Positions 1 through 64,000 of a stretch of DNA of 64,000 nt are shown here, one piece after another. The stretch spans positions 23,560,001 to 23,624,000 of the forward strand of contig CAIIXF020000001.1 of the NCBI GenBank assembly GCA_903813345.2, read 5' to 3'. The notes under the pieces were generated by a model. It was not told where the DNA came from. It saw only the letters and a list, made by a program, of their open reading frames with translations, and did no database searches. The DNA comes from Owenia fusiformis (lineage: Eukaryota). Within the stretch, counting starts at the first letter, position 1. Every line of letters begins with the position of its first letter. The position numbers and the translations under genes were made by a program.

Positions 1-450
1 TTGCAGCATTTTCTAAACACAAGACAAAGTTTATTTCACTACAAGTTTATCACAACTCACTCCTTCCATAAAGTACAGTGAAGTAGAATGAACACTAACC
101 AAGTGAAACTTTTTGACTGTATCAAAGGATTTCAACATACACATGTTTCATTTTAACACATGAATGTTTATGGAGCAGTCTCTCACAAGTAACATTGATC
201 TTGAATTCAATTGTTACTATATTTGACGTTGTATCTAGCTAAATCATGAAATACAATCCAACGATTGTAATACAGTAAATAAATGAGTGAAAGAGCTGCA
301 ATATGATTGACTATGAAATAAGAGTTTAGTATTAGCCAATTGAAAATTGATAACAAAAAGGCTTAGAAAATCTAAGGAGGAGATTCTTTCAAAATCTTTA
401 GCTAATCTCAGGTAGCCATTTAACAGAATCTGTATAATAATGCTGCATAC

Positions 451-3400
451 CTGAATGTATGTTGTGTAGGCGTATACTACCATCTGCACAGCCAGCCTGT
501 AAAAATAACATTGATGGAATAACAAAACAATTATAGGTCACTGAAACTTTAAACTCCTTTAAGGGGATCATTAGTCACTGTATCTCTTTCACCATTCTTG
601 AGTTCGTGATCTGTACATGAGTGTCAATAAAAGTTGTTCATAAAATACTTCAATTTTCATTTCCAAAATCAGTTCTTCGCAGAATCTGTAATTTATAAGC
701 AATAATAAGTAGGAGTGCATTTATTTAGAAATTGATTCACCTATCCAATACTCTTTCTCAACTAACTCAGGTTAAAATGTATGGGACATTTTTTGTATCA
801 ACCAGTCTGTACAGTTCAAACTTCATTTGGGTATGTATATTTTGTTTGACAAACAGCAAAGTATGACTTACCAGAAAGATTGGGAAGGAGAATGGATTGA
901 AGTCCAGACAGAACACTTCAACAGGAGCTTCTATTTCTGGTTTATAACCTTTAGGGGGTGCCTTGCCTCCATATCTCACTCCATGCACCACATAGCCCTA
1001 CAATAGAACAATATGTACAGGGTGACCCAAAAAGAAGGCTGCAATCATTTCGGGTCACTCTGTATATGACAAACAAGAGCAAATATGAATCATAAATGAA
1101 GGAATGGGTTATGTCTTACAACAAGTCTCATTATACATCAAACCCCTTCCTAATTCTTATCACACGTACACGTGAATTTAAAGTAATGAAAACATTAAAG
1201 GATACTTTTCAATGTTTGTGTATATTTTTCTTTCATGACCCGGATAACATCATATCCTTTGATATGAATTATTGTATAATTTATTGTAATATGTTTCATA
1301 AAGAATTAAATATTTTTATAAAGCTTTACTTTGTATATGTATTGTATATACAGTACTTACAGAATCTGTGCCAACATAGAAGTGACTTGGATCAGAGGGC
1401 AAGAGTTGCATTTCATATGCCCTCAGTGATGCTTTAAATGTCCTGCAAAATCATTCAGCATTCATTACTCATAAATACATAACCAATGAAAAAATTGTAC
1501 AAGTATGAGAGATAATTTGAGTCAGTTATTGCTGAGAAGATACGTGTCAAAAAGTGTGAAGTTTTTTGTATGTTTCAGCCACTTACTTGTCAAAATGTGT
1601 GAAGTTTTTTGTATGTTTCAGCCACTTACTTTACAGGGTTTTCTAAATGTACAGCTGAGCTCTTGAGCAGTTTGATTCTTCCTCCAGGTGCCAGCCCCAG
1701 GTCAGACTCAGACCCTGCCTCATCAGCAGTTACAATCTCAGCAACAACCTGAAATATACAAGCAAGCATTAATGAAAGTTCAGTAATATCTGAAGATCTA
1801 ATCTGAACACTCAGGGTGCATTTTCGTATGCCAGCGGACACAATCCACCCACACAGCACTTAATGAGCCTTGTCAGCAGGCATCACGAAAAAGAACAAAA
1901 AGCTCCGCGATGCAAATTACATGCTCACATGTTTTCAACAATAACAGCTCAATGTGAATATTTTTCTTTTTTCTAATTGGCCAGAGTCTTTCTTGTTGAT
2001 AAAACGTTAAAATGGGAACACCCTCCAATCCTAACACTTTAAGCTAGTCTCTAATAGCTCTCAGATTCGCCATGATTTACTGTACAATGATTGACAACTT
2101 AAATACTGAAAGAAGAATTCGAATGATAGTTTTACATACTAGATTGACCAGAATGCTTCCATCAGGTAAGTTGTAATTTTATAATATCTATGGTCTCAAA
2201 GGTCTTATTTTAACAAGAAGTATTAAGCAGGGATGCAATTGTAAGTATTAAATTGATAATGGTGATACATACGTTTGGATCAAGATAACTGCACCAAAGG
2301 TAAAATAACTAAGTAAAGGATCAGTTTTAATGTGCCAATAGCCACCTTGACCATGTAATGACATAAGACTCTATGGTGAGGCAATTATTGTATATTTAGC
2401 CCCTGAGTTTAGAGACTACGTCAACTCACCCATAGATTCAGGACCGCCTGCTCCTCCATACTGGCTAGTTGAAAGGAAAGACCTGACCCCAGTCCATCAC
2501 TGTCACTTGCATGACTGCCTTTTGAGCTGGAATAGCAATCATATAAGTACTTCTAATTATAGCCTACCAAGTGATGCATGAACTAAGTTGGAAGTATATA
2601 GGATCCATTGACAGAGGTAAATCAAATCCACGCTCATCCACAACACCCACTCCTTTTAGTTTCTTCCATATTCAGATTGTACGTGAATTAATGGGTAAAA
2701 ATATAATACAGGAATTTTCAGTTACTGTGCTTACAAAAGAGCTATGTGATCAGTGGTAAATCCATTCAATGAAGGTAAGAACTGATTTACAACAATGATC
2801 ACTTTTGGAACTGTGATTCATTTTCAAATGAGAATTAATTAATCAGTTTATTTTCTCAAGTACAGGTATGTACAATATCATACCATACACAATTACATGT
2901 ACACTTCTTATAATATTTCACAAATCATTGTAAATACCATTATGTGGCACCTAATACTCCCTCTTAGGAGTCATAGCCACTACAACCTGTAAATATGTTA
3001 CATTGATTTTAATTTTAAAAAAATACCTCAATGACAGCACTGTGCCATGTGGCATATTTTACTCAGTTGAATTTGCAGAAGAATTCAAACTCTAAATGTA
3101 CTTACACCTTGTCCTGTGGTGAGATCACAGGCAATATAGATGTCACTGCACTGTTGTGGTTATCATACTGCAATATTCCAGCTGTAAAACAATTATTTAA
3201 AAATTAATACAAGGAATAAACATGCAAAATGTCACCAGTGTCAAATTATCTAAATATCAACTCACATTTTTCACTATTCTTTAATCCCCAAAACCTTAAC
3301 AAAAATATCCTTTATTCTGAACGAGAAGTTATCAGTTATCACAGAGAGAATCAATATTTGAAAAATTTATTGAGATTAGTTTGTACATATATATTTGTAT

Positions 3401-6400
3401 ATATGTATACCTGTACTATATGTTGGATATCTAACAAGCCACTCTTTGTCTGCCAGTGTGATGTGCTTATGTAGGGATGGGTTCTCCCTCAGGTCCCACA
3501 CAACAAGAGAACCATCACTCTAAAAGTGCATTAGAGGTAGAGGTGTAATACTCCACCACATAATGTTGAAATCAGTATTTTGCATGCAAACTGCATTTAT
3601 TTGTCAGTAGTCAAATGAGCTAAAAATAACACCAAGTAATATTCAATTCAAATAGATTGAATTGAAGAGCAATATATTACATACTGTTAGGACATATGAA
3701 ATTACAAGAACTTTAGTCGTGTCAAACTTACCATTCCAGCAAAAGCCAGATGGGCTTTGTTGGGACTAAAACAGCAGCAGGTTGGTTGTGACTCACAGGC
3801 CAGAATTCTGAAACGCAAAGGAAACAATATTTATTGAAAATACAGCTTTTGACAAAGGTCTAACCTGATATTATGCCACTATACAATCTTAATGCTAGTT
3901 CTTATAATATATGTATGTATCTTTCAGATTTAGTCAGTTTGGGTCATTGTATTAAGTTATCATTAGACAATCTTCACTGGTTCGAAAATCCTAGGGGGTT
4001 TACATTTGACAATTATGAGGGGGGAGGTCAAACCCTTTAATCCCCCTAGGTACTGCTAGGTGACATTTTAAAAATTTCGTCTCATATTCCTGGACAGCAG
4101 ATACATATGCAGCATCTTATCAATTCATAATTACAGAATCTTAAATGATAGCCTAGAGGGTAAAATACTTACTTTTGAGGTGCTGATGGTTCATGTATAT
4201 TCCACAAACACACCAGGCCTTTGTTTGATAAAATATCTCCAGGGGAAACCTGAAAGTATGAAATAATGCAGACACATGATCAAACAATATCTATCAACGT
4301 ATTTCAACCAAATTCTCAATATCTTATATCAAAGGATTATATCAAAATCATTTTCATGGAGCAAGAGAAAAATATCACATTGTTCAAAATCAGACAATAT
4401 TTCTGTTGAATCTCTCCTGACAGGTTTAAATGTCATGCCTCTCATTAAAACATAGATAGGATCTAAAATGATAAAGTATGCCAATGCTAGATGTGTAGTA
4501 CTTGCCTGTTTTGGTCGACTATATACAGCAAGGAATAGATTGCTCTGCATAGTTGCAAATTGACTATGTATTACTTGTCTACCTAAAAATTAATAAAACA
4601 AGACTTGACAATACAATGTATACAAATCATATCAAAACGAGATGAAACTATCAAACACATACAAAAAGTGTACTTTTGTTTGATAGATGATCCCCAGGAA
4701 TCCTTTGAAAAATAACCTCCAGGGACAATCAACATCAACACATAATATATGAAAATTCACCAAATTAGTGGATTTATGATTGAAAGTAAATAAATCATTA
4801 TCTACAGTATGTGTGTGCCATTTCATATAGTTATACATTACCTTGTAAAAATGGAGTATTGCCAAGTATGGTGTAGCTGTCACTAAATGGAATGTTGGAT
4901 CTACTTTCTGATGCCTGGAGTTGATGGTCCAATGCAGATTGCTCCTCCAATAGCACACTTATCGCCTAAGAATTCAAAAAACATTGAGGAAAATGCTTAA
5001 ATATTTTTAAGGACATTTTGATCTACAAATATTCTCTTGGGAATGGAATCTATGAATAACATTTAGCCAATCAACAGTTGCATGGCTACGCTGTTTAGCT
5101 CGGTGGTAGAGAACTCAACGGAAAAACGAAAGGCTATGGGTTCAATCCCCACTAGGGTACCGGACTGGGATGGACTTTTTCACACCAGCCCTTAGCACAG
5201 GATTTCATTCTGGTTTTTCATTAACTTACATTTCTCAAGAATATATGCTAAAACTAATCCACTCATTTACAATTTGATTGGAAAGACAATCAGACAAATA
5301 AAGATTTGATGACTTCCACATATTACTCAAAAGACTGTTGACCTTACCTGACCTGCTTTAGCCAGGAATTTACCAAGACTCTGAACATCTACTGGTTTTT
5401 CTTTCTCTTCCTCATTATCTGCTCCCACTTCCCCTTCTGCCCCTACAAGAAAGACAATACACTTTCAATAATACATGTTTAAGTTACCCATCAAATTTGA
5501 ATACTTTGTTCATACATGTATTTGATTACATCAGAATATGAGAATTATTCTAATGATGAGTAATAAGCATGACAAGTAACGACAGGGCATTAACATGCAA
5601 AATGCCACTACCTGCCATTTGTTACAGACACCAAATGGCAACTGCTAGAATCTACATAAAAGTTGGAGACCATAAGAATTAAGGGTCTAACGGTGCACCA
5701 AAACTGCGGTGCTCCGCGGTTCTTGGGCCTCGGTCGGTACGTTCGGTTCGAAAACACCAATGTTCGGTTTTTTAACGGTTCGTTAATTCAGTAAAAAGTG
5801 CCGTTCGCTAAAGTAGAGGAAGATGAATCTCGAAACGAGAGGTGAAGATTTCGGCATTCTAAACGCTCCAAAGTCGTACAAGGCCCACTGTTGGGGTTTA
5901 TTTTGGATTTCCAACGAGATGGTGTTCCTCTCCCGGAAAGAACGATATGCCGGCTTTGCAAAATTGTTATGGTATATGAGAAAGGTACGTGTGAAAAAAC
6001 GGTCAGTTTGAGTTATTTGATTTTTTACATTAAAGTGCGATAAGAACCGAAAACCGAACTGAAACCGAACCGAAACCGAACCGAGGACATAAAAAACGTG
6101 AACCGAACCGAGGAATTATGAAACCGTGGGAGCCCTAATAAGAATATGTTACCACAAGTGATGGTGGCATAATAACCCATGAAAAGATACATCATAACCA
6201 CACTTGTAACATGTAGTATGAAAAAGTCAAAATATGATTCCAATATCTTAATTTTTAATGAAAATAATATATTTATCTAGATCCACACATAAATTGACAT
6301 TTTATTCAACATACCCCCAGAAGATTTTGTTCCCTCCCCAGGATGTTGACTCCACTTGTCTCTGGTGTCAATCTCCTCTGTTTGAATCTCACGATCAACA

Positions 6401-9400
6401 TCATCATCCCCTGTCTGGATGTAAGCCTGCAAACACAAAATAAACTGAGTGAGATTTGAATTTTCTTCCAAGTGATGTTTCTATCTCAAGTATTTTGGCT
6501 AAATATTATATAAATACCGAGACCAGCGGGGTGTTATTCGAAACTAGAAACCCTGCTATTTGGTCTATATTTCTTAAGTAACATAATCTGCTACCCTAAT
6601 TAATATGAAAATCCTCCCATGTAGACATTATTTTTATAAATATAATTTGTTTCACAATATCAAAGTTAACAATAAGTCTTTTCTTTTCCTATTTTTTGTT
6701 ACCATGTACCATTTTTCAAAGATGTGAGTACCGTTGCCATGGTAACTGAATTATACCAAAACCTGGTCAGACCAACAGGCAGATGGAAACGCCATTTCAA
6801 ATCTGTGGTGATCAAGATATGTCACTTATTGGGTGGTGACATGATAAATAATAAAGAAAAGTAGTATAGAAAACATCACAGATGCGTAGCTGGGTGGGGA
6901 TTATCGGAAACCCCCCATGCTGGAATCTTCAAAATCATTAATTTATCCTTTTTAATTTTCTCATTATTTTTGTTAGACATATATTTTTGTAGTAAATGAA
7001 AAATTATGCTTTTTGGCCATTTATTGGCTTTTTGTGTATTCAAGCCCCCTTTAGAAAAATAGGGATCCTGACCCCCCCCTGTTCAAAAGTAATTTCATCT
7101 ACAGACAGAAATAAAAATATTGGTGTTCACCAGACATAGGTGTTCACTAGACAAAGGTATTCACTAGACACAGGTGTTCACATTAGAAAGGTGCTCACTA
7201 GATACAGGTTTTATTGCACTGCAGTCAGTGGATTATGTGCTAAGAATTAATGTTCACCAAACTCGCGTGTTCACTAGACACTGGTGTTTACATTAATAAA
7301 AAGAAGCTCATTAGATACAGGTTTTACTGCACTGCAGTCAGTGGATTATGTGCTGAGTATTGGTGTTTACTAGAAAAAGGTGTTCTTGAGACACAGGTGT
7401 TCATAAGAGAAAAGAGTTCACTAGATACAGGTTTTGCTGCACTGCAATAAGTTGATAATGTACTAAGAATTGGTGTTCACTAGTCACAGGTGTTCACTTG
7501 ATACAGATATTCACTAGAGAGAGTAGTCCATGATATATGAGAATACCATGACAGTGCCTGTGTTCTATATTAGTGAGTAGCCAAAATTAGTTCTAAGACT
7601 TATATAATATAGATAGATGATGCTGACTGTGAACAAAATTAGCTATAGCGAGTTAGTTAACAACAGTCTTAGCTGTGCTTGTATGAAAACCACCGGCTAT
7701 ATTTAGAGAAGTTTTTGCACAATTCTAGCTATAAGATCATCAACTATGACCTTAGGAAGAAACAAAAATCCTTTTATTAATTATACATTGCTCTCTTTAT
7801 ATATTTCGAAAGCATTTGAAGCAGAACTATGGGACAATCTAAAAATGCGAAACTGACTTTCTTTGGAGCTAGCTCTACTCGAACCGGAAGTAAAATCTGC
7901 GCAAACAGAGGTGAAAATAAACCCGGTACTGGCTGCATTTAACTTGTTAACAAAACGCTTTTTCTTAAAGTTAAATATTAACATCTTCCTTATAAGTATT
8001 TTGAACAACACTATTATTTATCACTGATTATATACTTCTTAGTATTCTACTGCACTATATCAGATACCAACATTGTAAACATTTGTAAGACCTCAACGAA
8101 CAAATGGCTGAAATTGAACTTCCAGAAACAAAGGAATATCACCTATTCTTTGGATATGCTACTTCAGATGGAGAAAGAATGAAAAATATTGTGAAGAAGC
8201 TGGAGAAATCTCCATACAACATTAAATGCGCTTACGGTCAGAGGGACTTTATGCCTGGGTGTGACAATATAAATGAAATAGACCGATGCATTTTAAAAAG
8301 TATGAAGACAGTGCTTCTAATCACACCTGCTTTCCTGGAGAGTTGTTGGTGTAACACAGAACTGAGTAAAGCTCATGATCTAAGAATTAGAGGTCTTGCG
8401 AATATGGTGCCTGTCAAATTGGAGAACTGTGAAATACCAGTGTCTATAAATTACATGTCATATTTGGATGCGGTACACATGAACGATGAGGAGCTTGTTA
8501 AGAAGATATGGCAATCACTGAAACAGAACCCAGATGATTTGTCAGGATATTTACGTGAAGCAGTTGCGATAAATGGTTCTCACTTTTCTATTCATGGCAA
8601 ATATAATATGGGGATAACATACAGTTTGAAAGGAATTATCCATAGGAGGTGGGATGCAATTCAGTTTCAACGTGAAGATGAACTCAAAGAAGGTCTTGAA
8701 CAAAGGAAAATAGAAATGTCAGGGGATACACTTCGTGAAATCATGGACAATATTCAGCAATACTATGGCAAACTCAATACGATGTTAGCTACCATTCTAG
8801 TGTTCATATTGATTATTCTAGGATTCTATTCAAATGCACTATTATTTATGCTCATGTTTCTTGGTTACCTATATAAGGCCTACATGTACCATCAACGTAT
8901 TTGTTGCAGGATGTTGTCAAAGCACTCAATATCACTGGGACACAAGCATAAAGTACTTTTAAACATAAACTTTACAGTGGACTCAATAGTACTTAACATC
9001 ATGAAGTATGATCTAAAGCCCTGCCTTGAACATTGGCAACAAAGGATTACACAAAGGGGAAACTTATTGGCAACAAACAAGAATGTCCTCAAAATGATAG
9101 TGTTAAGTATAAATGCTAAACTCTATGGTAAAAAGCATCAAGATGAACCACTGCTTGCATATTTGAATGAAGAATGTTTAGACACGACACAAGTCCACCT
9201 TCATGGGTATATGAATGATCTTATTAATAACCAGCTTGAGAATGCAATCACAAACAGGCACCCTGTCATTCATGGCAAGCAGTGCTTCTGCCAGTATATA
9301 GAGAAGAAGATTCTTCAAAAGAGACATTAAAGTTCAGTTGATAGCCTGACTAGCTTTTTCAAACCTTACCAAGTACATAATAAATCATCAAAATCAAGTG

Positions 9401-12400
9401 AACTTTGACTGATTAAAAGACGGTGGTCTTTGAAATATGGAGATAGTTAAGTGTTTCAAGTTGCTAAATAATGTAAACAAAAGCAATTAAGTGATTTTAG
9501 CTTTTAATATTCTGTAAATTATTAACTGTTCAGATTCTGCCTCAAATACTATTCTCAACAAAACATATACCGAATGGACCGAGACAATCTAGCTACAGTG
9601 GAGACGATAACCCCATTTAACGTGAAGTACGGCAATCGCCATGTTGCACGACAATTGACGTGAAATTATGAAGCATAAGTGCGCATGTCAATAGATAATA
9701 ACGGCAATTGCCGTCATGTCCGTCAAGTGACGTGCAATATTTTGCACGACAATTGACGTGCAAACTATTATCTTGTAAAAGTTTCACATATTATCGGCAG
9801 GACAACACGCAGGCCTGTCAACTGTCCCGCAATTTGCGTATTTGTCACGCATTTGCTGAAGAATTTGAAGTCACGCCAGTTTTTTTTGCGTGACAGAAAA
9901 TGTCACGCAAAATACGCATTTTACCTGGTAATTGTCAAGCAAAAATATTTCTGTAGAAATTTGTTCGAAATATGTTGACGATACGGTAAAAATACGAACG
10001 CCGGGAAAAACCGAACGCAATTTGTTCGGATTTGTCACGCGAATCCCGTATGTGTCACGCATGTTCATTGGAAATTTTTGGTGGTCCCAAGTTGACAGCC
10101 CTGCAACAGGGAGTAATAAACTGGGAAACTAGTGGGAAAATCATGATCTGCATCGTATGTAATAGTTAAAATTATAAACATTTGCTATTTTCCGGGTTGC
10201 GTTTTGAACTAACAACTATTATGATGTGCTTACGTCAATGTTTACAAGAAATATTTATTCAACAGCAAACCGGAAGTAAACAAATGACGTGAAGAAAACG
10301 AATAAATTCTGATTTAATGAGGATATGAATTTAAATTGTTTATAATTCATTTAAGGTAATCATTAGATCATTGTAAAGAAGGTTTAAAAACTAAATCAAG
10401 TCAGGAAAAAAACGAAAAAATCAACAACACGCTGCGGTCAGGAAAACACTTCCGGTCAAAACGAAGAGGGAAAGTAGACCCCATTTTAGTGATTTCCAGC
10501 GGTCTTTTCTCGGAATTGGGGCTCACGTTGTGTTCAGAGATTAAAAAACTATTGGGTCAGTACCAATTTCGTCGTATAACCTGTCGAAAAGACGATATCT
10601 AGACAATTGAATGAGTGTTAGTAATTCCAATATGGCGTTTTTCTGGGATTCGTGAGAGGTAACTTTGATTAGTTCTAGCGCAAAATTCCCACATAGGATC
10701 GCAAATTCCTACATACAAGTGCTAGATTAGATAAAATACTTGAAGAAAATGCAATGAAAAGCGTTCCATCGATCGATTTAGACTTTCCAAGAATGCAAGT
10801 TCGGTGGTGACTTCATTGGTTCGTAACATTTACAGAAAATTCACAAGATTGAACGGCATTTTCTCCACAATTTTGGAATGAAATTCTTCCCTGGGATTTA
10901 ATATATCATTAATGTTTACCAAAGTATACGTACTATAAAATAAATATTACTTAGATTGTATATATATTAAACACTGGGTCTTCTAATCAACCTGGTGTTT
11001 CAAATTATGAATTACAATGGACATTATGCTTATTGGCGTGATTTACGTCAATTGACGTGAAAAATGGCAATCTCCGTGTTACACGTTAAATGGGGTTATC
11101 GTCTCCACTGAGCTATAAGGGGACATATTTTCCATGTATTTATGTATGACAACAGAATGTTAGCCTAGATGTTACTTGGGGTGAATTAACAGACCTACTA
11201 TTAAAATTTACGATTGATATCATAAGTCTAATGTTCACTAATAATGACATTATGAAATCCATTATTAAAACGTTGTTTTTGTGAATTTTTAACTCTGTAT
11301 GCTTATGAAAGTGGGTTCAAGATTACTAATCTGATTGTCCTACCTTAATCAGTTAAATGAAACTAATATCCCACTCACCTGTGTGGTATTAGACCTGCCA
11401 AAACTTCTCATGTAAAGCTCATATTCCTTTACAGGGGGCATATCAAACATCTCAAAACCAGCTACATCTAGATCAATCATGGCACTTAATTCCTCGCTCC
11501 GCTTTTTGGTTTTATTTGCTACTTTTTGGCTAATTTGTCTCTGCTTGGCAGAAACAAAGTTGATAAATGTCCGACTGTGACCCGTTGTAGGTCTTGAGAT
11601 TTTTCGTTCATCAGAAACATCAGTCTGGAAAATGAAAATATGGAAAATATTCACCAATTAATTTTATTTTTTTATCTTTTCACTTACCAGTATTTTGAAA
11701 ATGAGGTGCAAAACTGTTATATTTTTACATTATTTCACCAGAATATATCCTATACTTGTTGTTTGGCACAAAACTGGGAATTATATGCAAAAGTGAACTT
11801 ACTGAATCAGACCAGTTACTTTTCCGAGATTCTGACATCAATCTGTCATTTTCTTCATTCATGGCTTTCATGATCTCGTCCATCTCTGAATTTGACTAAA
11901 AGTAATAAAAATGAAATAATTACATCTCCTACAAGAAAATGAATATACTTCCTAACAACTTATTTATCATTTTTTGAATCTAGTTCATTATGTAATATGA
12001 AGATCAGCCAGGTATTTACTGAATATCATTGGACTCAAACTGAAAATTTCCTATTCAGAATCGCCAGAATCACTCTTGGTGATGTATATCGCGATGTATC
12101 TATTAATCGCAACACTAGAAGATACAGATAAATATAGTAAAGTTAAAATGCACATAATGTTCAAAGAAGGTGAATTTTAGGGGCATAAGCAGGATCTAAA
12201 ATTTGACGAGGCAAAAATTAGTAGGTGAGGCAAATTTGGACTGAATGAGGTTATTAACTTTATCTGGATTTAATTTCTTCCGTTTTAGTTGTAAAAAAAT
12301 CTGAAATTTTTTTTTCTGAAAAATGTTGGGTGAGGCTACGCCCGCACATACATGTTTGTTGTTATTGGTTTTCATGATAATGTTTAGAACCACAGTTCTT

Positions 12401-15400
12401 TAGTTTCTACACATAAATATAGATAAAGTATCAAGTTATAATTTCTCTTAAGTAAAAGCAAGTGAGACTATGCTGGCATGGTGATTTTTTATCAGTAGAA
12501 TATACTACATGGTGAGCAAAAAAACATTCTACAGGTGAAACTCCATATGAAGAAATGTTAATAATATCAGTAGAAGGTGTCCACTAAGAAGATGTCTAAT
12601 TAAAGCATTGTTTGCATTACATCTCTGGTTAGTTAGTGAGGAAATATAATCATTAGTAAGGATTAACAAGGTAGACATAGGTAATTACACAAAAATGTGG
12701 TGTTTAGGTTAATAAATGCAAAGTGATTAAGAACGCAAGAAACATATAAACACTTGACATAAACAGATAAAAGCATCTAATTTATAATTACAGCTGCGCT
12801 CGCATCCCATCCAAATGACTTATAGTAGCCTGGGGATTTAGTTTCTGAGCTCCGAGACAAAGTCACACCACTACCCTAATAATATAAAGATGCAACTGAC
12901 AAGCAGAAGATTCAAGTAAAATAAAGCACATTTTCTGCTTCAACCTGTAGATTTGCAATACAAGCTATATATGTACATGTATAGACCACACATTCTAGAT
13001 TTCTGCATGTAACAAATGTAAATTATGCATAAAAGATCTACACTATTCTGTGAAGGAAATGTAAATTCTACATAGTATTCTGCAAAAGTTATTATTGATG
13101 TAATCTGATTGGATACTTCTGGTAGCGGTGAAAATAATGTATTTTAAAAAGAACTCTTAAATTAAATGAATTGATTGTGAATTGTGCATTTTGATTTTGA
13201 GGACACTATTATCATGCTTCAATTTTCGATAAATCAAGAGATAATCCGAATGCTTCTGTGAAAATTCTGAAGAAGTCTAATTCTCTACATCTCTAATGCT
13301 CTACATCTTTTCAAAAACTATACTTCTGCACAGTTGAAAAATAGAATTCTATAATGTGTGTTAAACACTTGTCTTGAAAAAAAGGTAAAATCCTTCATAT
13401 ACTTTATGAAGTATAGTATATTATTATACTAGTAATAGATATTATTTGCTACATGTACTTGCAAGCAAACTACACTACACAAATTTTTAAAATGCCACAC
13501 AGAAATGAATTTATTTGTCCATGAAATATTAAACTTCTATCAAATATTTCTACAAGATTAACATTTTATGGCTATGTCCAAAATACAGAACAGCACAATT
13601 CTTTCTGAACTGAAATTATGAAAAAAATAATGAGTGATTTTGAACAAAGCAGTGACCAAACCTTTTTCTTGTTTCCTCTAGCAGACTAGCAAAATTCACA
13701 AGAGATTAAAAAGCAAGTATAACCAATACAGCCAAGGAGCTTGATTCCACATAAATATGCAATGGTACATATACATGCAAGATCCCCTAAGATGGTTAGA
13801 TATACAATAAATACAGATTTACATACAAAATGAATGCATGTTTTTGAAATAGCAAAGACAACCCAGTCCTGAATAGAAGCTGAAAAATCTGGATATTTGC
13901 ATTTTGTTTTATGCCTCAGTTATATTTGTTATGGCAACGTTATGATCTAATATTTCAATCGCCATTAGCAATTCGATAGACGCAGTCAAATTTTGGTCAA
14001 ATACTTTCACATATATTACAGCAGCCATATGGCATATGTTTTGATTTTTTTTGGTCAATACAGTCTTGGAAATGATGACACATGGTCACTGTAGGGCATT
14101 CATAGGTATTTCTCAATTTGGGGGAACTGCAGTTGCCATACAGTTGTCATAGAGGAAATGTAACGAACTGAGGCATTAAATTCACACATGAACACTATGT
14201 AGGTATTCTATGCAGGATCAAATATTTTCTCTCTGAATTATATCATATATAGTTTTAGATGTCTTCATTACCTTTTGTTCATTATCATCATCATCCTCAA
14301 AATCATCCTCATAATCCTGCAATAAAAGAATCAGATTTATTTTGCAATTCAAAAATAGACATAAACATCTTGTTTCATACCCTATTACAAGTACAATTCA
14401 TTCAACAGGTTAAAACGTTTAGTTTCTTTTGACATGAACTTGGATTTGGACAAAGAGTGTACATAAAGCAAGATATCAAAATGAATTCAGCTATATTTGC
14501 CACGATAATATTATATATGATATAAAAAAACACACCTCAAAGTCATCATCGTAATTATATTCATCTTCGTTAGCATCATTGCTGCCCATATTGACCACTG
14601 TGTCTGACTGTACTGGAGTAGGAGGTTCATAGTGCTCAATCTCAGCCTACAAATTCAAGCAACAGTGTTATCCTAAATCTTCCTCTTCGCATGTCATTTC
14701 TAAGCACAAAATTTATTTTAAAGCGTGAACGATTTTGGAAGAAATATAATAAAAGTAAATATGGAAACTAAAATGCAGAGAAATATACAGAATTTCAATA
14801 TTTAAAATGACATACATGAACAATTTGTATGATTTAAAAATAGATAACTCATGTAACTGAAGTTATACAATAAAACATGAAACTTACATGCTTTTTACAT
14901 AAACGGAATTCAGTATGCACATATAGTACACAAATAACTGTTTAGGCAGAGAATATGTTTCAACAACATATACTTATATTAGAGGTGTCAAGTATTAACC
15001 GGTTAACCGGTTAACCGCCGATAATGCCTTGACCGGTCTGAGTTTTTATGGGCGGTTAGTTGACCGTGTATAATTCTGTTATTTCCCGCGCTTATTTTGC
15101 ATGCTAATCCGTTTGGTTTTATGGTGTCAGTTTCACGTAAGCTACTCATACATGTCATAAGTCCAATAACTCCTTACAAACATCCAATCAGCAACTTTAA
15201 TCCCTGCCACATTGCTTTCCCGCGCTTACTTTGCATTTTTTGTTTGTTTTTCAAGCGTCAGTTTCATGTGAGCTACTCATACATGTGATAGGTCCGATAA
15301 TTCCTTACAAACATCCAATCAGCAACTTTAATCCCTGCCACATTGCTTTCCCGCGCTTACTTACATAGAATAGCGTAAAGCTTGACGAACGTAAAAAATA

Positions 15401-18400
15401 AACGCCGATATATCTTTTTTCCAATTTTTTTCAACTTTCAAGATCGAAGATGAAGATTCCATTTGAAATTATCAGTTCAAATTTCCCGCCGGTTAACCGA
15501 CTTTAACCGGTAAAAACCCCCGGTTCGGTTAATGCTCAAGCAGTTAATTGACACCACTAACTTATATAGTCTACTTATTAAAAGTGTCGTTCACCAATGA
15601 GACTTAATGGCTAGCTAAAGCTACTGCCTGTAGATGTCTGATAGGTTGAACAATGCTCCATATATAATAATTAAATCATGGTACAGGATAACTCATTATG
15701 TGCCTTTTGATCTTGAATCCTGATTGGTTTGGTTTAAAGATAAGTAGAAAACATAAAAAAGAGTTGTGGTGCAAAAAGTACATCATAAAAGTAAAACAAA
15801 ATGACTTAAAAATTAGAAATAATATGCAAGAAATCTATTAGGAGTGTACAGTTAATCCTGTATACCTCTCAATGTGAACACTTTTTGGACACAAAACGCT
15901 TTTGGCAAGTTTCAGTGGCATTCAGAGTAGACAGGTTTTAGTGTTTTACTGTACATAACAAATCAAGAATATCTTATAATATACAATATAATGTACTATG
16001 ACAAAGAAAGACAGAACATCACACAAAATGGTGTGCAAAGCAAAACATACCAGGCCCGTAGCCAGGATTTTCCAAGGGGGGGTTCAGTTTTCAAATATTT
16101 CCAGGGGGGTTCACATTTGACAATTTTGGCCCAAATATGGCTAAAATCATTTGAGAAGTGCTCAAAATGATGAAAAACTGCCCCCCCTGGCTACGGGCCT
16201 GCATACACAATGATATAACATTTTTTCAGGCACAATAAATTTTGGCTTAATTTTCCTCATCTGCTGAAGTTCTGCTTTTTAATCTCATGGTATTATAATG
16301 CTAGAAAGTGTAGATTGTAGGCAGTGGTATTTAAATGGTTTAAACATTGTGAGCTTATCCAAGGTAACTTATAGAAATACTTCACATTTATAGAATTCAT
16401 GTTTAGATATATACACACTCAGGTTACTGTATCTAGATAGGAAATTATGGCAGATTATTGAAGATCAGTGAAATGCAACTTAATTAAACCATAGCCCCAA
16501 AAATAAATAAAATGAAATACAACAAGAAAATAATTAACAGATTAACAGAGAGATACCACAGTTAGATCCTTAACTACTAAAAACGATACCACTCCCTGAC
16601 AAATGATCAATAATTAACAAGTGCATGAACTTAAAACAATATACAAGACAACATACAGCATCTTCCGAGTGTTTAGAAGCAGCTTTAAATGTTACATCAG
16701 ATTTCCTTGATCCCTAGAAAAAGCAAACAAAATGAATGAAATTTGAATAGATTGTTTTATTGAAGAGGCTGTTGAATGTGACATGATGCACTATATATAC
16801 AGTAGTACTATATGTGCACTTTTAAATGTGATCTTGCTTACTGTATCTTCTCTTGTTCATGTGAACTTGTTTATGGTAAGTTATGTCTCTTGCAAATGTG
16901 ACATTATTTACTGTCTGCATGTTGTAAATATGGCATTGTTTACTGTATGCATATTGTAAATGTGACATTGTTTACTGATTGCATATTGTAAATGTGGCAT
17001 TGTTTACTGTATGCATATTGTAAATGTGACATTGTTTACTGTCTGCATATTGTAAATGTGACATTGTTTACTGTCTGCATATTGTAAATGTGACATTGTT
17101 TACTGATTGCATATTGTAAATGTGGCATTGTTTACTGTATGCATATTGTAAATGTGACATTGTTTACTGTATGCATATTGTAAATGTGACATTGTTTACT
17201 GTCTGCATATTGTAAATGTGACATTGTTTACTGTATGCATATTGTAAATGTGACATTGTTTACTGTCTGCATATTGTAAATGTGACATTGTTTACTGATT
17301 GCATATTGTAAATGTGACATTGTTTACTGATTGCATATTGTAAATGTGGCATTGTTTACTGTATGCATATTGTAAATGTGACATTGTTTACTGATTGCAT
17401 ATTGTAAATGTGACATTGTTTACTGTCTGCATGTTGTAAATATGGCATTGTTTACTGTCTGCATATTGTAAATGTGACATTGTTTACTGATTGCATATTG
17501 TAAATGTGGCATTGTTTACTGTATGCATATTGTAAATGTGGCATTGTTTACTGATTACATATTGTAAATGTGGCATTGTTTACTGTCTGCAGATTGTAAA
17601 TGTAGCATTGTTTACTGTATGCATATTGTAAATGTGGTATTGTTTACTGTATGCATATTGTAAATGTGACATTGTTTACTGATTGCATATTGTAAATGTG
17701 ACATTGTTTACTGATTGCATATTGTAAATGTGGAATTGTTTACTGTATGCATATTGTAAATGTGGTATTGTTTACTGTATGCATATTGTAAATGTGACAT
17801 TGTTTACTGATTGCATATTGTAAATGTGACATTGTTTACTGATTGCATATTGTAAATGTGACATTGTTTACTGTCTGCATATTGTAAATGTGGCATAGTT
17901 TACTGTATGCATATTGTAAATGTGGCATTGTTTAATGTATGCATATTGTAAATGTGACATTGTTTACTGTCTGCATATTGTAAATAAGGCATTGTTTACT
18001 GTATGCATATTGTAAATGTGACATTGTTTACTGTATGTCTCTGTGTATGTGACATTGTTTATTGTTAGTACCTCAGTGTAAATACTCGCATCTGATTGGT
18101 CAATTAGCGGTCAACATTTTTGCCTGTACCCCACCTGTGCATCATGGGATATCATATTATTGACCGCGTATGTTACTGTACTACACTTGTGAATTATGGG
18201 GAATATGACGTCATAATGTCTACAGAAAAAACATGGTAGACGGACATTTTGTAAACGTTGATGAAAGTGATATTGTGACTTTACTAGACGACAAGTATAG
18301 CAAAAATACAAATAGAAACGTAAAATTAACATTAATTTACTAGTAAGTATGCAGTGATGTGCCGGAAACAGAGAGTTAAGCTACCACTGTCTTCAGATTT

Positions 18401-21400
18401 TCTTAAAAAATCATTGCTGGCGTGGTTCGGAGGAAAGATTGTAAAATGAAGCCATGATTGATGATTGTCATCTATATGTGTATTATTAGTTTCTTCTGAC
18501 TAACAAAACAATTGTAGACCTCTCCATTCGGTCAACCGTTAAAATCATATACCTCGACTGTAAACCTTGAAACTACTGTTGACCTAGACCTTCGGTCTCT
18601 GTCAACAGTAGTGTCTCGGTTTACAGTCTTGGTATACAATTTTGCCGGTTGACCTCTGGAGAGGTCAACAATTGTATACTGTATGTCTCTGTGTATGTGA
18701 CATTGGTTACTGTATGTCTCTGTGTATGTGACATTGTTTACTGTATGTCTCTGTGTATATGACATTGTTTACTGTATGTCTCTGTGTATGTGACATCGTT
18801 TACTGTATGTCCCTGTGTATGTGACATTGTTTACTGTGTGTCTATTGTAAATGTGATATATTTCCTTTTATTCCATACTTAGTAATGTTCTAGGTAAATA
18901 ACATGCGTTAATATAATTGATATGTCAAGTGAGCGGGTGATATATATCATCAGCTCATCAGACTTATGATGTCACAAATTCAGGGATTAGATACTGAGCT
19001 AGGGGATTTGGCTATTGTTCCTCATAATCTAATAAGTATAGAATAAATCAGTTATTTAATGCTCGATTTTTGATACAGGGTATATCCCTCGGTAAATACA
19101 ATATATCAACCCTCTGTCCCTACGGCCCCTCGGGTAGATATATTGTATTTCCCTCAGTATACCCTGTATCAAACACCTCCCATTAAATAACCTCTATGTA
19201 TTCTCAGTTTGTGAATGTGTTTAGTATTTTAAATCTAAATAGTAAATTCCCTCCAAAGCACCTCTAGAAGTATAAAGCAGAAATCTACAATGCCAGAGGA
19301 ATATTTTCAAAATCATAGAAAAATACCTATAAGAACGCTCTAACACGTCAGGTTTTAGAATATTCTGAATAGGAATTAAAAAGCTTTCATATGTTTTCAT
19401 AATTTATCCAAAGTTTAACGCTATGGGAAACAATTCCCTAATAGCCACACACAGTGCTTCACATATATCAAAAGATTGCAGAAATCGTAGGGAAAAAGTT
19501 GATCTTCAAAGGAAACAAGTGGGCAATAATAAAGTACTGCCCATATTTTACCAAAATGTTTATGATAAATAATTGCGAATTATAAATCCAGTTTATACTG
19601 CACAGTTTTTATGTGCATATGAAATGAGTCAGACTTCCTTTTTGAAAATCTTCAGTTTCTGTTTATCCTTCGACATTTACATTGATTTCATTCTTATTTC
19701 ATTCTTATTGGAATTCTGCACAGGCGCTTAAAACGTCGATTACAGTAGTTTAATTTGGGAATACATATATGCAAGTGATGTCAAAATTCCTGAATCCTTT
19801 ATAAGCAAAATAAGAGTGAGAGAATTTACTCTTCATTACAAATATTTACCTCATCTTTCCTTGACTTCTTGTCCCTATCTCTGTGCTTCCCTGACTTTTC
19901 AGAGACTTCCTGGTCCCCTATATTCTGACTCTGTAACGTATAACATGGGCAATGTATATCTTTTTGAATAAATGTTCCATTTGGCCATGCATGTGAATAC
20001 ACAGTGTTTTACAAGCAATCATAGTGATCTCAACATGTATTTTTCCAACAGACTAGTACAAAATCCTAATACTACCTGTCTTGGCCCAAATATTTAATGT
20101 TCTTTTAATATTTTTGATATGTCCTCTAATTTATTGCCATTGTTATAGATATTGTCTTAGATCTGTAAAAATTCAAAAATATCTATAAGTGGACACTGCA
20201 AGTTCCAAGTCAATCTGATCCTCATTTCTGATATACTATATTGTAAAATGGAAAGAGGGCATCAACATGCAAAATGTCACCACCTGCCATTAGTTACAGA
20301 CACTGAACACCAAACCCCAACCACTGAACACCAGCAATAGGATGCTAAACACTGTCCACAAAAAAGTTGGAGTGTGGTGATGACATAACAAAAATGTAAC
20401 AAATTACAGATGCTTGGAGCAAAAAGTGGAGGCCATATGTCATGTCCCCATGAAATAAAACTTCATCTTACAATACAAGTCCCTCCTTAAAGAAATACCA
20501 ACAATACAAACAATGCAACAATGAACAGTTTTAAACAACAAACTTAATGCTTAAGGTATGACTTATCTATTGCAATACCGGTACTCTCACTGTTAATGTG
20601 ATTTTGCCTTTGGATTTCTGTTTTCTAATACCAGAATGAAATGATGTCTTTTTACTAGAAACTTTACTCGCTTTTCCAAAGGGTGAACTATCTAAGGATT
20701 TGTTACGAGGTCCAGCAGGCAATGCCCTAGTTAAGGAAGACTGTCTAGATGGAGTAGATTTTGTTCTCTGGTCCTTCTGACCGAGACTTCCTGCTTTATC
20801 TTTTATCTTTATGGGCTAAAAATATCATTGGCTACCTTTACTTGTATCCTGGCATAAAAGACAGTTAGCGCAAAAGCTGAATCCATACACCACCCACACA
20901 TAAAAAGTAACATTTTTATCTCATACTTTGGAAATGAGAAATAAAAACACAAAAATCTCATCATCAATATATACTACATAAATGAGGAAAATAATTTCTA
21001 TGTATATCAACCTCTTCTCTCTTCTTCCTCTCCTTTCTTTCTGCTCTTCGTCTCTCTCTATCGCCATCATCTTCTTCATCTCTGTGCTTCCTATGCTTTC
21101 TTTCATCCTGAAACAACATGACATCACTATGACAACAGACAAAATGTAAGCAACTGATTGCAATTACAAAATGGTAACAATTACAGATGCCAAATACAAA
21201 TATGCTAAATGCTGGTTGCAAAAACATCAGTCGCTTTAACAATATGTCTCCAAAATGACATAAAATTGCAAAAAGTATTTCTCACCAATTCCTCAGAATA
21301 AATAACTAAATATTAAGGTGTATATGAGTATTGTGGCTTACATCATTATCTCTGTCTCTCCTATGTTTCCTCTCTTTATCCTTGTCATCCTCTCCATCTT

Positions 21401-24400
21401 TGTTCCTCCTTTTCTCTTCCTTTCGCATCCTCCTCTCATCATCATCCTGAAAAAGATTAACTAATGCATGTTTACATGTTCCATTATGCATACTCTGATT
21501 AGACATGTTTTATGAGACTGGACCAAAAAATTGAAAATAATATAAAACAGATGAATTAAAGTAATTCTAAGTTACTCAAACAACTACTGTACACTCTAAA
21601 TAAAAGAAAATAAACAAACAAAATAATGTGACAATTAAAATAAAGAGCGAGAAATTAAATTAGCAGAATAAAGCATAATACAAAAACTCCCATTGAAACA
21701 CTTATATCTGAGAAATTAAGAGGTGGGAGGGGGGGTGAACCTTATATACCTCATCTTCCCTATGTTTCCTTCTCTCTCTCCTTTTCTCTCTCTCCTCCTC
21801 CGTTTCATTCTCCTTATCTCTGTGACGTCTCCTCCTTTCCTTATCATCTCCCTGTGGCATATTTATGACATAATAACATAACAGAACTACTAAACATGGG
21901 AGCATCAGAGATGGAGTACAACCTGTTTTTCATAATTATCATAATTTTAAATGTCTTCAGGTTGAAGATATTTCTTTTCAATAGAAAAATTCGTTTTGAG
22001 GTGAGGTAAAGGAAATTTTTTTCTTGACCTTTCCCTGACATTTCAATGTTCCATTGAAATGTTAATGAATACATTAATACTGGCAAGTTTTCCATTTACA
22101 TGTATCATGGGCTTTCAACTAGCTAATTGAAAGCCCATGCATGTATACAGGGCGTATCAAAAAAAAACGCAACAAGTTGTTATCTCGTAAAATCACAAAA
22201 CTAGTAATGACTACATCAATTTCATTTAATGTACCATAAAGCCATGTCTCTCCTCTTTGCAATGATATGTCATTCCTTCACATGTGGTAATGGTTGGGTG
22301 AGAAATCCTTCCATTTGCACAGTGGGTCAAAATCGGCTCTGCGCCAAGTTTTAGATATCGAAAAAATCAGTGCAAGGGCTAAGTGCCAATGGAAGTTCCC
22401 CTGACTTTAATTGTTGTGACTTTTTCTTTTGGAGCTATCTCAGGAGCATCTGTGCTCACAATTCCTCCACCAGATATTGCAAAACCTCGAGAAAGATTTG
22501 CCCATGGGCTGCTTTTCTTTGCTTTAACCCACACATGATTCAGGGCTGAACCATGCATGACGTGGACAGATGAGCGCATCTTTATGTGCAAGGAAGTGGA
22601 GGGGTATAGGATGTATTCTTGCAAAGGTATGAGTATGAACACTTTACTGTCTATGCCATACCTGTCACACCTTCTTCCAATAGCCCCTATGCCCCTTGTA
22701 CTGACTTTTGCAATGTTTTAAACTTGGGTCCGAGCTGAATTTTGCCCCACTTTGCAAAATTAATGATTATTCGGCCAGAGATGACTCCCTGTGAATGAAT
22801 AATATTCGATTGCAAAGAGGAGTAATTTGGCTTTTTGGTACATTGAATTAAAAGGATGCAGTCAGCATTGGTTTTATGTTTTCGTCCAATATTGCATCGG
22901 GCTCCGTACACTGACTTTTGCAATGTTTATAACTTGGCCCAAACTAATTTTGGCCCACTTTGCAAATGGATGATTACTCACCCAACCATGACCAAATATC
23001 GATGAATGATATATCATTGTAAAGAGGAGACAAATGGCTTTATGGTGCATTGAATGAAATCAATGCTGTTATCACTGGTTTCGTGCTTTTCCAAGATAAC
23101 ATTCTGTTGCGTTTTTTTGATACGCACTGTACATCTCTGACTCTCATTTTAATAAACATACAAAACATTATTTCAAAGTTGAGATAACAGCAAAATATAA
23201 AATACAAAATATGAAGCACTGTGAACATGCAAAGAGCAAAAAGGGAGTGTGAACAGCATAAACATAAAACATAACAACAATAATAGAAAGAAATCATTTT
23301 TAAAATACTAAAGAAAATAAGAAAACACTTTTCAAATCCTGTCCCTCATTAACATATGTAAATGACCCTCTGTCAGTGGAACACTTCCCAAGAAGAACAC
23401 TGTTTTGATCACTCCCTACATCATCTTTGTATTGTTGTATGCATATATATTTAATAAAATTGAAAATTAATAAAATTAAAATTGAATTCTTTAATTGTAC
23501 TTTAAATTGCAAGATAAAACAGTTCTAGGACATATCTGTAATTAGTAGTGGTAGATGTAGTTTATATACTGGATAGTTAAACCCTCCTGTAACATGACCT
23601 CGTTTGGGAACCACTTACCTCCTCATCTTTTTCACGATGCCTCCTTCTTCTATCATCATCTCCATCATCGTTTTCTTTATCTCTATGTCGTCGTCTTCTC
23701 TCTTTATCATCATCTCTATCATCATTTTCTTTATCTCTATGGCGTCTCCTCCTCTCTTTATCATCATCACCATCATTCTCCTTTTTACGTCTTCTATGTT
23801 CTCTGTCATCTCCATTCTGTAATAAAAAGGATTTGTGTGCAAAGGGTAATGTAAGCAGATACAGATGTTTCAATTCAGAATCTGTTATTGTTATTCCCTG
23901 ACATATTAATATCTAAAATTCAATTTATTCAGAGAAATAAATAATTTAAAATCTCATTTCTTTTTCATCTAATCATATACTGTTATGGTGAATCTGACAT
24001 CAGGTAAATTTCCTTTAGTTAATTAGTGACAGTGATATAACCTACATGTTTAAATCTACATACCTCTTCATTTTCCTTCCGACGTCTTCTCTCTTTGTCC
24101 TTATCCCTATCACCATCTTCTTCCTTTCTCTTACGTCTCTCTTCTTTCCTCTTCCTCCTTTCATCATCATCCTGCATTATGATTTTACTTAGTAACAATT
24201 GGGAAATCTGACATTCATGAGTGGTGGATAATACAGTTACAAAAGTGAAAAATTACAGTAACAAGTGGGAAATATGACAGCAACAAGAGTATACAAAGCG
24301 TTGATATGCAAAATGTCAACACCTGCCATTTGTTACAGACCCAGAACACTGACCACCAAACACCAACCACCAAAAAATGGAGACCATAACAATATGGTGA

Positions 24401-27400
24401 CACACAGTAGCAAGTGGGAAAAATATGACAGTAATAAAACAGAACATGAGGGAAATAGTGTCATAGGGCATAGTATGTACCAGACCAGACCAGTACATGG
24501 TCAATTTTAATACTTAAGTCTTAAATGAGAGATATTTGTTTCCCAAACGTATACCCACCTCTTCAGCATCTTTAGATCTTCTATGTCTCCTTTCTCTGTC
24601 ATCATCCCCATTTTCATCATGCCTTTCTCTCCGCTCTTTATGCCTCCTCTCCCTACTGCCCCCCTCTGTAACATATCAAGTCTTATTAATATGTGAAGAG
24701 CAAGTATTAACTTGAACATGTTTGATGACAATCATTTGTACATTGACATGGTAATCAACAGAAAATATCAATCTGAAAAACATCACTCATTCTCAAAATT
24801 CTGTTTTCTTCCGATATAAGAAGCTCAGATGCATTAATTTGTAGAATGACACATCAATTTGGAAGAACATGGTGTTACAAATCTGGGAAGATCAACCCAC
24901 TTTACATGAGAATTTAAGAATGCATTTAATATTATTAATTCTTTCTTACCATTCTCTTTAATATTATTTCTTCAATAAATTCTTTCTTACCATTCTCATC
25001 TTTTCTCCTTCTATGTTTCTTTTCTTTATCTTCACCATTTATATCCTCATTGTGGCGGTCTTTCTTGCGATGTTCCCTCTCCCTGTCCTTGTCCCGGTGC
25101 TTTTTATGTGGCTTCTCATCATTGGCTTCCTGTCATATTAAATGTATATGATTGAAGGTTCATTGTATACATCTACGATTGATTTTAATCAAATTAAATC
25201 AAAAAGTCTTATATATCAATTCACTTGTCACTCATTTTGTTAATAGTTCCTTTTCAACTTTAGCATCGTATGAAATAACAAAATCTGTCCCGGCACATTG
25301 TCACCATGGTACAAATGATACAGTTAAAAGCTCTAGAGAATTGATACAATTTGCAAGTTATATATGTGTGTTATAGCAAGCTGGTGAATTCATATTTTAT
25401 AATTTACATTTCACTTTGCTCGCAAATTCAATTTAAAAGGCATCACGTATATAAACTTAATTGGTTAGTAAGAGTTATAACCAATAGAAATGCAGAATGA
25501 AGAGAAGCTGTCACCTTAATAGATTTCTTTAAATCTGATTCTTTCCAAGTGTCTTCTTTCCTATCCTTGTTCTAAAAAACAATGCATTAATTTAGTGTTG
25601 TAGTTTGGAAAATAAGAGAAATGACAGAACAGATCTATGAGAAATGTCACAGGATGTATTAGAAGATGACAAATACCAGATCTACTCTATATATACATGT
25701 ATATATCTAGTACATTTGTTCTCGATATCTATACTTCTATGAGAAATATCTACAAAAGTCATTAGAAATGTTACAGTGAGTATGAGAAGTGATGGATATG
25801 AGATATAAGTAATGAGTATCTAAGTAATGAAGATATTCTTATCAGCATTATTCTAAGCACAAAATAGCAAGTTTCACTCTATGCAGACGGAGCCTGTGGG
25901 AAATATTGGGATTGGCATGAATAAGCGGAGGGAGCTGAGTCAACGGTCATTTTTTTTAATTTAAATTTGGAGTACATCTGAAACTAAGCCATTTGGGGAC
26001 TTCAAATATACCCAGATATGTGTAGTTGACACCAAATATCAATAATTGTGAAAATAGTAGTGTAATTCATTCTATGGAGGAGTAGTATGCATGAAACCTT
26101 TCCTAGACCTTAATATTTAAAAATTGTCCTTTTTATTCAGCGTCCCCACCATTCAAAAAAATAGTGTTCAAGATACATGATCCATACAAATTATTTTTGT
26201 CTCTTTGAAGCCAGACAGTTTTTGTGTGATTTTAAAAAAATTCGGAAATGTTCATCAGAAATGAGCTCCCTCTAGTCAATATATTGGGTGTGGAAGATAA
26301 AGGTTATATGTTAATTGAGCTTTTCTTAAGTGGGCCATGCCTTCGTACTATGAGCGGGCTTGGACCATTCACGCCTTAGCTTATATGGCAAATCATCAAG
26401 GCAACTGCCAAGTCCTTAAATGATGTGATTGTGATTCATAGATATGACGTATCATACAAACTATGATGTCAGTCACATATTTACCTAATCGAGCAACTAT
26501 GAACAATCAAATAATCATAACGTCACTGCCTCGTTCTACATTAATATGTATATGTGTCGTTGTGAACATATTACCTAACCAACGGGTTTGTGTAAAAAAA
26601 CGGGTGACTGGGTAACCAGGTGACCGGGTACTTAACGTTCCTAGCAGGGTAAGAAATTTTTTTTATTTATAAAGTTGGATCTGGATGATACATGTGTGTA
26701 TTTTCGACGTCACGTTTTGAGGTTATTTCACATCGTAAGAACATTTTGACAAAATTAACTTTTAACATTAAAATAACGTCTGTAATGAACCGATTTAGTG
26801 AGAACATATTGACGTCTTTGTAAAGTTTCCTCAACTCACAAATATTTTGAAGCCATTTCCACAATGTTGAAATTCAACCATCCATCGACGTTTTGCTGAA
26901 TATTTAAATAACGTCAGATCAATACGGTCCATGAACGTCATTACTGACGTCACATTTTGAGGTTATTTCAAATCGAAAAAAATGTTTCGACAACATTAAA
27001 TTTTAACGTTAACACTACGTCGGTAAAGAACCAACTTAGTGAGAACACAAAGTTTTCATCATGTTTTTTTCCACCAACAAATATTTTGATATTAAAAGCC
27101 TGTTTTGACAACGTTGAATTTTAACGTTTGAGTTACGTCACATATGGACCAATGTAGTAAAAAATCAAACCTTCCTGTTTGTTATGTTTTCCACACTAAC
27201 AAACTTTACGGACACTTTACAACAACGTTCTTTTTATACCATCAATAGATGTCTCGTGTTTACGTTGCCTCGATGTGTAAAGAACGAAAATGTGCAACGT
27301 CTTCTAGGAACTTATATGCTACTTATGAGCAACGTGACATGGACGTCACTGTTTGCTGGATCGATCATTTTAAAAAGTGCTCTGTCTCGTATAAGGTAAA

Positions 27401-27984
27401 AATATCGAACAGCAGTACACACGGTAGGCTTGGTCTGTCAAGTCAATTCTCTACTATATATCGGGGGAAATGTGGAACTTTGAACCGGGTACCTGTTCAC
27501 CCGGTTTTTTACACAAACCCCCTATTAACCAACAACATAACAAGCATTTTGTTCTCTGTGGATCAGTTTTTTTCATAGCATGTGGCCTTCATATTTTTCT
27601 CGTGAAATTCACTGAATAAGATATCTAGCATATCTTGTTAATCATCTTCTAGCCTACAGTGACTCGCCTACTGATTAGACCATGGGCTTTCATCTCTTGA
27701 AAGCCCATGATTAGACATTGTGGGTTAGTATGTGGGTTACTAATCCAATAAGCATTGAAATGGCTAAAAGCATGATAGACGATAGTTTACACATGACACA
27801 ATTTAAACAAAGAAACCAAGTGACACTATACAGACTCACTGCATGAACTTGATGCCCGACTTGAAGGTAAAAAGAAGCCCGATGGTTGTAGCAACGAAAA
27901 TGTCAAAATTTTTCTGGACTGAAATTAGGCAATGTGTTACACAAAAGGGACAATACAAGATATGCTTACCCTTCCGGAAGGCAT
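451..27984 (-). CDS. DYNC2I1: Dynein-2 intermediate chain 1 (WD repeat protein 60); multi-exon, 3' end outside the window
   Basis: Exons traced by hand with consistent phases: 27970-27984 (MPSGR), 25515-25571 ([19 protein letters not shown]), 24991-25129, 24559-24665, 24064-24171, 23619-23816, 21750-21851, 21342-21446, 21012-21107, 19850-19930, 16657-16713, 14536-14646 (YNYDDDFE), 14272-14316, 11803-11895 ([12 protein letters not shown]), 11379-11624 ([11 protein letters not shown]...[21 protein letters not shown]), 6315-6426 ([31 protein letters not shown]), 5348-5442, 4842-4965, 4506-4582, 4173-4249 ([12 protein letters not shown]), 3732-3807, 3411-3519 ([11 protein letters not shown]), 3106-3181, 2430-2526 (GLSFQLAS), 1630-1748 ([16 protein letters not shown]), 1361-1442, 872-997, 451-496. 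These motifs match WDR60 as I recall it: charged N-terminus, IQTEEI light-chain motif, WD40 repeats. Confidence 0.95.
1018..1062. mobile_element. Very short TA-flanked Tc1/mariner-type MITE remnant
   Basis: TA|CAGGGTGACCCAAAA ... TTTCGGGTCACTCTG|TA: imperfect terminal inverted repeats on a 45-bp element. Confidence 0.5.
1545..1630. repeat. 43-bp tandem duplication that includes a WDR60 splice donor
   Basis: tgtcaaaa(a/t)gtgtgaagttttttgtatgtttcagccacttact occurs twice. Confidence 0.85.
5087..5195 (+). mobile_element. tRNA-derived SINE head or tRNA pseudogene
   Basis: A-box-like TAGCTCGGTGGTAGAG and B-box GGTTCAATCCC at tRNA spacing; acceptor and anticodon stems do not pair cleanly. Confidence 0.55.
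5680..6137 (+). mobile_element. Non-autonomous hAT element with decayed BED-finger remnant
   Basis: 8-bp TSD ATAAGAAT (5672-5679 and 6138-6145); imperfect TIRs TAAGGGTCTAACGGT...ACCGTGGGAGCCCTA; subterminal AACCG repeats; frameshifted YFGF...[15 protein letters not shown]. Confidence 0.8.
7120..7520. repeat. Degenerate GGTGTTCACTAGACACA-based repeats with a ~120-bp higher-order unit
   Basis: Many gtgttcactaga copies; the block tagatacaggtttt(a)(t/c)tgcactgca recurs at about 7199, 7312 and 7422. Confidence 0.7.
8104..9330 (+). CDS. TIR-domain protein with hydrophobic hairpin and TMEM268/DUF4481-like C-terminal region; nested antisense in WDR60 intron 6427-11378
   Basis: 408-aa uninterrupted ORF. 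TIR box 1 [11 protein letters not shown], box 2 RDFMPG, WCNTE (E86), [11 protein letters not shown]. Hydrophobic segment at aa 227-257. C-terminal YDLKPC and [22 protein letters not shown] at 9379-9384. Confidence 0.9.
   Translation: MAEIELPETKEYHLFFGYATSDGERMKNIVKKLEKSPYNIKCAYGQRDFMPGCDNINEIDRCILKSMKTVLLITPAFLESCWCNTELSKAHDLRIRGLANMVPVKLENCEIPVSINYMSYLDAVHMNDEELVKKIWQSLKQNPDDLSGYLREAVAINGSHFSIHGKYNMGITYSLKGIIHRRWDAIQFQREDELKEGLEQRKIEMSGDTLREIMDNIQQYYGKLNTMLATILVFILIILGFYSNALLFMLMFLGYLYKAYMYHQRICCRMLSKHSISLGHKHKVLLNINFTVDSIVLNIMKYDLKPCLEHWQQRITQRGNLLATNKNVLKMIVLSINAKLYGKKHQDEPLLAYLNEECLDTTQVHLHGYMNDLINNQLENAITNRHPVIHGKQCFCQYIEKKILQKRH
9596..11110. mobile_element. Non-autonomous DNA transposon with CAG termini and 5-bp TSD (possibly hAT5-like)
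   Basis: Perfect 29-bp TIR CAGTGGAGACGATAACCCCATTTAACGTG, imperfect to ~70 bp; TSD AGCTA at 9591-9595 and 11111-11115. Confidence 0.85.
9810..10103. mobile_element. MITE nested in the 9596-11110 element
   Basis: TIR CAGGCCTGTCAACT / AGTTGACAGCCCTG; near-TSD CAACACG/CAACAGG (7 bp, 1 mismatch); internal GTCACGC repeats. Confidence 0.7.
13662..13685 (-). CDS. Candidate 24-nt WDR60 microexon (SARGNKKK)
   Basis: ttttgctag|TCTGCTAGAGGAAACAAGAAAAAG|gtttgg; phase 0-0, in frame. Confidence 0.35.
14980..15559. mobile_element. hAT-type MITE
   Basis: 8-bp TSD ACTTATAT (14972-14979 and 15560-15567); TIR TAGAGGTGTCAA/TTGACACCACTA; TTAACCGG subterminal repeats; internal ~130-bp tandem duplication. Confidence 0.85.
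16051..16201. mobile_element. 151-bp MITE with G/C tracts and 5-bp TSD
   Basis: TIR CAGGCCCGTAGCCAGG / CCTGGCTACGGGCCTG; CATAC on both flanks. Confidence 0.85.
16890..18060. repeat. Minisatellite, 32-bp unit, about 36 copies
   Basis: Unit attgtaaatgtg(a/g)cattgtttactg(ta/tc/at)tgcat; period 32. Confidence 0.95.
18061..18677. mobile_element. Non-autonomous element inserted into the minisatellite
   Basis: CpG-richer insert with ends ATTGTTAGTACCTC...GAGGTCAACAAT and internal GTTGACC/GGTCAAC inverted motifs; the satellite register resumes after it. Confidence 0.6.
18678..18857. repeat. Minisatellite continuation, 31-bp variant unit
   Basis: actgtatgtctctgtgtatgtgacattgttt, about 5-6 copies. 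Confidence 0.9.
20591..20815 (-). CDS. Candidate 225-nt cassette exon of WDR60 (75 aa, Ser/Lys-rich)
   Basis: tttttag|CCCATAAAG...TTAACA|gtgaga; open reading frame in phase 0-0 ([27 protein letters not shown]...KGKITLT). Confidence 0.55.
22106..22139. mobile_element. 34-bp palindromic transposon footprint with 7-bp TSD
   Basis: CATGTAT|CATGGGCTTTCAACTAG-CTAATTGAAAGCCCATG|CATGTAT. Confidence 0.75.
22148..23129 (+). mobile_element. Tc1/mariner relic with long TIRs and a transposase C-terminal fragment
   Basis: TA|CAGGGCGTATCAAAAAAA...TTTTTTTGATACGCACTG|TA with ~200-bp imperfect TIRs; internal [17 protein letters not shown] resembles the WPxxSPDLxxxDFFLWGYLK motif. Confidence 0.85.
26584..27520. 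mobile_element. MULE-like non-autonomous element with a nested ACGT-rich repeat element
   Basis: TIR GGGTTTGTGTAAAAAA / TTTTTTACACAAACCC; flanks CCTAACCAAC and CCT(ATT)AACCAAC (about 10-bp TSD with an indel); inner ACGT-rich segment about 26640-27360 ending TGTTTGCTGG. Confidence 0.65.
27681..27709. mobile_element. 29-bp palindromic transposon footprint with 7-bp TSD
   Basis: ATTAGAC|CATGGGCTTTCATCTCTTGAAAGCCCATG|ATTAGAC; same ends as 22106-22139. Confidence 0.75.
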
Positions 27985-28588
27985 TCTTAAGCAACGGATT
28001 TGTATGGTTACGCCCCTTAATAATGGGAGGCGACGCAAAATCCAATCAAAGTGGAGAAATTTGTAAATTCGCGGTCGCCATGATTGAGACGAAAAATATT
28101 TCTTCTCTGCGCGTGCGCACAGGTGCTTTTCTGTAGTCGTAAATAGGTCAACTTTGTTTACCTCAAGAGTTATAAACATCCTAAATGAACAAATTGCACT
28201 AAATTCATAAAATTGAATGTTTTGTTCTATGTTGAAAGTATCAAAAATATATACTAAGCGTTTGATTTAAGTCATTTGACGACATTGAAATAGGTCAACC
28301 AGGTGGACGGTTCCATGTTTCACCTAAGAAATGGATGGCACCATAAAGAAAACGAGCAAATGAACTCAAATGATTATAGAAGCTTTTACAGTCTAATGTA
28401 TTAATACTTAGATAATTATTTGAATCATTTACATGCCATTTTTGTCTGTGACTATAATTATTGAGGATGGTATCATAGCGTAATTTAACTTATCACCCCT
28501 GTGCAAAATCGAGGTAATCCAAAATAGTGGGAACAATTTTTTATCAAGTTCCAAACAGCTCTGGAATTTGGTTGTTTTCTTCGTTAGT
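27985..28588. promoter_or_regulatory. Putative bidirectional promoter shared by WDR60 and ESYT
   Basis: Divergent ATGs about 600 bp apart; local CpG enrichment; NRF1-like TGCGCGTGCGCA at 28108-28119; CGCCAT motif at about 28076. Confidence 0.65.
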
Positions 28589-31500
28589 ATGGCTGATCAA
28601 GGCTCTAAAAAGGCTACTAAGAAGCTAGCAAACGAAGATGATCAACTGCTTCCGTTCATTACCAGCTATTTCAAAAACTGTGGACTTGTAGGCTTAATTT
28701 TCGGAGCGGGATATTTCAACTTCAGCATTGCCTGGCCTATTTTTGGACTTCTCATTTTTATGTGGAATGAGAAAAGAAAACGAGCAAGACAGTATAGAAT
28801 CGACACAACACACGCTCTTGTAAAAGATGAGAAAGCAACTGTCCTGGCCAGAGTCGATGAACTCCCATCTTGGGTAAGTATTAGTGTTATCGCGATAATC
28901 GATATAGAATCTATCGCAATGCACATCGCCAAAAGTGATTCTGGAATCTCAGCTCAGAGCTTGTTGCCAGAAGAAGTGAGTAGCTCCCATAATTCTTTCA
29001 TATTCTATGGTATTCAGGGATTCCTCATTAAGTCATCTCCCTGATCATCTCTAATCAAATTGCAGGATGCGATCACGTGAACATGAGCACGTGCTCTCTC
29101 AGGGCTGCGCAAAGTAAAATGTGAAATCGTGGAAATGGTGTTAACATCAGTTCAATATCATTTTAAACCTACAGTAATACTATTGAAGATACTCGATCCA
29201 AACTTATATAGAATACCCATAAAACTACAGCGAACATTGGAGATTCAGTTCAATGGCAAATGAGGCCTGTTTATAAAATTTGTTTTCGAACGTGCCAATA
29301 TGAAAGGTCATCTTTGGGAAATCTCCCCCCCCCCTGCTTGTTGCAAGACTTATGCCTGGCCCAACCATCACTGTGTTAATAACTGTTTTTAAGTTTCGCT
29401 AGAATCCTGCCATAACCGTGGTATTGTTATTGTGAAAGCCTGGTGTAACTGTGACAATGCTGTATTATATTGCAAGGCCTGTCATGACCGTGGTAATGTT
29501 AAAGCCTGATATGATCTTGACAATGCTATATTATATTGCAAGGCCTGTCATGACTATGGTAATGTTTGTATGGAAATGTCTCTAAAACCTGCGAATCAAC
29601 TTGTAAGGGCAGCAGAAACATTATGCAATGCATTATTGTTTCATAATGAACTTAGCAGCTACATTGGTAAAATAGTGAAGTCATCACAGTGCATTATGGT
29701 TTCATATAGAATGGGATATTGTCGTTTTTTTTATAAAAGAGTGATAGTTATTTCAATTGCATTAAAGAACTGGCCTGTATCATTCTTTCTTGGATTTCAA
29801 AGCAATCATGTATGAAATAACCCATTCTGATAATGTACTGGCTGTTACATAATATTACTACATATGAAACAAGAGTCGAGTCATATAGTTGTTGTAATAT
29901 CTATTTCTAATAAGAGCTGTTTATTGGTAGCTTACAAGCATACAAGTGAAGGGTGTGTATGTAATACAATCTAATAACAAACTATACTATCTCGTGACAT
30001 AGGATATGTTTTAAGAGGGGTTGTATCACAAGTACAATACAATATGAAACATCCTTCCTTTTCTGAAAGTTTGAGATAATCCCTTAATTAGAAAATATAG
30101 GTGACCTGATTTAAGTTCTCTGTTTCAATTAATTATTTAAGGTCATGGTTAAAGGTTTACTAGGATAGTTAATTAAAACATCTGGTGACCACACCATCTA
30201 AGTAGGTTGATTAATGTGACATATTCCTGGTACCAGAACTCAGTTATCAGCATTTGCAAGGAAGCATAAACAAGCTGTCAATTAAACATGATATATAATG
30301 TCCTTGAATCTTGCTATAAACCAAATACATGTATGGCTTCATTGTTTTCAAGCTTTAACATTGGAATATAAAAAAGTGTTCCTCTAAAAGTAATTTTTAG
30401 CTGCTTCATGTATGAACTCAAGAATTTTGGGTGTAACTAAGAATTTTCACAAATTAATGTTCTTAGAAGTTGTTGCTATTTTCCAGAGTTCAGATAATAA
30501 TTTCATGCACTATGTAATTGATTATAAGCGATTATAATGTTTATTCTCATAGTCCTTTTCCATAGCAGTAGTCATCATATAAATCAGTTCATATCACTTT
30601 AGTATCATATTACTTTGAGAACTTTGTATCATAATCAGCCAAATAATTGGGTGGTTTTTTATCTCTACTAGGTCTGCTTTTCACAGGTGTTTTCACAGTA
30701 GGGCTATTGCTAAAGTTAGGCGTTTCCCTATTACTTTCTTGATAGATCTTTGGTGTTGCTTGTTTGGATTTTATTGGAGTTGGAGAAGAGATTTTAGTTG
30801 GAGATAATTGGACAGGTTTTGGTTCAGGGCATGATGAATTGGAATTTGAAATGGGAGGGGTTGGTTTCTCTGAGGAATATCGCAGATGAACTCTATTCCG
30901 TCTCAATAAGTCACCTTTGTCAGTTTCAACCTCATATGATCTTTCATCTAATCTTCTATGAATAGTTGCCTTTTTCCAACTTTTGTCACCTAATTTGAAA
31001 GGTTTCATTCTAACTGTCTGACCTTCTTCAAGAGGCTTCAAATCTTTGGTGTTTCTATTGAAATATTTTTGTTGTCTTTCTTGTTTATTTTTCAATTTTT
31101 CTCTGTCAATTTTGTTAAAACCTCTTGACATCAGTAGACTATTGGAAGTAGGTAACAACGTTTTAGTTCGCCTGTTCATGAGCCTTTGTGAGGGGCTACT
31201 ATCCATGTCCTGAGTAGGTGTGTTTCTATAGTCCAGAAGAGCTAGGTATATGTCAGATTTTGACTTCTTACATTTTCTCAACAGTTTTTTAGCAATTTTC
31301 ACGGCTGATTCGACTTTCCCATTAGCCTTACTGTTATGTGGAGAAATAGTAAAATGATCAAAATCCCATTCATGAGAAAATTGTCTAAATTCATCTGAGA
31401 TGAATTGTCCTGCATTGTCACTAATTACCTTATCAGGTATGCCATGTCTGGAAAAGTTTGCTTTTAGCTTTCTGATCACTGTAGATGACTTCATGTCAGG

Positions 31501-34500
31501 TATATAGTCAAGTTCAAAAAAGCTACTGAAGTAGTCAACTGTCACTAAATATTCTTTGTTTTCAAATTCGAACAAATCAGTGCCCACATCTTGCCAAGGT
31601 CGATCAGGTATATCATGGCTCATCAGCTTTTCATTTGTCTGTGATGTTTCAAATTCTCTACAGATAGAGCATTCAGAGACAAATTGTTTGATTTCAGATT
31701 GCATGCTGGGCCAGTATATATATTCTCTAGCACGTCTTTGGCAACCATTTATTCCCAAGTGTGAAGAGTGTATTTTTTCTTTCATTAGAGGTCTGAGTTT
31801 TTCAGGAATGATAACTCGTTCACCACGAAAGATAAGACCATCTTGAACAGATAACTCATCTCTCATGTTGAAATAGGGATGAACAAGACTATGTAAGTGA
31901 ATTTTTTCATTAGGCCAGCCATTCAGAATGACCTTTTTTAGTTCTTGGAGAGTTTCGTCATTTTCTGTCTTCAGTCTTATGTCATCAAGTCTTTTTGAAG
32001 TAATAGGCAGGTAAGATGCCATGTTTACTCTTTCAGTTTTGTCAGAAGAACTGTCAGACTTGAGATAAGCTCGAGAAAGAGTATCAGCCAAATACATGAG
32101 TTTACCAGGTTGGTATTTAACTTCAATGTCATATCTTTGCAATCTCATCATCATTTGCTGAAGTCTTTTAGGAGCTCGATCTAGTGGTTTTTTCAGTATG
32201 CTTTCTAAAGGTTTATGGTCTGTATGTACGACTACTTTACGTCCATAAGTCATGTGGTGCCATTTTTTCACAGACCAACATACTGCCAGAAGTTCTTTTT
32301 CTATTTGAGCATATCGAGTTTCAGTGTCTGTTAATGCTCTACTTGCATAAGCAATTGGTTGTCCATTTTGCAGAGGACATGCGCCAAGTCCAGTTTGACT
32401 TGCATCACATTGTATAGTCAGTTCTTTTGTCGGATCATAGTATTGTAAGATTGGAGTGTTTGTGACCATTTTCTTCATTTTAGTGAAAGCAGTTTCTTGA
32501 GATGGTCCCCAGTACCAGCTTACATCTTTCTTAGTCAATTGTCTGATCGGTTCAAGTACATCAGATATACCTGGGAGAAACTTTGCCAGGTATTGCACAA
32601 AGCCATTAATTCTTTGTACTCCAGTTACATCAGTTGGTCTAGGCATGTCAATCACAGCCTTTATCTTTTCAGGATCCGCCTTTAAACCATCAGCTGTCAA
32701 AAGATGACCCATAAACTTGACCTCAGTTTGTCTAAGTTTCATTTTGAGTTTATTCAAGACAATGTTTTGTTCCCGACATCTTTGCAAGAACATTTTCAGT
32801 TTTTTGTCATGGTCAATACTTGCATCTTCGTCAGTTTCACCTTGACCATAAATCAGTATGTCATCAGCTATACAGATAACACCTTCTAGGCCTTCAAGTG
32901 CCATATTGAGTCTTTTTTGAAAGATTTCACTAGAAACATTCAAACCAAATGGAAGTCTGAGCCACTTGTATCTTCCAAAAGGAGTCATAAATGTTGTCAG
33001 TTCACTAGAGTCTTCATCAAGTACTAGGTGATGAAATCCATTTTTGCAGTCAAAAATACTCATAAGTTTCTTTTTGCCTTTTGAGAGTTTGTGTGACACA
33101 TCATCAAGCACAGGTAATTGATAGTGTTCACGTTTCAGAGCCTTATTCAGAGGTCTAGGGTCTATACATACCCTAATATCACCATTTTTCTTGGGTGGCA
33201 AAGCTATGCTACTCACCCATTTAGTAGGTTTGTCAACAGGTTTTATAACATTTTGAGATGTCATTTTGTCAAGCTTTTCTTTGAGCTTACGTCTAACTGA
33301 GATAGGCACAGTCTGTCTAGTCACTGTGTTCGGAGTTACAGTATCATCAGTTCTAAGAGTAACACGTCCAGGTAATGTACCAAAATCACCTTCAAACACG
33401 TCTTTGTACTCTGTACACAGGTCTTCAGCCGTCATTTTAAGAACAGGTGCTGATAAGAATTTATCATCATTTACAGTAATGAGGTCCATTAACTGTGCAG
33501 TCTTTGACCCTAAGAGAGGAGTCTGGTCATTTTCAACAACAATGAATTTTACAGAGTATCTAGTTTTTGTTTTGGGGTTTTTCAGAGTGAGAGAGACTTT
33601 TCCCCTGGGTTTATATGTAGAAGAGTTCCACATCTTAAGAGTAGTAGCAGTAGATTTGATTGAGACATTTTCTGGGACATATTTCACAGGGAGGAGATTG
33701 GGTGTAGCACCAGTATCTACTTGGAAAGTAACAAGAGATTTGCCTACCTTCATTATTGCACCCACAGAGTCCTGTTTTGTCCGAGACTTTGCCATATTTA
33801 TTGATGTTAGAGCATCAACATAGTCCTCTGATGAATTGTCTTCATCTGACGAGTCTTCAACAATACGCACACGCTTTTGCTTGGGGCATTTCGCTGCAAA
33901 ATGATTCTTCTCTTTGCAGTTATTACAAGTACGACCCCAGGCCGGACAGAGTTCCTTTTTGAGCTTATGGTGCGTCGTGCAGTATCTGCATTTCCCATCT
34001 ATGGCATCAGTATTAGCCTTCGGCTTCTTTTTCCACTTCATTTTGCGCACTTTATTCACTGTAGTAGATATAGATAGTCCTTGAATATTGTCCAAATGAA
34101 GTTGGGTACTTTCGGCACTACGACAGATGTCAATACACCGATTTAGAGTGAGATCACGTTCCTCCAGCAGACGTTTCCTTGTGGTACCTTCCTTGGAGTC
34201 TTTGATACCAAGCACAAGACGATCACGTAGTAGTGATTCACGTAAACAATCACAAAAACCACAGGTTTTCTGGAGAGCCTTCAACTCATACAAATATGTA
34301 TCGAAAGATTCCTCTTCTTTTTGCTTTCTAGAGTTGAACTTATACCGTTCATAGGTTTCATTGACTTCACCAAGCGCAAAGTCCGTGAATGCTTTTATGA
34401 TATCTTCAAGTGTCATCATCTCCGCATTTGCCAATGGAAGTCCATTATAGATTTTTAGGGCATCTGCTCCTATTGCATGTTGAAATAGTGCAATCTTGTA

Positions 34501-37500
34501 TTTTTCACTTTGGCTTTCAACATTTGCCAGTATACAATAGTTTTCCCACTGTTGTTTCCAAAGTTTCCAGTTTTCAGAGAGATTCTCTATATCCAGTTTG
34601 TTTGGAGGATGAAGTCCACTGACTTTCTGATATCTACGGTCTGCTGGTTCCGTTTCGACTTGTAATTGTTCAGCTTCAGCCATTTTGAGCAAGAGTTCTT
34701 TTTATCCAGAGACTGAGTTATTAATGTAAAATCCAGAGAGACTTTTTACATTTTTAGAGTTTTATCCAGAGAGATACAGTCAGTTCTGCTCCGCTGCCGC
34801 CATGTTACATAATATTACTACATATGAAACAAGAGTCGAGTCATATAGTTGTTGTAATATCTATTTCTAATAAGAGCTGTTTATTGGTAGCTTACAAGCA
34901 TACAAGTGAAGGGTGTGTATGTAATACAATCTAATAACAAACTATACTATCACGTGACATAGGATATGTTTTAAGAGGGGTTGTATCACAAGTACAATAC
35001 AATATGAAACACTGGCCTCCACCCTCATGCATCTTGTTTATTGATTAATGTATGCTCTCATGCTTTTAAATTTCAATTAAATAATGATACAGGTTTCTTT
35101 ATTACTTAAATCAGTTTTCTAAAAGTATATATACACCTGTATGCACTTCTGGATTCTACAAATTAGATGATGTTTACTGTTGATTATGTGAAAAATGCAA
35201 TCAATTTTAACATTATCATGGATTACCATGGTAATCTCTTCATTTGGAATTACAGATTGCCATGGACTGTGGGGTTATAGTTACTTTCATTTTACATAAT
35301 TAACAGTCACCATTGCTTCATTATTGAATATATATACCATATGTGCATGATGATAGTTCTTATTGCATAAAAATTCAGAACCCCCAGTCCATTATCTGAT
35401 AAACTTCAGTGATTAATACAGATCTTAAAAAACAAAAAGGGTGGGTTTAACAATTTAACATTAACAACATGAAGCTCAATGAAAATGCTAATTTTTATCG
35501 TTGTAGCTATGCATTGACATTATGACATTTTTTTATGTGATTTTATGAGCTTGTTGTTTGATATTGCACTTAAACGAAGAGCCCAATGAATAAATCAGCC
35601 TCCAACTAAAGTTTAGTGAGGGGGAGTAAGACTCGATGGTAATTTACTGATATAGTGCTTTTGATGTTTGCCATTGACGATTGTCATACATTCTTGTTTG
35701 GAAATCAACATTTGAAGAATGGGGATGAGGTCAAGAATCAAGACATGATAAACTAAGGATATCTTGAAGGTTCACAATATACATTTTGACTTAACCTTTG
35801 ATATTAACTACATGAGTAAATTACAGAAGTAATAGTTGCATTTGCCCTAAGAGAAAAAATTCAATCCAAAAAGATACATCCAACACTTTATACAGTATAT
35901 TTTTCTTCACTTCAGCTCAACAATATTCAACTTCAACAAAACTTATTGTAAATGAAACATCTTGTTTTAGTTAAAGGTGTTCATCTTAGGAGGTGTTCCA
36001 AGTTATGGTTCACTGGACTCAAGTCAGTGTTCTACTTATATAAAGGTTTTCCACTTAAACTAGGTTTTACTGTATTTTTAAATCATGATAGGATAAGTTA
36101 TATTTAGATTACTTCGAACTTGAAGTCAGGTTACTGATAAAAACATTCCCTAAATCAGTTAATGTGGAAAGATTAGAGTCGCTTGTATGTTATCCCACTG
36201 AATGAAGTTGTAGGGATATAGAAAAGCCATTGGTCTGTCTGTTCATCTGTCTGGGCAATAACTCAAAAACCAGTTGACAGATTTGGTTAATTTTATAGGC
36301 TTATGGCTTATAGGTGTAGAACCTCAGCTCTAGAAGGAATGACTGCTCAATTCAAAATAGGTTCCGTTTTCATGAAAAAATGTAACCTTTGATTGAATAC
36401 CAGTTGTTGGATTTAAAGAAAATTTTATACGATTGCTTAAATCACATCTTTGGTGCAGATTTTACTAATAAGGAGACACTACTCCTGTTATTTCCTGTTA
36501 TGTTTTGTTTGGTGGGATTTGGTACTCCTTGGAGTTGCTGTTTTCTAGTTAAGATAGAGCCACATGATGAGTATGTTCATCTAATTTTACCGATAATTAA
36601 TGAAATACATAATTTTTTCTTTTTTTAGTATTTACACATTGTTATGAAATACAAAGTTCAAAATTGAAATATTTTAGTTAAAATTATGTTAGAATGACAT
36701 TTCCCATATATTTTTATTATTTTAGCTTAGTTTGAATCAGTTTATAAAATGGAATTTGATATGAAAGATAAAACTTGAAGTTGAATGTGTTCCAGCAATA
36801 ACAGTCATAAAAAGTCATTTTGTACAGTAAACTACTAAACACTATAAAAACACTATAGTTTATAAAGCCCTCATGTAGTTGAATAAAGTTGATAGGATGC
36901 TGTGCACATCCTATGAAAATCTTAAATTACTTACAAGTTGGTGTAAACATGTACATTAGATAGTAATAGGTTATTTACAATGTTATACAGTGTAACCTGT
37001 AAAGTGGAACACCTCTGTAAGTGGAACACTTTTTGGAGTTCAAATACCAACTGACTTAATGTTGAATGAACCTAAATAAGTGGAACACCTCCTATTAGGG
37101 GAACACTTTATAGAGTACAAAAGACAGGTTTTACTGTCCATTGAATGATTAAAAATATTTAGCTCAAATAAAGCCGCAGGGTAGAATTGTTTGCAGACAG
37201 TATCATGAGGTATAGCCAGTGTGTATCATGAGGTATAGCCAGTGTGTAACATGAGGTATAGCCAGTGTGTATCATGAGGTATAGCCAGTATATATCATGA
37301 GGTATAGCCAGTATATATCATGAGGTATAGCCAGTGTGTATCATGAGGTATAGCCAGTATGTATCATGAGGTATAGCCAGTGTATATCATGAGGTATAGC
37401 CAGTGTGTATCATGAGGTATAGCCAGTGTGTATCATGAGGTATAGCCAGTGTGTATCATGAGGTATAGCCAGTGTGTATCATGAGGTATAGCCAGTGTAT

Positions 37501-40500
37501 ATCATGAGGTATAGCCAGTGTGTATCATGAGGTATAGCCAGTGTGTATCATGAGGTATAGCCAGTGTGTATCATGAGGTATAGCCAGTGTGTATCATGAG
37601 GTATAGCCAGTGTGTATCATGGGGTATAGCCAGTGTGTATCATGAGGTATAGCCAGTGTGTATCATGAGGTATAGCCAGTGTGTATCATGAGGTATAGCC
37701 AGTGTGTATCATGAGGTATAGCCAGTGTGTATCATGAGGTATAGCCAGTGTGTATCATGAGGTATAGCCAGTGTATATCATGAGATATAGCCAGTGTGTA
37801 TCATGATGTATAGCCAGTGTGTATCATGAGGTATAGCCAGTGTGTATCATGAGGTATAGCCAGTGTATATCATGAGGTAAAGCCAGTGTGTATCATGGGG
37901 TATAGCCAGTGTGTATCATGAGGTATAACCAGTGTGTATCATGAGGTATAGCCAGTGTGTATCATGAGGTATAGCCAGTGTGTATCATGAGGTATAGCCA
38001 GTGTGTATCATGGAGTATAGCCAGTGTGTATCATGAGGTATACCCAGTGTGTATCATGAGGTATAGCCAGTGTGTATCATGAGGTATAGCCAGTGTGTAT
38101 CATGAGGTATAGCCCGTGTGTATCATGAGGTATAGCCAGTGTGTATCATGAGGTATAGCCAGTATGTATCATGAGGTATAGCCAGTGTGTATCATGAGGT
38201 ATAGCCAGTGTGTATCATGAGGTATAGCCAGTGTGTATCATGGGGTATAGCCAGTGTGTATCATGAGGTATAGCGAGTGTGTATCATGAGGTATAGCCAG
38301 TGTGTATCATGAGGTATAGCCAGTGTGTATCATGAGGTATAGCCAGTGTGTATCATGAGGTATAGCCCGTGTGTATCATGAGGTATAGCCAGTGTCACAA
38401 AAATAGATGAGGCAAATTAAATAAATGAGACAAAATATTAGTTAAAGTCAACAAAGTGTCATTATGAGACTTTTAATTTTGGATAAGTATTAGTGTGTCA
38501 GTAAGTTTTTAGAGAAAATGTCTCTATTTCATCAATATTTTTCTTTCTCATCCCTGGGTACTCCAATGACATCTGATTAAAATAGAAGGGGCATCACCAG
38601 AGGAGATCAGCCTCCGACTGTATCTCAAGGTTTTGCCATTTTTTTGTCATAATGATACTCCCCAGGATTATGTAATACAATGCTATTTTCGCATTCATTT
38701 GAACCTGACCATGATCTTTTTTGTACCATATTGAATCCTATTTTTTAATGATAATCTTTTTGGCAAATGGTTGTAATATTGATGTTGTCATGTGTGGTAC
38801 AGTATATAATATTACATAAGATGATAATGCTCGTATATACTGAGCTGAGCATTATGCATCCTCAGGTCAATTAAAAAGCATATCAAAATACATTTAATGT
38901 ACTTAGTGTTGTGAGAATTAAATTTGTGTGCAAGATGTTACATATGTGCCTTGGCTTCACAATGATAATTTAATGATATTCAATCATTGTCTTCTTTATT
39001 GAAATAGACTGCCCCCTTTAAAAATGAAGGTTACATCATTTTTTCATATAACCTTGTAAGAAAAATATTTTCTATCATAATCATTGATTTTCTATTTTTC
39101 TTCAGGTTTTCTACCCAGATATTGAAAGAGCAGAATGGGTCAATAATGTAAGTACTAAAAGATGAAAATATAAAATTTATTCCTTGGAATGATAGAAAAG
39201 GTGGATTTCATTCCAATAGACTATGGTATTAAAAATATCATGTTGACCTAATGGTTTAGACAAAGACTGCTGTTTTAATATTTCCTGATGCTAATGCCAT
39301 ATTAATTATAAGTTGAGTATGAATGATGAGTTATGTAGCATTATTTTCCTACTAGACTGTGAAAGTGTTTTTTATTTATGTATCAGCTCTCCATTAGACC
39401 TGCAGTTTTAAGAGCTTAAAATCTCATTAAACACTTGTTAGGCCAGTTGTATTTGAAGGATATATTTTGTGTTAGTATGTTAAAATGAATGTGCTCCCAA
39501 ATTCATGATATAATTAAATAATCTAAAACAATTCCTTGAAAATATCTAAAAATCACAATACTTCCACTTTCTCTACCACAGTTTATTATTGCCACTTTAC
39601 TGGACTATTCCAAGTAAAATTATTTTCCAGATCATTGGGCAGTTATGGCCATTTATTGGAGATTATGTGAAGAAGATCTTGGTGGAGACAGTACAACCAC
39701 AAGTGAAAGCCAACCTGCCCTCTGCGCTCAAATCTTTTGCATTTGAGACAATTGACCTTGGAGATATTGTAAGTCTTATTCATATTTGGTGTTGGTGATA
39801 TAATAGATCATCAATTCTGCAATGTTTTTAGTATTATTCATTTGTAATCATATTTTGCCAATATTGATTATGTGTCTTGCTCTGTTCTCAGCACCCCAGA
39901 TTCCAGCAGTTGAGAATCTTAACTCAAAATGGCTACTTTATCATGCACAAAATTGAATTGATGATTTCAGATAAGACATTTGACAATTGAAATTGTAAAA
40001 ACTAATACATAGTTATGAGTATACTACTGAGTGATGAGTATACTACTGAGTAATGAGTATACTACTGAGTAATGTGTATACTACTGAGTAATGAGTATAC
40101 TACTCATATAAAACCTTGAATCTGAAGTGGATTAAACAATTAAATGTCGTCTTAAGATGGCACAAAAACTAAGCCACTACTAAGGTAACCGAACCTAAAA
40201 TAAGATAAAAAGCTAGATTTGACCTCTGCCTTGTTTTGATCAAATGTTATGTTTTCTTGTAGCCTCCCAGGATTGGAGGGGTCAAGGTTTATACAGAGCA
40301 TGTGAGCCGGGATGAAATTGTGATGGATCTAGAAATCTAGTAAGTCTACAAAAAGAAACTACATTATTATAGAGATCCCCAAATGTAATTTCATACAGAT
40401 TGACATCCCTAAGCCCCTATATCTAGTTATGTTATTCATGACATCTGAAGAGTCAATAAAAGATTGAACATACATGTATATTTTTTTTATTTTACCTTAA

Positions 40501-43500
40501 ATTCAGTATCATATGCTATTATAAAACATTTTTTAATGAGTTTTGTGGATGTAAAACGATACATTGACCTTTTCTCTGAACAAAAGTTGATAAAAGGATT
40601 ATGTATGTATTGGGATTTCATCAACTACTATCATTTTTTTTATATAGCTTGGTTATTCTAGTAATGTATGGTATACATTAAATGTAACTGAGTAAAACAT
40701 TTATTTTGTGTTATTAAATTCTTTTACAGTCCATGTAATACAATGAGTTTGTTGAATATTTAATAGATAGATGAGAGTAGATCACTCTGACACGAATGTA
40801 TTTATACAATTCAATGATACAATTTGCAATCAAATAAAGGTGATTCATCCACATATTGTTCAGAATCTATGTATGAAGATCATATCCTGAATGAATTCAA
40901 TATAACATTAACTATAATTATATTTTCAATTGTTCATTCATTTCCTCTCAAAATGTCTATATATCACCTGATATATGATTAGTGATACTATGATATTTCA
41001 TGTTGATTCTTTTTTACTTATATGTATCTCATGGTATTTCATTCTAAGGTTGAACTTATTTTTTCATGCAACATTGAGTCCATGCACATTGTAGTGTATG
41101 TTGTTTATGGGTGGGAGGGGGAATGGAAGAGATTTACCAAGGAAAGAATATAAGTGTCAGATTTGCAATCCCTAGTATCCATTCTCCTGTTATATGGAAA
41201 TTGCTATGTCAAAACGGCCAACTCATTTTCCTTGCTGAATGTCACATCAACTTTTTGCTAGAATAAGATGTTACTTGATGCTATGCATGGCGATGATCAA
41301 TTGCAGCTATCATTCTAAGCTTCCTAGTTGGAAAGAGCTGCAGAAAATTACATCATTTATTCAAGTTGTGGCGTAGCTATAAAGCTTGGTCAGTTTGAAT
41401 GATGTACATATAGCATGAAGATAAAATTATATTTTCTCAAGCGTATATGTCATTAAATACAAGTGAATTATTTGAATGTGAGAGACTAGCCTAATGGATA
41501 TGGTATTCTCTGGTAAATATCAATATTTTCCTGAGGGATATGTCTTTACTGAACAGTAACACGATAATCCAGTGAATTTCACTAGAAAAATATGAAGGCC
41601 GTGTGAAAACTAATCCACTTTTTATGAAAATACCCAAAAAATGGTGGACATTTTATGCTTCAGATGTAAGCTTTATCACCATTTGTGTATGTTCCATGTG
41701 ATGTACCATGCATTGAAGGAATTTTCATTAGGATTTAGTAATAGATGATAAAATAAAAAGGCAGATTTTTTATTAATTAAGTGTACTGCTTCATGATAAT
41801 TGTGTGCTCAGAATCTTAATTGCACAATTATTCTTATATTTTCTAGCTATGCCAGTGATGCCCAAGTGAAGGTTAACATCAAGAACATCACAGCTGGTAT
41901 CAAAGAGCTGCAGATCCATGGCACAATGAGGGTGGTCATGAGCCCCCTGATCCCAGTGTCACCCCTAATAGGGGGCATTACTGTATTCTTCCTTAATCCA
42001 CCTGTAAGTTTTTCATCAACAAATAGAATCAACAAATGGAATGATCTCCCAGTTTTTTTCTCAAAAGGGCTCTCGATTGTAATTTTACTAGTTTCGGGAA
42101 TAACATAGGGGCTTGCATTTACAAAATCTATTTGTTAAGTCTAATATATAATTAATGGGAGTTTATCATTGTATGCACCTTATAAGGGAAGTGGATAATG
42201 AGTTGTATAGTATAAATGGTAGATACAACATATGGCTAAATAATAAACTGCACATACTGGATGCATAATAAATAAATAAGTCATCATATAAAATGTCTCT
42301 GGCATCATTCATCAATTAAGAAGAATATGTTTGGATTTTTTTGTGAGCAAAATGATTATTTGATATATTGAAAAGGATCTGCAAAGTAATTTACTTTCAC
42401 AGCTAGAATATACTGGCAAGTTTTAATAATACAAACCTACCACTCAGTTATATTCCATTACAGAACAAATTACATCAAGTTGAATTTATTAATGAATAGT
42501 GTTGTATGCTGAAATTAAATATTGCTTCGATATTTATATCTACATTTTTTTATGTCTGTTATTTCCCACATAGTCATGCATGGTGTACTAATAGCTATTA
42601 ATTAGAAGTTTAAATTAAGAATAAATCCAAACCCCCATAAACCATAATTGCCAATTAATTTTATTTTATCCCAACACTGGTATGAATATAAAGATTACAA
42701 AATAGCAGTTATCAATGCATATTTTTTTAAATTAAGAATATAGCCAACCCCCCCCCCCCCTCCCATTAACACTATTTCTTATATTACGTAATCACAACAC
42801 TGGTATGAATATGAAGATTAGAAAATAGGAATTATCATTGTATATTTTTGTTTCAGTCTGTTGAGTTCAATTCTACTGACCTGGGAAATGTTTTGGATAT
42901 TCCTGGGCTAAGGTATGTGTTACAGCTTTCTCTTTCGAATCGTTCAACATAAGAACAAAATAGAGTAAGGAGTGTATTGGTATATGTTCAGGGAGTGGTT
43001 TTACTTGACATGCTGCTCTACTGATCAGAGTTTCATATTTGATCTTTGATTTATTTTTCATTTTTCTAGACCCATGAATAAGTATAATGAAACTGTCACA
43101 CAAAACTATAACTGGAATGTTGAACTATGTAAAAATAAATACAAACCTGGTTATATTTATAGCCTAACAGTAACTCTCTTTTTCATTTTCAGTGACATTG
43201 TACGTAACATTATAGAGGACCAGATTGCTGCATTCCTTGTGTTGCCCAATAGGATCCCAGTTCAGCTGGCAGAGGGTATTAACCTACAGGCCCTCAGGTT
43301 CCCAACTCCTCAAGTAAGTGTAATAGTAGCATTATTTGTTGGTTTCATGTTACTACCTCTTTGGTGACATATTTTTATAGACTCAAACTTTTTGTGGACA
43401 GGGTTCGGCGGTTGGTGGTCAGCATTCGGCATCTGTGTCAAATGGCAGGTGGTGACATTTTGAATGTTAATGCCTTGTATATACATTGAGCACAGTGTCT

Positions 43501-46500
43501 GCATTAACGATGTAATAGTGATTGTGTTTTAAGGGTCTAATTTTCTCCTCGAGTAGCAAGGTATCATTTTTGCAACTGAGACTTTAAAATAATTATTATT
43601 AGGATGTATTATTTGGCCTTTATGAAGCTAAAACTTAGAAAGTAAATCAATGTTGCTTGGTTGAGACCCTCTTTCATTTTATAATATTATTGTCTTGTTT
43701 GTGTTAAGGGAGTTTTAAGGATGCATATCATTGGAGCAAGAGATCTAAAGAGAGCTGATATTGGACTCCTAGGGAAAGGCAAATCTGACCCATATGCTGT
43801 TATACATGGTAGGAATATATTTAAACACTTTCAGATCCTATAAATGTATTTGCTATGATAAATACATATGATATGATATGATATATGTAAGGATTTAAGC
43901 CCTGAACTCGATGCATCGTGCGCTGAATCATTCCACTGAAGGTGTTTCCAAATCTGCTTTACCATGCAGGGGGAATGCAAAGTTTAGAAAACAACGGCTG
44001 AGTGGAATGAATCAGCCACAATGCATTGAAGTCTTGGGCTTTAGCTCTTTTCACACATTGGTGATATAATGCACTACAGTCATATGAAATACTGTATTCG
44101 GATTGGCTGAAATCAGACTTACTTTCCCCAGCTGCGTGTCAATTCGATACCAGATATAGTTCTATTATTATTTATCTTGTCGAGATACTGAAATCTGATT
44201 GGGTGTAAGCTGCTGGTTATTTGGCCATGACTGGCTTTTGAAAAAAAACTGACCAGTATTTCTTTTAATACTCAATCCTAAGAAGGTTGGGTATTTATTC
44301 AATTTTTTAATGAATAGAAGAATCCCACTACGAATTTCATTTCACTATAACACCGTATGTTGTACATTAGAAATGATCTGAGAAAATACATGTACCCAAA
44401 CATATATCCTTGTTGTTTAAGTTGGAGCTCAGAAGTTCAAGACCAAAGTAATCCCGAATACTGTAACACCAGGCTGGAACACATACTTTGAGGCCATTGT
44501 GGATCAGAGATCTGGGCAATTCTTTGAGCTGGAGATTAAAGATGAAGACCCTGGAGAAGATGACAGATTGGGAAGGTAAATTGGAGTCTACATTTTTTCT
44601 ATATCTCATTTTTATAGATCAGTTGTACTGCATATTTTGATCTATTCTTGATTTAAACGTGACAAATCATATGCATTTCAATTTTTATAGCAGTATACTC
44701 TTATAGGCACCCTCTTAAATACATATACATGTTTATGCAGTATTTTGAATCTTTTAGCAACCTTATTTGTGTTTTTTTACAGTATTGGTATAGAAATTGC
44801 CTCAGTTGCTGACAAAGGGGAGATTGACTCTGTAAGTTTTTGTTCCTTAAGAATGTTATTTCAGTTACCAAAGTGCTGTATACTAGTTTCACCACCAGGT
44901 GGCTAATATGTATCAGACAACATGGCAGACAATGGCAGACTTTGAAAAATTTAATTAAACTAAAAAGATTTAGTGGATCAGTTTACATTTTGAGCTGTAA
45001 GCTTTGTTATTGAACTATTTAAAATATGGTCAGTTAGAGAAATCATTTGTTAAATACAAGAAGACATTTCTGTGTTCATGATTTTATAACATGGGCTCTA
45101 TAGGGAGTCTAGCCAACTTACAAAGAAAATAAAGATTAGAAAATTTATTATTAGTTTTAACTTTCAAACTTTAAATATGATGTCACTTTGGCTAAATTTG
45201 AATTATTTGATGTTGAAAATTAACCCTATACCTGCATCTCGTGTATTTAATGGTTTTGTTGTCATCACTATTAAAAGATGGCAGTCAAAAAGAAAGTTAC
45301 CAGCGAGGGAAGTGCATCATCATCATAACTTAATGGTGCTTTATAGTTTAACCATACATGGTTACCATTCATCTTCTGAATACAGGACTCCAGACATCAT
45401 CCATGCTGTCCCTTCTTGTATATGATGTCTGAGTCATCATTTTAGGATGCAATTAATATACATATGCATGTATTGTGTTTGTAGTGGATGCCATTGGGAG
45501 ATGTGGAGACTGGTATGGTTCATGTATGTCTATCCTGGCTACATCTCACCACAGACCCCACAGAACTCTATAAGGTAAGATATATCAGAAATATCATGTA
45601 CATACTACATTTAACTTTTATAGATGTTATATATTGACACAGGGATCATGATAGATGGTCAGGTACATATACTTGCCAATAGTCCATCTGGGAAGTTTTT
45701 CTGAAGTATTGCAAGAGCATTTAGGTCATCAAAATTAAATTTACGATATGGGCCAAAATTTTAAGAAAATAAACAAATTTTGTGCAATGCATAGATTTGG
45801 CTGTCCTTAGTTTTAACAAGAATAATTTGTTGACAATGAGTTATGTGTACCTGTCAAAATTCAATTCTGCATTCCACAAGAAATAATTCAACTGAGATAT
45901 TTATCTGTTATTTCTTGTGATATGTAGTTTATTTGTTTTAACGTAGATGTTGTTTCGATTATAGCTGGATAGTATTAGTAATAAAATAGATTGTATATTT
46001 TTTGTTCTTTGAATCGTATAGACCTTTAACATTACCGTTATACAATATATTTGATATATCTAGTTTTTCAATACCATATTTTGACAAGACATCCATAAGG
46101 ATAAATTATGTGATATCTAATTATCTTTTTAGATAATGGCATGCTCCTTTTAGTTTATTAATTTTGTTCAAGCAGTAGATTTAAAAGTGTTTTTTAATTT
46201 ATTCTCAGCATTAGTATAATGAATAGACTTGTGTTATACAGTAACAGTAATTATTCTGTCAAATGTAAAATTGTATAATAGCTTCACTAACATTCTGCTA
46301 TTATATCACCGCAAAAGCTTTATGCCATGTTTCTCTGCCACGCTGAACTTGATCATGTTAAAGTTTTGTGTGATTCTTGAACCCTCCTTGCATGCTCTCT
46401 TATTCCATCCTGTGTTTCTGTATTTTATTTAGACATTATACAGGACACAAAAGGTCTGTTTTTAAGGCCCATATTTATCTTTACGTATATATCATTAATA

Positions 46501-49500
46501 TATATGATTAAAATAGCTTATGAATCAGCTTTTGCTTAATTTAAAGCTTGTATTTATATTCATTTGCTTGCGGGTATATCTTTATATAGGGTTTAAAATC
46601 AAAATGGAACAGTACTTTATATTTGAGAACACTTCCACGTTCCATCTATATTTGGTTCCCTAATTTTTTCTAGGTACATGTAGTTTTATGTTCAACACCA
46701 CAGCAAAATAACAATGTTAGTTCAGAGATAGTTTGTATCGAAAAAATAAACTGTAACATTTAAGAACAAGGTTAGGTTTGATAATTATTTCCATAATCAT
46801 AATTTGTTTAATTGAATAAATATGATCATTATAGATAAATGAAAAAATATGTAATTTCAGAAAAAACATTAATAATTAGGTATAGGTGTTAGTTGTTGGA
46901 ATTTCACCAGAAAAACGCGAAAGCGGTTTAGTTGAAAGTGCTTACAAAATCGCCATCTTGATTACACCAACATTACTAAAGCGGCTTAGGAATTTTATTT
47001 ATGGAGAATATCCAGTGGATTTGTACATCTACAATAAATGTATTCTTTTAGCATCTAAGAGAAAACGTAACCGAGTCTTTTGCCAGTGATGTGAACTTAC
47101 TTTCAATTTTTGAGATATATTTGATGACCTATTGCATTTTTGGGGTCCCATCCACCATTTCCTGTATTTTTGCTGTGGCCCAAATGTGTAGCATTCAAAA
47201 TAAGTCTTATTTCATTTACACTGCACTCCCAAAGCGCCTCACGATTTAAGGCGTTTTTTATTTAGTGACAAGGGTTCTAGGAGTTTTGGAAAAGTGCTTT
47301 TGTAAAACCACAATCGTGATTACACTTATTTTCCAAACCAGGTTAAAACCTTAGACGCCTTTTCTAAAAGGCATGTTGTAATTCCAGCAAGCGATAATCA
47401 TAGTACATGAAGCATCATGTTATTCATGACATGAGTTAATGGGTGAAAGAAGATAATAATGTATTTCAAACACAATGTACAATCCTTGTACAAAATGAAT
47501 GACAATGTGTTGCCAACAAATTCTGTCAAAGCATCTAATGGGGGATGCACTTGAGAATGCCATTAAAGTCACATGCCCTGCAATTGGTGATGACTGGTTT
47601 CCATGACAATAATACACCCTCAAAGGATATGATTTTAGTCAAGCTTTGTGCAGAAAATGCTGCCCATTATTAGTTATATTCAGCAAAGTTTGGATTATTT
47701 CAAAATAATAGACACTATTAATTGAACAGCCCTTGTATGGTATTTCCATTATTTGACTTTGTAACCCTTTATTAAGCTGTCTCTCTTTGTACTTGATAGA
47801 TCAAACTCTGGATTCTGGATCAAACTCTGGATTCTGAGTGAAGATCGTGTTAAAATACCCGGAAAGGTACTTTGCTGCACTAATTGATAAGCACTTGATG
47901 TAATTAATAACATACAAATTCATAAAATACAATTTAATGGGGAAAAACAATGCATTGTAAATAAGACCATTCTGTCACAACTGATTTTGAACTACAGTAA
48001 AGCAAAAATTAAATTCAAAGTATTGATATTATGTCACCACCACAAGTTGTGACACAAGTTGTGACACATTGGTAAAGTCTCCAACTTTTTTGTGTTTGGC
48101 ATTCAGCAGTTAGTGTTCGACATTTGTAACAAATGGCATGTTAATGCCTTGTTTTCCAATGTATTAACTATCAATCCTTTTTAGAGAAGTGGTTTAATTG
48201 TAATATATAGTAATAACAGTATGTTATTAGTCATGAATATTTGATGGAATAATCTATTTATTTACTAAATCTGTACTCCTTCATATTTAGTGAACTATTT
48301 GTTTCCATTCAGAAATTAATTGATTTTATTAATGTACCCTTGGGTGCTATACAAGGGGCGATCCATATATTCTGATAAAAATGCTCTCATTTTGTGATTT
48401 TTTCACATATCCCTCTCATTTTTTCAGAAAATCTAGATTATGTAATTACACATACAATGCTAAAATATTATAGCTATATCTTAAATTATCAATGAGATAA
48501 GGCTGCCATGGTAACCTGTATTAAGGGTAGGCAGGTCAATTTAATTATAACATATAAATATCAAAATAACTTGTTATTTTAATTATTTTAAACCATGCGG
48601 AAATCATGCATTTTTCTAAAAAGGTTTGGTATTGTTACTCGTTGTTTGTTGCTAAACAAATGTTTATATGTGCTCACTATAACATCATAACAAATCACAA
48701 TAGCATTGTAGGACATAATGGGCCAATTGACATTACATGTTATGAGACACACCAAAAATCAAATTGTCAGATTAGGTTAATGTGGCTGATGCAGAGTGTC
48801 ACATTAACGGATACATTAAGGAATACCATTAGATTTGATTTTCTTTCAAGAATAAGTAAGAGGACACTGTCAGAGACATACATGGACTCATAAAGTGCAT
48901 GGGCAAGGTGTTATATCTGCATAAAGAATATATAGGTAGTATTGTAAAGAGGAAAACATGGTCACTGTTGAAGATCATCCGCAATCTGATTGCAAGAAGA
49001 GCTTGCGGACAGAGAATAACACTACAATAAATTGAGATGTTACTTATGAAAAGATAGCTATCCCACTGTATAAATTATCAAACAAGGGCAACAGGGGTAT
49101 GGAACAGATAAATGAATAGTTGACAATGACTGGAAGATGCGTTTGATCTGCTTAAAATAGGTACCGAGGAATGATTAAATTAACATATTTATCTATTTTA
49201 TGCGTTATAATTTAACTGACATGCCTACCCTAAATACAGGTTACCATGGCAACCTTATTTCAAAATTAATTTAAGATACAGCTAAAATATTTTAGCATCC
49301 TATGTGTAATTACATAATCTACATGTTCTGAAAAAATGAAAGGGATATGTGAAAAAATCACAAAATGAGAGCATTTTTATCAGAATATATGGATCGCCCC
49401 TTGTATATTGTGATCAGTTTGAACGGTGGGCATCCATAATGATCTTGTCTATTCATTTCCAGGCAAACTGTTTCAGGGATTGATTTGATTTTAGGGATGT

Positions 49501-52500
49501 TTCCTGCTATGGAAATCGAGAACTTCTGAGCCTCTGAGCATGCTGGGTTTATTTTAACCCGGCCAGTTTGAATTTTCTGCCCTCATAAAGTTTTGTATCC
49601 GAACCTATTCTTGATATTCCATCAAGTGAGATGTTATTCACCCTATGTCTTGTTTTCAGTTCAAACAGGCTTCTAACTATATGTGTTTTCTATTTATAAA
49701 CATCAGTAGAATCGCATTTTGGATTTTATAAGTTATTTATTATTTCAAAATATTGATGATACCAAACAGTTACATGTCCTACCTAGCTATCATAAAAATG
49801 ACACAATATTAAATATAATAGAAGAGATAGAATACATAGGTAACCTGAGATTTCTTTTTTGCATGCTTTTATGGTATGTTAAGTTACTGTATATTTGTAT
49901 TTCTGTATGTCCATTTTTGATAAAAAAGCGTGTAGTAATGATATCACTAAATTGAATGAAATACAGATATTTATAGTAAACTTGGTTGTGACAAATATTT
50001 TATTAATCGAGTCAACAAGCTAATGAAGATGTTTTTAATTCAAACAGTTGTTTCAATTTCAGTCATTCTTATAGAATATAGATCACTCCTGGATAACTCC
50101 TTTTTCTTTTTCCTACACAAAATGCGGATGAGATTCCGTCTAAACCCCGCTCTTGCCACACAATATGTGAAGAAATTAATTGCTGAATTCAGAACTCTCA
50201 TTAGATTTTTGAATTCCAGAAGTCTTGTTTTATCATCACTAGGAATGATTTTTTTGTCGATAAGGCTGATCATCTTAGTGAAAGAGTATATAAAGGAGGG
50301 TAGCATACAGATAAGAAAAACAATTGCTAAACTTATTAGAGTTACGCTTAAGTTTCTTTCTGCCCTGTTGGATGGCTGATCTCGATTGGATATCGTAGCT
50401 CTTCTCTTTGCAGCTTTGCTTATTGTCACAACCAGGATAAGGTTCAGGACGAGCACAAGTACGATTGGAGTAACTGTTGCTAGAACACTATAAGTCATAA
50501 CTCTGAACCCTATCATATAACCTTTCGTTTTATATAGGGGCGTGGCCTCCATTTCATAGAAATCTTCCAATGTACATGGATGTGGGAAAGGGGAATTTCT
50601 GGTGATCTGGTACTCTAAAAACCGTGGAATATGAATACAAAGTACAGCAAAAATTATGGTAACCAGGGTACCTTTAACTCTTTTTAGTGTACTGAATCTG
50701 GGAGCATGTAAAGGATGACAGATAGCAATGTAGCGATCAACCGAGATTGCTACCAATATCCAACTGCTCAATGAAGTAAAATACAAAATGGTGTATTGAG
50801 TATAGGGAGCAATGATCATCATGTCATGAGTGGCATCTAGTGATGTGTCCAGTACATGGCTATGTGGGTATAATACAATATGTATTTCAAAGGCAATGTA
50901 AGAGGCACATGCAAGCCAGTCGACAATGGCCAAAGCTTTGAAGTAAAACATACTTGTTCCTTTAGCTTTATCCTTATACAGAACAATGAATGACAGTGTG
51001 TTACCAATTAGTCCAGTGACAGCTATGGCTGTTACTACATCATACATGGTGTACATTATGAACCTGTTCACTTCAATTAGTTCTCCATCTGAAGAATGGT
51101 ATGGGAATCTACAGAAGTCAGGCATTTCCCATGTTACATTTGAGTTCTTTGTGCTTATATTTGTGTCTGTTGAACTCATAGTGTGGCTATGTGTCACCTC
51201 GTTTGAATTTGTTATTGCAGTAAAATTGGCATTTTTCATGCTCGTATTCAAATTAGGAGTTTCTGTATTCTCATAGATACTGGCAGGTGTAGTGTAATTT
51301 ACTGTTGTCTTCATGTTTGTTGTGGTCATTTGTAGATTGCTAGCCATGTTGTTCTTGATCATATTCAAGTCTATTTCGAATGTTTCCCTTTGTTATTTTT
51401 ATTGTCACGTGTAATGTTGTTATTATCTTGTTACTTGTAAATACTACCTTTGTCGATGCCTATCTTGGGTGTTGGACGTTATGACGAGGGGCCCCCTTGA
51501 TGCTCTCGCTGGGTCCGACAGTTGTCGATTATTTCAGTCTCTTATTTGGTTCCTTGTTCATTTGTACAATGTTATGTTCTTATTTCTTATTTTACTTCTT
51601 CACTTAATGTTTTCATTGTGTATGCTTTACTTGAACTCTTTGTTAACCTGTTCCTTTCCAAATTGCACTTTTAGTTTTTAGTTTAGTTTAGTATATATAC
51701 TCTATTGCCATCTTTTGATCAACTTTTAGTTCCATATACATTTCACACAGAGATACACTTTCCAAATTGATTCATTTAAAAGTTATGATCAGTCTCTGAA
51801 ATGAGATGATACATGTGATTGTCGAGATACCATTATTGCATTGTTGAATCTGGATATTGTCCGTATTGTTGAATGTAGTGGTTCAATTTTCTGGTTTATA
51901 TCACCCAATATGCACTGCCTCAGTGTTCTATCATGTTATTCTATTGGAAGTTGTCCATTTGGTCGTGTTTCATCAAGGGAGATAAGCTTCCCACCCAATT
52001 CCTCCTTCCAAACAGTAAGTATCCCTCCTCTTGTATGGGTGAGTCTTAGGATCTTACTTCTTGTAAACTCAGTGTGTTCTTTTTGGTTTTAACCAGTATC
52101 CACAATTTGCAAGGCCCTATCAAGGCTCTCCAGCCCTCTCAAGGCTCTCCAACCACGATGCTAGTCTAATTTTAACAATGTCCGTATCAATCCATGTTCA
52201 ACAAATCGTGCTGCTCTTCAGTACTGTCCTCAGTTCTTACTAATAATTGGCAATTGATCCAGTGATGCTGATTGATTAATTATCCCATCGAACTAAGTTC
52301 AGAGGGATAAAGGGAACGCCTCCGTCCGTCCGTACGTATGTCCATTCGTCCGTCCGTCCGGGCAATAACTCAAATACCGTTGGCCGGATTTTGTTCATAT
52401 TTTGTACACATATACCCAATGGAAGTAGAAGTTCTGCTCAAAAACAGATTTTCAAAATGGCCACTCATTTAAAAATGGCGGCTATTTTAGTGCCGATTTT

Positions 52501-55500
52501 ACAGTAATTTAGGTTCTGCATATAAAACTGTAATAGCAATATGTTTTAAATGTAAAAAAGTTATATAGGACGTTGATTAAGACATTGATTAACTTGAAAA
52601 TTAGTGGAGCGATTTTGTTCATATTTGATATGTGAATACTTATGAACCTTGCACACTGTCTCATGACACTTCGTGTAGTAGGTTGCCATTTTAAAAATGG
52701 CTATCATTTTTACATTTTTTTCTATAACTCGAAAAGTATTAGAGCGATTTTGTTCATATTTGATATGTGAATACTTTAAGCATGGCACATTGTCTAATAA
52801 AACTTTGGGGAGTAGTCGGCCATTTTGAAAAATGGCACCATTTTTATGTGTGTTATTTTACATTTTTTACTATAACTCAAAAAGTAGTAGAGCGATTTTT
52901 TTCATATTTGATATGTGAATACTCGTAAGGATCGCATACTGTCTTATGACATTTTGGGTAGAAGGCGGCCATTTTAAAAAAGGGCCAGCATTTATATGCA
53001 TTTATATGTATATTATTATACTGTTTACTCTTTTTATACTTAACTCCCATTTAGGATTTTGTAATATAATGCTCTTTGTATCTCCACATTTCATGCATGA
53101 TGATGATGATGCATTAATTGATAATATATGACACATTTGATTGGGTTAATTACTCTATACCATTACCATTTATTTTGTTTTATTATGCTTTAATTAAAGT
53201 ATAATGATGCTTTATTCTGATTATAGCCATTGTATGGTAAACAATTTGGAAGTAGATTTAGTATTGTTTACATTGTATCCTTCACTCTCACGGGTAGTAT
53301 CTAAAGCCCCGTTATGATTGAAAAGTCGCGAGCAAGTTCCCGCTGAAATCGCGAGCATAGTCCTGTTTATTTGTATCACTTTGGAAAATGAACCAAAAGG
53401 ATGAAAATACTTATTACCGTTCTTTGATACTCCAGCAAAACTTTGAAAACAGATATATTTGACAAAAAATGACATGAAAAATGATTATTTTTTACTTGCA
53501 TGAAGGAAAGGGGCGTCAACATGCACGTTTGCATAATTTACTGCTCATATATTACCTTTATCGTTAAAATAAAGGCAATAAATACGATTTACATACTCCA
53601 TAATAAATATCGGATCAAGATGGTCTGTATTGATAAGTTACTGGACAATGACACCTGCCATGGGGGTCGAAATACATGATTAAAGGTGTTCCAGTGGCCC
53701 CGCTGAAAAAATGAGGAGGCCCCGCTGAAAACATGAGGAGACCCCGCTGAAAACACGAGCAAATTTCACGACTACCCGCTTCGATCACGAGGAAAGCTTC
53801 ATCATTATTCCATGAATATAGTGAGCTTCTTTATATGAATGTACACGAATGTGCAAATAACATATTAATGACAGTCACATAATATATCATTCTATGGCAA
53901 CATCACAAATATTTCTTCTTCAACTTCAGGCAGTCTAATCCATCTGTCAGCGGCATGATCAAATTTTTATATTTAAATAGACTTTGTGCATTTCGGAGTT
54001 AAATGTACATTCTAGATAATTAACTATTCCAAGGATTATACTTCTGAGGACACATATATTTCATTGGTCTCTTTGTCCGACCGTTCATTCGTGCGTGCAT
54101 TCGACTGACCGTTCGTTCGTGCGTGCGTTCGTCCGACGGTCCGTTCGTTCATGCGTGCTTTCATCCGACCATTCGTTCGTTCGTGCGTGCATCCGTTCGT
54201 GCGATTGTCCGTCCGTTTGTGTGCGCATGCGTTCGTCTGACCGTCCGTTTGTGCTTGCTTTCGTCTGACTGCCCTTTCGTTCGTGGGTTCGTCCGTCTAA
54301 CCGTCCGTTCGTCCGTGCGTGCTTTCGTTCAACCGTCCATTCATGCGTGCGTTCGTCTGTTCGTTCTTTTTGCGTTCGTTTGTGTGTTCGTTCGTGCGTG
54401 CGTTCATTCGTGCGTTCGTTTGTAACTACGTTCTTGCGTGCGTGGGTTCGATCTTTTGTAAATTGTTTTCTTCTATCTATCCTTCAAGGAAGGAAGCAAG
54501 GAAGGAAGCAAGGAAGGGAACGAGGAAGAAAGGAAGCCAGGAAGCAAAGAAGGAAGGAAACGATGAATCAAGGAAGGAAGGAAGCAAGCAAAAACACAAG
54601 AAAGGAAGGAAGGAAAAAAGCAAGGAAGGAAGTAAGTAAGGAAGAAGGCGAGAAAGCAAGGAAGCAAGGAGGGAAGGAAGCAAGGAAGGAATGAAGCGAC
54701 AAAAGAACAACGCGAGGAAAGAATGAAGGAAACGAGGAAGCAAGGAAGGAGGAAAGAAGGAAGTGAGGAAGCAAGGAAGGGAGGATGCAAGTGAGGAAGG
54801 AAGGAATCGAGGAAGCAAGGAAAGAAGAAAGCGAGGAAGCAAGGAAGGAGTAGAGAAGGAAGCGAGGGAGGAAGCGATGAAGCAAGGAAGGAATGAAGCA
54901 AAAAAGGAAGGACGCGAGGAAAAAAGGAAGGGAGGAAGGAAGGAAGCGAGGAGGGAAGCAAGGAAGGGAGCAAGAAAGAAAGGAGGGAAGTGAGGAAGGA
55001 AGGAAGGGAGGAAGCGAATGAATGAAGTGAGGAAGCAAGGAAGGAATGAAGCAAGGAAGCAAAGAAGGAAGAAAGCGAGGAAGGAAGGAAGCAAGGATGG
55101 AAGGAAGCGACGAAGGAAGGATGTGAGGAAGCGAGGAAGGAAGCAAGGAAGGAAGGAAGCACAGAAGCAAGGAAGGGAGGAAGCGAGCAAGCAAGTAAGC
55201 AACAGGAGATTGATTTCGGAATAATATTCATAAACATTGTTCTGACTAAATCATTTTATGTTGACCTAAACGCACGCTTATTCGTGTATCTTACTGAATA
55301 TCGACTTGTACTCAAAGATGGAACAGAGGGGACAGTTGCAATACAGAGAATACAGAATATTTCCTATGGACTATGTAGTAAGATCACACGATAAAAAACG
55401 TTATACAACGATTTGAAGCGCAACATATGATATATTGTGCTCTCGATATGCTGTATTTCCAAATGATTTCATCTCGTGCCAATACAGAATTTTTTGAGCA

Positions 55501-58500
55501 CAATGTATCCTACATTGCACTTCAAATCATTCAATAACTTATATTACTTCAAATTATGAAAATGAGGTTAAATGTTTAACATTTCGTCCGATCTAATACT
55601 CACATTTCTCAGATGATCTTTCTTATTCTGTAAAATGGCATGGAAATACTGCAGTTTTCCATAACAACGTATCATAATATGAACTATATTAACAGTTGTA
55701 TTTGCTGTTATTGAGAATTGTATTGACAAATAATGTATTCATCAAACTGGTTACAATAGTGGATCAAGGTGGGTACGAAAGTGGGAGATTTTCAGGGTAT
55801 AATCGGGATTCACTCCATTTTTGAGAGACACTTGCTCCTGTTTTCAGCGGGACCTCCTCATGTTTTCAGCGGGGCCTCCTCCTGATTTCAGCGGGATCTT
55901 TGCTTTATTGCTCCTGCTAGAAGCGGGGCCTTGAGGGATATGATAAAATTTAAATATAAAATGTTCTGTAAAGCTTTAGGAAGCGAAACTCGGTACATCT
56001 TTATTTCATATCACTATCGTTATTTCAACCACAGGACAACATCGTTCTTCACCAATAACGTATAGAAATATAAAGATAAAGATTCAAAATGATACTTTCT
56101 CTCTTCAATTGACAAATAACGAACCACAGAACGACCGTTCGTGATACATTTTTTCCAGCAGTTGCTTTTTTAGTCTCAATACCATGTAATCATTGGGAAA
56201 AATTAAAAGAAAACGTTTTGTACCAGTAAATCATACAATTCAAGAACACAAAAAACCCATGACTTCTTTTTATTCCTCGCGATTTCAGCGGGAACTTGCT
56301 CGCGATTTTTAAATCATAGCGGGGCTTTAGATACTACCCGTGACTCTGCAAAGTCACACCAAACAACTGCCACCAATGTTTTTAACTTTGGCAGTCTATT
56401 TGTTGTATATTTGAATGTGCATTTAACAGGAATAAAGAAGAAGAAAAAACTAAAAAATAATTGATGTTTCCAAAAAGTACAGTATACAGGGTGGGCCAAA
56501 AACATTTGTATTTTTGGGGATGACATTTTTCTTAATATTGTATGGATTTTATAAATATTTTTGATTTAATCACAATTAAAAACTCAGGGATGTATTAAAC
56601 AGAATGAAATTTGCCATTATAGATCTACAAAGATATAAACATCACCAATACCTATTATTACAAAAAATATAGAAAATGATTACACTGTATGGTCTAGTTA
56701 ATGATGCATTCCCAACAATTCACCAAGTTGACATATAAAATATTCATAGAGTTATAAAATGTAAAAGAAAATCACACCCTTATAAGGATATAAAACACAA
56801 TATCCCAGATGCGAGTAGATGTAATCTTGATTTACGTCATTAAACATTCACAATTCAGTCAAACTGATGTCATATTTGGAATCTACATGTAAATTACATT
56901 TAGAAATGTGGTTTTGAAAAGAGTTTATCAACTTTTAAAATTTTATTTTCTTTGAAAATGTGACTTCTAGGTAAAACCACAAAAAGTGAAATATCTTTTC
57001 TTGTGTTGGGCAGATAATATTTTATTTTACTGGACATATTTTAATTTGTATAACTATCAGATACATAAGGGTAATATGAAAAGTGAACCACCAAAAACTG
57101 ATGCATATTCAGGTTTAAGGGAATTTTGTAATACCCTGCCATGTTAATTCCCCCGAATCAGCCACCTGGTGGCGAAACTGGCAACTACCTCGCATCTGAG
57201 TAATTAAGTAGAGGAAACAACCACATTCTATTCATATGGACCTGTAACTTGTGGACAATGAGGACAGTTTTTCACAGGAACGTTCATGTAGCTTAGTGGT
57301 AGATTGTTTACTTATATCATAGTACATTATACTTCAGGTGTTTGACTGAGTGCTTCACAATTTGACAAAGGCTGTTATGTACTGTGTTGTATAAGAATGT
57401 ACAGGGTGGTCCAAAAAAAAGTGAACCCTTGCAACAAGCTATCACTAAGTTATTACTTGCATTATTTGGCTGATATTCTCACATATTTTAGATGAAGGTC
57501 TAAAATATTTGTGGGAACCATGTGATAGGAATGTCAATAGGAAGAAAAAATGGGACCAAAAAAAGTGTTCATTCAAATGAGAAGGTGTTCTGATTAGCCA
57601 GGTGTTCATATATACAGGTTCTACTGTATATTCCAAAACCATCAATTCTTGAATTTTATTTAGTGTAAACATTTGAAATATTTTCCAACAAAAAACTGAC
57701 AGCTATTTCAAAAATACATTGATCTGTATAAATTATTACAGTAAGTATAATCGTTTACATTGAAAGCAAAGATATGTATTTTCGTGTATAAGTGGTATTC
57801 TAATGCTGAAATGCAAAACTGCCATATTTCTGCCATCGTTCCTTTTGTTGATCAGTCTCATATTTCTGGTTGATCCCACCTATATATTTAGACAGAAGAC
57901 TTTTTGAAACCTTTGAATCACTCTCAATTTACACTTCTGTTTATCTGGTATGTTAAATTAAATTTAATCAAAACATTGATTGTTTTCTGTCGATTGTAAT
58001 TGGGATTAATAGACTTCTTGTCCTTGGATCTACTACAAGTCTAATTGTCAGCAGGTCTGGCACCATTGTTACCCCACACTCCCTTGCACAGCAATGTTCC
58101 CTGCATATAAGGTGCTTCTGGGACACAGCTTGCTTGGAGAATAACTTGGTTTTAATTGTGTGATTTACGTGACAATATCATCTTCTCAAGGAAACAATCA
58201 ATCGGACCAAATGGATATTACTACACAAAGTTGAATCAATGCAATGATTTTTTACTATTTCAATATCATTTTGTTTATTATATTGATTGCATAAGTTTTT
58301 CAAAATAAGTCAATAATAGTTATCCTTCATGCGTGCCCTTTTGGTTTGAATAGATAAATTGTTTAAGATTTCTGTGTGATCATTCTTATATATAATTAGG
58401 TGAATGGATTATGGTTGCTTCTGTCTTTGACATTGATCTACATTATCAGCTACCTCTTAATATAAGTGCTTAGGTTTGAAATAAACTGTATTTGATGGGG

Positions 58501-60250
58501 TATTTCTATTAATTCTTAATTTATTTAAACAATTGCAATAGTTCGTATTACTATTTTATATTATTCAGACTCTCATATTTCGTTATGAAAGTTTGAATCA
58601 TGTAAGATCTACAATATTTACCAAATCATTTACAATTTTCATATTAAAACAGAGAATTTTGAATTAAGTTTTTCATTATTCATTATAAGCAGAAATCCCC
58701 CATGTATCGTACAGTTTTGGGTGCAGGTCCTTCATATAGATGTATATACATATATGTATATGATTAAATAATAAGGTAATTTTGTTTTGTTCTTCTTTTC
58801 ATAAAATTTGAAAATTCTACCATAAACAATTGGTAAGTAGTAGAATATGAAGTGAAGGTGTTTTAAGAGTTAAAGATGTTTGATATTTTCAATTGTTCAA
58901 CTAGTTTCAATACATAGGTATGAATTGGTGTGTTCTATATTGCAGTAAGGACTGGAATTGTTAATATCATTGTTCTATTAACACAAAGTGCATGTACATA
59001 TGCATGATGATCATCTCTTTGGACATCGTTAATTGCTGGTTCTGCATATGTTTTGTCAGCTTAACTTTAGTTTACAGTATTACTATGTTATTATTTTACA
59101 TAAGTTTCTAACAAAAATATGGTACATTTTAAAGTTGGTTGATATTATACTATTGTTTATCCCACCCTAAGTTCTTTAAACACTATGTATAGCAGTAATG
59201 TTTCTAAATGCCGGTATCAAACTCTCAAATGGTCCTTTTCCCTGAATTTATCATTCATTATTTTTTCTCGCAAGATTTTTTCAAGATTTTCTTCTCAAAT
59301 AATTTTACCCCAAATTTATTTTGCCAAATATTATTTCAGATTATTTTCCCCAAAATGTTATTCTAAGTGAACTGATTTTACCAAATTTTCATTCTTGAGC
59401 ATTATATTTTTTTATTTGTTTTATCATTATGAAGAAAATATACTAGGTAATAGGTAAGGGTGGGATAAAAGGATAATATCGTGCAATGTTTATTTGTTCA
59501 GTTTCAACTCATGAATAAAGTATATCATTAGACATACCATGTCTAGCATGAATAGATTATTTAATTTTGATCTAAATAGATAACTGGACAACTCAACCCT
59601 TCAGCAGGTCATCTCTGGACAAATCAACCCTTAGACAACTCATCCCTGGACAAATCAACCCTTGGACAACTCATTCCTGGACAAATCAACCCTTAAACAA
59701 CTCATTCCCTGACAAATCAACCCTTAGACAACTCATCCCTGGACAAGTCAACCCTTAGACAACTCATCCCTGTACAAATCAACCCTTAAACAACTCATCC
59801 CCTGACAAATCAACCCTTAGACAACTCATCCCTGGACAAATCAACCCTTAGACAACTCATCCCTGGACAAGTCAACCCTTAGACAACTCATCCCTGTACA
59901 AATCAACCCTTAAACAACTCATCCCCTGACAAATCAACCCTTAGACAACTCATCCCTGGACAAATCAACCCTTAGACAACTAATCCCTGGACAAATCAAC
60001 CCTTAGAAAATCCATCAGCTCAATAGCCAATATATTACATCCTCTTTTATTTTTTACATATCCCAAGATGAAGAGCAATAAAAAGATCAAATGTTAATGA
60101 AACTTTGTACAATCATTCATTATATGACTTAAGTATTTAATGAACTTTCTCAATTTGCAGGCAATTGCTATGAATCACCAGGTGCATACCAATGATACCC
60201 TATGTAGCTGCGTCATCTTGGTTTATGTCGACTCTGCAGCCAATTTGCCA
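28589..60250 (+). CDS. ESYT2: Extended synaptotagmin (ESYT1/2/3 family; TM hairpin-SMP-C2A-C2B); multi-exon, 3' end outside the window
   Basis: Exons: 28589-28873 (...ARVDELPSW), 39106-39147 (VFYPDIERAEWVNN), 39631-39768, 40263-40339 (PPRIGGVKVY), 41847-42003, 42857-42912, 43193-43313 (VLPNRI...LRFPTPQ), 43709-43808 (GVLRMHI...GKSDPYA), 44422-44575 (DEDPGEDDRLG), 44783-44831, 45485-45574, 60161-60250 (LVYVDSAANLP). All GT-AG with consistent phases. The symbol is nominal because invertebrates usually have a single co-ortholog. Confidence 0.93.
29843..30051 (-). repeat. 3' LTR
   Basis: TGTTACAT...TGAAACA; matches 34803-35011 except 29992 T vs 34952 A. Confidence 0.95.
30610..34683 (-). CDS. 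Gag-Pol polyprotein (single ORF)
   Basis: Two CCHC-type knuckles (CRYCTTHHKLKKELC, CNNCKEKNHFAAKC), protease VDTGA, RT IADDILI, RNase H CDAS/YAQIEKE/TDHKPL, integrase HSSH...CSIC plus DLF/SDN/VES. PR-RT-RH-IN order indicates Gypsy. First ATG at 34683. Confidence 0.96.
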   Translation of the reverse strand: MAEAEQLQVETEPADRRYQKVSGLHPPNKLDIENLSENWKLWKQQWENYCILANVESQSEKYKIALFQHAIGADALKIYNGLPLANAEMMTLEDIIKAFTDFALGEVNETYERYKFNSRKQKEEESFDTYLYELKALQKTCGFCDCLRESLLRDRLVLGIKDSKEGTTRKRLLEERDLTLNRCIDICRSAESTQLHLDNIQGLSISTTVNKVRKMKWKKKPKANTDAIDGKCRYCTTHHKLKKELCPAWGRTCNNCKEKNHFAAKCPKQKRVRIVEDSSDEDNSSEDYVDALTSINMAKSRTKQDSVGAIMKVGKSLVTFQVDTGATPNLLPVKYVPENVSIKSTATTLKMWNSSTYKPRGKVSLTLKNPKTKTRYSVKFIVVENDQTPLLGSKTAQLMDLITVNDDKFLSAPVLKMTAEDLCTEYKDVFEGDFGTLPGRVTLRTDDTVTPNTVTRQTVPISVRRKLKEKLDKMTSQNVIKPVDKPTKWVSSIALPPKKNGDIRVCIDPRPLNKALKREHYQLPVLDDVSHKLSKGKKKLMSIFDCKNGFHHLVLDEDSSELTTFMTPFGRYKWLRLPFGLNVSSEIFQKRLNMALEGLEGVICIADDILIYGQGETDEDASIDHDKKLKMFLQRCREQNIVLNKLKMKLRQTEVKFMGHLLTADGLKADPEKIKAVIDMPRPTDVTGVQRINGFVQYLAKFLPGISDVLEPIRQLTKKDVSWYWGPSQETAFTKMKKMVTNTPILQYYDPTKELTIQCDASQTGLGACPLQNGQPIAYASRALTDTETRYAQIEKELLAVCWSVKKWHHMTYGRKVVVHTDHKPLESILKKPLDRAPKRLQQMMMRLQRYDIEVKYQPGKLMYLADTLSRAYLKSDSSSDKTERVNMASYLPITSKRLDDIRLKTENDETLQELKKVILNGWPNEKIHLHSLVHPYFNMRDELSVQDGLIFRGERVIIPEKLRPLMKEKIHSSHLGINGCQRRAREYIYWPSMQSEIKQFVSECSICREFETSQTNEKLMSHDIPDRPWQDVGTDLFEFENKEYLVTVDYFSSFFELDYIPDMKSSTVIRKLKANFSRHGIPDKVISDNAGQFISDEFRQFSHEWDFDHFTISPHNSKANGKVESAVKIAKKLLRKCKKSKSDIYLALLDYRNTPTQDMDSSPSQRLMNRRTKTLLPTSNSLLMSRGFNKIDREKLKNKQERQQKYFNRNTKDLKPLEEGQTVRMKPFKLGDKSWKKATIHRRLDERSYEVETDKGDLLRRNRVHLRYSSEKPTPPISNSNSSCPEPKPVQLSPTKISSPTPIKSKQATPKIYQESNRETPNFSNSPTVKTPVKSRPSRDKKPPNYLADYDTKFSK
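34803..35011 (-). repeat. 5' LTR
   Basis: Adjacent to the PBS; followed by TSD CTGGC at 35012-35016. Confidence 0.95.
36190..36390. mobile_element. Degenerate Helentron-associated (HINE/DINE-1-like) element
   Basis: TTATCCC...GGGATA hairpin, (GTCT)n, then GGGCAATAACTCAAA; same layout as 52280. Confidence 0.5.
37201..38395. repeat. Minisatellite, 23-bp unit, about 52 copies
   Basis: tatcatgaggtatagccagtgtg in tandem, highly homogeneous. Confidence 0.97.
40015..40107. repeat. 19-bp tandem repeat, about 4.5 copies
   Basis: atgagtatactactgagt(a/g) repeated. Confidence 0.85.
46433..46453 (+). CDS. Candidate 21-nt ESYT microexon (TLYRTQK)
   Basis: Long pyrimidine tract...tttag|ACATTATACAGGACACAAAAG|gtctgt; phase 0-0; upstream TGCATG and CACTAAC. 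Confidence 0.45.
48352..49403. mobile_element. Tc1/mariner-type non-autonomous element with ~200-bp TIRs
   Basis: TA|CAAGGGGCGATCCATATATTCTGATAAAAATGCTCTC... with its exact inverse at the right end followed by TA. Confidence 0.9.
50040..51362 (-). CDS. Class A GPCR, FMRFamide/sex-peptide-receptor-like (Srw-type); intronless CDS nested antisense in an ESYT intron
   Basis: Seven hydrophobic segments; GN in TM1, LAxxD in TM2, SVDRYIAIC, FLICMLP, NSAINFFTY; Thr/Asn-rich N-terminus with N-glycosylation sequons; AATAAA about 40 nt after the stop. First ATG at 51362 (the ORF track starts at TTG 51368). Confidence 0.92.
   Translation of the reverse strand: MIKNNMASNLQMTTTNMKTTVNYTTPASIYENTETPNLNTSMKNANFTAITNSNEVTHSHTMSSTDTNISTKNSNVTWEMPDFCRFPYHSSDGELIEVNRFIMYTMYDVVTAIAVTGLIGNTLSFIVLYKDKAKGTSMFYFKALAIVDWLACASYIAFEIHIVLYPHSHVLDTSLDATHDMMIIAPYTQYTILYFTSLSSWILVAISVDRYIAICHPLHAPRFSTLKRVKGTLVTIIFAVLCIHIPRFLEYQITRNSPFPHPCTLEDFYEMEATPLYKTKGYMIGFRVMTYSVLATVTPIVLVLVLNLILVVTISKAAKRRATISNRDQPSNRAERNLSVTLISLAIVFLICMLPSFIYSFTKMISLIDKKIIPSDDKTRLLEFKNLMRVLNSAINFFTYCVARAGFRRNLIRILCRKKKKELSRSDLYSIRMTEIETTV
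52280..52990. mobile_element. Helentron-associated (HINE/DINE-1-like) non-autonomous element with internal tandem repeats
   Basis: TATCCC...GGGATA hairpin, (GTCC)n microsatellite, then ~140-150-bp repeats containing GAGCGATTTTGTTCATATTTGATATGTGAATAC. Confidence 0.7.
54075..54450. repeat. Degenerate (CGTT/CGTC/CGTG)n microsatellite
   Basis: Visible tetranucleotide periodicity. Confidence 0.9.
54485..55200. repeat. Degenerate (GGAA/GCAA)n purine-rich microsatellite
   Basis: Visible periodicity; explains the spurious ORFs in several frames. Confidence 0.95.
59585..60007. repeat. 31-bp minisatellite built from 15/16-bp subunits, about 13 copies
   Basis: ggacaaatcaacccttagacaactcatccct. Confidence 0.92.
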
Positions 60251-60854
60251 GTGAGTATCAGATTGAATTTATATTATTTCAACTGACCCTTATTTAAAAT
60301 GGCATAGTATCGACAAAACAAATATAAATGATATGTTTTTGATATTGTTGCAATGTAGTATCATAGAACTCGGGCAAAGGTCTCTTTTTCTAAGGCATTC
60401 ACAAATCTTTTATTGAATATATCACTTTTAGTAAATGTAGATAAATGTTGCTACATGATCAATGTTCTGGTTTATTTCAAGAATATTATTTATCATATTT
60501 TAGTGTACAATTTATGTATTCTGATCCTGTTTTATACCATATGCCATTGAGATAAAATACACCTTCTAAATATTCTAAAATATGTCTGTGATATTTAACA
60601 TTTTTGACCTATTATAATTTTATGTTTTCTTTAACTCTTTCCCCTATTATTTGTATAAGTTACAAACAAAACAGAATCCTTCGGCATAATTTGGAAAAAT
60701 GGATTTTACTGTTACTTTGTTCATGGATATTGATCAATAGCGATCTATGTCATAAAGTATATTTTTTTGTATGAAGGAAATAAAGCAATACAATACACTA
60801 TATAATATGTAGTAAAAATGGTTGTTTAATGAATATCTCAATTATCATTGTTAG

Positions 60855-60863
60855 AACTCTGAG
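60855..60863 (+). CDS. Candidate 9-nt ESYT microexon (NSE)
   Basis: cattgttag|AACTCTGAG|gtaagc; phase 0-0; strong donor. Confidence 0.35.
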
Positions 60864-62300
60864 GTAAGCGCAAATTGAGTTCATTTATTTACATTTATTT
60901 GCACATGTGTTTAAATGCTTTTGTTGATTGATTGTTACCACTCAGGCTTATAACAAGTTTGGAAAGGTTTGGCAGTTTTTAAATATCAAGTTTGTGATTA
61001 AGACCCTACCCTGAATGCAGAATTCCCTCACATTTTAGTTATGTTTCACATTGGGCAAAGTGGCATTGTCAGTGGTTCATTCTCCAAATATGTTCTTATA
61101 GTATAGTAATTCATGGGATCTTTACTGTACCTGGAGGTTTTGTCACTAGCCTGGAATATATAAGAAGTTGTTATACCTAGGGAGGGATTTTATAATGGGT
61201 ATATCCCAAGGGATATGATATCTTTCTGAAGGACCAAGGGAAGATATCATATCACAAGTAATGATGCAATATGAAAAATGAATCAATGATAACATGATTT
61301 TGGAATAACACATTAAAGCACTATTTTATTAATGTTTTCACACTTAACTGATGAGTGATGTTCTACAGAAATGTTATAAAACCTTTTAGTTTGATTTAAG
61401 TTATCATTATTTCAACAATATGATTGTCCATACGATAGTACAAATACATATAAGAACTTTACTAAAAGAATAAATTAACATGGTGAAAATTTGGGTTAAT
61501 TTTGGAAGAATGCATGATGATATCAATTTTGGAAATATGGCGTTGTTCTTTTCAAAGAGCTGTTACAATACTCCTAATATCATAGTGATCATAATATAAA
61601 AGTCCATATAACTTTACGGGAATATATATCACAGGATAGTGACATAAACAATGTATATGACATACCTTTTAAGTTAATTGATTAAAACTTATTACCCACT
61701 TGGTTTATTTGACAGGGGTGTTGATTCTATTCTGTTATAAGACCCCATCATTCTTCATCCCATACTTTGTATTCAGGGAGATGGCCTTTTTTAATGCTTT
61801 TAACCACTGATTGATAGTGGTACCATGTAATAGATGGACTGGTATCCAAATTCGATAAAATAACTAATTATACATTACTCTCCAACTGCATCGGTTCATC
61901 TTCTTTATACCCATCAATATCCAGCTGATCCATTTAATGGACATATTATTGATATGATCAATTCTTTGCATATTTTAATTAAACATATTTTACCATGGTT
62001 TAAAAATTCGAGACACATATGCATATACATTTTTGAAAAAAAAATTAATTAAAAATACATTATACAATGTATTACTACTTTTGGCGTACTATACACATTG
62101 CAAAACACATTTACAGATCTCGTTTCAACAAATTCCAACATTCATTTTCTAACCACAGATGTAAAGCTGGAAGATGAACCTAGTGTGCCATGAGAGAATG
62201 ATTTTAAAGTTAGATATTCTGAGTTGATTAATTATCCAAACGATTACTAATTATTACTACATTTTAGATGTTTTGCATTCACATATATTTGGTCATCTAA

Positions 62301-63108
62301 CCCCCCTATCACACCAAACTAGTTCTTACCCGTTCTTGCCAGTCCTACGGAAACGTCGTAAAACGGGCTCAATCTGGCTGTAGTCGGGAAATATGTCTAA
62401 AATAATTAGCTACTTCGTTCATAAGCAGTCTTCAATACGTCCATCTCATTCGCAGTTTGTTCAGGTCGCACCACGTCGGTGTGCAACGTCGTATAACGCG
62501 TCCCTTAGTCTAGAAGGTCATCATGACCTGATTACAGAACGGTATGGTCGCCATCGAATTTTGAATCGATTCAAAATTCTAAATCACATTCCCTGTCGGG
62601 GAAAGTCCATGAATTCGTAAACAGACCGTAGAATGTTGTAGCTACGTTCATTCAGTTCCCACACAGTCTAAAACCGATTCGGCAACGTTTTGAAGAACGC
62701 AGTGACAACTGGTTCTGGTGTGATAGCTATTTTTGTTAATTCGTTCATAAGCTACAAATGGACTTGATTGGGGGTACTCACGACTGCAATTTACGCCTGA
62801 CTACACAACGTCGTAATACGTCTCTAGTAGGATTGAAGTATGACACTTCCGTTCGTAGTGTGTCCCCAGTGCGTCCAGGTCGTCTTAAGTATGTTGTCAC
62901 TCGTTCTGATTGAAGAACGTGACATTCACTAGAAAATTTTGAGCATGCTCTAAGTTCTGGAGGACCTACTCGTTCGAGTAGTTTCATGAAGTTTGTAAAC
63001 AGATCCCAAAGGGTTCTTAGTGGGTTCTTAGTACGTCAAATCCGTTCATGCACAGTTTAAGCCTGTTTTCGAGAACGTAGTGAGAACTAGTTTGGTGTGA
63101 TAGTAGGG
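62301..63108. mobile_element. PIF/Harbinger-like MITE
   Basis: TIR CCC(CC/TA)CTATCACACCAAACTAGTTCT; flanks TAA and TTA; CpG-rich interior. Confidence 0.75.
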
Positions 63109-63459
63109 TTAGTGAATTTCTATGGATTTTTATACTGTCAAGATAGAAGTACATGTATTAAAAATATGTAAAAACTACCCCTGTGTGTTGATTTTATATC
63201 AAATGATTGTTATATTTATTAAAAGGAGTGTTCATGGTTTGAAGTGAGTTTTAAGACTCTTCAATCTATATTTTTGCAAAAATGGACATGTATTGTCATT
63301 TTTTAACTTGATGCTTTTCATGTAAAGCTCTAATTGTTGTGTATCTGTTCAATGTAGATGTATTTTCATGTGTTTTCTTGGAGAAGGTTTTAAATGGTTG
63401 CTAATAAATATTACATGTATGTGTTTTTAATATCTGGAATATATTCCAAATATTTAATA

Positions 63460-64000
63460 CAGGGTGAGCAAAAAAAGCATGACCCAAACAAATGTTGATT
63501 CAACTCAATCATCCATCATGTCATTTGGCAAAACTCAACCAATGTTCGATGTTCTTTCATTCTACCAAGTTTCATGGGTCTCCCAATTGTCATGGTTCTA
63601 TGGCATTTTTACAAAATGTGCTCTAAATATGCTGAAACATGCCAAATTCACCAGATATGAACCCCAAGACTTGTGTCTATTTCAAAGAAATGTCTACACT
63701 AACAACCCTAGAAGCATCAGAGAGTTGAAACAAGAAGTGAGAAGGAAGATGAGAGTCATAACATAAGATATCTGCGAGCGTGTAGTCAGAATAACTTCAC
63801 CGATGCATTCGAGTTTGCCTCCAGAGATGAGACTGGCATTTTGAGCATGTCTTGTAAAATGGCCATAAATCATGACCACTTGACTAACATCAATGAAACT
63901 TAATAGAGTGAAAGAACATTGAACACATTTCAATTGTGCCAAATATGACCTTAAACCCATGCTGAATGAAGTTACATATATTAACATTTGTTTGGGTTAC
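63460..64000 (+). mobile_element. Tc1/mariner relic, truncated by the window edge
   Basis: TA|CAGGGTGAGCAAAAAAA start; decayed SPDMNPQD...VYTNNPRSIRELKQEV...HFEHVL transposase C-terminus. Confidence 0.75.

Follow-up and report, generated by a model that had tools for sequence, protein, structure and literature searches.

A nested, intronless TIR gene of Owenia fusiformis with a probable divergent TMEM268-like membrane tail

TIR domains are common to the innate immunity of animals, plants and bacteria, and the partner to which a TIR is fused usually shows what throws the switch. The MAL (TIRAP) and TRAM (TICAM2) adaptors are attached to membranes by a lipid-binding motif or by myristoylation rather than by an integral hairpin, and are not known to have a DUF4481-like module. 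In the HyTRR proteins of Hydra the TIR comes after the membrane span, as it does in Toll receptors. The HyTRR proteins have been described as transmembrane proteins that contain a TIR and act together with separate LRR proteins (PMC6321704); TIR-STING fusions are reported from several lophotrochozoan lineages (PMC8662601), and many uncharacterized cytosolic TIR-DC proteins from bivalves (PMC10279657). Human TMEM268 (UniProt Q5VZI3) is described as having adjacent transmembrane segments (aa 104-126 and 130-152) inside a DUF4481 domain that spans aa 38-328, and as binding integrin tails through aa 104-342 (PMC6748091); in the mouse, its knockout is reported to impair anti-bacterial responses by way of CD11b (PMC11169502). 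Mammalian TMEM268 thus has a part in integrin stability and in anti-bacterial defense that awaits an explanation (PMC6748091, PMC11169502).

The DNA analyzed here, the window, is a 64,000-nt stretch of the O. fusiformis genome (contig CAIIXF020000001.1), and all coordinates are positions within it. The reading that we favor, with slightly better than even confidence, is that it holds a nested gene for a TLR/MAL-like TIR followed by a divergent DUF4481-like hairpin tail, the two together making a membrane-tethered adaptor. The only ATG-to-stop ORF of at least 80 aa that overlaps positions 7500-10000 is 8104..9330 on the plus strand (CDS P0001, 408 aa and a stop). Its start context is acaaATGG, an in-frame stop lies five codons upstream, and the enclosing stop-to-stop frame (8089..9330) has 413 codons; after mononucleotide shuffling of the 10 kb around it (200 replicates), the longest open frame has a mean of 107 codons and a maximum of 187.

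Evidence for expression comes from raw RNA-seq reads aligned to the locus. Contig record 2 of run X1 (1692 nt) is collinear with 7929-9590, with no gaps and two letters different, which supports a single exon; the unspliced transcript covers at least 7929..9590 (+), made up of a 5'UTR of at least 175 nt, the CDS and a 3'UTR of at least 260 nt. In the stranded runs X17, X18 and X19, first mates over 8005-9338 fall on the minus strand (depth 5.3-14.3) and next to none on the plus strand, which is to say that there is plus-sense, unspliced transcription across the entire ORF in all three. These reads lie on the strand opposite to those of the host gene, and the adjoining intron bins are silent; the read bin at 7338-8004 is close to zero, and the transcript has a defined 5' boundary. 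At the other end, AATAAA at 9379..9384 (+), 49 nt past the stop, is a candidate polyadenylation signal, with ATTAAA following at 9412; the X1 contig extends past the former to 9590, and the 3' end of the transcript is uncertain because a repeat begins at 9596. The ORF is a genuine protein-coding gene, expressed and without introns: the intact 408-aa single-exon frame of the preliminary description, which had left transcription as a question, is open throughout and is transcribed in the sense direction.

A gene with these features might instead be a young copy adrift, transcribed from a permissive intronic site, serving no maintained function and decaying toward a pseudogene. Such a history would suit an intronless, nested gene flanked by repeats, with a tandem array at 7122-7520 and an inverted-repeat element at 9596-11110, for which sequence searches retrieve neither orthologue nor paralogue, and which has no paralogue within the 64-kb window. 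Within the ORF, moreover, a single difference from the RNA runs is well supported, and it changes an amino acid (K133E). It would not suit 408 codons held open in an AT-rich genome against a chance maximum of 187, nor a transcript whose TIR motifs are intact, whose first AUG is in good context and whose 5' boundary is defined. The locus is found, moreover, in the runs of four studies (at least half of the words of the stretch are present in 16 of the 19 runs listed, none of the 16 being on record as RNA), and the X1 contig of the TIR transcript has a depth of 104.5 to the host-gene contig's 114.5, contig depth being a poor measure of expression. Taken together, these considerations make a decaying copy highly unlikely.

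The protein would consist of three parts: a TIR domain (aa 15-137), a helical linker, and a tail (aa 145-408) built around a hairpin (aa 227-257). The first of these (8146..8514, +) passes the Pfam cutoffs of two families, PF13676 TIR_2 over aa 15-130 (E 5.4e-13, 49.9 bits against a cutoff of 28) and PF01582 TIR over aa 26-137 (E 1.7e-8, 34.9 bits against 21.3). The conserved box 1 and box 2 motifs of TIR domains, together with the alpha-C motif (CWCNTEL), align to the corresponding residues of TLR15/TLR2 and TLR1. Thus the box 2 motif RDFMPG (aa 47-52; 8242..8259, +), which we take to be the BB loop, aligns to RDFKPG of 7ylf_A and to RNFVPG of TLR1, and the alpha-C glutamate E86 of WCNTEL (codon 8359..8361, +) aligns to the Glu of WCQYEL/WCHYEL in TLR TIRs. 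An N-terminal TIR at about aa 11-140 with its WCxxE glutamate in place, in a protein devoid of LRR, Ig, death and ARM domains and of a signal peptide, is what had been proposed from the letters of the DNA, and the analysis bears it out: WCNTE is at the expected place; none of the LRR, Ig, death, ARM and STING families is among the five Pfam families listed for the whole protein at E<=10; and the first 40 residues contain no hydrophobic segment (highest Kyte-Doolittle 19-residue mean, -0.17).

The best PDB matches of the TIR are TLR15/TLR2 (E 3.3e-12), TLR1 (7e-11), TLR6 (9.2e-11) and MAL/TIRAP (1.2e-7); oyster TIR-STING 6wt6 (2.6e-6, aa 10-111), Hydra HyTRR (4w8g/4w8h; 3.1e-6, aa 10-138) and the CRISPR-associated Cat1 (0.0023) are also matched, and TRAM weakly (0.1-0.16). 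None of the 42 PDB sequences matched at E<=1 is by name a SARM1 or plant TIR. On these alignments the TIR is nearest to the scaffold-type TIRs of the TLRs and MAL, and not to those of SARM1 or plants. The layout of the protein is not that of a Toll-like receptor, since its TIR is N-terminal, its hydrophobic block comes after the TIR, and no LRR family appears at E<=10; it is not that of TIR-STING, since no STING family appears at E<=10 and the 6wt6 match is confined to the TIR.

This bears on whether the TIR might be an enzymatic effector, with clustering of the membrane module giving rise to a TIR that uses E86, the putative counterpart of the catalytic glutamate, to cleave NAD+ or to produce a nucleotide signal, in the manner of SARM1, of plant and bacterial TIRs and, reportedly, of oyster TIR-STING. 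E86 does lie within a WCxxE alpha-C motif, and TIR-STING and Cat1 are among the matched structures; however, the TIRs of TLR1/2/6/15 and MAL, which are scaffold-type, are much closer than any others, and SARM1 and plant TIRs are missing by name from the 42 PDB matches. The same glutamate is kept in the non-enzymatic TIRs of TLRs, and E86 is for that reason not diagnostic of catalysis. A preprint lists oyster TIR-STING among the NADases and shows that a bacterial NADase TIR can adopt a MAL/MyD88-like scaffold with its BB loop intact (10.1101/2022.05.07.491051), so that a TLR-like TIR is compatible with catalysis. We nevertheless judge an enzymatic TIR to be unlikely, though a serious alternative.

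Each of the described TIR systems is like this protein in part. MAL and TRAM would have in common with it a membrane-held cytosolic TIR without an ectodomain, a likeness that is a functional analogy only. Oyster TIR-STING (6wt6/6wt7), also lophotrochozoan, likewise couples an N-terminal TIR to another signaling module, but the protein described here has no STING domain and its partner module is predicted to be membrane-embedded. HyTRR proteins resemble it as membrane-bound TIR proteins without LRRs and differ in order: here the TIR comes first and the DUF4481-like module after it.

The tail (aa 145-408; 8536..9327, +) is a probable divergent DUF4481/TMEM268-like module, judged from Atlas features and structure, with a Pfam match below threshold. 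It has an NG motif at aa 157 and a 31-residue hydrophobic block at aa 227-257 (8782..8874, +), a candidate membrane hairpin or single span, over which the Kyte-Doolittle 19-residue mean exceeds 1.6 (centers 229-247), as it does nowhere else in the protein. GFYSN divides the block, leaving two arms, of 15 and 13 residues. Next come a juxtamembrane di-cysteine, C267-C268 (8902..8907, +), in a basic flank (K258, R264, R269, K272), the motif YDLKPC at aa 302-307 (9007..9024, +), which the preliminary description likened to the FxLxPC of TMEM268, and a C-terminal motif at aa 369-400, Y..L....L......RH......CFCQYIE (9208..9303, +), with RH at aa 385 and CFCQYIE at aa 394, which hmmscan aligns to DUF4481. 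Every one of the motifs listed earlier (NG, the hydrophobic block, YDLKPC, RH and CFCQYIE) is where it had been placed. A single-sequence AlphaFold2 model of the whole protein is poor (mean pLDDT 43.1, pTM 0.25, 316 of the 408 residues below 50), and within it aa ~211-260 are modeled as helical with a block-mean pLDDT of 76-92.

Human TMEM268 (PMC6748091) has a comparable succession of a soluble stretch, adjacent hydrophobic segments and a C-terminal region of ~150 aa, closed by the motif that also closes the DUF4481 profile. It differs in having no TIR and in having two 23-residue segments, 49 residues in all, against the 31-residue block here; integrin binding, moreover, is known for the mammalian protein alone, and the Pfam score of the present tail is below the cutoff. 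DUF4481 (PF14800) never passes its gathering cutoff (best 14.8 bits against 25, E 0.018). It is the sole match for aa 258-408 and 280-408 and the top match for aa 230-408 (E 0.018-0.047), and is unreported in the Pfam profile search for the whole protein and for aa 145-408, 180-408, 300-408 and 340-408; three of eight motif-bearing queries match it, compared with none of four motif-less queries and neither of two control ORFs. All three matches are sub-threshold and set aa 369-400 onto positions 262-293 of the 293-position profile, in end-to-end register; the alignment covers the 32 residues shown and a second stretch. DUF2393 also gives weak matches over the hydrophobic block (E 0.05-0.9), which we attribute to hydrophobic-segment noise and reject as an identity for the block.

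By Atlas features, the three clusters closest to the tail are all DUF4481 (scores 0.79, 0.78 and 0.76, all below the 0.9 under which a score is a lead only, and in a range that shuffled proteins attain a third of the time). They share 187, 183 and 179 of 256 features with the tail, 170 being typical of true family members. The structural comparison in the Atlas aligns aa 153-408 with a TMEM268 cluster at a TM score of 0.58 by query and 0.48 by row, over 216 residues that lie to either side of the membrane block, both structures being predicted models and the query having a pTM of 0.44.

From such material one could also argue that the tail is unrelated to DUF4481: a lineage-specific anchor and some other helical region, with a C-terminal motif that has converged and the similarity that transmembrane helices generically show. 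The Pfam match stays below cutoff and is limited to ~32 residues, and the full tail has none; the tail scores of the Atlas are within reach of shuffled proteins; an exhaustive phmmer search yields no TMEM268-like protein at E<=0.001; and the DUF2393 matches show how readily the block draws weak similarities. Chance and convergence would, however, have to bring partly overlapping lines of evidence together on one family out of 24,736, to put the HMM match into exact end-to-end register, to lift the shared features (179-187) above the number typical of true members, to extend the structural alignment across both sides of the membrane block, and to place the whole protein closest to a cluster that has DUF4481 on 13% of its members. 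We find this rather doubtful, and homology of the tail to DUF4481 likely. The TMEM268/DUF4481 assignment of the preliminary description thus stands in its direction, which profile register and Atlas both indicate, and falls short on significance, the Pfam score being 14.8 bits where 25 are called for; judged by the threshold of Pfam alone, the lack of a significant profile match is one of the outcomes that the description had named as refuting.

Relatives of the whole protein are pointed to by the Atlas. The nearest cluster comprises 84 mollusc proteins (score 0.94, 211 of 256 features shared), with TIR_2 on 99% of its members and DUF4481 on 13%; a second mollusc TIR cluster, of 54 members, likewise scores 0.94, and the cluster of the two whose representative has 527 aa is aligned structurally over aa 152-406 (TM 0.59). 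These mollusc proteins have an N-terminal TIR and then a tail resembling the present one in predicted fold and in features; they differ in length (representatives of 487 and 527 aa as against 408), and their sequences are too divergent for retrieval. Word-index searches with the whole protein, at E<=0.001 and at E<=10 (3259 candidates each), and with aa 145-408 at E<=10 (780 candidates) recover the query alone, as does exhaustive phmmer with aa 145-408 against 1,835,955,588 representatives at E<=0.001. A metagenome scan gives 45 pattern-stretch matches, none of them confirmed. The protein probably belongs to an unnamed, mostly molluscan family of TIR proteins with a DUF4481-like tail, its membership in the mollusc clusters being drawn entirely from Atlas leads. 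The architecture had been put forward as uncharacterized, and no paper on TIR with DUF4481 appears in the searchable literature, a scope that does not extend to the principal survey of TIR proteins in bivalves (Gerdol et al. 2017); it is not unique, in that the 84-member mollusc cluster appears alike.

How might such a protein work? In the adaptor reading that we favor, the hairpin would enter the membrane from the cytosolic side, leaving the TIR and the C-terminal part both in the cytosol. The layout fits this topology, with no N-terminal hydrophobic segment, a basic C-terminal flank to the block and a di-cysteine; C267-C268 may be palmitoylated and may lie on the cytosolic side. The hydrophobic block could instead cross the membrane just once, and the tail would then lie outside the cytosol. 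By analogy with the human protein, the TMEM268-like part would anchor the molecule at the membrane and bind a partner there, while the TIR, by means of its BB loop, would join or nucleate TIR-TIR scaffolds that include TLRs or MyD88-like adaptors. The role would then be that of a membrane-resident sorting adaptor, with a hairpin in place of the lipid anchors of MAL and TRAM; topology, adaptor role and partner are each something that we infer. The other suggestions of the preliminary description, a tail that acts as sensor or oligomerization module, perhaps with metal bound by a Cys/His cluster, and an NADase TIR, are conjecture.

A combination of TIR and TMEM268-like module would provide a first functional handle on DUF4481, a family hardly named in the searchable literature, and would add a defined member to what is described as a large and functionally uncharacterized set of invertebrate TIR proteins (PMC10279657). 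A broader idea treats DUF4481/TMEM268 as an ancient membrane module of innate immunity that captures the cytoplasmic tails of receptors, of the integrin type or another, or senses a membrane cue, and that in molluscs has been wired directly to a TIR. We think this quite improbable. Were it true, the prediction would be that vertebrate TMEM268 cooperates with a TIR pathway while remaining a separate protein, and hairpin-anchored TIR signaling proteins would be a new class. If, on the other hand, the homology fails, the protein is one more lineage-specific membrane-anchored TIR protein, of modest interest.

The host gene is WDR60 (DYNC2I1), the gene for a dynein-2 intermediate chain. Upstream of the host intron, the minus-strand exon 11379..11624 matches aa 465-530 of human WDR60 (6rlb_C, E 6.1e-12), has the donor CACAG/GTGAGT and is spliced at the minus-strand GT..AG joint 11624/11803; further downstream, exon 872..997 (-) matches aa 883-926 of human WDR60 (E 0.0068) and has GT..AG joints on both sides. 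These two exons are collinear on WDR60, which places the TIR ORF antisense between WDR60 exons, much as the preliminary description had it in placing the ORF antisense inside a WDR60 intron. The exact bounds of that intron are not fixed, because splice phases hint at an extra small exon. Across the TIR ORF from exon 11379..11624 lies the host exon 5348..5442 (-), with a joint at 4964/5347, an open frame and a polypyrimidine-TAG acceptor at 5442; its high end is approximate, and its phase does not suit a direct join to 11379. Either that high end is uncertain or a further exon intervenes, and from the splice phases a small extra host exon may lie between 11379 and the 5442 side. None of the 15 read joints listed, out of 56, spans the host intron itself.

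Elsewhere in the window, an ORF at 28589-29041 has no PDB match at E<=1, and the near-identical stretch 28580-29032 has no Pfam family.

An expressed gene at 8104-9330 (+) encodes a 408-amino acid protein with a TIR domain of the TLR/MAL type and a hydrophobic anchor. Its ORF is the only one starting with ATG and of at least 80 amino acids to overlap 7500-10000 (standard code), and the stop-to-stop frame comprises 413 codons. The G+C content of the window is ~34-36%, so that long open frames should rarely arise by chance: when the 10 kb around the ORF was shuffled 200 times by mononucleotide and read in six frames, the longest open frame had 107 codons on average and 187 at most. The intact ORF of the preliminary description, which was made from sequence alone, is thus real, and all of the motifs listed there are in place: RDFMPG at amino acid 47, WCNTE with its glutamate at 86 (E86), NG at 157, the hydrophobic block at 227-257, YDLKPC at 302, RH at 385 and CFCQYIE at 394. 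A tblastn search with the protein found no second copy of the gene within the window (next-best match, E = 1.3).

None of the 16 sequencing runs in which the stretch occurs is recorded as RNA, so three raw stranded RNA-seq runs carrying the same species label (X17, X18 and X19) and one contig set (X1) were mapped on window positions 1-20000. First mates of spliced host-gene reads fall on the plus strand; over 8005-9338 they fall on the minus strand (depths of 8.5 and 7.4 in X17, 5.3 and 6.7 in X18, 9.8 and 14.3 in X19, with only 0-0.05 on the plus strand). This opposition establishes that the RNA over the ORF is plus-sense, the same sense as the ORF, in all three runs. X1 is taken as RNA because it contains spliced WDR60 contigs and its depth is zero in several intron bins; its 1692-nt contig is collinear with 7929-9590 without a gap, so that the gene is a single exon, as had been proposed, and its 5'UTR measures 175 nt or more. 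The near-empty bin directly upstream (7338-8004; depths of 0, 0 and 0.93) defines the 5' boundary of the transcript. By our own reading of the sequence the 5'UTR contains no upstream ATG; the start-codon context is acaaATGG. Some 400-800 nt before the transcript begins, 7122-7520 is a tandem array whose periods of 17, 34 and 110 nt are nested (the 110-nt unit is present in 3.4 copies, with 74% matches), and the RNA runs are silent there.

At the other end, AATAAA lies 49 nt 3' of the stop codon, and the X1 contig runs past it up to a repeat that begins at 9596, directly after the final base of the assembled transcript. Inverted repeats of 69 nt (9596-9664 and 11042-11110), 86% complementary and separated by 1377 nt, frame this element (9596-11110), which resembles a non-autonomous DNA transposon. 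Over it RNA depth is high on both strands and a contig depth of 552.7 suggests many copies, so that the true 3' end of the gene is obscured. The sole well-supported difference within the ORF among those listed is at 8500, where the window has A and all covering reads of the three RNA runs (12/12, 5/5 and 15/15), as well as the X1 contig, have G. The change (K133E, at the TIR domain's end) reflects either a difference between alleles or strains or a mistake in the assembly of the window; it may also be RNA editing, which RNA alone does not distinguish from these.

The gene lies antisense inside that for WDR60 (DYNC2I1, a dynein-2 intermediate chain), between exons, as the preliminary description had it. 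Read joints (CT..AC, the minus-strand GT..AG) define a multi-exon minus-strand gene flanking the ORF on both sides, and minus-strand exons at 11379-11624 (human amino acids 465-530, E = 6.1e-12) and 872-997 (883-926, E = 0.0068) match human WDR60 collinearly. No joint spanning the ORF-bearing intron is found among the 15 of 56 read joints listed. The host donor at 11379 is canonical (CACAG/GTGAGT) and the best host acceptor, at 5442, is out of phase with it, so that an additional small host exon may lie between the two; the RNA-seq yields no minus-sense reads over 8005-9338, and thus no host exon overlaps the ORF. Elsewhere in WDR60, 14272-14646 (-) lies between two supported splice joints with no frame open across its full 375 nt; another small intron, or alternative splice sites, probably lies within it, with joints among the 41 outside the listing. 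Segments 5588-5628 and 16051-16181, where hundreds of reads run out into loose ends that do not match and X1 depth spikes to as much as 7386, are high-copy expressed repeats within WDR60 introns.

The N-terminal TIR domain is recognized by two Pfam families, TIR_2 (amino acids 15-130; E = 5.4e-13, 49.9 bits, cutoff 28) and TIR (26-137; E = 1.7e-8, 34.9 bits, cutoff 21.3). The three further families matched by the whole protein at E<=10 are noise and, in keeping with the original claim, LRR, Ig, death and ARM families are absent from these matches, as is STING. Comparison with all PDB chains gave 42 distinct sequences at E<=1, the significant matches all being confined to amino acids 5-138: TLR15/TLR2 TIR (E = 3.3e-12), TLR1 (7e-11), TLR6 (9.2e-11), MAL/TIRAP (1.2e-7), the oyster TIR-STING fusion (2.6e-6), Hydra Toll-receptor-related 2 (3.1e-6), MyD88 (4e-4) and Cat1 (0.0023). 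By these sequence comparisons the domain is classed as an animal TLR/adaptor-type TIR, because its closest matches are TLRs and MAL, none of the 42 sequences is a chain named SARM1 or plant TIR, and box 1, the box 2 RDFMPG loop and the WCxxEL helix line up with TLR residues. The main functional rival is that this TIR cleaves NAD+. E86 leaves room for this rival, although, as first noted, many scaffold TIRs keep the same residue, and its equivalent is also retained in non-enzymatic TLR TIRs. The match to oyster TIR-STING leaves room for it too, since 10.1101/2022.05.07.491051 counts that protein among NADase TIRs, as does the description there of a bacterial NADase TIR able to adopt a scaffold-like arrangement.

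The tail (amino acids 145-408) had been likened to TMEM268, whose Pfam family is DUF4481 (PF14800). Neither the whole protein nor amino acids 145-408 matches DUF4481 even at E<=10. Three shorter queries do: 258-408 (E = 0.027, 14.3 bits), 230-408 (E = 0.047, 13.5 bits) and 280-408 (E = 0.018, 14.8 bits), each aligning amino acids 369-400, exactly the C-terminal motif singled out earlier, with positions 262-293 of 293, the extreme end of the profile. These are 3 of the 8 queries containing that motif, all overlapping, so that the matches are not mutually independent; DUF4481 is absent for the whole protein, 145-408, 180-408, 300-408 and 340-408, as well as for all four queries without the motif and both control ORFs of the window. 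The best score, 14.8 bits, falls short of the 25-bit gathering cutoff: the protein is not formally a member of DUF4481, and the expected significant profile match did not materialize.

The Atlas, a resource of protein clusters compared by features and predicted structure, points the same way. The three top feature matches of the tail are all DUF4481 clusters (scores of 0.79, 0.78 and 0.76, sharing 187, 183 and 179 of 256 features), scores below 0.9 being leads only by the tool's own rating. By structure, with the Atlas's own query model (pTM 0.44), the tail aligns with a 527-amino acid mollusc TIR cluster (TM 0.59, amino acids 152-406) and, over 216 residues (amino acids 153-408), with a TMEM268 cluster at a TM of 0.58 by query (0.48 by row). 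The whole protein is closest to a cluster of 84 mainly molluscan "hypothetical proteins" (0.94, 211/256 features), carrying TIR_2 on 99%, TIR on 93% and DUF4481 on 13% of members; as a lead, this suggests that within a similar-looking TIR family some of the less divergent proteins are recognized by Pfam itself as carrying DUF4481. An exhaustive phmmer search of 1.84 billion representatives returned nothing but the tail that served as query at E<=0.001, word-index searches with the tail and the whole protein returned no relatives at E<=10, and a single-sequence AF2 model of the protein has a mean pLDDT of 43. All leads agree in direction, and sequence and modeling are weakly but consistently suggestive of a DUF4481/TMEM268 likeness; homology is probable, at a score below the Pfam cutoff.

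The only hydrophobic region of the protein, amino acids 227-257, has arms of 15 and 13 residues around GFYSN and falls short of two full spans in length. The preliminary description was right that there is no signal peptide: the N-terminus contains no hydrophobic segment fit for one, and the first 226 residues, including the TIR, should be cytosolic. The block is preceded by a non-basic flank and followed by a basic one (K258, R264, R269 and K272, with a di-cysteine, C267 and C268), which should also be cytosolic by the positive-inside rule, under which basic flanks are cytosolic. These features fit best with a hairpin that would enter and leave the membrane from the cytosol, where the two soluble parts would then lie; alternatively, the block may cross the membrane once and place the tail in the lumen. 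Human TMEM268 has two adjacent transmembrane segments at amino acids 104-126 and 130-152, inside DUF4481 (38-328) (PMC6748091); the tail has a comparable order of parts, with ~80 residues before its hydrophobic block and ~150 after.

TIR domains signal by self-association, assembling homotypically into open-ended oligomers, and scaffold assemblies (MAL, MyD88) are distinct from enzyme assemblies (SARM1, plant TIRs), as set out in 10.1101/2022.05.07.491051. The protein could be a membrane-resident TIR adaptor: its TMEM268-like module would keep it at a particular membrane and bind a partner there, and its TIR would recruit, or be recruited by, TLR or MyD88-type TIRs. In this proposed way of working it would come closest to membrane-targeted sorting adaptors.

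The protein differs from TLRs in lacking LRRs and in placing its TIR first, from TIR-STING in lacking a STING domain, and from DUF4481 proteins in scoring below the Pfam threshold, so that it is not a certified member. It resembles the LRR-less membrane TIR proteins of Hydra (PMC6321704), and we rate it as a membrane-tethered TIR-domain protein, an already known kind. Nor is the ORF a one-off, since the 84-member cluster places similar proteins in public databases. The searched literature, Gerdol et al. 2017 lying outside it, yielded neither TMEM268 (transmembrane protein 268) paired with a TIR nor a functional description of a TIR + DUF4481-like architecture, and scarcely mentions DUF4481; the architecture may already be catalogued as a numbered family in the primary classification of Gerdol et al. 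2017. The original observation thus holds and its interpretation is borne out in part: the ORF is transcribed, and the DUF4481 match falls short of significance on the Pfam threshold, with all leads agreeing in direction; the finding matters more if that link is confirmed and less if it is not.

Other features of the window include a 186-codon open frame at 28484-29044 (+). Lys-rich at its start, it contains an internal Met as well as a hydrophobic segment and could be another gene's first coding exon; 28580-29032 matches no Pfam family at E<=10, and 28589-29041 no PDB chain at E<=1. The low-complexity block at 54000-55300 is richer in G+C (0.435) and strongly skewed, with several frames open on both strands; its ORFs (125-260 amino acids) are built of repeated short peptide units, and the block most probably represents an array of simple repeats, not genes. 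A single-exon ORF at 50040-51392 (-) encodes a 450-amino acid rhodopsin-family GPCR (7tm_1, 2.3e-22; Srw-like, 4.4e-13) with a long N-terminus rich in Ser, Thr and Asn. The uninterrupted 1363-amino acid frame at 30610-34701 (-) specifies the polyprotein of a Ty3/gypsy-type LTR retrotransposon and looks intact, with reverse transcriptase (RVT_1, 5.8e-25), RNase H (RT_RNaseH_2, 1.8e-32) and integrase (rve, 9.7e-10) domains.
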